A stretch of DNA of 64,000 nt, taken from the NCBI GenBank assembly GCA_037379345.1, contig CM074523.1:31883678-31947677 (forward strand). Reading direction: 5' to 3'. A model generated the notes under the pieces. That model saw only the letters and a list, made by a program, of their open reading frames with translations. It did no database searches and had not been told where the DNA came from. This DNA is from Perna viridis (lineage: Eukaryota). Made by a program: the position numbers and the translations under genes. Below, piece after piece: positions 1-64,000 of the stretch (its first letter is position 1; each line of letters begins with the position of its first letter).

Positions 1-849
1 TCAGACTGTATTTTCTAAACATTGCCCATGGGGAATACAATATTGACTGACAACATTACATGGATAATCTGTAATCAATTTTAATGATCCAACCAACTGT
101 TGCAGAGAGATAGTGTCCCATTCTCATTGTATAGAACTGTTAAAGTACTGAGTAAAAGTTGTCTAATCTCTGGTCCACCTTTTAAGTTTAGATAAGTCAC
201 TGTACTTTAAATTACTATAGGATATTGGCCCGATATACATGTATATGTATGATGTGCTACAGAATTATATTTTGTCTGTCTTAATTTTTTGCCTTTTCAA
301 TTAAGGAAGGACCTTTTGAATAAAAGACGGGGAATTAGGCCCTGACCTTTATAGAACCTTAAATTTACTAATCTGGTGGTGCAAGTTTTTTTACTTGTAG
401 TACATGTTGTGTACATGTATCAATTCTATCACCATAGATATCTTAAATGAAAACATTATATCTCTGATGTTGACTGAAATATAAAAAAAATAGAACTATA
501 AACAAACAAACATCCATTACATTGTATTGTTACAGCTATATAGTACATGCATATGACTAATTCTAAAAGTTTGGATGAATAAACCCTATACCAATGTACA
601 TGTGCATTTTGTATGACAACAAAACAGAGTTTTTTTCACTTGGCAGCAAACAGGACTCTTATGACACAATGTAGATGAATTAAGAGGTCCTCAAAATTAC
701 TTTTTTGCTCCTGTCCTTTGGACTGATAAAATTTAATGTAAGAATTAATTTACTATCAATTTATATTTCAATGTAGTCTGTTTTCAAATAAGGTACATGT
801 TGGCACTCAACTACAGGACTATTGTTAGTATCAAACCCTGGAAGAGATA

Positions 850-1059
850 TACTGTGAAAATACTTGTATTCATGGATACCAACTTTCGTGGATTGGAGAA
901 GAAACATGAGTTTGTGGATTCTTGCATTTGTGGTTTTCCAGTTTTCAGGATTCATATCAATGGAAATCTCCTTTTCATTGGTAACCAAATTTCATGGTTT
1001 GACCTACACACAAAAGCCACAAAAATTAGAATCCCAAAAACCGTAGTACTTTCACAGTA
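850..1059. mobile_element. MITE family A (about 200 bp; TIR CTGTGAAAGTACT, TA flanks; Tc1/mariner-like)
   Basis: tactgtgaaaatact ... agtactttcacagta; homologous copies at 16704, 23348 and 51104. Confidence 0.8.
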
Positions 1060-1937
1060 TTTTCACTGGTAAAATTTTGTTGCCTTGTTCTCAATGTACA
1101 TAATTAGTTTTTATTCAAGGTAAAGCACATCTTAACATTGCTTGTACATAAAGTTTTGGCTCCAAGGCTTTAATGTAAAAAAGATATATGTAGCATTAAT
1201 TTATGATATCTATGCCTTTGGCTTAAATGTTTGTTGAATCATAAAACTTGGAAGTTGTATATCCATGACTATTCATTTACATATACAATGTACTCCAGTG
1301 TCTTTTCTTCAAACCATTCATGGACTGCTTACATGACTCCAGTCCAGTACAGTTTTGGCCAAACAAAAAGTACCTACCCCTAACATCTTTTATTCAAACC
1401 ATTCATCAACATTGCATGCATTTGATGTTCATTTGAGCTTCAGAAATTTTTAGTTTAAATTTTTAACCCAAATAGTTTTTTACTTCAGCAGGTGCTTTCA
1501 ATTCTTCTGATTGATTTGCTAATTCTGTTGTATATCATTAACTCTGTTAAGTTCCAGTATTTTTATTTCAAATTTCATCCTCACCACAAAAATAACTGGT
1601 TTAAATGTTCCTACATTGTTACTCCTTAATAATCAAATGGACTGTGATTTTTCACATATGAACACATATGAAGCTGCTTTTTCTCAGATACATAAGTTCC
1701 TCCAAACAGTAGCAGACATGTTATTTTCTACAGTATTATGAAAAATATCAGAATACATCAGACATGGATCTGGACTAAAGTTAACTCCGAAGTTCAAACC
1801 ATCTAAAATATAGAATATTCTGTGTGTAATTACTTTTCGCATCTACAGCTGTTGTTTTTATATTTAGAAGGAGAAAATTTCTGAAATTTCGTTTGCCATT
1901 TTTTTGTGGTGTGTTGATTGTCTGTTTTATTTTGTAG

Positions 1938-2066
1938 AAGAAAGTTTTGGAAGTTCCGTTCGCCACTAATTATATTGCTGTGCAGCAAAGACTCGATGAA
2001 ACAAGGGATGCACAGACCAAGATAAAAGCTTTGAAAAGGAAGGTCAATGAAATTAAGCACACAAAG
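1938..2066 (+). CDS. Spectraplakin exon (plakin domain, SR3-like): KKVLEVPFATNYIAVQQRLDETRDAQTKIKALKRKVNEIKHTK
   Basis: ttttgtag acceptor, AAG|gtagat donor, 129 nt, phase 0-0, open helical frame. Confidence 0.8.
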
Positions 2067-5000
2067 GTAGATTGAAGTTTTATATTGAGGATTTATTCAG
2101 GAGAAAAAATGCTTTATTGTACTCCTACTCAACAACTTGAATCATGTTGTCTGTTTGTCTGTAAGCTATTTTTTATGCCCCCGCAACGATAAGTTGGGGG
2201 GCATATTGTTTTACCCCTGTCCGTCTGTCCATATTTCCGTCTGTCTGTAATTCTGTCCGTCCCATAAGTTTTCCGCACTTTTTTTGAAAATCCTTGATAA
2301 TATTGAACTGATTTTTTGTATATGAGTCTTTCATGATTTGTTGCAGATCGAGTTTAAGTTTCGTTCAGCTATGCTGAGTTTTACTCAAAACCACATGCGG
2401 GGGCATCATTTGTGTCTCACAGACACAATAACACATCTGACAAAGTGCTTTTTACAATTATGAGTTATGATATAGCTGTATGAAGGTTAAATGCAGGGGC
2501 ATCACTTTATTTAGTCTGTCCTTATTTTGTCTCAATATTATTGGCCTCCAATTTACCTCAAATTTGGCATGTGGCTTTATGTAGATGGGGCATACATTTG
2601 CACTTGTAAAGAATTTTCGTTGCTGTCCATTTATGTAGATGAGGCATATGTTTGTACTTGTAAGTAATTTTCATTCCATTATCAGCTGCCTGTTTTGTAG
2701 AACTTCACAACTTTTCTGTAGATGGAATGAAAGAGATAATTTATATCACAAAAATCTCAGCTGCCCCAAAGTGGATTGATTTCTATTGTAGCATGTGGGG
2801 GCATACATTGTAAGTGATTTTTGTCAGTGTAATGTATAAAATTCCTATTTAGTGGGACTTGTATGAGGTGGGGGTACACTTTGCACAACAACTTGTGCAA
2901 CCATGTTGTTAACTGTCAACCAGATCAGGTCACTTAGAGAAGTATTTTTGGCACTCAGTCGGCTTATGGAAGTCGGCGAATGTCGGTCATATTTATCTCA
3001 GAAACTCAAAATCATAGCCACTAGATATTTAGTGTGTAACTTCAGTATGGGGTCCAATATTGTTTTAAGTGATTTCAAGTCTGTCACACTTCTACTTCCT
3101 GTTTATGGCAACCTTTCCATTTTTGTCTCTGACCCATTTTTTAACATTTTTGTACACGTCTTTTGTCTGGTGCATATTTACAGTGTACAAATATATATTT
3201 TTTGCTGTCTGTTCATTTGTCAATTCTAAAAAAACCAAAGTCATGGATTTGATTATTTTATGATTTGTTTGTCTTCATACGAGAAAGTTTCCTTTCATTT
3301 TCCATTGTTTTCAGATGTTTAGTAATTTCACATCTAATACTGAAAAATAATGGGGTGGGTTTGTGCTTTAAGCCATTGCTTAAATATTAAAATTAAAGTT
3401 AAACTCTAGTACTCTTTTACAGTTTACACATTGAGTGACAAGAAAAATTGAGCATTTGAAATGTACGTCAAGCTATTCATTTCTGGCTAAATACACAAGT
3501 GTAATAGTTGAATTTGTAAGTTAAAGTGTCTATATCAGAATACATGCTCATAATACTGAATAAATATCTATATATTGAACAGATGTATAAAGGTTCAATT
3601 TGTATTTAATTATTTAGAGTTCAGTGGTATAAAAAAAATGCCCATCATGTGCCAAAACGTATTAGATATCAAATGCAGTCTATTTACAAGGCCATGCCAA
3701 AAATCTTTCAACTGTGTTAATACATATAGCTATCCAATGAAATGGTGATGATTACTTACTGTGAAATCAGTTTAAAAAAAATCCCTTTGTACTTTTGGGA
3801 TTTGTTCGGTTAAAGATATTTGTTTAGTTTACCAAGGTTTAAAATATACTGTAACTTTAAAAAGTGTCTGGTTTAAACAGGTTTTTTTTATAATGAAGGG
3901 TTTGGTTTAGACAACTTTCACTGTATATGAATAGACAGTAACAAATTCAATTTATTAAAATCTTGCTTTCACTCTACATTTTCTTCATTTTATTTCATTG
4001 TTAAACGAAAAAAAAGTCAAATTTGGCCTTTTACTCCTTTCCTATGGCAGATTCCTTTGAAATACAATTTTAATACAGAAAAGATTTGAACAAGCCATTG
4101 AAAGTGATAAATACTCCCATTTATTGAGCCAAGCAAAGTTACCGTCAAATTTGTTTTCAATTTGAAACCTCGACCATGAAATTTATTCTTGTAACGCATT
4201 TTACATAAATAATTGTATTTGTAAAAATGTGACCTGTCAGAAAATGTATGTAGTATTTGTAAATGAAATGTATTTGAAAGTTGGCAAGTGTTGTCTTTCT
4301 AGTTACTGGTGTTAGCTGTCAAAATTATGAATAGGACTTTGTTTATTTATGTGAAACAATGTTTCAGTTTCTTTTTAACAGCTTTTATACACTGCACTTG
4401 TTCAGATTCAAGGATAAAAATAAGAAAATTTGTCTTAGTGGTCCAGATTGATGTTTCTTGCCTTTTTGGGTACTTTATTTGACCCCTGTGATTGAATTGT
4501 TCATCAGGTTGAAGTATAAAACTTAAGGGAGAATACATAACATTTTTATGGATAGTTATGAAACCAATTATCAACAAAAATGATAGCGAAGAATCAACAG
4601 TGGTATGATTCAAATATGTCAAAATCAAAAAACATGGGATAAAGTGAGCACATGAAACAGAGTGACTTATGAAGACAATAGTTAAGAGTTGAGTCCCTTT
4701 TATTTCAATGACCTCTTTTTTATCTAGCAATCAAACAGGGCAGCAAGTTGAGTCTAAATTCCTATAATGGAAACTTTACATTTGGTCTGAGACTTTTCCA
4801 GAAGGCTAGAATTGTCCTTTATTTTCAGCTGAGGGTTCAAATTTACTCTAAAGGAAGGTTCTGGATTTTTTTTTGCATTCTAAATGAATGGTCTGTCAGA
4901 AGAAAGTGAAATATTCATAACAAGAGTAAATGTTAAATATGGTTGGACCAGGGGATCTAGATAAATGGAATTTCAGTGGTCCTGCATCAGAAAAGCTTAA

Positions 5001-8000
5001 ACCTCCTGATTTCAGTAAAATAATATCATGGACTATAGGGTTACAGGAATTGCTCTTTCCTAATTTGATCAATTCAATAAAAATTTAGGCCCAAGGATGT
5101 AGACACAATTAGTAATAGTAGGTAATCTCATCTTTTACAGAGAGTAAAATAGTTAACTTCAGGGAATAGAGTTGGTCAATTAAATGACAATCACCAGTGA
5201 TTAACTTCCTTAGGTCCTTAACTGGACAAATGACCCTGGGACCTATTGAGGCTTAGCCTTTTGACTAGCAGACATATATAACGTTCTAGCCAACTTGAAA
5301 TATCTTTGAATTTAAATCTCAATGATAATTGTCAAGTTAAAAACCTAGGCATTTCATCAGTAATGGTCATCCAGTCTAAAAAGACATACTCTATTTTCTG
5401 AAGTTAACTATGTTACTTGCTGTAATACTGGCTACATTGATCAGCCCTTTTATGGTAGTTTATTGGAATTTCTTTTAGGCCCTACAAGTTAGTAAGTTGT
5501 TTCACATATGACAGCTATACTGCATACAAGAATAAAATATGATGATGCTTATTTTAAATTAAATGTGTATTAATTGGTGAGAAAAAGAATGCCAACTCAG
5601 CTAGCCTTCGAGAGCCTCAAATGTTAATGTGCATACCAAATAGTGCTTAACCTCAGCCCAAGGTCTTTGGTTTGAATAAAGCTAACTTACATAACCCTGT
5701 AATATCATATTTATGCGAATTTTTATTGGTATTTCATAGAAAAATCTAGTATTTATGGTTTTAAAAGCCACGGTTATAAATATTGGTATAATATATGACC
5801 TATGACCTTAGTGCTCACTTTTAAATATATAATGTTTAAAGTACTGTAATGTACTATAAACTATGGCTCAACAGGATTTTTTCCCTATCAATATCATCTT
5901 GTCCACTTTAATCATGTAGTTGTACATGTACAAATGAATATCTATATTTTTTGGTCTTTTTTCAGTACAACAACATTTTATTAATAGTCTGTTTACTCAT
6001 CCTGAAATATCAGCCAAAGGACATTAAGCCATAATCAATCAATCAACCAGTATTAAAACAATTGAAATTAGTTTGCTAAATCAGGTTTAGAAACTGTAAA
6101 GGACAGCATACTGGTATCTTGAAAAGTCCAATTTCACAGAATGTAATGATGTTAAATATGCTTTTTTCTTACCCTCCCCCTAACACCTACCCCTCCCAAC
6201 TTGCCTGACTTGAAGAAATGTGGAAAAGATAAATTCACCTGACATGTACATGAAATGTAGCATACATGTATACATGTATATTTAAACTGTTGACATTTGG
6301 TCAACTTCATTAAATTTAAATGACATTTCTCCATTTAACTGCCATCATATTTTGATATCTATAAGGCTGTAATATATAGGACACCTACACTATACATGTT
6401 TAATAATTCAGACCAGGATAAAATACTGAGCTTAGAGGTGTAACAATTGTTCAACTACTGAAATTTGAGGACCAGGATTATAACATTCATGTGTACATGT
6501 ACATGTATTTGCCATTGTTTGGTTTGTGAACATTGCACTAAATTGTGCACCACTTAAAAAGTTTGCTTGATCTACAGTCAAATGTGTTTTATTAACATTT
6601 CCTTGGCCAAATCATGTGGTACTATGTGCTTTGATTTTGTTTAACAGATCTGTGGAATTGGAATGACCCAATTTTTCCCACACTTTAAATTGAGAACTAG
6701 ATGTATGAAATTAGTTAAGTGTCACTCTACATGTCTTAACCATTTGGTTGTTGAATTTAAGAAAGGCTGTCAAAAAAGAATAAAGAAATATATTGGTTTC
6801 TTTACCAAAGTCTGAAGTGATTTCATATGTTTTGAAATTAATACTATGAAAACATGTAAAATATACATGTCCATTTAGGACATTCAGGCCTGTAGCCTTG
6901 GGAAATGAATGTTTCTTTGAGGAAACATTATGACAGTATTCTTGTACATGTACAGTACCTGTACCTGTTCCATATTACAATTTACATGTACATGTATACA
7001 CTGAATCCCTAACTCTGCTATGCTGAGGTGTTTTATGATAGCTAAAATAGTGAATGTTTCCTTCAAGAATTATATTAGTTTACATGTGCCCCTGTACCTT
7101 CATATATTGAACCCCTTACTCTGCAGACAGTGTTTTCTAATGCCTGAGATAGTGAATGTTTCCTTGTAACAGTTTACATGTACCCCTGTACATGTATATT
7201 TGACATGTACCCCTGTACTTGTATATTTGAATTCTTAAATCTATGACAGTGTTTTACAATGGATGCGATACTTGAATATTTCCTTAAGGAAATAGGTAAA
7301 GGGCTGTGATCACACTAATGTACTTTAAACCTGCTACACTATTTTGCACCTGTCCCAAGTCAGGAATTTCTGGTCTCTGTATGTATTGTATCGTTTTTCA
7401 CTTTCAGGTTTCTTTTTATGTTGCTGGAGTATGTGGGGACAACTATTTGGCTTTATTTGTGTATTACATTGTTTTGGGGTCAGCTACAGCCTGCCCAGTT
7501 GTGTGAGGGTTGCCTTGTCATTCATTGAAGACCAATGGGTGGTCTTTCATCCAGGTGGGGTTGTTGTCTTTGACATATTCACCTTATATATCCATTCTAG
7601 TTATATCATGAACCCTAGTATGTGTATACATTGAATCCCATAGGCCCATGACTCTGATATGCTGATGGTGTAAATAATGGCAGAGATACCAAATGTTTCT
7701 GAAGGTGTTTTATGATAGCTGAAAACTGAATTTTTCCGTAAGGAAAGATATTACAGTTAACATGTACCTGTATGTATGTAATCACCAGGCCTGGTCTACT
7801 TAAAACCATAAGTTGTTATTTGTTGACATTACTATCTGTATATCTAATAAAGTGACACTTTGAATGGCAATAACTTATAAATTCTCTTCAATGGGAAATT
7901 TACAACTCTGAAATTGATGATGAAATATACGAGTTTGTTTATACAGCTCTGAAATTGACAAATATATTTGGGACCATTGCTATTCTTTTCACATGGAGCT

Positions 8001-11000
8001 GTGAATAGTCCTTTTACATACATATGTTGTTATCAATTTAAAAATGAAAGGGTCATTTGTATGTAATGTTCATTTATGTCATGTTAGAAGAAAAGTGTGA
8101 ACTTGATAAATTAAAGGGATTTCTAAAGATATAGAGTTACCATACAATCTTAGTAATGAACTTCACATTGTCTGATGCCAAAAGGATTTTATTTTAGTTT
8201 TGTTAATTTTTAAGCTTCCAAATTTAGTATCTTACTTACTGTACTTGCTTAGGCAAAATGAAATATGCCTGTTTCTTGCTATCCTACCTACCTACCCTAA
8301 TTTTTTCTGCCTACCATAAACATTTTATTGACATTTTAGCTCCAGCACTGTTAAAGTCTAGTTTGTTTCTCCATTAACTTAATGTAAAATGTTTTTGAAA
8401 AATAAAAGTATTTCCCTACCTACCTACCCTATTTTTTTCTTGTTGGTATCAAGAAACAAGACCATTATTTTTTTCCCTAATGGTTACACACATGCATGTA
8501 CCACTTTACTCTAAATTGGTGACTTGTTTCTTATTCTTGCTGTAATGGACAACTTTACTTCATATGAATGAAGTTTCTCATGAAGATGATTGTATTTACT
8601 TAATGTTTATTTTGCTGTTCATGTGTTTCTATCTTTTTTTTTCTTCACTTTAGGCAAAAATTTGCCTTTGACTTTCAAATTGATAATTTTACTTTGAACA
8701 TACCAGCAGAACATATTCATGTCTATCAGTACCTGCTGTACCAGGCGCTACACCCTGTTTATATATAGAGTGAAACTAAGAGGTGGTTACAGTGCTGTAA
8801 TTTGAAACCCTTTAAGATTGCATGTACACTGTGCCACCTGATATCATTTTGAAGAACAGACCATAAATTTAAGGGAATCTATCCTGTTAAACACAGCTTT
8901 TTTGGATTCACTAAAAGCATTGGTGTGGCATGAGATAAAATTTAATACAGATTTGACACTGACATTTTGAACCAATGTGGCATAGTTTTCCGCAATTATC
9001 AAATAAGCATTTGTTTCAGATGGCTTAAAGACTGTTAGCTAAGGATAAAACCTGTACTGCTGAATTATAAGATCAGAATTTCACAGTTAATTAACAGAAA
9101 GGACTCTTAACCTCATACAATAGCTACAATATTACTCCCCAAGCGGGTATTTTGTACTAAGAATTTTGTACTTTAGAAGTTTAGAGAATAAATGAGTGAA
9201 ACCAAACTGCATGTAGCATGTATAACCTTGGCAAGTATTGGTCTGTAAAACATTTTTACCCTGTGATTAATGGTGTCCATCTGTCTGTCTGCCCATTACC
9301 TGTAGTCTGTTTGCAATTTCTTTGTTAAGGTACGTTATCTCTGCAACTAGCAGTGCTCATTTCACATTCACTGGTTTCCATATCATGGTTTCTGTGGTTG
9401 GGAGCTGGGGTACCCTTTATCATGGTTACTGTGGTTGGAAGCTGGGGTACCCTTTATCATGGTTACTGTGGTTGGGAGATGGGGTACCCTTTATCATGGT
9501 ACTGTGTTTGGGAGCTGGGTACCCTTAATCGTGGTTTCAGTGGTTGGGACCTAGGGTACCCTTTACCATGTTTACTGTGGTTGGGAACTGGGGTACCCTT
9601 TATCATGGTTTTTATGGTTGGGAGCTGGGATAGCCTTTATCATGGTTACTGTGTTTTGGAGCTTGGGTACCCTTTATCATGTTTAAAGACCTTTGCTCAT
9701 GGTTTTTCTAATTTTTTTTCTATAATATTACCTACAATGTAAATGTAACACAATATTTAAATAGGCATGTCACATACTATTTGAACCTGGCATGAAAGGA
9801 ATTTCTCTAAAGCTGACTATACTGGTAATGATTTAAAATATTCATGTAATGATATTTAGGTCAAATGGAAAGGCATAAAAGTATATTATATTATATTTTT
9901 CATCAAAACATATAAGACATTTTTGTATGAGACTTTTCAATAGTATCTAGATGTGTGTTTTACAAATTAAATACAAAAACCCATTCATGAACAGATCTTC
10001 CATCAAAAGGAGGATTTAAATATGATTGTATTTTGTATTTAGTCAGGAGATTTTTATCACTGCTTGATATTTGTGTTGACATTCATATGAAATATCGAGG
10101 CTATGAATACCTCATTGATATGATACGGCGTTAGTTTGAGATCAGGCGGAAAATTAAAACATCGCTAAAAGAGCCAATCTATATTTTTTATAAACAGAAA
10201 TGATGTTTCCATTAGCAAAAACAGCGAAGAAATTATCACAGTAAATCTTTTTGTAAACAAAGTCATAATCTAAAAAGAAGTTATTTATAAATGTTTTTAG
10301 TGTTCTAGACTTAAGTTTATGAATTAAGTAATTTTTGTCTGAAACTGATAAACAGCACAAATATACCAACAAATAAACCCTTGTTTATATTAAACCATTT
10401 TAAAGGAGCATGTTTGCTTACACCTGTTTCTGGCCTTGTTGTGGTAATTTTAATATTTTACAGTAAAAAATAGGGATCATGAATTTAGAATGGTAACATT
10501 TTGTATTTGCTTCCCCATTACTGCCATGTCCCCCCCCACTATACCCCTTCACTCCAACTTCTTTCCTTATTTTGGAGAAGATGTTAAAAGAAAACCCTGT
10601 CTACTTTATCATGGATCCTTTACTCCTAATTTTAACTTCCTGACTCTTCATTTCGGATTCTCAACCGCCCTCAACCCCTGGGTCCTGCATGACCCATTCC
10701 CTGTCCAATTAAGTGCCCTTCTAGGATTGAACATTATGAAATTAATAGAGATTTCCTATATTTTTACAGGGTCAGTTACCAGAAGGCCAGAAAGTTGTTG
10801 GGGAGTACTCTGTCCTTGAGGTAAGTATTGCACAGAAAACTTTGTTTCATTATAGATTCACTTTTTTCCTAACTTCACTGACTTGACTGCAACTGAGAAC
10901 CTAAAATCAGAAAACCTGATCACAGTATTATAGAAAAGGTAATAAAAGGGAACCAGAAATAGGATGGTAATGAAAAAGAACATAATCCAGGGACAATGAC

Positions 11001-14000
11001 TAGACAAAGAAAATAGACACACACAACAAAGAACATAATCCAGGTATAATGACTAGACAAGGAAAATAGACACACACAACAAAGAACATAATCCAGGTAT
11101 AATGACCAGACAAGGAAAATAGACACACACAACAAAGAACATAATCCAGGTATAATGACCAGACAAAGAAAATAGACACACACAACAAAGAACATAATCC
11201 AGGTATAATGACTAGACAAGGAAAATAGACACACACATTAAGAACATGAAATAACCAAAATAGTAGACACATAGAAATCAGAGTAAATGAGCAACCAAGT
11301 CCAAACACCACCAAAGTTCAAAATTATCCTGAGAATAGTTGTAACTTCCATGGTCACTAAAAACAAAGTGCTTAAAATTTATGACATCACAAACAGTTAA
11401 AATTTATTTCAGACTTAAGTATTTTTCAAATTTTGTGAAGCTGGAGGCTAAACTCCACTAAAAACTGTGATGATGGACTAGGTGCACTGGTAGAGTAAGT
11501 GTTTTCTACTTTTCTAGAAACACCTGCCCAATAGCTCTTTGAGAATAACAGGAAACATTACATTCTTCTTAAACTGTTTTAGAAGTGGATAGAATAACCT
11601 GCAATGGATTAATTCAGAATTCAACTTCTGTCCTTATAAAACAGTGTTGTGTTGTTGCAGCATACTCTTAAGAAAATGTCTTGACCAATCAGCAATGCCA
11701 AGAACAATAGCAACCCCAGAATGTCATACAATTTCTGAATTGGTCTATCACCTATAATATTACCAGCACCCTTTTCATATTTCAACAGAAATATGAACCC
11801 ATTTATGCCAACTGTATCCAAATTAGACTCGTCTAATAAAATATTCCTTTTATTGCTTCTATACTTCTATGTAGAAAAATTGTGGGATAGAATTAAGTTT
11901 TACATGAGACAAAAACCAATGTTTTGTAGGACCAAGGTTTACAGAAGAAGAGATGTTTGGAAACCCTGCTTTATGTCAATGAGGTGGAAAATGTGCTACA
12001 GGTGAAAAAAAATGATATCTTATTCTCCTACACTGTAATACAGTGTAACCTGTCTAAACTAATCCATGAAATAACAATGAAAACCTGTCTAAACCAGACA
12101 CTATGAGGTTCCTAGGTTCCTATATGTGAGTTTAAATATTTGTTTAATTGAACACCTGTCTAAACTGAACAAATTTGACAGTCCAAAAGGGGTTTCATTT
12201 AGACAGGTTATGTCCCATATATTAATCGTTCTGGCACAAGGATATCTGTGATATAATGACATCCTAAGGCGTTTAGCTATTCCTGTAGCAGGAATATTAT
12301 ACTATAAAAATTAATTGTAAATTACGCATTTATTGTTAAAGTTCCTTAGTAGGCATGGTAGGGTCAAAGTACATTGGTTTGTTGTGAGCTGGCAGTACTC
12401 TTCAGTACCAAGTAAAATGTATTTTGCAGAAAGCAGTTTTTCAATATGAAAAATGAAGGAGTGTTTTTTATTTCACCGATAAAAAAAAAGGCATAAGTGA
12501 AAAATTTGTCTGTAGAAATGCTGTCGCAGTGCTATATTCTATCCTGTCTGTACTTGCATGAAATTTTACACTGATGAATGATTGTGAGATTGACCAGTGT
12601 AAGATGTACCTCACACTGATGAATGATTGTGAGACCAGTGATAGATGTACCTTACACTGATGAATGATTGTGAGATTGACCAGTGATAGATGTACCTTAC
12701 ACTGATGAATGATTGTGAGACCAGTGATAGATGTACCTTACACTGATGAATGATTGTGAGATTGACCAGTGATAGATGTACCTTACACTGATGAATGATT
12801 GTGAGATTGACCAGTGATAGATGTACCTTACACTGATGAATGATTGTGAGATTGACCAGTGATAGATGTTCCTTACACTGATGAATGATTGTGAGATTGA
12901 CCAGTGATAGATGTACCTTACACTGATGAATGATTTTGAGACCAGTGATAGATGTACCTTGATTTGATATAAAGTAAATAAAAAAGTTTGACTGATTGAT
13001 GATTTTATCTGCGTATTTAATTTTTATCTTAAAAATATTTACTGAATGTAGCACCTTTTATATTTAATAATCTTTTTATAAGTATAACCACTGTATAAAT
13101 GAACATTTTGACAGAATATGAAAGTAGATTCAGTTGTTCAAATTATCTTTTAAGAGGAATAGATCCAGGACTTTTTCAAATTTTCAATCAAAGGTCCCCT
13201 TGTGAAACATTAAAGGTCCTCAATTAAGTGTCAATATAGGAAATTGGAGTGCAGAATTCAGAGGTCATGGTTCAGAAATTTAAGGTCATGGACATTGGAC
13301 CAATGCTAGATCTAGTCATTCTTATCCTTTAAATGGATTCAAGTTTTCAAGGGTGGGTGGGGGGGGGGTAGATCTTCCACTGCTTTACCAAATCAATTTT
13401 CAAAATTAAGTGTAATACTTAAGTGCCATTCTCTGTAAAATCAGGCAGTGGGTGAATCATGGTGGATAAAACACACACAAGTCTTTCCATGTAACCTGAT
13501 TCAAAATGTAATATGAAATGCAGAAATAGCATTCATTTCTTTTTTCAGTGAGAGTTATTCAGGGTATGAATTATATGAAATGCATTGCAATTCGTTAAAG
13601 GGGGATAACTCACCTTCCACCTCTATCATTTTGTTGTAACTTTGAGCTGTCTTTCTGCATCCTATGACCCTTCTAAAACAAAGAAACTATCAATCTGTCA
13701 ACATTTGCCTATTAACTTAACCATGTGCCTACATTGTCAAATTTGTGTGCTTTTTCTGAGCATTTCAATTTTACCTAATTCTTACAGATTCCAGCATTTA
13801 AGGTCAAGTTTGATTATAGTTAATTTTGTATTTAACATTTATGGAGTGAATTGTCTTTCGTCACCTTAACAAAATAGAAAGTGGGAGAATTTGTGATTTT
13901 CCCAAACATCTTCCCTTATTATTCAGGCCCATTGTGCATTTATTTTGTATAACATTAAATATCTGCAATTTCTTTCCCATGCCTTTACATTCCTTCTTTG

Positions 14001-17000
14001 AAGTTAATGGGGCATTTCTGGTTTTGTGAACAAAACCATTGAAATGAAAAACCCAATTTTCCCTTTAATTATTTCCCTATAAAAACAAGTTATATACTCA
14101 TAAAAATGATAAATATGTCTGTTTCTTTTATCCTAAGGTACATGTATAAAAGAAGTATTACATTTAGTGTATGCCATGTACAGTGTTATTATTTAATGGA
14201 TAATCAACAGATGAAAATGAACTAAGCTGTTTCTCTTTTTTTTTACTAATGAATAAGTAAGGCCTAAATGTTGTCAGTATTCATACTTGACAGGAAATAG
14301 TCAAAATATGTGTTTAATTACCAAAGAAACATAGAGTATACCACGAGACTTCAAAATAAAGAAAAATCTTATAGTTACTGGAAAATTGATAAAAACTAGA
14401 CCTATTAAAAAAGAAAAAAAATCATTTTCATTGAAGTGTTTTAATTCATAGAGACATTAAATTAAATGATGACACTCCTTAACAGTATATTTTTCATTAA
14501 GAAATGCATTAATCATATAAATGCTGTATTTCAATCAAATGCAGTTTTATTAAAAAAGAATCAACTGAAATTTTCATAGACCATTTACTATAACACAGTA
14601 TTAAATACATCAAAAATTTAACTTGTAGAAAGTTTATATGTCTTTTTATAAGAAACTATTTTGTATTAAATGACCCATTTTTGATAATGGCCGACATAAT
14701 GATTTAAAGTGTAAAACCAAATTTTCCCTTTAATTATTTTATCATAAATCTTCAGTTATTGAGTCATAACAATAAATGGAAGTAATTGTTGAAAAAAAAC
14801 TTGATCTATAAACTAGAAGTTAACTTCAAAAGAATGAATTACAGTGGAACCTATATAAACTGAACCCTTTTTGGAGGGAATAATATGTTCATTTTATGCA
14901 GTTTTTCAGCGTACACAGGTTTAATATGCATTGAAAATGATATGAATGAACTTCTAAGAAGTTTAGTATAACAGGTTTCTGGTTTATTCAGGGTTCTGGT
15001 TTATTCGGGGATCTGGTTTATTCAGGGATCTGTTTATAAAGATTTCAGTGTAATTTTGCTACGGTTAATTAAATTTGACAAAGATGGTATTGACTTTATT
15101 ATGGTTGTTTAGTTGTTTCTTTGACTCCTTTTTTCCATATTCTGTTTGTGTATGCATTCTATTACATTTGTATTGATGAAACATGATATGGGAAAATGTC
15201 TCTTTTTACAAAGATTTATAAACTTAATATTTAAACTTCTTTATAAAAGTGTCAAATCTAAAGCCTATATATGTTTTATTATTCCAGAAAGTAACTTTGT
15301 AGTACAAAACATATTTTATGGTAGATTTTTATTGTGCCAGACAGCTATAAACTTTTAAAGATTGGGTTACTCGTGCTAAATAGGTGACAGATAGTACTTC
15401 ATACTGTGTGTCTATTATCGGTTGTTGAAATGGTGGACATTTGGGTGGAAACCAGGAACTGGTTGTGGGGAGGGGGTTAGAGAGAGAAGTGGGAGTATAA
15501 AGGGGGTTAAGAAGGACAAGAAGCTAAAATTGCAACATATGTTTATCATATGATTTTCATATGTTTAGGAGAACCATGACAAACATATGAAAAATATATG
15601 TTGCTGAATAATGAATTAGTTCATGATAAATAATGAAGTAAAAATCATTTGGTATTATATGTTTTCAATAAAATTTCATGTATGAAAAGGGTATGGTTTT
15701 CATATAGTTTTGGAATTTTTCCTGTATTCTCCATTTGCTTCACGTTATTTAGGCACCGTGATATTCTATGAAAATCAATTCTACTCTATTGCTCTGTTTA
15801 CAGAATGTACAGTCAGATTTTGAAGAACGTGCTATGTACCTCACAGAGAGGAAACTTGTGTTTGACAGTATGTACCGAGAGGAGGCCCTCAAAGTTTCAG
15901 CAAGGATGCATAGGGTTTGTTGAACTGTTTTTAATGTTAAAGTTTAGAGGGCTCTTGATCACTAAACTGTCTGAAATTAAAATTGTTAAGAAATTATAAT
16001 AACATACTTAAATGGAAACTTACCAAGGAATGGTGTTCTAGTAAGTGTTGCAGTGTTCTAGGATTCCTATTTCCCGTTACCCGGGGCAAGTGAAATTTGG
16101 ATTAGGGAAAGTAAGGTACTTAGTTACACTTTCCCATGGCAAGTTGAAAACTTCATATGCTGTAAGGATTTGTTATGTTAGGAAAGCAGTCATTGACTGT
16201 GGGAAAGTTGATTTTATATGGATTTTTCCCGAGGAAACTTCAATTCCTGAAAAATACTAGAACACTGTGATGTGCCTCCTTCAATTTATTGGGAGAATAC
16301 TGACCACTAAAAATGAAAGTGGTTACAAATTAGTAGCAGTTAACTACTTATAAATTCTGGATTTCACTTTTATCTTTAACCACCTTATTGTGCCAATTTT
16401 CACTCCTCCTCTTATGTTCCATGTTTAATATTGTCTGTTGTGTATTTCAGGACTGTGTATATGCTATGCGAGAGAGTTGGAATTGGCTCAGATTGGTTAC
16501 ACAGTGTATAGAAACTCATATGAAGAATGCTGGTGATTATCAACAGGTATATTAATAACAAAATAAACATGATTATACCTCCACTTATCCAGTGGATGGT
16601 CTGTTAGAATCACCTTGTCTATCCTTCCCTCATTCTATCCTTCTGTCACAAATTTTTTACAAGTGTCTGGACTCCCAATAGATGGATCGATTCAAATTTG
16701 GTATACTGGGAAAGTACTTTTATTTGTGGGTACCTATATTTGTGTTTAAGGGAAAACTTATCAATTCGTCGATTCTTGAATTCATCGATTTGACAACTCT
16801 GTCAAACAAGTGAATGGAAAATTTCCATTCTGTTGGAAATCAAAATTTGTGCTTTACCAAACCCATGAAAACCACAATAATTGGTACCCCACGAACAATA
16901 CTACTTTAACAATATTTGGTTTCATATAGGTAGGGCATACTACATTAATTATTTTAGTTGCTGAGTGCATGACAATGTGTGTAACTTCATGTTCAACCAT

Positions 17001-20000
17001 TGTTTTTCATTTGCCAGCTGTGAGCTCTTTAATATATAGAAATTGGTAGAACTTTATTTGAAAATGTTCATAGTGACAAATTGTAATGGTTTCCTCAGGT
17101 TTCATAAAAATAAAGTCTTAGTCATAGTAATGATTTAAGAAGTCAAATAAAATCCTTGACATTAAGTGGTTGGAAGACTTTGATAGGCCTAACCTTACAA
17201 TGTTTTTATGTTTCTGGACAGGAATCTATATAATGCATATTAATTTAACTAAAATTTGATCAAAACTAGATCTGATTTATTGAGTATTTTAGGTGCTTTT
17301 TTTGGAATGAGATTATATTGAATTGCTCTTTCAATTTCCATTAATGACAATTACCTATCCCATATTAAAATAATCAATCTATGCTGAAAATCAGGGAATG
17401 ATGCAGTGATGCCCTTTAGATTGAACACTGTATAAACTTGACCATACGTTGTTTGTTTCAGTTTTTCTTTGAAGTCCAGTCAATACATGAGGACATGCAA
17501 GGATTCCTTACCTTACTAAACAATGGGAAGATGAGAGCCCACTTACAGCCAACTAAACCTGAAATTATGATACAATACTTTAAGGTTTGTTATACATTTT
17601 ACCTTTGTTTACAGTTACAAAATTCTGTTTTCTCTTTGTTCTTGAAGTAGTTTTACTTTTGAAAAGTTGAAAAAATAATTGATGTTTATTGTATACAGTT
17701 ACCAACCTATCCAAACAGGCCCCAGGATCATCTGAAAACCAAACAAGGCACATTTTTTAGTCCCATTATATTCATTCAAATGTATTTTGAACTTTGGTGA
17801 CCCAAACACCTGTCTAAGAAAACAGTTTTTAAAGTCAAGTTGCTTACCTGTTAACCATTCCTCTTTAGGAGGGAGACTCCCTCTGGGTCAATCTCCCTCT
17901 TTGAGAAAATCTCCCACATGGAAACATAAATCTACTTCTTTCCCAAATCCCCCCCCCCCCTCATAAATATCCCTCTTAGCAGGAATAATGCACAAATTAT
18001 GTTCTAAATGGTTTATTAAAATGATATAAATATAATGTTTATGTAACATAATAATCATCGAGTAAGAATCAACAAATAATTAATCCTTTTGATGTATAAT
18101 ATTAAATTACTTGGATTAGAAACCCTTTGTAGATTAACAAGATTAATTGAATAGATTTTATATCTTTGTCTTATCTTTGTACTTGGATTTCTAACAAAAT
18201 TTTCTGCAAAAATAGGTCTTCACGCTAAATCTCTCTATTATAAAGCTGAAAATAGCGCGATCACCCTCTTTGAACATTCAAAAGGTTAACAGGCATGAAG
18301 TTAAGGTTCACTGCTTTCACTGTATTTACAAAGGTATCATATAAGTATTTTAAAAACTTGTGTTCTGAAATACTCACACTTTACATTGCAAGATAAAAGT
18401 TCATATCTTTGTGCCAAAAAAACATACATCACCTTTTTTTACAGGACATCACCAACAGGCTTCTAGACTACCAGGGTAGAGTTGAAGACCTAAGTCAGAA
18501 GAGCACCACAATCCACCCAATTCATCTGAGAAAACAGACCCCTGTCTACCCACTGAGGGCCAAAGTACTGATAGAATATTCAAATGTTGAGGTAACTTGT
18601 GCCTAATGTACAGTTATCTATGGGCACTTTCTTTATAGCAATTTAAAAACAGAATTTAAACTATAATACCTTTTGATAAAATCAAGCTTTCAAATCAGAC
18701 AACTTGTAACCAAATTCAGGGTAAGTGACAATCCACTGCCAAATGAAACTGGGCGATATAGATCCTAAGGGAAAATAGATTATATAACGAAAATAGGTAT
18801 GGTGTATATGTCAAAGAGACAGAAACCCTCACATGGATGACAATGTCAGCTCAAGGCCAACAATTGGTCTTCAGTGAGTGACAAGGAAATCCTCCTTCTA
18901 CAGGGCAGCCTGCAGTTAGCCCCAAAACATCAATGTACTCATAGTAATAAAATTGATGATGGGTTTTATTTTGTTATTGAATGTGAATAAAATATGACAT
19001 TGTGAGATCAACTTTTTTCTAGGATTATTAAATTTTTTTTTTCTGAAATAGGGGACTTTATACAGCAATCTATAGAATTGAAAAAATGAGGTCCATGTGG
19101 GTCAAGAGTTCACTACATCTAGATGTTAACATTATCTCCTTATATTGTTTAGTGTGTGTTTTTTTGCTTTTGTGTTTATTTGCTTGAACCATATGGGTGT
19201 AATTTTGCTTGAACCATATGGGTGTAATTTTGCTTGAACCATATGGGTGTAATTTTACTTGAACCATATGGGTGTAATTTGTCAAAGAAATAAATAGAAG
19301 TAAATTTAATCTGACTTTGCAGATTGGAATATTGTGGTATATCATGGTTTACTACTTGTTACCACTACATGTATCAAAAAGTTATATCTTTTAAGTACAA
19401 TTCTGTCTAAGATTCAGGCAATGAGTGGCAGATCATTTTGCTCAGTTTGGTCTTTTTTGCTGTAGATATTTTTTGACTGCTTATATAAGGAAAAATTTTG
19501 GGAAAATTTTCCTGTCATTTTTCCATAGTGCATTTTAACTGAATTTGACCTATCAATATCTTAAAAAGGCAAAGTTTACAAACACTTTGACAGTAATTTC
19601 TTGGGGTTATGAGGTATAAATACTTGGATAATGCAATAAAATCTCTCTGTATTTTTTTTCATGTGCCACACCTTATACACAGTTTGTCTGATTCGTAGAC
19701 GGAGGAATACTTAAATTCAACTGAAACCTGGGTAACAGTAGTTTTGAGAAAATTGGCCTAAAAAAATTTGTTTAAGAATAAAAAGTACCTAAGCTTTTAC
19801 ATAGAAAAAAAGAATGGATATGGTGACACAAAACAAATGCACCATGGTATTACCTGATTATAAAATAGTGAATACTTTCAGAGGTCATTAGAAGGTTTTC
19901 AACTAGAGTAAATGCATCTTTAAGTAAGCTCTGAAAGGCCCTGGTAAACAAAGGTAATAAATTCACAGTAACTGAATGATGACACTTCATCAAAATTAAA

Positions 20001-23000
20001 ATGAAAGGTTAAATAATGAAACAAATACACAATAATGACCAACTTCTCCTGCACATGTCTGTGATAATTAAAATTATGGTCTTATATCTTATATAAATGG
20101 TTATTTCTTTTTATTTGCAGATTTCATTGTCACCAGGAGATGACTGTATCATTTTAGACAACTCAGATCAGGATAAATGGCAGGTTAGTTTATATAACAA
20201 TTTCTCTTCAAACTTTGTTTGTCTCTGTGTCTGTCTGTCTGTCACTTTTCTGTAGCAGAATTCCTCTGCAACTTAATACTTTGACACAAGCTTTATATAG
20301 GTAAGCCATATAGGGTTTTGAAGCCTCATTTTAGTTTCATTTTCCTTAACAGAATTTTCTATTGTAGACTGTATTGAAATTCAAAGTCCAATCTGCATTT
20401 ATTTGCTTACTTCTGGGATCTTGAAAGGCTGCATTACAATGCAAAATCTTTTATTGCTTTTTTTAACACTTTTATCACGTACATATTTGTATTTGTCACT
20501 TTTTATTAGTACTTTATTTGCTTTTGTTACTTTGTATGTATTATTTTATTTTAATGTTCTTGTTGTAGATGTCTGTTTTCCATGTCTGGTCTTTGTCCCT
20601 GGATTGCTTTCTTTTGATTTCCACTAGAACCTTGGTTCCCTTGATTACCCTTACAGATAGATGTGTTATATTTAATACTGAACTCAACACTTTGTAATCG
20701 ACAAAGTTTCAATTCTCGTGAAAACACAGTTATGTGACTAGACTATACCCTGTTCTGGAATTTGATTAGGATACTACAATTTCTTGTATGATGACTGAGC
20801 TTATTTCTTATATCAATCTATTAGTTATGTAGGGCTAAGGAGGTATTAATGTTGGGCATTGTCTCCAAGGTTTTTGTTTCTGTTGCCAGACATTAGATTG
20901 ATGTCATTTTCTTTTTTAAAAAAGAATTTCAAGATTTTTTATTCAAGTTTTATGAAAACTATTAATTACTCTTGAAATATTTTTTTATGAAATTATTTTA
21001 CATCATAGATCAGAAAGTGAGATGGAACTTAGGCAAAGGTACTTGGTGTGGTCCTTGTCTTACCGCCTTCTGATAGGACAGCTATTTATATTCTTAATAA
21101 TTTCTATTTTCAGATCAGAAATTCAGATGGTACTGAGGCAGAGGTTCCTGGTGTGGTCCTTGTTATACCCCCTCCTGATAGGAAAGCTATTCACGAAAAT
21201 CAAATGTAAGATAACCTCAAATAAAGTTTGATAGAATTAATTTCTACAAATCGTTGTTATGTGTGTATATCATTGCTCCACACTTACATTTTTGTAGTTT
21301 ATTTATTAGGATTATAACTCAAGTGGCTATTTTATATCTAAGAAAGGGTATTGGCAATTCTCTAATTGTTAATGAGATTTTGAATTTAGATGAGACATAT
21401 TAATCTTTTGTGGAAACTTACTGTCATTTTATGTTGTTGATGGGATATTACACAGTGAAAAAAAAATTTGTATACATATAGTTATTAAAAGACAAAGAAC
21501 ATTTATAGGTTATTATGTAATGTGTTCTTGCTAGAAATCAAATATTGAATAAATGATCTTTCTCTCAATTCTAGTCTTTGTAATGATGCAAACAAAGCTG
21601 CGTATCCTCTGTGACCGTAAAATGTTTCACGTTATTATTAAAAATTTTAGCTGACAAAAATATTCCTTATTAGATTTGATGTATCTGTCACAAAAACTGG
21701 CCTAGTAGTTTCAGATGGTATTAACCAATATGATATTTTTTTCAGATTAAGGGACCAGCTATTGGTCAACTGGGATACAACAAACAAAAGACTGAGTACC
21801 CAACTCACCCAATATCTCACTAACTCAATCAAAGAAACTCCTCCATCTGATGTAAGTATCAACTCGCCCAATATCTCACTAACTCAATCAAGGAAACTCC
21901 TACAGCTGATGTAAGTATCAACTCGCCCAATATTTCACTAACTCAATCAAAGAAACTCCTACAGCTGATGTAAGTATCAACTCGCCCAATATCTCACAAA
22001 CTCAATCAAAGAAACTCTTACAGCTGATGTAAGTATCAACTCGCCCAATATCTCACTAAGTCAATCAGTATAGGATAATCAAATGTTTACCAGAAATAAC
22101 CAAAATATTATCACTCATGCCGTGAACTCTTGAAGATATAACTGATGGATGGAAAGTTCCATGTACTCCTATAATCTTTGGAAGATTTCTTTGTAATTCA
22201 TGATGATATATTTGTTATTCTCACCCTTTACAATTATTGTATTAATTGCTTTGATTTGCTGCCATCAAAGGCTGTTGCCTTCTTCATATTGCAATTTAAT
22301 TTTTTTTCCAGTTAAAGAAACTGTCAGCACTGCAAAAAGCTGAACTGATGAAGCTGATGAATGAAGCTGTGGAGTTATTAAGGTCCCCAAACAAAGATGA
22401 TCCAAGCTTTCAAGAGATGGTGACCAGTGTTACTAACTTTCGCAAGACCCTGAGTCAAAATAAACCCGGCGACAAAGATGTGAAAAATGCATCAACTCAA
22501 AAATGGCATACAAATGGAAGAGTTATGCTTCTTTATAAGGTGTGGTATTGTGTGAATCTAGTATTATACCCCCTCCAACTCATTGAGTGGCCTGTATATT
22601 AGAAACACCTCGTCTGTCTGATTTTTGTCACAATTGTTTCAATTCTAAATGAATGGATTGATTTCAAATTATTTGTGTGTATAGATAAGGCATGCCTTGT
22701 AGGTGTTTTTTGTTGCTTTCCAATAGCAACCTCCTGTATGAGTGGGGTATACTTAACTTCATGTTTTTAATAGTCTTTATCATTGTCCTAAAATATTATA
22801 CATTTTATAAATTTCAGAAAACTTATCAACACTATGCAAAATTTACAATTTTAACTTACTCTTAATTTGGTTGTCATGGTTATAGTGAGTAGGAATTATT
22901 GTCTTTTTTCAGTTTTTAACAAGAATTCATGAAAAGTTAAACCCACTAGTAACATATTCATACAATATTTTAAAAATTAGTGCCGGTAATTGAATCTATA

Positions 23001-26000
23001 TGAAATGATTAATACCGGACTTAATAGATTACTCTCCTTTGTTTGATTTCACAAAATTTATACAAAAAAGTATGACCTCACAATATTTTGATATATTGTG
23101 ATGTCATAACTTACGACTAGTTTACACAGGATTTTTTGTGAAAAGGACTGGTTTATACCTGTTTTTTTTTTAAGTATATATCCAATTTTATTGTACACCC
23201 ATTCCAGGAGTGTGTTGTATATTTTTTAAATCAACTTGTATGTCTGTTCATCAGTCATTCCATCTTGCAGAATTTCTTGCAATTATCTTGGCTTCTAATT
23301 GATAGATTGATTTCAAAATTAGTGTGTGGCATTGTATATATGAGGCATACTGTGAAAGTACTTTAATTCATGGATACCTACTTTTGTGGATTATGGAGGA
23401 TACATAAATGCATGGATTCTGGAATTCGTGGTTTTGAGGTTATCAGTACACACATCAACAGGAATCTCCTTTTTGTTGGGAACCAAATTTAGTGGTCTAG
23501 CTCACCCACGAAAATTTGTACTTCACAAACAATTATATTTTCACAGTACTTTGTAGGTGATTTTGGGTAATGTTCAATATCATCTTCCTCAGCCATTGAA
23601 CATTATTCATTATATATGTGGAATAATAAAGAATAGTTTCATTGCAAATGTCTCAGCTCTCATTAGAAGGATTGCTTTAAAATTTGGTGTGTGCTTTAGT
23701 TTAAATGTGACATATGTTGTAAGTGATTACTTGTGCTATTCAATATAAGCTTCCTGTATGAGTGGAACTTCATGTTTTGTTAGATTTGTGACAACGTGAG
23801 TTCAATAAGTATATGAGGAGGCTGTATACAAGTTTCCTATATATTACAAAAATAATAGAAATATGTTGTATTTTTCCAGGACTTCCTGACCTATGGTAAA
23901 TCGTACAGAGATGATGTACAACAGTCTCGAGGACAGGAGAAGCTAATGATCAGCACGGAACAGGGATATATGTTCCAATCTAAAGCTTATTTTGAAAGGT
24001 AAGTAATCAAACATAATGAAATTAATGAATACTGCTTTAATTTTGAAAATCATGGGCAAAGAGAAAAAAAAAATGGAAAAAGCTTTGCGAGGCTTAGTGA
24101 GGGTATAACAATAATAAATACAAGTAGCTACATGAATTCTCATGATAGTTGTGACATTCTTCTAAATCATAATAATCTGCTATTCTAATTTTTGCTCCAT
24201 TTATTCAGTTATAATGTTAAAAAGATACTTTATTTTCACATTTAAAATAAGAATTGATATGCATAGATCTACAATGTACAATCAGGTTACATCCTGTGAA
24301 AATTGGAAACATGCATGCCAAAAATAACAGTATCCTCACTTGTAGAAAGCTTCATTTATTATCAGGTAAATTTTAACCTAATCTTTTTTTCAATATTTTT
24401 CATTTTAATAGGGTGATTCCCATTGTGGATGTGAATGTCAACTCCAAAGAGGCCATTTTGACAAACTTTAAAGCAGACATGATCATTAATGAACGTCACA
24501 ACGCAAAAAGACCAGTGCCGCCACCTAGGAAAAAGAAACAGAACAGACGAGCATCGTCAATGCCCTCTGGTGGGGACAGTGTGAAGGAGTTACAGGAAGT
24601 GTATGAAGAAACAAGACCATTCACAATTGTTGGTGTTGTGGATCCCAAATCAAAACAAAAAATGTCAGTGTTTCAGGCCATGTCTAAGGGTATTTTAGAT
24701 TTGGCAAATGGAACTTTCACAGATCCATCCACCAAAGAAACAATGACGATTCCTGAGGCCATTCATAGAGGATTTATTCAGGTGGATTTTAGTGAAAATC
24801 TCACCAATGGTGATGATCCTGATGGATTCAATCCATTGAGGAACTGTTTGGATACACGGGTATTTCCAGTTTCTGGGGTCATTGACCCTCGAACTGGTGA
24901 GTTCATTGGGGTCAGACAAGCTGTGAATGCTGGTATACTCAACCCTAAAACTGGGAAGTACAAAAATATTGTAACTGGGGAAGAAGTAGATTTCATGGAG
25001 GCTATCCAAAATGGCTACCTTGTTGTGGATCCTGCCATTGTCAAGGAAACAACAGAAAATGGTGTTTACACTTTTGTTGATTTAGTAGATGCATCATATA
25101 AGGTTAACGTTGTGGTTGATCCAAATACTGGTGAGGAAATTCCATTAAAAAGAGCAATTCAGGATGGCATTGTTGATATTACTAACTCTATTTACCGCAA
25201 TCCAAATACGGGTGAAACTATGTCGCTTGAAGAAGCTTTAAAACAAGGCTTAATCAAGGCACAACCTGCCTCTGCATCTGATATTGATAAAGGTGATGAT
25301 ATTATTTCAATCAAACAGCTTCAAGTCAAACAACAAAAGTTTGTCCCAGGTGACGAGCGTCTGTCGGGAGGTCTAGACAACATTGATGGATGGAAACCTG
25401 ATCAAAATCAGCTTATGTTTGATAAAGTACAATCTTCGATGGATCCAGATTCGGTCATGGTTATTGACCCCACTGACAATGCACCAATATCTTTGACAAA
25501 AGCTTTCGAAAAAGGAATTATTGATTTTGCCAAAGGTGAATTCCATCTGCCCAATGGTGAGGTGCTATCTTTGGAGCAGGCTGCTGCTAGAAACCTGATG
25601 GAGCCTGAGGTACTTAAAGAACTCATGGATGTCTATCATAAGTCAAGTTTAGGAGAACTTTGCAATAATGGAAAGTTTGACCCAGAAACAGGTCTTGTCA
25701 CTGATCCTCAAACAGGAACAACAATGTCTTTAGAATCAGCTGTTGCTCAAAAACTTGTTGACCCAAATCAAATTTTTATCTATGATGTGCCTTCACAGAA
25801 ATTAATGAGTCTTGCACAAGCTATGGAAGAAGGTAAATATGATTTGACCTCTGGAAAATACATTCATCCTAAAAGTGGAAAATTAATGACCTTAACAGAG
25901 GCACAGGATGCTGGCATTGTCAAGTGTAACATTGACCCAGGAGAAAGGTGCAAAGTTGCCAAAACTCTTGAAAGATTGAATAAACTCATGGATACATCTG

Positions 26001-29000
26001 TACCTTCTGCTCCTTCACCATATTCAGATGGCAAAATGTCTGTTGAAGAAGCAATTCAATCTGGTGCCCTTGACCTTCAAAAAGGGACTTTTACTGACCC
26101 AATTACTGGAGAAGTAATGTCCCTTTCAGAGGCAATCAAAGAACAAAAGATAGATCCTGTGGCTGCAAGCAGTTTGTTGAAAGCCCTTGATAAACTCTCT
26201 TTGAGAGAGATGATGGAAGAGACAAATTTTGACCCTGAAACAGGGTTACTAACACCAAGTCAAAGTTCAAAGCCATTGTCTATTCTTGAGGCTATAGAAG
26301 CAGGTCTGATAGCACCAGAAAATATTTTCTTGGTCGACAATGTCAATGGGCGTATCACAACACTTGGTGCTCTCATTGATGAAGGAATATTTAATCCAGT
26401 AGAAGGAACATATACTAATCCTAATACAGGTGAAACAATGAGTTTGGCTAAGGCAATAGACTTAGGGTTAATAGACCCTAGTATTGTAGAAGGTGACTTC
26501 ATTGATACTTCAGTGACCTTGAAAGATTTAATTGACAGCAGCAAAGTCAATCCAAGGTCAACTGAGTTTGTTGCCCCAAACAACACAAAAATGTCATTGA
26601 GAGATGCCCTTGCTAATGGATTTTTAACCTTGAACTCTAAAGTAAAACTTGACCCCAGAACTGGGTGTGTCCAGCTTGTCTCTGATGAGGAGGTTGTCAA
26701 GGCACTCCTAGATGTGAAGGAAAATGCTGATTGGTTACAGACAGTAGAGCAGATGTTAGCAGCAAGAGAAAAAGCCAGTCAGAAACTAGAGAGACTCGGA
26801 CAACAGAAAGAAAATTATCAGGTATGCTTGTTTTTGTATCATTATCAGTTTCTTCTGTAATTGCCCCCATGCCTCAATAAAATGGGGATTAAATGATTTG
26901 AAATGTCTGCCCATCCATGTGTCTGTCCATAATCGGTAGTTTTAGTAACAATTCTTAGTATACCAGCTATCATACTTCAGGGAATTTTTTTGAATGCCCG
27001 ACGCAGTACATATACTGGTATGTATTTGAACATATGGCACTGCAATTTTGAGTTGACAATTTTTTAACAGGAGTTAAATAATGACTTGGATATATTTTAT
27101 CTTCAAATTTATATGCTGCAAAGGACATATGGCTATGTGTAGGGAATTATATTTACTTTAGAAATGTTTGATAATTTTCAAATCAGTAGAAAGAGATTTA
27201 TGAAAATTCTGGTGCCAGTGGTAGGTTTTATGGACCTCTCTGACCAAATAAATCTTTAGATTTGACAAAAGGATGATCTGTTGTGTTTTTGTATGCGTTT
27301 TTCTGCTTGTTTTGTTCTAGTTTTTATTCTAATACAAAAGTTTGCTTCAGGATATAACTTATTTGTCATTTTGTCTTAACAGTGGTCAAGAAGGAATCTT
27401 TTCAAATGTGCAATTTTCAGCATTTTATTGGGTTATTTTTGCAGATTTTTAATAAACTCTTGTAAATTTAGTTCATATTTCAACTTCAAATGGTCCCTGT
27501 CATTTCCAATCACTGTAACTATAAACATGTATGGCATTTTAATTTCTGTTGCTATTGTTTAATATTGACCAATGTATACACTGATAACTTAGGGAAAGAG
27601 AGGCATGCGTCCAAAAAGTGTTTTTCAAAGTTTAAGGTTGAATTCAATGATCCAAATTTTCCACTAATGACTAATTGCAAATTCTGTTTCACCAAAAGTA
27701 TCCAAAATATGAATTTCAACAGTATTTTGTGACAATAAATTATTAACTAACTTTATGTCCACCGGCTTTATGTCAAATACCTGCTTTAATAACTGTGTCT
27801 TCAACTTTTAATTGCCTTTGGTAATTTAATTGTTTTGGTTTTTGAAACTTTAAGATAAATTGCTGAATTTTGTATACAAATAATGTGTAAAACTTTCATA
27901 GGACAAACAAAATCTTTAAACTGGACAAACAGATTTTGATAATGGTGACTAACCAGGAGGAAAAATCATTATTATACTTGTTTCAATAAATGTATTTCTG
28001 GATTTGCTGTTAAAAAAAATTCTGGCTTATTGACCCTGTATCATTATCTTCCTTTTGCATGCAAGGGAGTATATAGACTGTAGTGGTCATTCTGTCCATA
28101 CAGTTGTCCCCAGTTCCTGCTCCTATCCTCTATCATATAACAAAATTATATGGAATTTGTGTTGCACAATGATACCATGATGCACCGCTTTTTTGTTTAT
28201 ACATGTAAATGACTTTTAGGCTTTCTGTCAGTCAGTCTGAGGAAGGGACTGTGGGTATCAGCTATTGAGCTTAATTCACTGTTTTTCAAGGTTTTATTGG
28301 TTCATTACCAGAATTTAAACCCTTATAATAGCCCTCCTTCTGTAGGGTTATAATAGCCCTCCTAGGGTTATAGTTAGGGGTAAGTCTACCCAGCTGGTGT
28401 TTGAGATTAACAGGTGTAAAACTCTTTGATCTTCTGTCCATGTTATTAAACTGTCCATGGTGGTCCTAAAATAATTGTCTAGTGGCAGTTATATTTAAGT
28501 ACCATTCTTTGTATGAATCAGGCAATGGATGGCATATCTTTTTTTCTCAATTTGGTCCTTTTGGCCTCAAATGTATTCACTACTTTTAGAAAACATCTGA
28601 AAAGCTATTTAAAGGCAAACTTTAAAAGCACTTCAATGGTTAGGTCTGGAGTTTATGAGGTATAAATACTTGCATAATGCAATAAAATCTCTTCATGTGT
28701 CAAACCTCATACACATGTTGCCTGATTCTTAGACACAGAAGTATTAAAGTGTAAGTGTACCTCATTCCTGAGTAGAACAATATGTACATGTAACTGTTTA
28801 AACTGTTATGAAGGCTTTTAAATGGCTTCAGTTAACAAGAGTGTGTTATTATTAATAATGTCTCTCTCTTTTGGGTGGGGAGACAAATCATTTTTACCCT
28901 GTCCATTTGTCTGTCTGCCTGTTGGAAAGCACAACTCCTCTGAAGTACTGTACCAAATTTCATGTAATTTAGGACATGATATGTACTTGTGCTCGTTACC

Positions 29001-32000
29001 ATGAATTCATTATCCACTGAATTTTGTGGGAGTTATACCCTGCTGAACTTTTATAATGGGGTAGACATACAATTCTGTAGGCAAAAACAAACTTTGATTG
29101 AAAACTTGATTAGATTGGTTGGTTCTTTAACACAGCTTTCTGGGCTTCATTTTACTAAAAATTTACTATGGGTACTGTGCTACGTTTTTGCTGGAAAGAC
29201 TAAAGAACTGTTCTATTTCATGTTCATTATGATGTCCATCCAACTGCATATTCATCCATCCAATACTTTTTCATTACAGTTTTATCTGCAACTTCTTACC
29301 ATAGCAGCTTTGTATTTTGAATGAAGCTTTATATGTTTTCTAAATATTAGGATTTTATTTCAGACTAAAACAACATTAAATTTCTGTTGACAAATTTGTT
29401 TATATTTTGACCTATTGGTTACTTGAGTAGTAACTTTTTCTAGTTTTTGTTATTTATCTTTTAGACATACAAAATGAAACTAAATCATTACATGAATGAA
29501 GGATTATTTCAAGAAATCATTTTTCAAGCAAATATGAACCATTTGTTAAGTTACAAAATATTTCATGTACTGTTAAGTTCCTAGTTAATCTTGAGGGTGT
29601 TTTACAGCGACCTTGTAACCTCAGAGATTTACTGCTACCCTAATCACCTCTGAGATGATTCATTCCATTTGTCATAATTAAATTCATAGTGAACTATCAT
29701 TGTAACAGCTTTTGTAAATTGATGAATGAAGGGAGGTAACTCAAGATTTACGTTAGTCACAGTAGTAAACAGAGATCGGAAAATTTCCCTTCTGGCCAAA
29801 AGAAAAATAATAGTCTTGTTGCCTGCTACCAGCAAGGAAAAAATTAGGGTAGGCAGCTAGGGAATTTTTTCAAAAACATTTTAAATTGCATTAATGAGGA
29901 AACAGTCTAGACTTTCATGGTGCTTCAGCCAAAACCGCTATAAAATATTTAGTTAAGCCACAAAAAACAAGTGTAGGTAGGGTAGCTTTGGTCTAAGTCA
30001 ATGACATGGACCTCAAGAAAATAGATAGAGCGAAATCTGTCTAAACCAAACCACTATTGGGCTTCAAATTTCAAAGTTCAGATTCAAAATACATTAAAAG
30101 GTGCCTGGTTAAGACAGGTTTTAGATTGTATTCAATGTTTGGTTTAGACAGGTCTCATTGTATAATGCAACAAGCCAATTTGAATTCTGATTTAATTCTA
30201 TGTGTGAAAGATCCTGAACATTTCCAAGTTTCAAATCAGTGGAATCATAGTCAACTATCTGCTGAAAGAGTTGAAGGTTCAGCACTCAGTGTCAAATAAA
30301 ATAAAAGATCTTAGATAAAAAATTCAGGCCACCACTAATTTGAACCTCTGCAACAAGGCTTACATTAGGAATAAATAGCCTAAAAAATCTTGCCCATGTT
30401 CCCACCAAGTTTACAGACCTTAATTAAATGTACCAATCTTAAAGCCTTTTTTGTCTTTTTTTTTGCCAAGCACTATTAGGATTGAATGATCCTTCAAACT
30501 TTTGAAAAAGTAGAAAGTTCTGCCTACCCATTGACCAAAGTTTTTTTAGAGCAAGTAATCAAAAACACAAGTATTTTTTTCTTTGTGTATTGAATTTGTT
30601 TTTAAATTTGAGAATGAAGAAATAAATTTTGTTGAATTTTAGATCTTTACTGAAATTTCTACTGTTCAGAATACAATTCTGATACCTGTGATATTTCCTC
30701 AATTTTCAGTCTTCTCATTTATTTCAATTTCCTTTTTACTTTTGTATAAATTGCATGTATGACTTAAGAAAGCAAGTGAACTTGACATTGAAATTTTGAA
30801 AAGAATTTAGTGTTCATTACACATATTTTCAATAACTATTCCTTTATATTATTTTTACTTCATTTCTATTTGTAATTACTATGGGTCAGACCTAATTATA
30901 TACTTATGGTCCATTACTTATGAATGATTATATATTGACAAAATAAGAAAGCCATTTTTGCTATCATTGTGGTATTCAATAATTCATTGGTGACCAGACC
31001 CTAATTATAAACCTTGGATGTAAGTAGTTTATAGTGTTACCCCAGTTTCTTAAGGGTTAAATAATTAATCAACGGGACTTCTTCAACATAATTGACAAGC
31101 ACCTGTAGACCATGTCATTTTCACCTTTTATCTACCTGCCGTTTTCTCGTTAAGCTTTGGCACACCTGGTTTTGAAGTTTGTTCACTGTTTGTAGTGTCC
31201 ATTTCACTATATGGGATGTCGATTTCATGTAAATATTTAGATTCTGATTTGGTAAATGAGGATTAAGTTGACTTGTGTTTCTAGTTTAATTGTTTTTTCT
31301 GTACCCATACAGGGATTTGTGTGTTGGGATACCTTTTAAATAGTTTTGCTTATAAGTGGATAAATGGCTTTAAGTGACTTGGATTTACTTGGATTTACAC
31401 ATACATATATGAAAGAAAAAAGACTTTAGTGATGATATATACAGTCTACGTTTTACTGATTCTGTAAATATAAATTGTAAGAAAGTCTGAGCTCAGAAGA
31501 TGAATGATTACTTATTATCTACTCTTTGATTATCAGTGGTGGATGTTGAATTATAATTTTTGTCTTAGATTATGAAATTGACATTCATGTATAAAACAAA
31601 TCATGGAAAAAGAAAGATTGGATTTAATCGCAGCAGGATTTCTTTCTGTATTCGTCAGATACAGAAAATTGTAAGTCTCAATGATAGGAATAGAAAAAAA
31701 TATCAAAACTGGATTTGTAAAGTTAATTTCATTAATGACCCCGTCACTAGACGAGTTCAAGGGTAAAAATTTACTTTCAAGAGTGAAAGGTCCTAGTCAT
31801 TTTGCATCTACCAAAAGAAAGTGAAAAGTCCTCAATAAATTAGATATAAAGCATCATGAATTAATTGTATGGTATGTTCAGGACTTAAGTTAATAAAATT
31901 TTCAATGGTCCTGCATCAGAAATTTTGGGTCCAAGACCTCAGAGCAATGCTAATGTTTTAACCATTACTTTTGGCATTGTAGCCCACAATTTAAACTTTT

Positions 32001-35000
32001 GTAGCTAAAATGTATACTATCTTTACAATCACTGTAGAAATTTTAGTAGCCCAAATTTTGTCCTTTGTCAAGTGGGTCTCTGTTAATTGTCAAACCCTTC
32101 AATGGTGTTATTATTAGAAATTTTAGATAAGTTAGTTCAGTCCTGTCATTTTATAGGATTCATATTTTTAACCAAGTTTTTGATACCAAATGTCCCAAAA
32201 AATTGAAAATCTGTTAAATCATGTCTTCATTAATAAATTATGTATTAATAAGATTATAATAGACAGATATTTCCTGTTTATACATAAAATTACATTAACT
32301 CTGACTTTTTATGACTTGTAAGTACAACTTTTGACAATTACCAAAACAAATCAATTCTTAATTGGCCTTTGCTTTTACCGCCATATAAATATGGAGTAAA
32401 ATTTGATTTTTAAGAATTGAAAATGTCATAACTATCCGTACATAAGTTTTGAACCATCAATTTCTTAAGAAGGAGTTGAAGTTTATTGCACAGTAGATAT
32501 ATTTTGAAGCAGTCAAAGCCCATCATAAAGATAACCTGTTTGGTTTCAGGCTGGAATGAGCTTGTTTAGGTATAATACTATAGACATGTGGATTTTACAT
32601 TCTTATTCAGTTCAGGTTTGTCTTTTTCTTTATAAAGTTTTTGAGTTTATTGTTTTCAAACCCTCTTACATTTCACAGATACATTGTACCTATGTTGTAG
32701 TATTTAATTCTTGTTTCAGGTTCTTCAAGAAGATATACAGAATCACGAGGATGATGTGAAATTGTCAATCCAACAAGCAGAGGATCTAATTGACAATAAC
32801 CGTGGCGTAGAGAAGAAAAACGATGGTGCTCAGCAACTCCAGAAACTCAAGTTCAACACAGCGGATCTCAAAGTTCGCTTTGATGATGTGAGTATACTCT
32901 TGCAAATCAAATAAAAAGGTGATTCTTGGGCCTGGTTGTTTGAAACCTGGTTGTTTATCTGCTGGACAAAAGTTATCCACTGGATAAGCCTATAAGTGTA
33001 ATTTGTTCAAATTATCTGATGGATAAATAATTTGTTTTGAAAAACTGTCCAGGCTGTTAATATTTGACATTTTTTACCCAGTTGATGCACAAAATTAGGT
33101 CAGACTCCTAGAATTACCCAAACTCCTAGAATGACCCTAACTCCTTGAATGACCCTTACTTAGATAATTGATTTACCACTGATATGACTGTTACACATGA
33201 ATTGTAAGTACAGTGTACAAAAAAATTCTTAAACTCCAATTTAATCTAAAATGTGAGAACAGTGTTTGACAAACTTTACTTTTAAGCAATGTATACAAAC
33301 AAAATAACAAAACATTTAGTTGCGAGTCAGGATCAAATATATTTCAATAGACAAAAGCTAGTTTAAATGTTTTCTTTGGAAATTTATGGCACACTTATCT
33401 GTTTTTGAAGCAGAATTTAAGAACAAGAATTTAGGCAAAGGAAATATAAAAACCAAGAGACTAATTAGTTAAGTTTGGGTCAGAGATTTTATACAAACCC
33501 TGTCTAAACCAGACACTTTTTTAAAAATCTTTTCATACCAGTTTAAATGTATTTTGAACCAGGGAAAACTTAACATCAGTCTTAACCAAACACCTGTCTG
33601 AACCAAACACCAGTCTTAACTGTACACCTGTCTAAACCAAACACCAGTCTTAATGGTACACCCGTCTAAAACAAACACCTGTCTTAACCAAATACTTGTC
33701 TAATCCAGACACATCTTAACCACACTCCTGTCTAAACCAAACAATTGTCTAAACCAAACACCTCTCTAAACCAAATACCTCTCTATGACTTCCTAACAAA
33801 TCTTGGGGGTTAACCTTATTTTATGTTTTAGCATACAATATTAGAAAATACTATAATGCATCTCTTTAGGCATCTGCTGAAACTGACAGCCGATGTAAGA
33901 AGTTTGAGAAGATGTCGGCAGACCTTGAGGACTTTTATACCACCTTACAAGACCTAGATCAATGGTTGGACCAAGCTATAGAGCTGTCAGAGGAATACCA
34001 GGCCTCTGATGAGGATATCGAGGTCCAGTTTGCTAATTATAAGGTGGGTTCCTTATTTCTGAATTATCAATAGAATGGACTTCAAAAGGAACTGTCTTTT
34101 CCTTTACCCTATTTGGTTAAAAAATCTGCTCTCAATAAGAGTCAGGCAGGTAAAACATATACAAAAAAATACCACAGTATTTTGTGTCTATTGTACCATG
34201 GACACTATAAAATAGATACCAAACTTATATACAATTTCTTTATAATACTTAGCAATTTACGAAATCCAAGGCAGATTACTCTGTCAAAAAAAAGATAGAA
34301 ATTTTACAAGGTGGATGGGATTGAGTGGGCTTATGACATTTTTCATGTCTGCTGATTCTTAATAAGGATTATACTTCAATTTATCATACTCCTGTTGCGT
34401 AAATTAAAAGTAAGTAATAATGAGCAGATTGTGATGAGGCCGGTTTTGTTATGTAAGTTTTAACCTAAGCTTGCTTTAGTAAGTGAAAAGCACTTAAATA
34501 GGCCTTTCAATTTTAAATTAAGCATAGATTACATTTTTGAAGATTTTTATTGATGCCCTAAATAAGAACCAGATCTGGAATATAGGTGCTTAAGTATTAT
34601 GAAACTGTTACATAAAAATGGTTTGAAGTGCCACAAACATGATTTTTTTTATCTTAGTTAAATGTGAGATCCATTATCAGGGTTTGACACTAACAGTAGT
34701 CCAGTAGTCCTGTGCCTACCTAATTTCTAGGAGGACTACCTTGAAATATCAATGGGTAGTCCTTTGGGCTACCTCATTTAGTTTCAAAATTTCATTAGTC
34801 CTAAGAACAGGACCACAAAATAATTTTGAGGACTACCTAATTATCTATCACATGGTTCTGTGGACTACCTATCACGAAAAGTTAGTGTCAAACCCAGATT
34901 ATTATGTTAACTGTTTAATTGCTACTGTCATTTTTATTGTATGTTTATTTTCATTTTCTCCCACTATTAATTTCTTTTTGTTTCCCTCATAAAATCTTGT

Positions 35001-38000
35001 CTGGTGCTAGTGATCAATTCAATAGTGTGAGGTCCTGAATTTTTCAAATCAATGGTCAATTTGAGGGATATCAAAATCCCGCAGTAAGGTGTCAGTATAA
35101 AGGGTTGAAGGCCCAGGACCCATGTAAACAAAATTGTTTAGTCCTAGATCAGAAGTTAAGGGCCCTGGACCTTTGACCACAGCTGGTTTGAAACTTGTTA
35201 AGTGTAAATAGACTTAATCATCTTTTGATTTAAAAAGAAATTCTTCTTCTCTTTTTTTATTTACACCAAAAACCCCTTTGCTTTTGGCTTTTAAAGGGAC
35301 ATAACTCTATAGTACTCCATATAATATTCATCTTGCATCAAACAGACAACCATTTCAATTTTTCATGGTGTGTATTCCATTTAAATAACCAAAGGAGCCA
35401 GAAGCTTCCTTTTGTTGGGTGATAAAGGGAAAATACATGCATGAATAAGATTGTTAGAAATTTTCTTTGAGCTATATTACCTACAGGATGTATTGTAACA
35501 GTTTCAGTTTTTGTCATGAACAAGTTTTTGAACCATGAAATATTATTGTGATTTGAATCTGTGGATTTATGTGGGTACATTATGGCACATGCATCTTTTT
35601 TTAAGTTTGATTTTATGGAGGAGGAAGGTTTCAGTTATATGGTAGGACTAATAATCTCTCTTTCTGTAAAATTGTGGACATCATAGTAAACTTGTTGTTG
35701 ATTAGGTAGTCATGGTTTATAGAGAGAATTGTTGATTATTTACCATAGAAAGTCATTGAATGGGGCAGCAATATGTTCTTGGTACCCTCTAAGTTATAAT
35801 AAACAAATAATTTGTAAACTGCTCCAGAAATTAAGAAATTTCTTGCTGCTTGAAATTTTGACAGAAAAGGTAGGCATGAAAATGAACTATGAAATTCCAC
35901 AAAACAGAATTTAAAAGCATCATGGTAATCTTGTTAATTTAACTTTCTCTGTCCTAGTATTCTATTTCTTGTCCCACTTGACATGAATTCAAAAGCTCAG
36001 GCTGATTGATATTACCGTAGGGAGCAACCATTTTATTTCTATGGGGGGCTAGGGTCTGATTTTATGTCCTGGATTTTTTTTCAGCATCCTACCATTTTAT
36101 TTCACACGATTGGATTTTTTAAACCCTGCATCATTGTCCTATTTTGTGTATTTTGTATGTGTTTCTTGTAAAATGTATTATGGAAGAACGACAATAGAGG
36201 ATTGGAAGGCATATAGATTATTTGCCCAAAACATGAGACATTGGAAATGTATAGAGAGTGTTAAAACCTAAATCATATACCCATTTATCACAGTTGAATA
36301 AGGAATGTTTACAATTACATAACAAAAATATGTCTGTTTGACAGAAGTCCTAATGTATTGTGTCATAATAAGATAAACATCTAGTTACATGTTTGAAAGG
36401 TAAAGTCATAACATATGGTAATATATATATCTAAATTTTATTTGATGAGGCCAGCTCAAAATAATTTCTTGGTTCAAAAAGACCCTACCAAATTCCTACC
36501 TTTTCTATGGCCATATTGAAATATCACATAAAACCTTCCCTAAAAATATATTTATACCCCCACTCAGTTAGGGGATGGCTTATTGGAATGAACTTGTATG
36601 TCATCTACCTGTCCTTCTGAATTTTCCCCAATGAATATATTGACACTAAATTTGGTGCTGTTGCCTGATTAACATTTACATGGAACATTTATCAGGAACC
36701 AATTTGGTTGCTTTACATTAATAACTTTCATTTTCATCAGCTTTTTACTCACTTTTTGATCTGCATAGAAAATAGTAGTCTGAAAACCAAGAAATTCTCA
36801 TTGAATGGCCTAACTTATGTATATCTATATTAGGTTAAAAGATACCATAAAGTTGAAAATTTTGATATAGAATTCAAATAATAGTTGTCAAATGAAAGAA
36901 ATTTTTAATTGAAATTTCACATAAAAGAAGGAGAGGTTTGATATTTTTATTATTTACTTCAAGAATCCCTCTAATTAGGTAAATTTAATTTATGTTAAGG
37001 AACATGATAATACATGTATTTGATAAATTATGAAATACTGTAGGAATCTATCTATTTTTCTTTTTTAATGTAATACCAGAGAATTATTGTGGATTATCTC
37101 CCCTTGGTTTGGGTAAATATTTTCCATATATTTAAATGAACTATTTCTTGAACTAAGATTTCACACAGTACAACTAGATAAACAATGAATGAACGTTAAC
37201 CCATCATTTAATATGGAATATGAAAAAAAATTTAAACTTTATTCTTATGAAGCATTTATTTATTTGCAAAACAAAATCTGGCCGTCATCACAATTTTAAC
37301 TGTTTTTAAAACATCAGGTATTGTTGTAAATATAAAAACTATAGCGAGATCTTAGACACTTTGTCATCATTGATGACTTGTTTTGTTTAATTTCTTTCAT
37401 GAGTTGCTGAACTTTGAACAAAAACAAAACAATGGTATTATCTAACATTTGGTCTATTGGTACTTTATCTCTTTAAGTTTGATGAAGCAAAATATCATAA
37501 AAATCTGACTAGAGTTTTGGCTAGCTGTTTGGTGCTCCATGATTTAGCATGAATTTAGATCTGTTATTTAAGGTAGGGCAATAAATTCTGAGATTCCAAC
37601 CTGTTTAAAAACAATATAAAATTTGCATGTTGTCTGTCAAGTTCAGCTGTTTTTCTAATGTAATTCTTGATCACTAGTTTTTGAACTAAAATGGTCATTG
37701 AGTTCAAGTTTGTTAAAATCTATCTAGAAGTTATAAGGTTTTGTAGATGGTGTTTGGCACAAAAACATTTGGTTAAATACAGTCCAACATTTACCATGCA
37801 TTATTTACTTCAGTACAGGTAAATGTGTCTAAAGCAAACTCAGAATCAGGGGTTTAAATAAGTGTAGGTCTGAGATGGAGGCCTGGACCCTACTTTTTTT
37901 ACCTAGGACTTTTCAAATTTCATTGCTGGAAAAAGCAAGTTTGAATAAACTGCATAAATAGTATATGAACTGACAATTCTTCTCTTGGATGTGAGTCATA

Positions 38001-41000
38001 GTTGTGTTTAAACAAAATGTATTAATTTTCAAGTACATCTGCAAAGATTATTTAAACTATTTCTATTTAAAATTTGATACAGAACTATAAAGAGTTAGTT
38101 AATGAAGGATTAGAACAGCCATTTTTAAACTATTAAGAAATTAACTGGTAATTGACTACTGTGAAACCAATCAAATCAGAATCCATTTTGAACTTTAAAA
38201 TGTGTTTGGTTTAGACAGGTGTTCAGTTTACCAAGGTTTAAATTATGTTTTCACTGATATTAAGAGACTTGAAAAAGTGTCTGGTTTAGACAGGTGTTGT
38301 TTTTTACGGTTTTTGGTGTAGACAGGTTTAACTGTAGATGATTTTTTTATTTACTAGTTTATGGTTTGAAGTTTTAAGAAATTAATTAACTTATCATAAA
38401 TGGCTTGCTTATGGCTCTGTAGACAGTTACGTTGCCTTATTTGGAATAATGTAGATTAATTTGCATAATGGGATAGAGTTTATCGTTGGTAAGTTATTTT
38501 AACATTAGATTTGACCAAGAGATACACTATATTTATTTACATGTATGTTTAAACTTATTTTAAGGGATTAAGGCTTAAACATGTTTATAATAACAATAGG
38601 TCCCTGACATAATAATTATTTTTGTTGTTGCCCAAGTTGTTAGTGTTATTGCTCTGTTAAATTTGGTCTGTATGTCTGTAAATTCCATTGATCTTTTTTG
38701 TCTTTAAAGACATAAGGTAAGAATTTTTACTTCTTTTTTTTTTTTATAAAAGTGAAACATTTTAATGAAACTCTTTTTCAATTAGACCCATACTTAATTT
38801 CTACATACTTTGTCCATGAGTTTAATTTTATATACTTGCTATATAAACATGCCTGCTGTGAATACAAAAATATTCATAGTCAATTGTCTTCATTTTGGTG
38901 CAGTGACTCATTTTAATCTGTTTTTAAATTCTTCAATCCTTATATCTTTATATTAAGGGAAGATTGCTTTTGTTAAAAGTGGTAAAATTTAAAATGAACT
39001 GAAGAGAAATTTAATATAAATTGTAGTTATAGTAATTTTTGGTGCGTAATATTTTTGACATTTTGTGTTGTATACCATAAATGGTTTTATATTTTGTAAC
39101 TTGTAGAAAAAGCTTTGTTGCTGACTATTATAATGCTTGTCTAAAATATTGCTATGAAGAACCATTTAAAATCTTACAGTAATTTTAATAATTTCTACCA
39201 GTACAGTACATCTGGCCTTGTTAGAGCTGTAGGGTAAATCTACATATCTGTACTACAGTAATGGGAAAATTAAGTAAGAAATTCTGAGACATCCATTCAT
39301 AACTGTGTCAGACCTTGTAGTCATAAGTCTATTGTTTTCATCTGTAAGGTACAATAGTGGACTAGTATGTATAAGAATAGGGATGGTTTGGAATGTTTTA
39401 CAACAGTGGACCTTACTTGTATGTATAGGAATAGGGATGGTTTGGAATGTTTTACAACAGTGGACCTTACTTGTGTATATAGGAATAGGGATGGTTTGGA
39501 ATGTTTTACGCCTTGAAAGTAAATATATATAAATCAGTAGTTTTATTTATGGTGAAACGTTCTCAACCAACCCTTTTTTTACTCTTTTTTGTTTTTGTTT
39601 CGAAAGTTACTTCATTTATACTGGTATAAAATGCTTTTTAATATACTAAAACCAATTTCAATTTTAATCTCTTTACTGTGGTTTAGACAAGCAGGTATAA
39701 ATTGCATTGAAATTGATATGACTAACTTTCAGAAAATGTCTGGTTTATGCTGGTTGCACTGTGATAATTGCTAAGTCTGTTCACTTTGATACTTAACTTA
39801 CATACACCTTCATGTAAGAATTATGCACACACAAAAACAGAAAAAGACAATAATGCTGGAAGTTTTTGTCAACTTTCTACTCATATTTATATTAAAATTA
39901 CCAACATGGGTTGTATCATAAGTAAGGAAAGAGTTCTGTTTAGCTGAATTCTAATAAAATGTGTCTTGCCAAATTTTTCACTTAAGTAGCAGTCTTTTTA
40001 AACATCAGACAGAAGGTGATTTTATGCATGTCAAAAATTCACCAAATTCATTATTATTTTTAATTCAGAATCAATTACAAACATGTAACCATGCAGTCTT
40101 AGATTTTCATTTGTTTGTTGCATTTTTGAGATAAAAAATTATATAGATTGTACAAGCATTTTGTTGATTTATTGTGAGATAAATTCATGGTTTTCTCAAA
40201 AATACAGATCTGAATGCATGAAAAATTATTGTTATGTAAAAATATGACATCCAAATACCCAAAAACATTGTTTGTTAGGTGGGCTTTGTCTACATCACGA
40301 ATCAACCCTACCATGGGCTGTGTCTGTACTTTATATGGACTGGTACTTAAGAACATAAATAGTAATTTTTTTTTCCAACATTAAATTCTCTTTTATTACC
40401 TTGAGGGGGTCTTAAATATTGGATGATTTTATACTATTAAGGAAGGTGTCAACAACTATGGACTGGTACCCATTTCTATTTCAGGGACCAGCTAATAATA
40501 TAGATACCATGAATCACTTTGGCTTATTATCTCATATTAAAATGTAGTTTATTATTTTTGTATTTTCAGGAATTTGTTGATGAGCTTCATGGTAAAGAAT
40601 CAGAGATGGCCAATGCTTTTAAGATTGCTGATGGATTTAGAGATGAAGCCCAGGTTTGTAGAATTTTTATTACCCTAGTCAGCAAGTGGGCCATGTATAA
40701 GGTCTGTCCGTCTGTCATTATGTCAGTTAAATTACAACTCTCTTTCAGTGAATGGATTCATATTTAGTATGTGGCTGTATAAAGATACATTGTAAGTGGT
40801 CTGATATCAGCTTCCTGTTTAAGTAGAGGTAGTCACTAAGGACAATTCATGCTAGTTCATATTTGTTTTTCAAGACTAAGTTCTAGTTTGTAGTCATGTT
40901 TATACCTTAAAAACTTGTGAAAATGGTAGAATGGAATTGTGATAATTTGGCATAAATCATGCAAAGAATATATCAGCCCAGTAAAAGTTTTCTGTAGAGA

Positions 41001-44000
41001 AAATTGAATATATATTTCAGTCAGTTTATCCGAATAAGATTTATCTCTCTTAGAAGGTAGTCATTATGATTTTTTTATTTTTATACCCAGCCAATCATAA
41101 AGTAGTGAAGTGACATTTGATACCCTCCAAAAAGTTGCCTATCCATCAGACTGTCCGACCCCAGACAGTTTCAAGAGGATAACTTTAGAAATATATTGAA
41201 AGATCTTTTTTTTAAAATAATCAATATAATAAATACAAAGCAAATTTGAATTTCAGTTTGATCAGATTATTTATCCAAAAATTGTGGCATGGCTTTAAGT
41301 TGTTTTACTGCCAAAAATTTTATTGCAACACCACATTGGCAGTAAAACAACACCACATTGGCAGTAAAACAACACCACGTTGGCAGTAAAACAACTTTAT
41401 CATTTAATGTCTCATTAGGTGCCTTTATTTTTTTTTAGCTTCTTGAGGGAGTGAAATATTCTGAGATATTGAAGAAAAACTCTTAGTTCCATTTTAATGG
41501 GTCTGTGACTTTATATAGATGGAGCGTACATTATATGTAATTTTTGGTGCTGTCTGTTTTTAACTTCCTGTACAAGTGGGGGTATACCTTGTGACAACAC
41601 AATTAAACTTCAATGGATATTTACTAATTGAAAACTACATTGTGGAAGGCAATTAAGACACATGTGAAACCAGACCAATTGACTTCAGGACTGAGGACTG
41701 CTTCATGTTCTAATCATTCCCATTCATTATAATGCATAGTGGAGCATATAATATAATCTCTGAATAAAGCTGCTTTAAAATTGTGATAATTCCCTAAAAT
41801 TAAGATACAGTCTACAGAGATACTTTGCTTCTACTAAAGAAAAGTTTTTTTCAATTTTTCCAAAACTGAAGATTTGGAACAGAATTATTGTAAGAGGTTA
41901 CACTCATGGTTTCACGGGTTTCCTAATTTAGGAATAAGTGTCATGCATCTTGTTGCACATTCATGGAATTCAGTAGATTACGTTCTTTGTCATGTTAAGA
42001 ATGTTTTCTGTATGTATTGGTACATATGAATAAATGTTATTCAATAAATAGTGAAGTATTAAAAGACTAGTAAGATTAAATTTAACATTTTTCCTGTTGG
42101 ACTAACTGTTGAGTAACAGGGGCCAGAAAGATTAATGATAAACCTTGTCCTGACCCATTGAGCTGTTGTATGGGGATATTATTTATTTAATATTGGACAA
42201 TCTTACAATTGTTTAGAGTCAGCATGATACAGAAAAAAAACCGTATTAAGTGTATCTTATCTTCTCAGTATAATTACCAAAAATATTTCTACAAGTGGAG
42301 GCTTTGCCAATGAAACCTACTGTGTCATACTTCTATGGTATGGATGAATAAACGGGATTAACTTTTGGAGTGGACAACCTTAGTTTTTGTTTTTACATCG
42401 ATTTTAATAGAATATCTATTGAACCCTTTGAGAATATAATAGTATATAAATATATATTTTTAAAACACAAATCCTATTACATTTAGGTTGCTATAAAACA
42501 TTGAATATATCTGTATATGCAGTTTTGTAATTTGAAGACAATTTAGGATGACAGGTTAGTGGTGGTCCATTAAGGTCAAACCTAGAGCCTTTGAAAATCG
42601 TGACCCTTGTAATTGTCCCTTTAAGAAGGACTTTTGATTTTCCTCAAGGGGAAAATTTTATTTGAATCTTGGCAAATTCCAGGACCTTCCACTATCAATT
42701 TCTTTTTGTTTCAGCGGGTTATATACCTCTAAAATGATTGGTACGACCAAATTGTGTCAATTTATCAAGTTTCTTCCTTGTAAATTCCTGGACAGTTACT
42801 TACGTTCTCAAAAGCAGAATTTGACCCCATTCCATATCTCCATATTGCTCCACATTTTAGACATGCCAGTATGAAATAGTGATAACTTATTATAGTTTTA
42901 CAGTTTGTAAACTTAACTGTTCATAATTTATCGAATATAAACATTAAAATCATTTGACAGGGTATTTAAATCTATGATTCTGTCTTTTGTTTGTGAAACT
43001 TGTAAAACTAATCCAAGCACCAGTGACGTTCAAAAGTCTGATTTGTAGATCTTGGTGACTTTGTAAATTCACAGCCTATCTCTGGACAATATAACGTGCT
43101 GTTTCTGAGCTGTGCAGTTTCCAATAATTTTGTTGACACAAGATTTTAATGTTAACGATCCGATAAGGCTGGGTACTTGTAAATTTTAAACACGTGAAAG
43201 TATTGTTAACGATTTTCCCTGTAAGGTTTTTAAAAGCTTTTTGCTAAGATATATTGGTAAATAAGTTATTCAGTGGTATAGTTATTAATCTTGACTTTAA
43301 TGAGAACACATGGGATTTAAGCCTTACTATTTATGTATGGTGGAAAGTTAGTGGTCAGTGATTCATACCAGGCCAGAAAGAAAATGTTTGTCGGCAACTC
43401 AACCAACCCACCAAGCTCATTCTTGGCAACTTTTGGACTTTCGAAGGAGTAATCAACTGAGCAGAGAGGAGTTGTTTTGTTTCCTTTTCAGAAGTTTCTC
43501 AGTTGATATTGTTGTGAAATTTGGCAAGGATTTTATCATAGGAATATAAATCAAGTCATCAAAGTGCAGCTATATTTCTTTTCCATGGATTTATGAGATT
43601 CTGTGAAAAATCCCACAATTTTTTTGAAATTGTGACACAATTCTTAAAGATTTGAGCTTGGAAATGAATCCAAAATATCTTAGTGGATAGTGATTTCAAA
43701 GTAATGGATGTGTATTCACTCCAAAAATGGCTGAGGGCAATAGAATTAACCTGGATATTGATGCTGTGAGGGATCTGAATATTGAGGATATATTTAAGGT
43801 AAAAGGTGTACTGAAAAAGAGCTTTTTTAAGATAATACTTGGTGTCCAAGACTTCAATTTACAATGTTTTAGAATAGGCTAGGGCCTGGATAAGAAAAGT
43901 AGGTGAAATCATTTCATTTCCACCTAAACATGAAAAGAGATGATGATTTTATTCAAGTGGACTATTGTTTTGAAACTTGAAAAAGTCCAGGACCCTTCAC

Positions 44001-47000
44001 TGTTAAAAGTAAATTTGAACCTTGTACCTATCTGAACTTGATCTCAGATCCTTTCATAAAGTGTATATTCCAAACACCTCTGCAGTCCAAAACTTTTCAG
44101 GTCAGACAAGTTTTACTTTATATCTTATGTGGAACCCTCCTCCCAGTTGGTGGTGTAGTGTGTTGGCTTGTGAATTCTGGGTGTTGTGGAACCCTTCCCC
44201 CAGTTTGTTGTGTAATGTGTAGGCCGGGCTTGTGAATGCTGGGTGTTGTGGAACCCTCTCCCAGTTGGTGGTGTAGTGTGTTGGCCTGTGAATGCTGGGT
44301 GTTGTGAAACCCTCCCCCCAGTTGGTTGTGTAGTGTGTAGGCCCGGCTTGTGAATGCTGGGTGTTGTGGAACCCTTTCCCAGTTGGTTGTGTAGTGTGTT
44401 AGCCTGTGAATGCTGGGTGTTGTGGAACCCTCCCACCAGTTGGTTGTGTAGTGTGTAGACCTGACTTGTGAATGCTGGGTGTTGTGGAACCCTCTCCCAG
44501 TTGGTCGTGTAGTGTGTTGGCCTGTGAATGCTAGGTGTTGTGGGTTCTATACCTGGACAAAAGGTACCGTAGACTTTAGAATTGGTAGTCATCGCTAGTC
44601 AACCATGAATGTGGTATATTTGTTAAAAGTTGATGACTACTTGGCTCAGGGTCTGAATAATGTGTTAAGGATAAGGTAGAATGTCTTCCTGCTGGCTGTT
44701 TCTTCTTGGAGTTAGCATATTAAATTTCTGCTTAGTGCGTCAAACTAGTCTGAAGCTAGGTGTGTTTGATTAGTAAAAAAGTCTTGTCTTAAAATGCATG
44801 GAGTATTTGTGAAGATAATAACTACATTCAACCAATCAATGTTTGTAGAGAAATTTGTATTTCTTTAAGACCAAAGTCCACATACCAATAGTTCTCAAAT
44901 AGAAAGTTATAGGTGAAATTAAAAGAATAAATATACAGAGCAATGGATAAAGAAATTGTGCATGTCATCCAATACACAAAAGTTTAATCAAAGTGGTAAG
45001 TAAACAATTCCTTATTCACCCAATACACAACTGCTAATAAAAAGTATAAATATTCACTTTGGATTGTTGTTGATCTGATTTTCTCAATACACAAGTGTTC
45101 AATTCAGACAAAACTGGAAAGGTATTTCTTTACTATTGAAATGAATAGTCTGTATATCTTTTGAAGTACTTAAAAGCGGTCTTAAATCCTATTTTAAGTG
45201 GTTTTAACTCTTTAACGGGTGTCAGATTGAAACTGGTCTGGTTTTGGTAGGTGTGTACCTACTGGTTATGATAGATGCTATATTGAGATGTTTATACTTT
45301 CACTTCACAGGTCAAGTGGGTATGAATTATGTGTACCCAAGTCCATGTCAGTTCATCCATTTGTCCATCGATTCGTCAAAGCTAATGAATCAATTCATAT
45401 TTTCGTTCTATAACAAGTCTATGGTCAAATTTGGTTGTGGTGTATAAATAGGGATAATTTGAAATCCAGATCTCATGGCAAAAAGACCTTCAACTGAATT
45501 CCAGTTTCATGAACATAATTTTCTTCTAATTTATAGCAGAAATCTTGACTCTGTTTTTAACGTCTATTTCTGTGATCACCAGAACTTTTCCTCTAGTCAT
45601 CTTTTTGTACTCTCTCGTCCTGTTGTGTAGTATCAGTTAAACATTCAACCTTTGCTTTGTAAAAGACAGTAAGTTCCCTTTGTTCCCCTATAATATAGCA
45701 TGGAGTTGACTTGGTCATGAAAGTATTTACTATTTAGTATTTTTGTTATTCCCTGGTGTATTTTAGATTTTACCATATGCATTCCTTTTGCTATAGAATA
45801 GAACTCAAGGAAACATTAGTTAATGTAATGTGATGATACATGTGTACATTGCTAATACTTTCTATCACTTGTAGTATTGTGACCTTTTTGCTCTTGACCA
45901 GTTTCTTATGTAAGTTTAAAAGAACATTTCTCCTGGTTGCATGAATGACATTTTCATTCTGTAAAGGTAAAGAAGTTTAGAATCTCGTTAACCAGGAGGG
46001 TTTTATAGACTTATTTAAACTTGCTAATTGATTTCATCAATTATAATATGAATAATTCAGGTATTATTTATAGTACATGTACTTATTTTTTTTATTTAAT
46101 TTCTTCCATAATATCCCTTTAGAACTTTCATACATTTAATTGGTTTCTTGCTCACAGAATTGACCTGAATGTTCTTTTAAAGTCTAGAATTCATGCCTTG
46201 AACTGATTACCCTTATTTCTAATTCCTTGTTCAATATATAAATACATACAATCATCTAAAATTTACAATGAGTAGATATAAACTAAATATATAAGACTCC
46301 AAATCAAGTATTCATCTTTCATTGTGCTGTGTAAGAGTGAAAAACTACATAACAAACTCTTTATGTTCCTAGTTGCTGAAATGAGAGTTATCTCCCATTT
46401 GCAAAATTGTCACAAAATAAATGCTCTTTGACTCTTAGTACAAAACAGCCTAGCTGGTGTTGTGATGTGTTGGATTAGTAAAACTTCCTACATCATAATT
46501 ACTTTTTTAAGTTCATTAATACTTTATATGTTGTTGTATTAATTTAAAAATCAATTACCTTTTCTGTAAAGTCAGCACTGCTGGAATCAAATTCAGACTT
46601 TTAAAAACATTTCAATGAAATATGACACTACCATTTATGTAATTGATTCCAATGTGTCTGTAATATAATTCTATTAATAGATTTATGGATGAATGGTTTT
46701 CCAATTAAAAGTGAAACAAGTGGGGGTCACTAATAACTTCAGTGGGGTGTGAAGAATATTTTAATACATGTACAAGAAGGTCAATCACATGTGCACTAGC
46801 TATGGTTTGCTATAGTTAATTTGCCCTGCTGGGTTGAAATTAACTCTAAGGATGTCCTTAAGGGAATACTATTGAAAACAAAAATATAGGCCTGCACTAA
46901 AAATGTATGCATTTGCTATTCTTCTACTGAGTATACTTTTTAGTTCCTTACTGGCATTTTTCATGGATGAAGACTTTAGGTTCGCACTCTGTCCATCTGG

Positions 47001-50000
47001 CAGTCTGGCAAATCAGTTTTCCGCCCTTTTTTCGTCATGTTAGCAGATATTAATTTGACATTTGGTTTTTTTACTTTACGATTGCAAGTTACAGATCAAG
47101 AACAAATTTTGTTCCATTCTGTTGGTTGTTTTTTGCTGAGTTATGGCCCTTGGACAGACAATACATGCAATAACTCAGTTTTCTACTCTTTTCTTCATCA
47201 TACTTCCAGGCAGTCATTTAATATTTGGTACATTATTTTGCCATGGCAAGTTACAGATCAAGTCTGAAAATTGTTCCAGTCTATTGTTTTAATTTTTTAC
47301 TGAATGAAGACCCTTGGACTTAGAAAATTAAGTTTGCATAGTGTTCTCCTCAACAGAAATTTCTTTTGGTTTTGGTAGGGGATTTTGTATTGCCATGAAT
47401 TACTTGTAGAAAGCTTGTTAAAGTATCATTTTATTTTCTGTTCTCCTTTAGATTTAGATTAAGCAATGTTTTATATTAATGGGTTATACCTACATGTACC
47501 TCTCTGTAGTGACATTATTAATGGGTTATACCTACATGTACCTCTCTGTAGTGTTTTATATTAATGGGTTATACCTACATGTACCTCTCTGTAGTGACAT
47601 TATTAATGGGTTATACCTACATGTACCTCTCTGTAGTGTTTTATATTAATGGGTTATACCTACATGTACCTCTCTGTAGTGACATTATTAATGGGTTATA
47701 CCTACATGTACCTCTCTGTAGTGACATTATTAATGGGTTATACCTACATGTACCTCTCTGTAGTGTTTTATATTAATGGGTTATACCTACATGTACCTCT
47801 CTGTAGTGTTTTATATTAATGGGTTATACCTACATGTACCTCTCTGTAGTGACATTATTAATGGGTTATACCTACATGTACCTCTCTGTAGTGTTTTATA
47901 TTAATGGGTTATACCTACATGTACCTCTCTGTAGTGACATTATTAATGGGTTATACCTACATGTACCTCTCTGTAGTGACATTATTAATGGGTTATACCT
48001 ACATGTACCTCTCTGTAGTGACATTATTAATGGGTTATACCTACATGTACCTCTCTGTAGTGTTTTATATTAATGGGTTATACCTACATGTACCTCTCTG
48101 TAGTGTTTTATATTAATGGGTTATACCTACATGTACCTCTCTGTAGTGACATTATTAATGGGTTATACCTACATGTACCTCTCTGTAGTGACATTATTAA
48201 TGGGTTATACCTACATGTACCTCTCTGTAGTGTTTTATATTAATGGGTTATACCTACATGTACCTCTCTGTAGTGTTTTATATTAATGGGTTATACCTAC
48301 ATGTACCTCTCTGTAGTGACATTATTAATGGGTTATACCTACATGTACCTCTCTGTAGTGTTTTATATTAATGGGTTATACCTACATGTACCTCTCTGTA
48401 GTGACATTATTAATGGGTTATACCTACATGTACCTCTCTGTAGTGACATTGTTAATGGGTTATACCTACATGTACCTCTCTGTAGTGTTTTATATTAATG
48501 GGTTATACCTACATGTACCTCTCTGTAGTGACATTATTAATGGGTTATACCTACATGTACCTCTCTGTAGTGTTTTATATTAATGGGTTATACCTACATG
48601 TACCTCTCTGTAGTGTTTTATATTAATGGGTTATACCTACATGTACCTCTCTGTAGTGACATTATTAATGGGTTATACCTACATGTACCTCTCTGTAGTG
48701 TTTTATATTAATGGGTTATACCTACATGTACCTCTCTGTAGTGTTTTATATTAATGGGTTATACCTACATGTACCTCTCTGTAGTGACATTGTTAATGGG
48801 TTATACCTACATGTACCTCTCTGTAGTGACATTGTTAATGGGTTATACCTACATGTACCTCTCTGTAGTGACATTGTTAATGGGTTATACCTACATGTAC
48901 CTCTCTGTAGTGTTTTATATTAATGGGTTATACCTACATGTACCTCTCTGTAGTGACATTATTAATGGGTTATACCTACATGTACCTCTCTGTAGTGACA
49001 TTATTAATGGGTTATACCTACATGTACCTCTCTGTAGTGACATTATTAATGGGTTATACCTACATGTACCTCTCTGTAGTGACATTGTGCAAACATATTA
49101 GATTTACCCTTAAGTATATTTTAACAAGCTTGAAAGCATATCTTTTGTAACCTAAGAAACTATTAAAGCTTTGCATTTAGTTTTATAATCATAGAACTTG
49201 TGTTCTAAGTTTAGCATACATGTATATCATTAAAATCTTGTTTCAATCCAAGTCTACACCTTGAAACTATTGGATTTTAAAATTGTAACATTAAGAACTT
49301 CATCAATATGATACAGTGGTTAAGCATTGGACCAATATTGATTATTATACATCGTTACTTGTATTTTTTTGTCTACAGCTAATACATGCATAGCAACAGT
49401 CACAAACATACTAAATCTTCCAAAGCTTCTATAATGTATTGTACCCCATATTATATAGATAACAGTGATTTACCAAATGTTCCCTGTGCAAAATTTTGGA
49501 TAATTCACACAGTGAAATAAATTTGGTAGTTTCACTCTTGGACTTTCTCCCTCCAAAGCATCACTAAACTTCATATCAATCTGGTGTTTACAAAATGTGA
49601 ATTTTATGTTCAACAAACAAGGGAGAAAACAGGATGATATTGTAAATAACACAATATAATCATTAGTGCTTAGAACACATTAAGGTACAACTATTGCACG
49701 GAACTGGTGATCAAATTTTGGTTATAATTTCTCTCCAATTAATTATCCCATTATTCAATCACACTTGTTGAAACTGACAATTATTTCCATTCTGTTGACA
49801 AGTTTGAGAACCACTTTCTGAGTTAGAGTTATCTCCCATAATCAGGTAATTACGACCATGTTAGTCAACATTTCCCAAAATTTATCACTACTATTTGTTA
49901 TTCTTAACTAACAATACAATAGATAACTTCAAATACACTCAAGTGTACTTCAAATCTCAAGTTGGAGCCAGTATCGGGTATATAAGGAGAGAGCTTAGCA

Positions 50001-53000
50001 TAAATTACACACCTGTCTAGAGCCAGGTCATTTTATTTCACATCAAGTATGGATGAATATTTTCCAATAAGTGGGATCTGCAAAAAAAGGGGGTTTGTAG
50101 GCTATTATTGGTCACTTTTTTGTTCAATGAATGTACAATTTAAGTTAGTTTTAGAGCAAAAGAGTATGGAATCCCTTGATGTGCCATTTCATGTATATTA
50201 TATGCTTTGATGAAAATACAAAGTGACTAGCAGTTAAATATAGTCAGAAATTATGTCACTTTGAGAAGTACAATGATAAATTGTTTCTTTGAATAAGTTT
50301 GGTGTCTGTTTCAAGTGTGACAACAGTTTTTGTTTGCTTGGAAAAATATGCACATTATAAATACTTAAATAGGGTTTATTTGAGATTGAATGTGTAGCTA
50401 CACACATAAAAAAATAATTTGCAGTTGTAAATAAGGTAATCTCCTCTTTTGGACTTTCTCTTTTCACCTGCCTTTAGCCAAGTTGTTCACTTCTGGTGAA
50501 AATTGGTTTGAAGATTTGTGAAAGCCAGAAGCAAACTTATCAGGATTTTTTTCTAACGATACTCAACTTTTGCAAGTGAACTCTATTAAACCTTAGAATT
50601 TATTTTACCAGTACAATGATAAATTGTTTCTTTGAATCAGTTTAGTGTCTGCTTCAAGTGTTAAAACAGTTTTTGTGTGCTTGGAGAAATATGCACATTA
50701 TAAATACCTAAATAAGTTTTATTTGAGATTGAATAGCCGTTAAATTTTTATGTTGAAGTGGGTTCTGGATCACAAGAATATATATAAAGAGGCCTTTTAA
50801 TGTATATATGATCCGCCCTTAGTAGATAAATATCTTTAAATTTTGGACTAATGGAATTTTATCATGGCATTCTTGTAGTTATGTTTTGGGATGTGTAAAA
50901 TCATTTGTCATGAAATAAACTTGGCTGTTAGAACTTAAAAGCATATACATGTACATGTATAAAGTAATAAGAATGGAAAAGCATTCTAGCTCTTTAGCCT
51001 GTTCTTAAGTTAAGATCTTTCTTTTTTTCTTTATTTGGTAGACAGTTTTTGACTGTGTTTTATGGTATTTATCTTTTATTCTTAAAATTAACCTGGGATA
51101 AGGTACTGTGAAAGTACTTTAATTCATGGATACCATTTTTGTGTGGATTATGGAAGAAACAGTTCCTGGATTCTTGTTTTGATGTTTCACAGTCTACACA
51201 TCAATGGAAATCTCTTTTGCATTTGGAACCAAAGTTCGTGGTTTGGCCTACCCACAAAAACAAAGAAAATTGGTACCCTACAAACAAAAGAATTTTACTA
51301 GTAGATCTATTTTGTTTTTATATTCTTTAGTGCATCTGGACCATGACAAAGTACTTACGTAAACATTAGTCCTCAAATTTAACATTAATTACACAGGTGG
51401 GTTTTCAAAACCATAATTTGTATTTCACTTTTTATTAATAGAAAATATTTCCATTAATATAATTTTGAATGAACTATATCAACTAGAAAAAGTCACAATA
51501 ATGGAAGCTTTTATGTTTGAGAAAAAGTTTGTCACTTGACCGTTTTTAAACCAAGATCACTTTTAAAATATCATACTTTACATATTGAAGTAAGTTAGTA
51601 TGTATATATTGGGAAAATATCTAAACCGTAAATTTCATGTGAATTATTGATTGAAATATCTTTTTAAACAAGTTTACTATTGAATTAAGCCTCTGTGTGG
51701 TGAATAATGTTTACTGTTGAAAGCTGCTGATGAAATGGACATTGTTTATAAATTCATGTCAATCCTGATGAAATTGACACTGTGACATTGATTGCTGATT
51801 TTCAAAATTTCACATTAAATAAAGGCATTGTGCTCTTGAAATAGGTTCTGTTTTTCTCCATTGATTATGAAACTTGGCTTTTATGAAATCATAACTATTT
51901 CCAGAAATATATAAATTGGAGAGTCTGAGCATATCATCGTTCAGAATTCTTTGGGTATAATTTAAAATGGTGTCAAATAGGGGGCCAAATTGTAGCATAC
52001 CCTTTACTCATCTTTGGTTGCTGATGTTACAATTCCTCACAAATTCAACTTTTGGGAATGAGATTATATTTTGCAAAGTTTTTGTTGTTTATACAAATAT
52101 AAATACATTGTACACGTGATATAGAAAGTAGGTTTACATTGGCAGTGAAGTACTTAATCATAATACAGGCATTTATTAATGCTTCAATTATCATGAAAGA
52201 TTATTATTGACACAAAAATTAGCACCTTAATGGAATGTTTATACTTGTGTAAGTACCTGTCATATCATAATCGATTTTCCCTAAGATTCCCAGAAACAAG
52301 CATTGTTACTCTACTGCTCTTGGCTCTTTTGTTTCCCAGTGTGGTGGCTTAACAATTTTCAGTATCTATGTTTCTTCAAAGATTGACATTTTGACTGATT
52401 GATGAGACTTGAGATCATATTGAATCAGTATGTTTAACACTTATATAATCACTTACTTGTGTACTAATTACAAGTCGTAGAACTTATTGACAATTAATGC
52501 TGGAATATATGTTCCTGAGTCCAAGGATGAGGTTGATATTGAATTGAATTATCTCACACAACTGCTAAAGAAAGGAACTTCAATCTGGATTTGATATATT
52601 TTGATGAGACAGTTATTTCACTCAATATTCTACTCTTTAGAATGGCTCTGTATTTATTGTATTCTTACATAGCAAATCCTGGAATTAAATGCTGCTCTGA
52701 ATGAAAATATTGATGTATTTATGGTGTTGTTCTATAGTCAGTTAGTGCAGTTTAGTTTTGTTTTGACATTTTCATGTGTTTGGTTTAGTGCTAATTACTT
52801 TGTGTAGTTTTCAAGTGATGCAGGAAATACTGGAATGTATTTCAGTGCTATAACTAGATTTGTAAAGGAATTCATTTAATTGCTATAATTATATTGGATT
52901 GAAATTGATTTCTGAGTATTCTTCCCTGAGTTGCATGCATTGAACACAAATACTTGTTCATATGTTCTGGTGACTCTGGAAAGTTAGTGAATGTTGAAAT

Positions 53001-56000
53001 TGCATGTGAAGCAATCTTTTTGTTAAGGAGAGATTGTTTCACCTCAAAATCTCTTTGTTTTGCAAAATTATTAGTACTACATTGGATTTTGTTGATGAGT
53101 GGTTTTGTATTTAACTTTCTTTTCACTTTTAGATGAAATCAAAGTTGCATATGTATAATCCATGAACATTGATAGACTTTTTTTTTCAAAAGACATTACC
53201 TGTTTATTGGAATTACCTCTTAAATTTGCTTAGAGAATTCCGATACGATTGCATTTTGAAAATCAAGATGCATAAGCTGCATGCCAAAGCAGTGTGCAGG
53301 GAATTAATTGGAAATATTTGTGTGTACAATAAGCCATTGTCAGCAGAATTTGAAATTTAAAATAGAGGATCAAAATATTTATGTTGATTATTAATATTTT
53401 CAATGGAATTATCAGCTGATGTTTGTCAATTGATTTTTGGTTCTAGGCATAATTTAAAGTATGAATATTTCAATACTTATACATGACGGGAAGTATAACG
53501 GATCATCAGGCGATATGTATTTCTTGTTTTCCTGGAATTTTAGCGTGGAATATTGTGACTTTTTCCATCAGAGCTACATTGCTGTGAGAGTTTGTGATTG
53601 TGCAAACTTCTAGTACTTCTGAGGCTTTGTGGAATTGGAAATACATATTTTATTATGTAAATAATGTGATCTGTCTGATTTGGATGAAACTTGGCACAGT
53701 GAGGCATACTTCTTGAAGTAAAATTAGAGAACTTGTGGAATTGTTAAGATATATTGTATTTATCTGTCTGATTGTGGTGATACTTGTGAATAATATTTTC
53801 CTTAAGATAATTTTTCAGTTGGACAGATTGTTATGAAACTTTGCATAAGAATTGTAATGGTGTGAAAATTAATTCACCCTAATGAATTATAAGTAGTATT
53901 TAACAACTTTAAATATATCTGAAGATCAAATGAAAATTTAGACTGACATGGACTGATTGCTGTGAATAGATTGGTTCTCAAAATACCTATTTAAAAAATC
54001 ATTTTTGAATATTATGTTCTGATAGAAGTTGAAAACTATTTGTAAACAGTTTGTATACCAAAGTACATTTTTTTCTACACTATAGATTAAGAACATTATG
54101 GACACTAATAGTATTTTGTTGAAGTGAGGAAATTAATGCTAATGTTGATCTTGTGATTGGTATGGAATGAATGGAAGCTGTGATTGGTGGAAATTCTTAA
54201 TGGAATTTTGTCAAACTTTACTATCGCCTTTTCATATATTATAGGATATATGTCAGGAATATGGACTAACTTTTATATATTTAAATGAAACAGTATTGAA
54301 AGCAAAATAAATGTAAACTGTAAATATTTACACCTTTTAAGTACTATCGCTAGGAATATAAGTACTAGATTGTTTTGATTAGATCAACAGTTCTTTATTC
54401 ATAATTAACCACATTCATATAAACTTAAATGTAACCAAAGATAAATTTCTGGATGTAGAGTACTAGGATTAAACTGTCAATATGTCGAAAATTAAATATT
54501 CATAATGGTAAAATGTTTCAAGTTTTCATAGTGAACCTCATGTAAATATGAACATAGTATCGGAATATGGAGTCGTCTCATACAGGTGTTTAATCTTTAT
54601 GTACGGTCACTTGAATGTTTTAATCCTGTGTAACGATACCATACAAGATACCAGTGAAAAATAAAGGAAATATTGACCTGTTATTTATAGATGACTTTCA
54701 TTTTTATTGTGGCTGTATCATTTCTTAGATGGCCATTAAAATATTTTGTCCTGCATAACCTTATAAAGACCATTGATTGAAGAAAAGAACATTGATCAAT
54801 TTAGATCCATACTGATGGAAGAAGTTGAAGATAAAGTTGATTTGTTAGGTGCTTCTGGAGATCTCTGTTTTCGAAGTTCGTGTGAAATTAAAGTTGGAAA
54901 TGTATGTAAAGGCGATCAGTTGCTGAAAAATTCTTTCCATCAGAAACATGTGATTCCAAATGGAATTGTACTAGGAAATAATAGTGATGTTATGAAGACT
55001 GTTGGAAATGGAGTTTCCGATACAAATTGTTCTTCAGGGTTAGTTTCTGGATGTAAACAGCATTTTGATTTTAATTCTAATAATTATCAAAGTTCTCAGA
55101 ATATGTCATGTGAAAATAAGAATCTACCAGTAGTTGAACATTTTGGTTCAAGAACTCTGTCAGATTTATGGAATGATTGTGATGAAACTTTGCAGCATGA
55201 TTCTGTTTCTAATGCCATTGGAGTAATAGATAATGTCAATAAGTTTGATATTGATCAGAATCTAAATTTTAGGAGATCTGAAAAGGAAGAACAAGTTTTA
55301 GGTGAAAATTGTGCATCTGTAAATTTTGATAGTTCTTTTAATACCAATCCCAGTGAAGCAGCTGGGAAGCAGTTTACTGGAAGTATAAAGGAGTCTGGAA
55401 ATATTGAAAATAGAGCTAGTAATATCACGTTAACTCATGATGCCTCAGATAAAGTTTTTGAATTAGTCTCTGACAGTCTTAAAAACAGACTTCAAAGTTC
55501 AGCTGTTAAAAAAGAAACAGTTGAATGTATAAAGGATGGCAGTTATGCTTGTGATATAGATGCTGTGCCTGATAATTTTGATTTTAAGAAAAGTTTTGAA
55601 GATTTATCTAACATACTAAAGGATGTGGGAGAAGAAGTGCTACCTATTGTCCCTGAAACATCCACTGACAACTTCAAAAATGACATAATTAAAAATACAA
55701 GTTCATTTTTAATTTGTTGTAATGTAGAATCTAGTGGAAAGTTTAAATCTAGAAAGGGGAAGAAACTCTGGAAGAATCCTGATTCTGTGGACGGGCTTGT
55801 TGATGTGACCCCAGATACTGTCATTCTCAAGAAATTCAGAAAATTTGAACATCTGGAGGAGGAAGTGCCAGAATTGTGCACTTGTCCACATCAAGATAGA
55901 TATGCCTTTTCTATACAAGTAAGGGTCTTGGTTTTGTACAAAAATGTTCATGGTTGAAAAATGGGGGGAGTTGGTAGGGTTGGAGGAGGGTCATGCTCTC

Positions 56001-59000
56001 TTGTTTGATTTTAATTGAAAAGTGCACATGACACTTTTATTTCATTGCCTGTTCTTTTATATCCCATTGTGAAAAATAATTTTTGTAAGGCCAAAATAAA
56101 TAAAATTTTTGTTTCCTGCTACCAGCAAGAAAAAAATAAGGTAGGTAGGTAGGGAAATTTTTTTTCCAAAACAATTTACATTGTGCTAATGGGGAAGCAA
56201 TAAAGACTTAAATAGTGCTTGGGCTTAAATTGCTATAAAATATTTAGGGCCGGCACAAAAAAACTAGGGTAGGGTAGCAGGAATTAGAAATATATTTTTT
56301 TTTTTTTTTGCCTAATGGATGTTGATAAGAAACTTGAAAATATAGAGTAAGAGAAATGGTTTACAGCATGAACCAGGTGTTTTTCGATGTAATAGACTTG
56401 AGGGTAATTGAGACATCTCTGTATTCTCCTAATCATTTGGCAGTAAGTGTGTATTAACCACTAAGGAGGCCTTATTATAGAGCTTTTCCTGTCTCAGAAA
56501 GTCCTTCAAGGTAATTCAATTGTATTTTAAATTTTTAAGTAATTGTATTAAACTTATGAAAACTTATGCAAGATTTTATGCATCTGTTAAAAAATCGCAT
56601 TATTTTAAAGCTTTTTGATGTTTGTCCAATAAAATCATGTGTTCTATAATTCAGTACTATGGACTAATCCACGTCTAATCCTTTAAGCTGGTTTAGGATT
56701 TTCTCATGATTTTTTAACTCTCTAGGAAAGGTCAAAAGGTCAGACTGACAGAGGGATTTACTAAATGGGATAAAATTATTTTTCATAATAGGGTTAAAAT
56801 AGTGAAAGTTTTATGAACTTTGGTTACTCATTTTATTTCCTCCCTTTTCCTTTAGTATGTAAGGTTCAAGTTAATGGTTTATGCTTTTTAATGCACGTAA
56901 TACTATTGAAAATACTATTGAAATATCTTGGATTACCAGTTTTCATTGTAAAGTCAAATTATCAAAGAAATGTAAAATTTCAGTGGAGAATTTGGAGGGA
57001 GGGGTGGGTGGGTATATTAGTACCTTCACACATGAAACTAGTTCTGGTTTTGTTGGAGAAAATGCTGTGTGAAAATGAAAAGTAGGACTAAAAATATTAA
57101 AATATGTACTTTTGGATCTAGATAATAATGTGGTTGTAGGAGATTCAGTGGTGCTGTTAGTATACAGACATTTCCTAAGGGAAGATTAGTGGGTAAGGGT
57201 AATAAGGTACTATCTTGCCATGCAGCAGGCTTTGAGATTTGCACTCTTTGACTTAAGCCAGATGTAAATCTTCATTATGACTGGTATATTTTATAACTGA
57301 TGTGGGTCTGGATGTTGAAAAATTTATGAATGAAGGTTCAATGTTGGAAGAACTTTGAATTAATGTCAGACTCTTATAAGATATAATTTAATTCAAAACA
57401 GTTTTGAAGATTTATTGCCTTTTAATATCATTTCATCTTGTGGTGGATTATGTCTTACTCTTAGACAAATCAGAAATCAGGGTCATTCATTTCAGTGATA
57501 TATGACTCATATACACTCAGTCCTTTTAAGTTATTTAGCTTTGAAGGTAAAATAAGATATGACAAAATGGAAGAACAAAGAGGCATTGTAAAACTTTTTA
57601 TTTTAAAACCAAAAAAAAATATTGATTGGGATTCATGCAAGTATTTGAATTTGCCTCTGATTCAAGGCAAGTGAGGATTTGTAAAACTGGTTAAAATTTG
57701 GTTAATTTTTTGTTTTCGAGTGAAAAAAATTGATATTGGACTTCCCCATTGTTTAATGATAGAGAACCTCTATGAATTATTAATAATCATTAGTAAAAAT
57801 AACGACTTTAAATCACTTCTACTCATTTTACAGTTTTAAACTAATATGTTGTAAAAAGTAGCAATGGCTTGTTCCCTATAATGGAACTTTCCAGGACATT
57901 TTGTGCCCATTACTTAGAACTCTCTAGATTTTAACCAAACTTGGTATGCACATAAAATGAATTCTCATGATGTTAACTAATTGTTCAATCAATCTTATCC
58001 TGTAATGAATACCAAGATCAGATGTGGTGACAAATAACAGAGAGCAACACATATTTTTTGTGTGGATGAAATTAAGATATTATATATTCCCATAGTGAAG
58101 CACAAATATTTTCCTTTGGGGATGTCTAATTTTTTTGGAAGTTTCTATCAGACAGAATTTCAGTTTTAAAAAAATATTCTTTTCTTTTAGGAATTTGAAA
58201 AAGAAGCTGAAGCATATAGACAAAGAACACACCAACTTCCACCAATCAGTGAAGAGATTGACAATGATGTCATCGACGATGAGATTGAGTCATTGGAGGC
58301 CAAATATCGTGACATATCAAGAGAATGCTCAAAACACTTGGAAAAACTGGCCTCCATAATGAAACAGAAAAAGGCCTTTGATGATCTTAGTGAAAAACTA
58401 TCAGGGATTTATCCTCAAATCGAAAAGAAACTTATTGGAATAGATGAACAGGAAGTTGGCAAAATGCCTGACAAAGATGCACATGATCTTGCTATTCTGA
58501 AAGACCTAAAAGCTGATTTATTTGGTCAGGAAAGGAAATTGAAAGAACTGACCCAAACAGGGGATAAATTGGTGAAGGGACTTGAAGCAATTAACATGCA
58601 TGGCAAAGCAAATGCAATTCAAAAAATGGTGGACGATTGTCGAGAAGCACATGACAAACTTCAACAGGACATTGCACAGAAAGAGGAAGTTTTTGACTCT
58701 GCCGTCTCCCAGCAACATGACGTCATGAATAGGCTTGATGAACTGACAGAATGGTTGACTGACACTGAAAGTTTTCTGAATGAGGGCAGAGCAATTAGCC
58801 TTGACAAAGACAAACTATTACAACAACTAAAGGAACAGCAACTGATGAATGCTGAAATTGATAGCAATAAAGCTCTACTTGAGCGACTTTCAGAAGCTCC
58901 TGATGTTTCCGTGACAGAAGATACTGAAACAGCCATATTTGATCTCTCAGAAAGGTAGTTTTTTTTAAATTTTTTGGTAATTACAGACTGTTTTTGATGT

Positions 59001-62000
59001 CAAATTGAAAAAAAAATGTATCCAGTAAACAAACATTAAATGGTAAACAGTTGTTTTACTCCGTGAAGCTGATTTCAATTCTAAAGTCTGCAATTTCTTA
59101 ATTTCTTATAATAAAATTGTTGGGATGGTCATTTTTTTTCAAGAAACTGGTATGACATCAGACACCCCTCCACCTCAGCTCCTTTCCAAATAAAAAAGGG
59201 CATAGTTAATCAGGTCTCCATTTATAATACATTATTGCTCCAGTTAAAAGAATAGTTCTCCATTTATTTCATATCTTTATCAAATTTTTATGGTCTATAA
59301 TTACAAACTGTAATACTCTAATAAGGGTGAGACATACTAAGCCTTCTGTTCAGAGAATATATACTATTTAATTAGCTAACATCATCTAATCAGAAATGAC
59401 CAGCAAATTACAAAGTGTTATTTTGTCATTTTGTGTGGGTACTGCTATCTATCAATTAAGTGTGCAGATTGTAATGATAAGTCATGAATTGTCAATAGTA
59501 GAATACTTCATCTGCTATTTGGGGTATGTTAGTCAGTTTTACTGTTAAAGCAAATTAGTGTTGTTATCATTATGTGCAGAATATAATGAAAAGGTTTTGT
59601 AGACTATTGAAATGAGGCAAAAAAAAACCCAAAAAACCCCAGATGTGTCTGTTTAAGGTTACATTAGATGGAAAAATAGGGTAGGTAGGTAGGTATAGAT
59701 AAAATCATTTCATATAAACACTATTGGGAGAATTTTTTGACATTAATAGTTCTCATTTAAAAAAATGATATTTTAGTGGCATTTTATGAAAAAAAATCCA
59801 AATGAAATGTGCTAGGGCAGAAAAAATAGGGTAAGGAGGGTAACCTTAAACCAACATATTTTTTCCTTGCCCAAGTCCTTTTGGTCTGTAGCTGAGGTTT
59901 CTAAATTTATAAAAGACTTGACGAATGTGAATTATTAAGTAGTTTCGGTAAGGCCCTATTTTTGCTCCTGTATTCAGCGTTTTTGAAAGATTTGTTTTGG
60001 TCTATATTAGTTAGTTTATTTGAAAGGATAATGGTTGTAGTAAATACATCTCAGCCGATTTTAGTGATATCATGAGTGTTTTTGACCTAATAGCAGTCAA
60101 AATTAACACATATTAGTGAAATCTTTAATTTTGTTGCATTTTTACACATAATTTTGATGTTTTTTGCCTGAAACAGGAGTGACCGCTTCCATGTTTATCC
60201 AAAATATTGACATATATGTTGTATCTTACAGCACTACACAATATATATAAAGATCAAGAATGAACATGCATGCGGCCACATTCGTTTTTCACAAAAACCA
60301 TCAAGATATGCTGAAATATTGAAATTTTATGGATTTTTCATCATTTAGGCAAATTTGTTGGGATACAATGAAGAGATGCTTTCTGTTTTTGGCCTAAATC
60401 TTACGGAACTAGCTAGTGTAAACACTTCTGTGTACAAAAATGATAAAAATCTTTATTTTGAACAATTTCATATATGTGGCCAAAATTGGGCATAACCAAA
60501 CCATCTCCTTAATATAGCAATTATTTTTTTACAGACTCACTGATGTGGAGCGTAAGGCAGAACTTGCCACAAAAGGTCTTGAAGAAATTGCTAGTCGTAT
60601 GTCAGACTTGGACAATGGGGTGGGACAAATGGACAGCTGGCTAACAGAATCCATTGACCTACTTAAAAATAGATCCAAGGGAAATAATCAAAAGGCTATC
60701 AAAGCTAAAGTTGATGTTTTGTATAATGAAAAACGTGAACGTGAGAGTGACATGGAAAATATCCGTGGTGCTGCTAAATCCATCATGGAGGATGACAGAG
60801 TTTGTGATGAGTTTGCTGTGAAAGAGAATCTTGGTGAAGTTGAAACAAAGTGGCATGAGCTGACAGAACATCTTGTCCAACAAGTATCATTAGAGGTTGG
60901 TACTGGTTAGATTATCAGGGTTGTCAGAGGCAAAAATAAAAACACACATTTATGGCCCCTACTATCAGTTGGAACCCTTAAGTAATCAGTTTTTTTGTCC
61001 ATCTCATGTTGGCTTTGAAACTTTATACTTTTTGGAGTTAAAAACTGGCATGAATGTTATATAATCATCACCCACCCATGAGTCATACATTAGAAAGAAA
61101 TAAACAAACATTACAGAAAATCTCACTTAAATTTGGATACCTTGGGTCAAATGTCTTCTCTATAACTTTCATTCGTTTTGGAGTTCAGTGATAACAGGTG
61201 ATGTTTTTTTTCTATTGTTGAAAAATTAGTACCAGGTTGTCAGTTTTAAATTTTTGTTTGACAATTTTACCTTTATAGGCCTTAACAGAAATAGAAGGAA
61301 TGCTGAAGTATTTGGACAAAGCAGAAAATGACATCAACACAGCAGAGCCTGTCAGTATAGACCCAGAAATACTCACTGTACAGCTGAAAGAACACCATGT
61401 AAGTCTGGGGAAATATCAGTAGGGTAAGAAAAGTTGTAGTTTTGCAGCAGGGTAGGGCTTTTATATTGATACCTGACCAAGGAGAGTCTGACAGTATATA
61501 CCCAGAATTGTTCTCCCTCTGTTTAGTGAGAATTGTACTGTCCATTTCTCTGAGGGTACAATGTACCTTCATTTACTTTGTATTGTGCAATTTGTTCTTT
61601 ATTTACATTTGATTTGTTGTTCCAGACATAAAAAAATTCCCTGACTGTTTGTACCTTTTGTATTGCAAATTACTTTTTCCTCATAAGTTCTGTTAAGTTT
61701 TAAAACTGTTCAGAAGGATTTATGATAGAGTTAATGGAGGTTTGATGAATTAAATTTAATTTTGAGGGGATTTTTTGTGTTTCAGTCTTTCAATGACGAC
61801 TTGAATCAAAAAAGGAATGCAGTCAAAGAAATAATCAACAAGTGCAATCGCATGCTTCGTGAGACCACTAATGCACAGACTGACGAGATTAAGTCTCGCT
61901 TGGACAGTATTAGAGCACAGGCTGATATTGTATGCCAACTTAGTGCAGAAAGGTTAAGCCAACTGGAATCTGCTCTCCCATTGGCTACTCACTTTAGTGA

Positions 62001-63804
62001 GAACCAATCAGAAATTCAGGGCTGGCTTGATGAAATGGAGGCCGACATGAAAGCTCAGTCTTCACCAGGAGAAAATCTTGACCAGATCAAGAAACAGTAT
62101 GAAAACGTCAAGGTAATAATTATCCTTCAAATACATTTCCTTTTCTTTTTGCATGAATTACTACGGGAAAAAAGACTTTGTCTTTAATAGCAATAGATAA
62201 TCAAACTGTTTCTAAGAAAGGCTGTGACCTATTTTGATATAAATTTTCAGAGCATATATAACTTTAACCTTTGACCTTACAGATATCACAGCAGAAGGTG
62301 GATGACCACAAACCATTTATTGATGACCTCAATGCAACTGGACTTGAACTTATGGAACTGTGTGGTGATAGTGATGCAGGTGAAATTCAGAACAAATTAC
62401 TGAGTCATAACGATCGTTACGCCAAGCTTAAATCTCTGTCACGTCAAAAAGCTAAGGACATGATCGATGCCAAGTCTAGAATGACACAGGAAGTGGGTGA
62501 AACACTTGACAACTTGCTTGATGATTTATCTCAGATAAACAGGAACTTGACAACAGCTAGCCCAATTCCTGCTAATCCTGACAAATTACGGGATGACCAA
62601 CAGGAAGTAAAATTGATGCTTGATGATCTGGAAAGATATCGACCAATGATATTAAAGGCTGAAGATGAGGCTAAGAAAATGATATCTGCTGGTGTTGAGG
62701 ATGATGCTGAAGGTAATAATTTAAATGGAAGAGAAATATACTAATACCTAAGAAGAATTGTTCAAATTATATTTTGGATCTAAACTTTTAAATATTTTAA
62801 ACTCTGAAACTATCCTGATGTTTTTATGACTGTAAAAAGTGTGACTGGCCTTAAATTGTGAATTAGCTTAACACTTCAATTATGATTAAACATTTGACAT
62901 TACCCATCAGAATTGTGACCAAGGCCAAATAAATGTTAAAGCCTTTTATAACAAATAAAAACGGAAGGGATTTATTTTAGTTGGTTTCTATTGCAAGCAT
63001 TTTGAAGCCTTAACTTCTTGAAATACATTGTAGCTATGCTACTGCAATTTGTTATTAAAATTGCTGTATTGAAATATCATTCTTGACAAAATTGCAGTAC
63101 TAATGCACACAATAATTTTGAATTTACAGTTAGAAGGAAAAGCTGAAAGACCAGTGTTACTTTGACAAATTGGAATCTTTTAGCCTAACTAAGAATAATG
63201 TTTTGGACCTCAGATCCTTCCTCATCTCCTGAGGGTGCTAAGAATAATAATTTGGACCTCAAATCCTTCCTCTTGAGGGTACCTCGTTAACCATATCAAT
63301 TAAAGATAAGCACTAACTTTTTTTGTTAGGTAGTCCTCAAATTTATTTTGCAGCCCTGGCCATAAAACTTTTAAAAATTAATTTATATAGCCCAAAGGAC
63401 TACCAATTTCAATTTCAATGAAATCATCTATCAAAATTCAATGAAATCATCTATCAAATTAAGTAGACAGCTCAGGACTACTGGACCACTGTAAGTAACA
63501 AATCCTGCCTCGTAATATTGAGAAAATATAACACTGGATATGAAAGAACTTAACATTCTAAAAAATTTCAGCTGATGATCTGAAAGAAAAAGTAACAGAA
63601 ATTGCTACTCTAAACAATCAGATCAGAGAACAGGCTATGAGGCGGGAACAAGAACTGGACGATGCTCTACAGGTGGCAGAAAAATTCAATGATTTGTGTT
63701 CCGAAACCATGTCAAACCTCCGTGACCTAAAGGATAACTTACTGTCACAAGAGCCCCCTGGTGTTGATTCGCCAACAGTTCAGGAACAACAGAAAGAACT
63801 GAAG
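1938..63804 (+). CDS. MACF1: Spectraplakin gene (MACF1/dystonin/Short stop-like), partial; 22 exons in window, 2136 codons, 5' and 3' ends outside the window
   Basis: Chain of GT-AG exons with mutually compatible phases and no stops. It gives plakin-domain motifs (AMRESWNWLRLVTQCIETHMKNAGDYQQFF; SH3 GDDCIILDNSDQDKWQIRNSDGTEAEVPGVVLVIPPPD), plectin repeats (DPxTGE) and spectrin repeats (WL..E..L). The symbol denotes family, not proven orthology. Confidence 0.9.
2170..2440 (+). mobile_element. Helentron-associated (HINE/DINE-1-like) non-autonomous element
   Basis: T-run, 5' subTIR atgcccccgc with nearby inverted copy gggggcat, (CTGT/CCGT)n microsatellite, 3' subTIR gcgggggcat at 2397, 3' hairpin tgtgtct-cac-agacaca at 2411. 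Confidence 0.7.
3758..3926. mobile_element. MITE family B (tacagtgaaacctgtctaaacc / ggtttagacaggtttcactgta)
   Basis: Terminal inverted motifs; related copies near 12040, 14840, 30030, 33495 and 38158. Confidence 0.6.
7300..7595 (+). mobile_element. SINE relic (Nin/Deu-domain-like)
   Basis: cctgtcccaagtcagga motif (recalled Nin domain); 3' part is homologous, inverted, to 18790-18930. Confidence 0.55.
9381..9683. repeat. 37-bp minisatellite, about 8 copies
   Basis: Unit tatcatggttactgtggttgggagctggggtaccctt. Confidence 0.95.
10770..10820 (+). CDS. Spectraplakin exon: GQLPEGQKVVGEYSVLE
   Basis: tttttacag acceptor, consensus GAG|gtaagt donor, 51 nt, phase 0-0. Confidence 0.75.
10976..11247. 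repeat. 53-bp minisatellite, about 5 copies
   Basis: gaacataatccagg at 10978, 11031, 11084, 11137, 11190. Confidence 0.95.
11930..12001 (+). CDS. Spectraplakin exon: DQGLQKKRCLETLLYVNEVENVLQ
   Basis: gttttgtag acceptor, CAG|gtgaaa donor, 72 nt, phase 0-0; resembles the SR3/SR4 junction of plakin domains. Confidence 0.7.
12566..12960. repeat. 45/41-bp minisatellite, 9 copies
   Basis: Unit ttacactgatgaatgattgtgaga(ttga)ccagtgatagatgtacc. Confidence 0.95.
15804..15914 (+). CDS. Spectraplakin exon: NVQSDFEERAMYLTERKLVFDSMYREEALKVSARMHR
   Basis: tgtttacag acceptor, AGG|gtttgt donor, 111 nt, phase 0-0. Confidence 0.8.
16071..16267. mobile_element. hAT-like MITE (TIR cagtgttctag / ctagaacactg)
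   Basis: Perfect 11-bp terminal inverted repeats. Confidence 0.55.
16451..16546 (+). CDS. Spectraplakin exon (plakin domain, end of SR4): DCVYAMRESWNWLRLVTQCIETHMKNAGDYQQ
   Basis: tatttcag acceptor, CAG|gtatat donor, 96 nt; matches the conserved plakin motif AM..QW.W..QL..C.E.H.K.N..Y. Confidence 0.93.
16704..16914. mobile_element. MITE family A copy
   Basis: tactgggaaagtact ... ctactttaacaata; body homologous to 850-1059. Confidence 0.75.
17462..17584 (+). CDS. Spectraplakin exon (SR5): FFFEVQSIHEDMQGFLTLLNNGKMRAHLQPTKPEIMIQYFK
   Basis: tgtttcag acceptor, AAG|gtttgt donor, 123 nt, phase 0-0. Confidence 0.88.
18445..18591 (+). CDS. Spectraplakin exon (SR5 into SH3): DITNRLLDYQGRVEDLSQKSTTIHPIHLRKQTPVYPLRAKVLIEYSNVE
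   Basis: tttttacag acceptor, GAG|gtaact donor, 147 nt; plakin SH3 N-terminus. Confidence 0.92.
19181..19280. repeat. 25-bp tandem repeat x4
   Basis: tgcttgaaccatatgggtgtaattt. Confidence 0.95.
20121..20183 (+). CDS. Spectraplakin exon (SH3): ISLSPGDDCIILDNSDQDKWQ
   Basis: tttgcag acceptor, CAG|gttagt donor, 63 nt; plakin SH3 motif GD.C.L.DNS...KW. Confidence 0.93.
21009..21086 (+). pseudogene. Degenerate tandem duplicate (pseudo-exon) of exon 21114-21205
   Basis: Colinear copy ATCAGAAAGTGAGATGGAACTTAGGCAAAGGTACTTGGTGTGGTCCTTGTCTTACCGCCTTCTGATAGGACAGCTATT, preceded by tag, with in-frame TGA and TAG. Confidence 0.85.
21114..21205 (+). CDS. Spectraplakin exon (SH3 C-terminus): IRNSDGTEAEVPGVVLVIPPPDRKAIHENQ
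   Basis: ttttcag acceptor, AT|gtaaga donor, 92 nt, phase 0-2; G.E..VP.V...IPPP motif. Confidence 0.93.
21746..21851 (+). CDS. Spectraplakin exon: (I)LRDQLLVNWDTTNKRLSTQLTQYLTNSIKETPPSD
   Basis: tttttcag acceptor, GAT|gtaagt donor, 106 nt, phase 2-0. Confidence 0.88.
21801..22067. repeat. 59-bp tandem repeat (about 4.5 copies) made of the exon 3' end plus the splice donor
   Basis: Unit caactcgcccaatatctcactaactcaatcaaagaaactcctacagctgatgtaagtat starting at 21801, 21860, 21919, 21978, 22037. Confidence 0.95.
22312..22539 (+). CDS. Spectraplakin exon (SR6-like): LKKLSALQKAELMKLMNEAVELL...NGRVMLLYK
   Basis: tttttccag acceptor, AAG|gtgtgg donor, 228 nt, phase 0-0; overlaps ORF 22348-22602. Confidence 0.88.
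23348..23548. mobile_element. MITE family A copy
   Basis: tactgtgaaagtact ... ttttcacagta. Confidence 0.8.
23880..23998 (+). CDS. Spectraplakin exon: DFLTYGKSYRDDVQQSRGQEKLMISTEQGYMFQSKAYFE(R)
   Basis: tttttccag acceptor, AG|gtaagt donor, 119 nt, phase 0-2, matching the next exon. Confidence 0.88.
24412..26821 (+). CDS. Large spectraplakin exon: plectin/plakin repeat domain plus start of the first rod spectrin repeat
   Basis: 815-aa ORF 24413-26860 with more than 10 DP.TGE.(M/I)S(L/I).EAI..G(L/I)(I/V)D plectin repeats; ttttaatag acceptor, CAG|gtatgc donor; 2410 nt, phase 2-0. Confidence 0.95.
32720..32887 (+). CDS. Spectraplakin exon (spectrin repeat): VLQEDIQNHEDDVK...DLKVRFDD
   Basis: tgtttcag acceptor, GAT|gtgagt donor, 168 nt, phase 0-0. 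Confidence 0.92.
33570..33785. repeat. Degenerate ~18-bp tandem repeat of the MITE-B subterminal motif
   Basis: aacacctgtctaaacca-like units. Confidence 0.8.
33870..34043 (+). CDS. Spectraplakin exon (spectrin repeat): ASAETDSRCKKFEKMSADLEDFYTTLQDLDQWLDQAIELSEEYQASDEDIEVQFANYK
   Basis: ctctttag acceptor, AAG|gtgggt donor, 174 nt, phase 0-0; spectrin helix-A WL motif. Confidence 0.92.
34679..34897. mobile_element. hAT-like MITE (TIR cagggtttgacactaac / gttagtgtcaaacccag)
   Basis: 17-bp near-perfect TIRs; reverse-oriented relic at about 63310-63507. Confidence 0.65.
38158..38337. mobile_element. MITE family B copy
   Basis: tactgtgaaacc ... gtagacaggtttaactgta with repeated ggtttagacagg. Confidence 0.65.
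39355..39509. repeat. 54-bp tandem repeat x3
   Basis: gtatgtataggaatagggatggtttggaatgttttacaacagtggaccttactt. Confidence 0.92.
40570..40653 (+). CDS. Spectraplakin exon (spectrin repeat): EFVDELHGKESEMANAFKIADGFRDEAQ
   Basis: tattttcag acceptor, CAG|gtttgt donor, 84 nt, phase 0-0. Confidence 0.9.
41326..41397. repeat. 22-bp tandem repeat x3
   Basis: caacaccacattggcagtaaaa. Confidence 0.9.
44128..44545. repeat. ~58-62-bp minisatellite, 7 copies
   Basis: gtggaaccctctcccagttggttgtgtagtgtgttggcctgtgaatgctgggtgtt. Confidence 0.93.
44490..44842 (+). mobile_element. Degenerate tRNA-derived SINE (MetaSINE-like)
   Basis: tRNA-like head ggtcgtgtagtg...gggttctatacc, then gactttagaattggt, tggctc...aataatgtgt body and (CAAT)n tail; family resemblance is from memory. 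Confidence 0.55.
46936..47420 (+). mobile_element. Degenerate HINE-like element with an internal duplication (gcaagttacagatcaag x2)
   Basis: ctgtcc motif and ttttccgc...gatatt...ttgcagatc-type body shared with 2170-2440. Confidence 0.5.
47469..49088. repeat. 42/43-bp tandem array, 38 cores
   Basis: 37-bp core attaatgggttatacctacatgtacctctctgtagtg joined by acatt or ttttat. Confidence 0.98.
50267..50734. repeat. ~125-bp dispersed direct duplication (50267-50391 and 50610-50734)
   Basis: agtacaatgataaattgtttctttgaat...atttgagattgaat occurs twice. Confidence 0.9.
51104..51303. mobile_element. MITE family A copy
   Basis: tactgtgaaagtactttaattcatggatacc identical to the start of the 23348 copy. 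Confidence 0.75.
54815..55918 (+). CDS. Putative alternative first coding exon (368 aa, Asn/Ser/Asp/Glu-rich, probably disordered) of a short rod isoform
   Basis: 1.18-kb open frame inside an AT-rich intron; in-frame TAA at 54764, first ATG at 54815; CAA|gtaagg donor at 55919 in phase 0, compatible with acceptor 58191. Confidence 0.65.
56086..56315. mobile_element. MITE family C (taaggccaaaa / ttttgcctaa; internal ggtaggtagg)
   Basis: TIRs with TAA flanks (PIF/Harbinger-like); homologs near 8250-8480 (reverse), 29790-29995 and 59615-59873. Confidence 0.6.
58191..58954 (+). CDS. Spectraplakin exon (spectrin repeats): EFEKEAEAYRQRTHQ...TAIFDLSE(R)
   Basis: tttcttttag acceptor, AG|gtagtt donor, 764 nt, phase 0-2; contains ORF 58293-58958. 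Confidence 0.94.
59935..60512. mobile_element. Non-autonomous DNA transposon with TTAA flanks (Kolobok/piggyBac-like)
   Basis: TTAA-gtagtttcggtaaggccctattttt ... aaaattgggcataaccaaaccatctcc-TTAA (imperfect TIRs). Confidence 0.55.
60535..60895 (+). CDS. Spectraplakin exon (spectrin repeat): LTDVERKAELATK...LVQQVSLE
   Basis: tttttacag acceptor, GAG|gttggt donor, 361 nt, phase 2-0. Confidence 0.92.
61279..61398 (+). CDS. Spectraplakin exon (spectrin repeat): ALTEIEGMLKYLDKAENDINTAEPVSIDPEILTVQLKEHH
   Basis: ctttatag acceptor, CAT|gtaagt donor, 120 nt, phase 0-0; EPVS.DP..L..QL.EH motif. Confidence 0.92.
61786..62112 (+). CDS. Spectraplakin exon (spectrin repeats): SFNDDLNQKRNAVK...KKQYENVK
   Basis: tgtttcag acceptor, AAG|gtaata donor, 327 nt; RL.QLE.ALPLA.HF motif typical of MACF1/Shot rods. 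Confidence 0.94.
62283..62712 (+). CDS. Spectraplakin exon (spectrin repeats): ISQQKVDDHKPFIDDLN...GVEDDAE
   Basis: ccttacag acceptor, G|gtaata donor, 430 nt, phase 0-1. Confidence 0.93.
63572..63804 (+). CDS. Spectraplakin exon (spectrin repeat): (A)DDLKEKVTEIATLNNQIREQAMRREQELDDALQVAEKFNDLCSETMSNLRDLKDNLLSQEPPGVDSPTVQEQQKELK
   Basis: tttcag acceptor, AAG|gtaaaa donor, 233 nt, phase 1-0; EPPGVD..V..QQ motif. Confidence 0.93.
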
Positions 63805-64000
63805 GTAAAATAGATATTTTGTTCATTGTATGCAATAGTAAGGAGTCATTTAGCCTTCAAAGCAGTATAACTTCTCTCCTAATGGTTAGTTATTAGGGGT
63901 GTATCATAAAAAGATATGAGGTACTGAGGGAAAGAACTTTTTCATCAGAAGAATCACCCAGAGAAGTTCTATTGATTTTTTTTTGTATTAAACTCTATGC

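What the first reader, a model, noticed from the sequence alone, without database searches (positions are those of the whole stretch)
54815..55918. Hidden intronic 368-codon exon: probable internal-start isoform with a novel N-terminus on the spectrin rod
Seen: a 1.18-kb open frame on the gene strand inside the 17.5-kb intron, in DNA where random ORFs are about 60-120 codons. It has no recognisable TE or spectrin motif. An in-frame TAA (54764) precedes the first ATG (54815). The frame reaches CAA|gtaagg at 55918/9 in phase 0, matching the phase-0 acceptor at 58191 (junction ...YAFSIQ|EFEKEAE..., versus canonical ...RDEAQ|EFEKEAE). The nearby AG acceptors I checked (54728, 54768, 54804, 54848) would not join the phase-0 donor at 40653 to this frame, so a cassette exon is unlikely. 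Inference: an alternative first exon giving an isoform without the plakin and plectin-repeat domains (and without any actin-binding domain upstream of the window). It would carry a unique N/S/D/E-rich head with a basic patch (KFKSRKGKKLWK) and Cys motifs (LICCN, LCTCPH). Known analogy: internal promoters of dystrophin and alternative N-termini of MACF1/DST/Shot.
Basis: partly seen in the sequence, partly recalled or inferred. Interest (0 to 1): 0.75.

Follow-up and report, generated by a model that had tools for sequence, protein, structure and literature searches.

The report
Conserved alternative first exon in spectraplakin
A long open reading frame hidden in an intron of a giant cytoskeletal linker gene is a real, evolutionarily conserved coding exon with its own start codon, most likely the head of a shorter protein version made from an internal promoter, a kind of arrangement already known for this gene family.

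Summary
A stop-free frame of 396 codons (54767-55954) has an ATG at 54815, an in-frame TAA at 54764 and CAA|GTAAGG at 55918/9. Chance expectation is about 4e-9 per window. The ORF is single-copy in the 723-Mb genome. It has no Pfam, PDB or transposon signature.

The host gene is a spectraplakin: a plectin-repeat exon lies upstream, spectrin exons downstream, and a GAS2 domain 40 kb past the window.

Homologous ORFs exist in at least three other lineages. All start M-E-(E/N), and all end in one conserved motif that stops at a GT. Neutral drift would not keep such frames open.

In four probable RNA contig sets, low-depth contigs cover 54151-55892. The intron on either side has none.

The splice 55918->58191 was not seen, nor was a transcription start.

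Best reading (about 0.62): a conserved alternative first coding exon. It would give a rod/EF/GAR isoform with a disordered head. This is a new member of a known kind; Shot, MACF1 and DST have internal starts. Interest is modest.

The parts
54815..55918 (+). Coding part of the proposed alternative first exon: 368 codons, ATG to the last codon (CAA) before the donor
   Evidence: Sequence and ORF list. Single copy in the genome. Homologs P0002-P0005. GC by codon position is 0.45/0.33/0.22, the coding-like order also seen in the neighbouring exons.
54764..54766 (+). In-frame TAA closing the frame upstream of the ATG. A second in-frame TAA lies at 54737.
   Evidence: The X2 contig 54760-55050 contains it colinear with the ORF.
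54151..54814 (+). Possible 5' leader, or a pre-mRNA trace. It is covered by low-depth contigs in 2 of 4 runs and contains 20 upstream ATGs.
   Evidence: X2 54151-54305, 54475-54625; X4 54543-54756. for the uATG count.
54869..54901 (+). Conserved N-terminal motif FRSSC-x-I-x-x-G-N, residues 19-29
   Evidence: Invariant columns F19 R20 S21 S22 C23 I25 G28 N29 in 5 of 5 sequences.
55634..55669 (+). Conserved motif E-x-LP-x-V-x-E-x-S, residues 274-285
   Evidence: Invariant E274 L276 P277 V279 E281 S283.
55829..55918 (+). Conserved C-terminal block KKFRKFEHLEEEVPELCTCPHQDRYAFSIQ, residues 339-368, ending at the donor
   Evidence: 66-74% identity between lineages over residues 334-368, against 13-25% in the middle. 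Invariant K340 R342 K343 F344 E345 L347 E348 L354 C355 C357 P358 H359 Q360 D361 Y363 F365 S366.
55919..55924 (+). Splice donor GTAAGG, phase 0
   Evidence: It is the only GTRAG in the ORF span. In all homologs the residue after the conserved block is V (GTN), and the tails after it are not conserved. No contig covers 55893-56106 in any of 4 runs.
55919..58190 (+). Proposed intron of the alternative transcript. It is the 3' part of the canonical 17.5-kb intron.
   Evidence: Zero depth in 4 of 4 runs, except a 32-nt repeat at 56107-56140.
58191..58954 (+). First shared exon (spectrin repeat), phase-0 acceptor. Proposed splice partner.
   Evidence: The Pfam Spectrin hit of the ORF piece 58293-58958 (29.0 bits) lies just under the cut-off of 29.9. 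Relatives of this exon carry precomputed PF00435. The start Q|EFEKEAE is conserved in 5 relatives.
40570..40653 (+). Canonical upstream exon (84 nt, phase 0/0) that the alternative exon would replace
   Evidence: Its last letters are the loose letters before 58189 in 4 of 4 runs.

Best explanation
The ORF is the coding part of a conserved alternative first exon of a spectraplakin gene. An internal promoter somewhere upstream of 54815 would produce a transcript that starts inside the 17.5-kb intron. Translation begins at ATG 54815, and the exon is spliced from the phase-0 donor at 55918/9 to the phase-0 acceptor at 58191. The product would lack everything encoded upstream: the plakin-domain exons, the plectin-repeat exon at 24377-26857 and the first spectrin-like exons up to 40653. 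It would carry the rest of the spectrin rod and the GAS2 (microtubule-binding) end, headed by 368 residues predicted to be disordered. The head has three short conserved motifs. The strongest, (K/R)K(F/Y)RKFE(H/Y)LE...LC-x-CPHQD(K/R)Y(A/T)FS, directly abuts the rod. By analogy with isoform-specific heads of other spectraplakins, the head most likely sets where or with what the microtubule-binding rod isoform associates. Shown: a real coding frame under selection, a conserved start and a conserved donor position, phase compatibility, and a transcribed unit of low abundance ending near the donor. Inferred: the splice partner, the promoter, and any function of the head.
For: (1) Chance is excluded: 396 open codons where stops are 6.9% of triplets, expectation about 4e-9.

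(2) Coding constraint is evident. Homologs P0002, P0003 and P0005 are 80-84% identical to each other. P0004 (437 aa) and the window ORF share only about 30% identity, yet all frames are open. In a neutral-substitution simulation only 0.3% of frames stayed open at about 82% amino-acid identity, and 0 of 2000 at 43% or less. Length variants inside clusters are in-frame (P0051 427 vs 437 aa; P0064 275 vs 286 aa).

(3) The start is conserved: 5 of 5 aligned sequences begin M-E-(E/N), and FRSSC lies 18-19 residues in.

(4) The end is conserved. Residues 334-368 are 66-74% identical between lineages, against 13-25% in the middle. Conservation stops at a V (GTN) codon in every lineage, and the tails of 10-24 residues to the next stop are unrelated. 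This is as expected for a splice donor.

(5) The phases match. The start of the partner exon is conserved in phase 0 in 5 relatives.

(6) Four contig sets guessed to be RNA, from four studies, give 11 listed contigs at depth 2-4 on 54151-55892. All 13 bins covering 53300-54087 and 56255-58027 are zero in all 4 runs. Nothing covers 55893-56106. The neighbouring canonical exon sits in 4-8 kb spliced contigs at depth 20-43.

(7) Contigs run colinear through the in-frame stop and through the acceptors at 54728, 54804 and 54848. The frame therefore cannot be entered from upstream in those molecules.

(8) The host is a spectraplakin with a GAS2 domain on the same strand 40 kb beyond the window.

(9) It is not a repeat: single copy, no flanking direct or inverted repeats, and no Pfam or PDB match.
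Against: No contig joins 55918 to 58191. Table 5 lists no joint at all.

The runs are only guessed to be RNA and are contigs, so strand, starts and ends cannot be read. They were also chosen because they hold words of the ORF, so cover on the ORF itself is partly by selection.

If the leader really reaches 54151 it carries 20 upstream ATGs. The ATG context has C at -3. Both are poor for translation.

The full HMMER scan found no long annotated protein with this head: 3 hits in 1.84e9 representatives, all short stand-alone ORF calls. Isoforms could be hidden under a canonical cluster representative.

I could not obtain DNA of any homolog. It is therefore not shown that they lie in the orthologous intron.

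Differences from the reference in the contigs are 3 synonymous to 7 non-synonymous. That is only weak constraint on the middle part.
Confidence: 0.62

Rival explanations
1. Independent gene nested in the intron. The ORF would belong to its own transcript, either unspliced (a 380-aa protein ending VRVLVLYKNVHG*) or spliced to small exons of its own. It would not be joined to the spectrin rod.
For: No junction to 58191 was seen. Every database entry for the family is a stand-alone ORF call. The head has no spectrin or plakin motif.
Against: Conservation ends exactly at a GT codon, and the read-through tails are unrelated and of different length in each lineage. An unspliced mRNA needs a 3' UTR, yet 55893-58184 has no contig in 4 of 4 runs apart from a 32-nt repeat. 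The stand-alone ORF calls come from unspliced short contigs, so they say nothing about splicing. A short private exon could have been missed at depth 2-4.
Confidence: 0.13
2. Internal (cassette) exon. The frame would be entered from an upstream exon through a weak acceptor at 54804 or 54848, inserting about 350 residues between the plakin/plectin part and the rod.
For: Two AG dinucleotides lie downstream of the last in-frame stop. Giant optional exons are typical of spectraplakin genes (PMC2173965, passages read).
Against: Both acceptors have poor pyrimidine tracts (0.4). They are in phase 2 and phase 1, incompatible with the phase-0 donor at 40653. Contigs X2 54760-55050 and X4 54824-55049 run through them unspliced. 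The Met and the distance to FRSSC are conserved in all lineages. A cassette model would not predict conservation starting exactly at a Met.
Confidence: 0.07
3. First exon of an alternative transcript that skips 58191 or joins a different downstream exon. This is the same promoter idea with another splice partner.
For: The partner is not shown. In X1 a 778-nt contig of depth 6 shares only 34 letters with 58185-58218, so the splicing pattern at this acceptor has at least one unexplained variant.
Against: 58191 is the nearest expressed exon downstream and is in the right phase. Exon 58191-58954 is 764 nt. Skipping it would shift the frame unless it were compensated.
Confidence: 0.1
4. Relic or transposon-derived frame with no present function. 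The contig cover would be pre-mRNA or DNA carry-over.
For: Depth is low (2-4). The runs are only guessed to be RNA and were chosen for holding the ORF. The Kozak context is poor and there are many uATGs.
Against: The ORF is single-copy, has no terminal repeats and no TE domain. The frame is kept open across lineages at about 30% identity, which neutral drift did not reproduce in 0 of 2000 trials. Pre-mRNA or DNA carry-over would also cover the flanking intron, which is empty in 4 of 4 runs.
Confidence: 0.05

Closest known systems
Drosophila Short stop (Shot) N-terminal variants from four transcription start sites, especially the D-type (start 'e')
   Same: A spectraplakin gene with several promoters. 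[quoted passage not shown] 1 legend and section 2.1, passages read; PMC2173965, passages read).
   Different: No sequence similarity was detected. The profile scan of 1.84e9 proteins returned only 3 short ORFs. Here the start lies after the plectin-repeat exon and after the first rod-like exons. The head is long (368 aa), and its splice is not shown.
Mammalian MACF1c and MACF1-4, and the isoform-specific N-termini of MACF1 and dystonin (types 1/2/3)
   Same: Isoforms from different promoters that lack the ABD (PMC4914211, passages read). Dystonin lead sequences carry lipidation sites, dimerisation sequences or a transmembrane segment that set localisation (10.1101/122010, section 2.1 passage). 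[quoted passage not shown]
   Different: MACF1c keeps the plakin domain, and MACF1-4 starts with plectin repeats. The present isoform would lack both. No homology was found. I could not see the review's supplementary isoform maps, so I cannot say where the vertebrate 'additional exon' lies relative to this one.
Internal promoters of dystrophin (Dp260, Dp140, Dp116, Dp71)
   Same: Unique first exons inside introns of a giant spectrin-repeat gene, giving N-terminally truncated rod proteins.
   Different: It is a different gene family. Dystrophin's unique first exons encode only a few residues, whereas this one encodes 368.

Membership tests
Alternative first exon / internal-promoter isoform of a spectraplakin gene | Lies inside a spectraplakin gene, on the gene strand | tested here: met
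   Plectin repeats at 24413-26860, E 3.2e-60. Spectrin exons lie downstream. A GAS2 domain is on the same strand of C13, 40 kb past the window, 70.1 bits.
Alternative first exon / internal-promoter isoform of a spectraplakin gene | Own start codon; the frame is closed upstream and cannot be entered in phase from the preceding exon | tested here: met
   TAA at 54764 and 54737, ATG at 54815. No phase-0 acceptor is available. The Met start is conserved in 5 of 5 sequences.
Alternative first exon / internal-promoter isoform of a spectraplakin gene | Donor in phase with the shared downstream exon | tested here: met
   CAA|GTAAGG in phase 0, and 58191 in phase 0.
Alternative first exon / internal-promoter isoform of a spectraplakin gene | Spliced junction to the shared exon present in RNA | tested here: inconclusive
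   No joint appears in the contigs of 4 runs. The exon's contigs are 150-345 nt at depth 2-4, and none reaches 55918. Contigs drop rare forms.
Alternative first exon / internal-promoter isoform of a spectraplakin gene | Transcription start / promoter upstream of the exon | not testable with these tools
   Contigs cannot show starts. The only lead is a pair of inverted CCAAT-like GTGATTGGT at 54153 and 54180.
Alternative first exon / internal-promoter isoform of a spectraplakin gene | Homologs lie in the orthologous intron of relatives | not testable with these tools
Homolog of known Shot / MACF1 / DST lead sequences | Detectable sequence similarity to those N-termini | tested here: not met
   The profile scan gave 3 hits at E <= 0.001 in 1,835,955,588 proteins, none a long spectraplakin. 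Pfam gave 0 families for 5 of 5 members.
Transposon or viral ORF | Several copies in the genome, terminal repeats, transposase/RT/integrase domains | tested here: not met
   One match in 723 Mb. No flanking repeats in 40000-60000. No Pfam domain.
Independent nested gene | Own 3' end: conserved C-terminus through to a stop, with transcript cover beyond the stop | tested here: not met
   The tails after the GT are unrelated between lineages. No contig covers 55893-56106 in 4 of 4 runs.

The most novel reading that the evidence does not exclude
The head would be a lineage-restricted invention, exonised from intron DNA of one invertebrate clade. Its middle evolves almost freely, but it keeps an invariant C-x-C-P-H-Q-D-(K/R)-Y block fused directly to the first shared spectrin repeat. 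That block would be a new metal-binding or lipid-anchored targeting module. It would turn the microtubule-binding rod/EF/GAR part of a spectraplakin into an actin-independent protein with a location of its own, arrived at independently of the Shot D-type and dystrophin Dp isoforms.
Probability: 0.12. Interest if true: 0.55.

Novelty: new member of a known kind. Interest (0 to 1): 0.35.

Why it matters
Spectraplakin functions are set largely by which N-terminus and which domains an isoform carries. If confirmed, this exon adds an unannotated, conserved isoform that has the rod and the microtubule-binding end but no plakin or plectin part. Its head belongs to no known family. It would improve the gene's annotation and give a testable case of how a disordered, fast-evolving head with a few fixed motifs is attached to a giant scaffold. 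It does not open a long-standing question. Internal starts in this gene family and in dystrophin are textbook.

Tried and rejected
Pfam on the ORF gave one sub-threshold hit (Secretin_N_2, 15.5 bits against a cut-off of 23.4), which I rejected as noise. All 5 family members gave 0 families, and the PDB profile search gave 0.

ESM Atlas returned only plant disordered-protein clusters at 0.86 or less, with recognition 818. No lead came of it.

AlphaFold2 with the 5-sequence alignment gave mean pLDDT 30.6 and pTM 0.15. No fold search was run, because the model is meaningless as a fold. I read it as disorder.

I looked for a junction-bearing protein by searching the 58191 exon. There were 43 hits, and I fetched 14 of the 43 (the longest and the closest). 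All are unspliced ORF calls, and 0 of 14 carry the head's motif.

I looked for homolog DNA twice in metagenome contigs, once with the alignment and once with the JGI member P0053. Both returned nothing. No dN/dS or synteny test was therefore possible.

The search of earlier findings returned nothing near the place. It returned two notes on other pieces of the genome that do not bear on this exon.

Cluster look-up gave no names beyond 'hypothetical protein'. One 48-aa member (P0049) looks unrelated and was ignored.

Supplementary files of the Shot review (isoform maps) were not opened; they may show whether a comparable start exists in vertebrates.

I did not try to name the organism.
Full report
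**What is there.** On the + strand the window has a stop-free run of 396 codons at 54767-55954. The ORF listing reports it as 54773-55957, 394 aa. The sequence shows TAA at 54764-54766, the first ATG at 54815, and 368 codons to CAA at 55916-55918, followed by GTAAGG. In the surrounding 17.5-kb intron 6.9% of triplets are stops, a mean open run of 14 codons. The expected number of runs this long in the whole window is about 4e-9. The next longest + strand runs outside recognised exons are 137, 121, 120 and 119 codons. GC by codon position is 0.45/0.33/0.22. That is the order seen in the plectin exon (0.52/0.35/0.32) and in the 58191 exon (0.59/0.27/0.32).

**The host gene.**
- The 827-codon frame at 24377-26857 is full of plectin repeats (E 3.2e-60).
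- The frames at 58191-58955 and 62268-62741 give Spectrin hits just under Pfam's cut-off (29.0 and 26.6 bits against 29.9). Relatives of the 58191 exon carry precomputed PF00435.
- Shorter open stretches at about 15.7-22.6 kb and 32.7-34.1 kb read like plakin-domain and rod exons (by eye only).
- A GAS2 domain lies on the same strand of the same contig, 40 kb beyond the window's end (70.1 bits).
- None of the 27 CH-domain matches listed for this genome lies on this contig. The list is a lower bound, so I leave the presence of an actin-binding domain open.
- The canonical exon upstream of the long intron is 40570-40653: 84 nt, phase 0 at both ends. The exon after the intron starts at 58191 in phase 0 and ends at 58954.

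**It is not a repeat or a known domain.** The 368 aa match one place in the 723-Mb assembly, their own. No direct or inverted repeat flanks the ORF in 40000-60000. Pfam gives nothing credible for the ORF or for any of 5 family members. A PDB profile search gives 0 matches, and the ESM Atlas gives only weak look-alikes among plant disordered proteins. AlphaFold2 on a 5-sequence alignment gives mean pLDDT 30.6 with two short helices. I read the head as intrinsically disordered.

**Relatives.**
- A word-based search found P0002, 300 aa.
- A full HMMER scan of 1.84e9 representatives with a two-sequence profile found 3 proteins at E <= 0.001: the window's own P0001, P0003 (287 aa) and P0004 (437 aa).
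- A profile word search added P0005, 286 aa.
- P0002, P0003 and P0005 are 80-84% identical to each other. P0004 and the window ORF are each about 30% identical to everything else. That makes at least three lineages besides the window's.
- Their clusters hold 3, 22 and 5 members from Logan, ENA and JGI.
- All are stand-alone ORF calls on short contigs, and none is part of a long annotated protein.

**Conservation pattern.** The pattern of conservation is the main result.
- All five aligned sequences start M-E-(E/N) and have FRSSC-x-I-x-x-G 18-19 residues in.
- All have E-x-LP-x-V-x-E-x-S about 90 residues before the end.
- All end with (K/R)K(F/Y)RKFE(H/Y)LE-x-x-(L/V)-x-x-LC-x-CPHQD(K/R)Y(A/T)FS-x-(Q/K). 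One variant in the P0005 cluster (P0053/P0060) reads L for the P of CPHQD.
- Between lineages, identity is 45-55% in residues 1-30, 13-25% in residues 31-255 and 66-74% in residues 334-368.
- Immediately after the last conserved residue every sequence has V, a GTN codon. An unrelated tail of 10 to 24 residues then runs to a stop. That is what a conserved splice donor followed by intron looks like.
- In the window this is the only GTRAG in the span.

**Neutrality test.** I mutated the window ORF at random. Only 0.3% of 2000 copies kept an open frame at about 82% amino-acid identity, and none did at 43% or below. The frame is therefore maintained by selection. Length variants within clusters are in-frame, though this is partly by ascertainment, since only open frames get called.

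**Transcription.** The look-up of sequencing runs listed 24 runs, all labelled as the same organism.
- Thirteen rows guessed to be RNA hold 0.19-0.45 of the exon's words.
- Three large rows hold 0.84-1.00 and are probably the DNA source.
- Three rows of unknown kind hold 0.33-0.43.
- Five rows hold none.

I laid the contigs of X1, X2, X4 and X9, one run from each of four studies, on 53300-59200.
- The 58191 exon lies in contigs of 4-8 kb at depth 20-43 in 4 of 4 runs. It is spliced on both sides, and the letters before it are the end of exon 40570-40653. This confirms the canonical join and makes it likely that these runs are RNA.
- Eleven listed contigs of 150-345 nt at depth 2-4 lie on 54151-55892.
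- All four bins of 53300-54087 and all nine bins of 56255-58027 are zero in all four runs.
- Nothing covers 55893-56106.
- The only other cover in the intron is a 32-nt repeat at 56107-56140 that belongs to high-depth contigs from elsewhere.
- The cover upstream of the ATG (X2 54151-54305 and 54475-54625; X4 54543-54756) was not selected for.
- The contigs X2 54760-55050 and X4 54824-55049 run colinear through the in-frame stop or through the acceptors at 54804 and 54848. X4 54543-54756 runs through the good-looking acceptor at 54728.

There is thus a discrete, weakly expressed unit. It begins some way upstream of the ATG, is not entered by splicing at those sites, and ends near the donor.

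**Limits of the RNA evidence.** No joint is reported, so 55918->58191 is not shown. The runs are only guessed to be RNA and are contigs without strand or ends. They were chosen for holding the ORF.

**Points against.** If the leader truly reaches 54151 it has 20 upstream ATGs, and the ATG has C at -3. Either the real start is nearer or translation is inefficient. The ten differences from the reference seen in the contigs are 3 synonymous and 7 non-synonymous, two of them in one codon. None lies in the conserved motifs and none creates a stop. That shows little constraint on the middle part. I could not get DNA for any homolog, so synteny and dN/dS remain untested. A search with the 58191 exon gave 43 hits, of which I fetched 14. 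It found only unspliced ORF calls. Five of them show the intron ending in CAG (Q) before (E/D)FE(K/R)E. The phase-0 acceptor is therefore conserved, but no protein carries the junction.

**Explanation.** I put 0.62 on the main reading. This is a conserved alternative first coding exon, driven by an internal promoter and spliced to 58191. It would give an isoform that lacks the plakin and plectin parts and the first rod exons, and keeps the rod and the GAS2 end. Its 368-residue disordered head has its best-conserved block directly abutting the rod. The rivals are:
- the same first exon with another splice partner (0.10);
- an independent nested gene (0.13);
- a cassette exon (0.07);
- a functionless relic (0.05).

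**Comparison with what is known.** Multiple promoters and isoform-specific heads are a standard feature of spectraplakins.
- Shot has four start sites. The D-type lacks the ABD and probably the plakin domain (10.1101/122010, Fig. 1 legend and section 2.1, passages; PMC2173965, passages).
- MACF1c and MACF1-4 lack the ABD (PMC4914211, passages).
- Dystonin heads carry lipidation, dimerisation or transmembrane signals (10.1101/122010, passage).

The present exon works like these but shows no sequence relation to them. Two literature searches listed no paper on spectraplakin isoforms in molluscs among their top results. This is not proof that none exists. I file the finding as a new member of a known kind, of modest interest.

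Noticed in passing
window 58185-58218: In run X1 a 778-nt contig of depth 6 shares only its first 34 letters with 58185-58218. The other 744 letters lie nowhere in 53300-59200. It is neither the canonical partner nor the ORF exon. It may be another upstream partner of the 58191 acceptor, or a divergent intron haplotype.
   Followed up: no
window 54153-54161 and 54180-54188: The only two copies of GTGATTGGT (an inverted CCAAT-like box) in the 64-kb window lie 27 nt apart. They sit at the left edge of the contig cover upstream of the ORF. This is a possible promoter element, but it lies inside one contig (X2 54151-54305), which does not fit a position upstream of the start.
   Followed up: partly
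window 40570-40653: The canonical exon before the long intron is 84 nt with phase 0 at both ends, so it could be skipped without a frame shift. No evidence for or against skipping was obtained.
   Followed up: no
window 47389-49100: A satellite of about 1.7 kb with a 42/43-nt period lies inside the intron, with 32 copies in register. It produces the 119-codon open run at 48742-49098.
   Followed up: no
window 44141-44542: A GC-rich 118-nt unit is repeated three times at 92-94% identity. It accounts for the 155-aa minus-strand ORF at 44125-44592 and the local GC peak of 0.42.
   Followed up: no
window 56107-56140: A 32-nt element in the intron is present in high-depth contigs from other loci in all four runs, with summed depth 17-77. 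It is probably a fragment of an abundant repeat or transcript.
   Followed up: no
G000 C13 (the window's contig) and C1: None of the 27 listed CH-domain matches of the genome lies on C13. C1 has a CH hit and a GAS2 hit 73 kb apart on one strand, which may be a second spectraplakin-like gene. Whether the C13 gene has an actin-binding domain at all is open.
   Followed up: no
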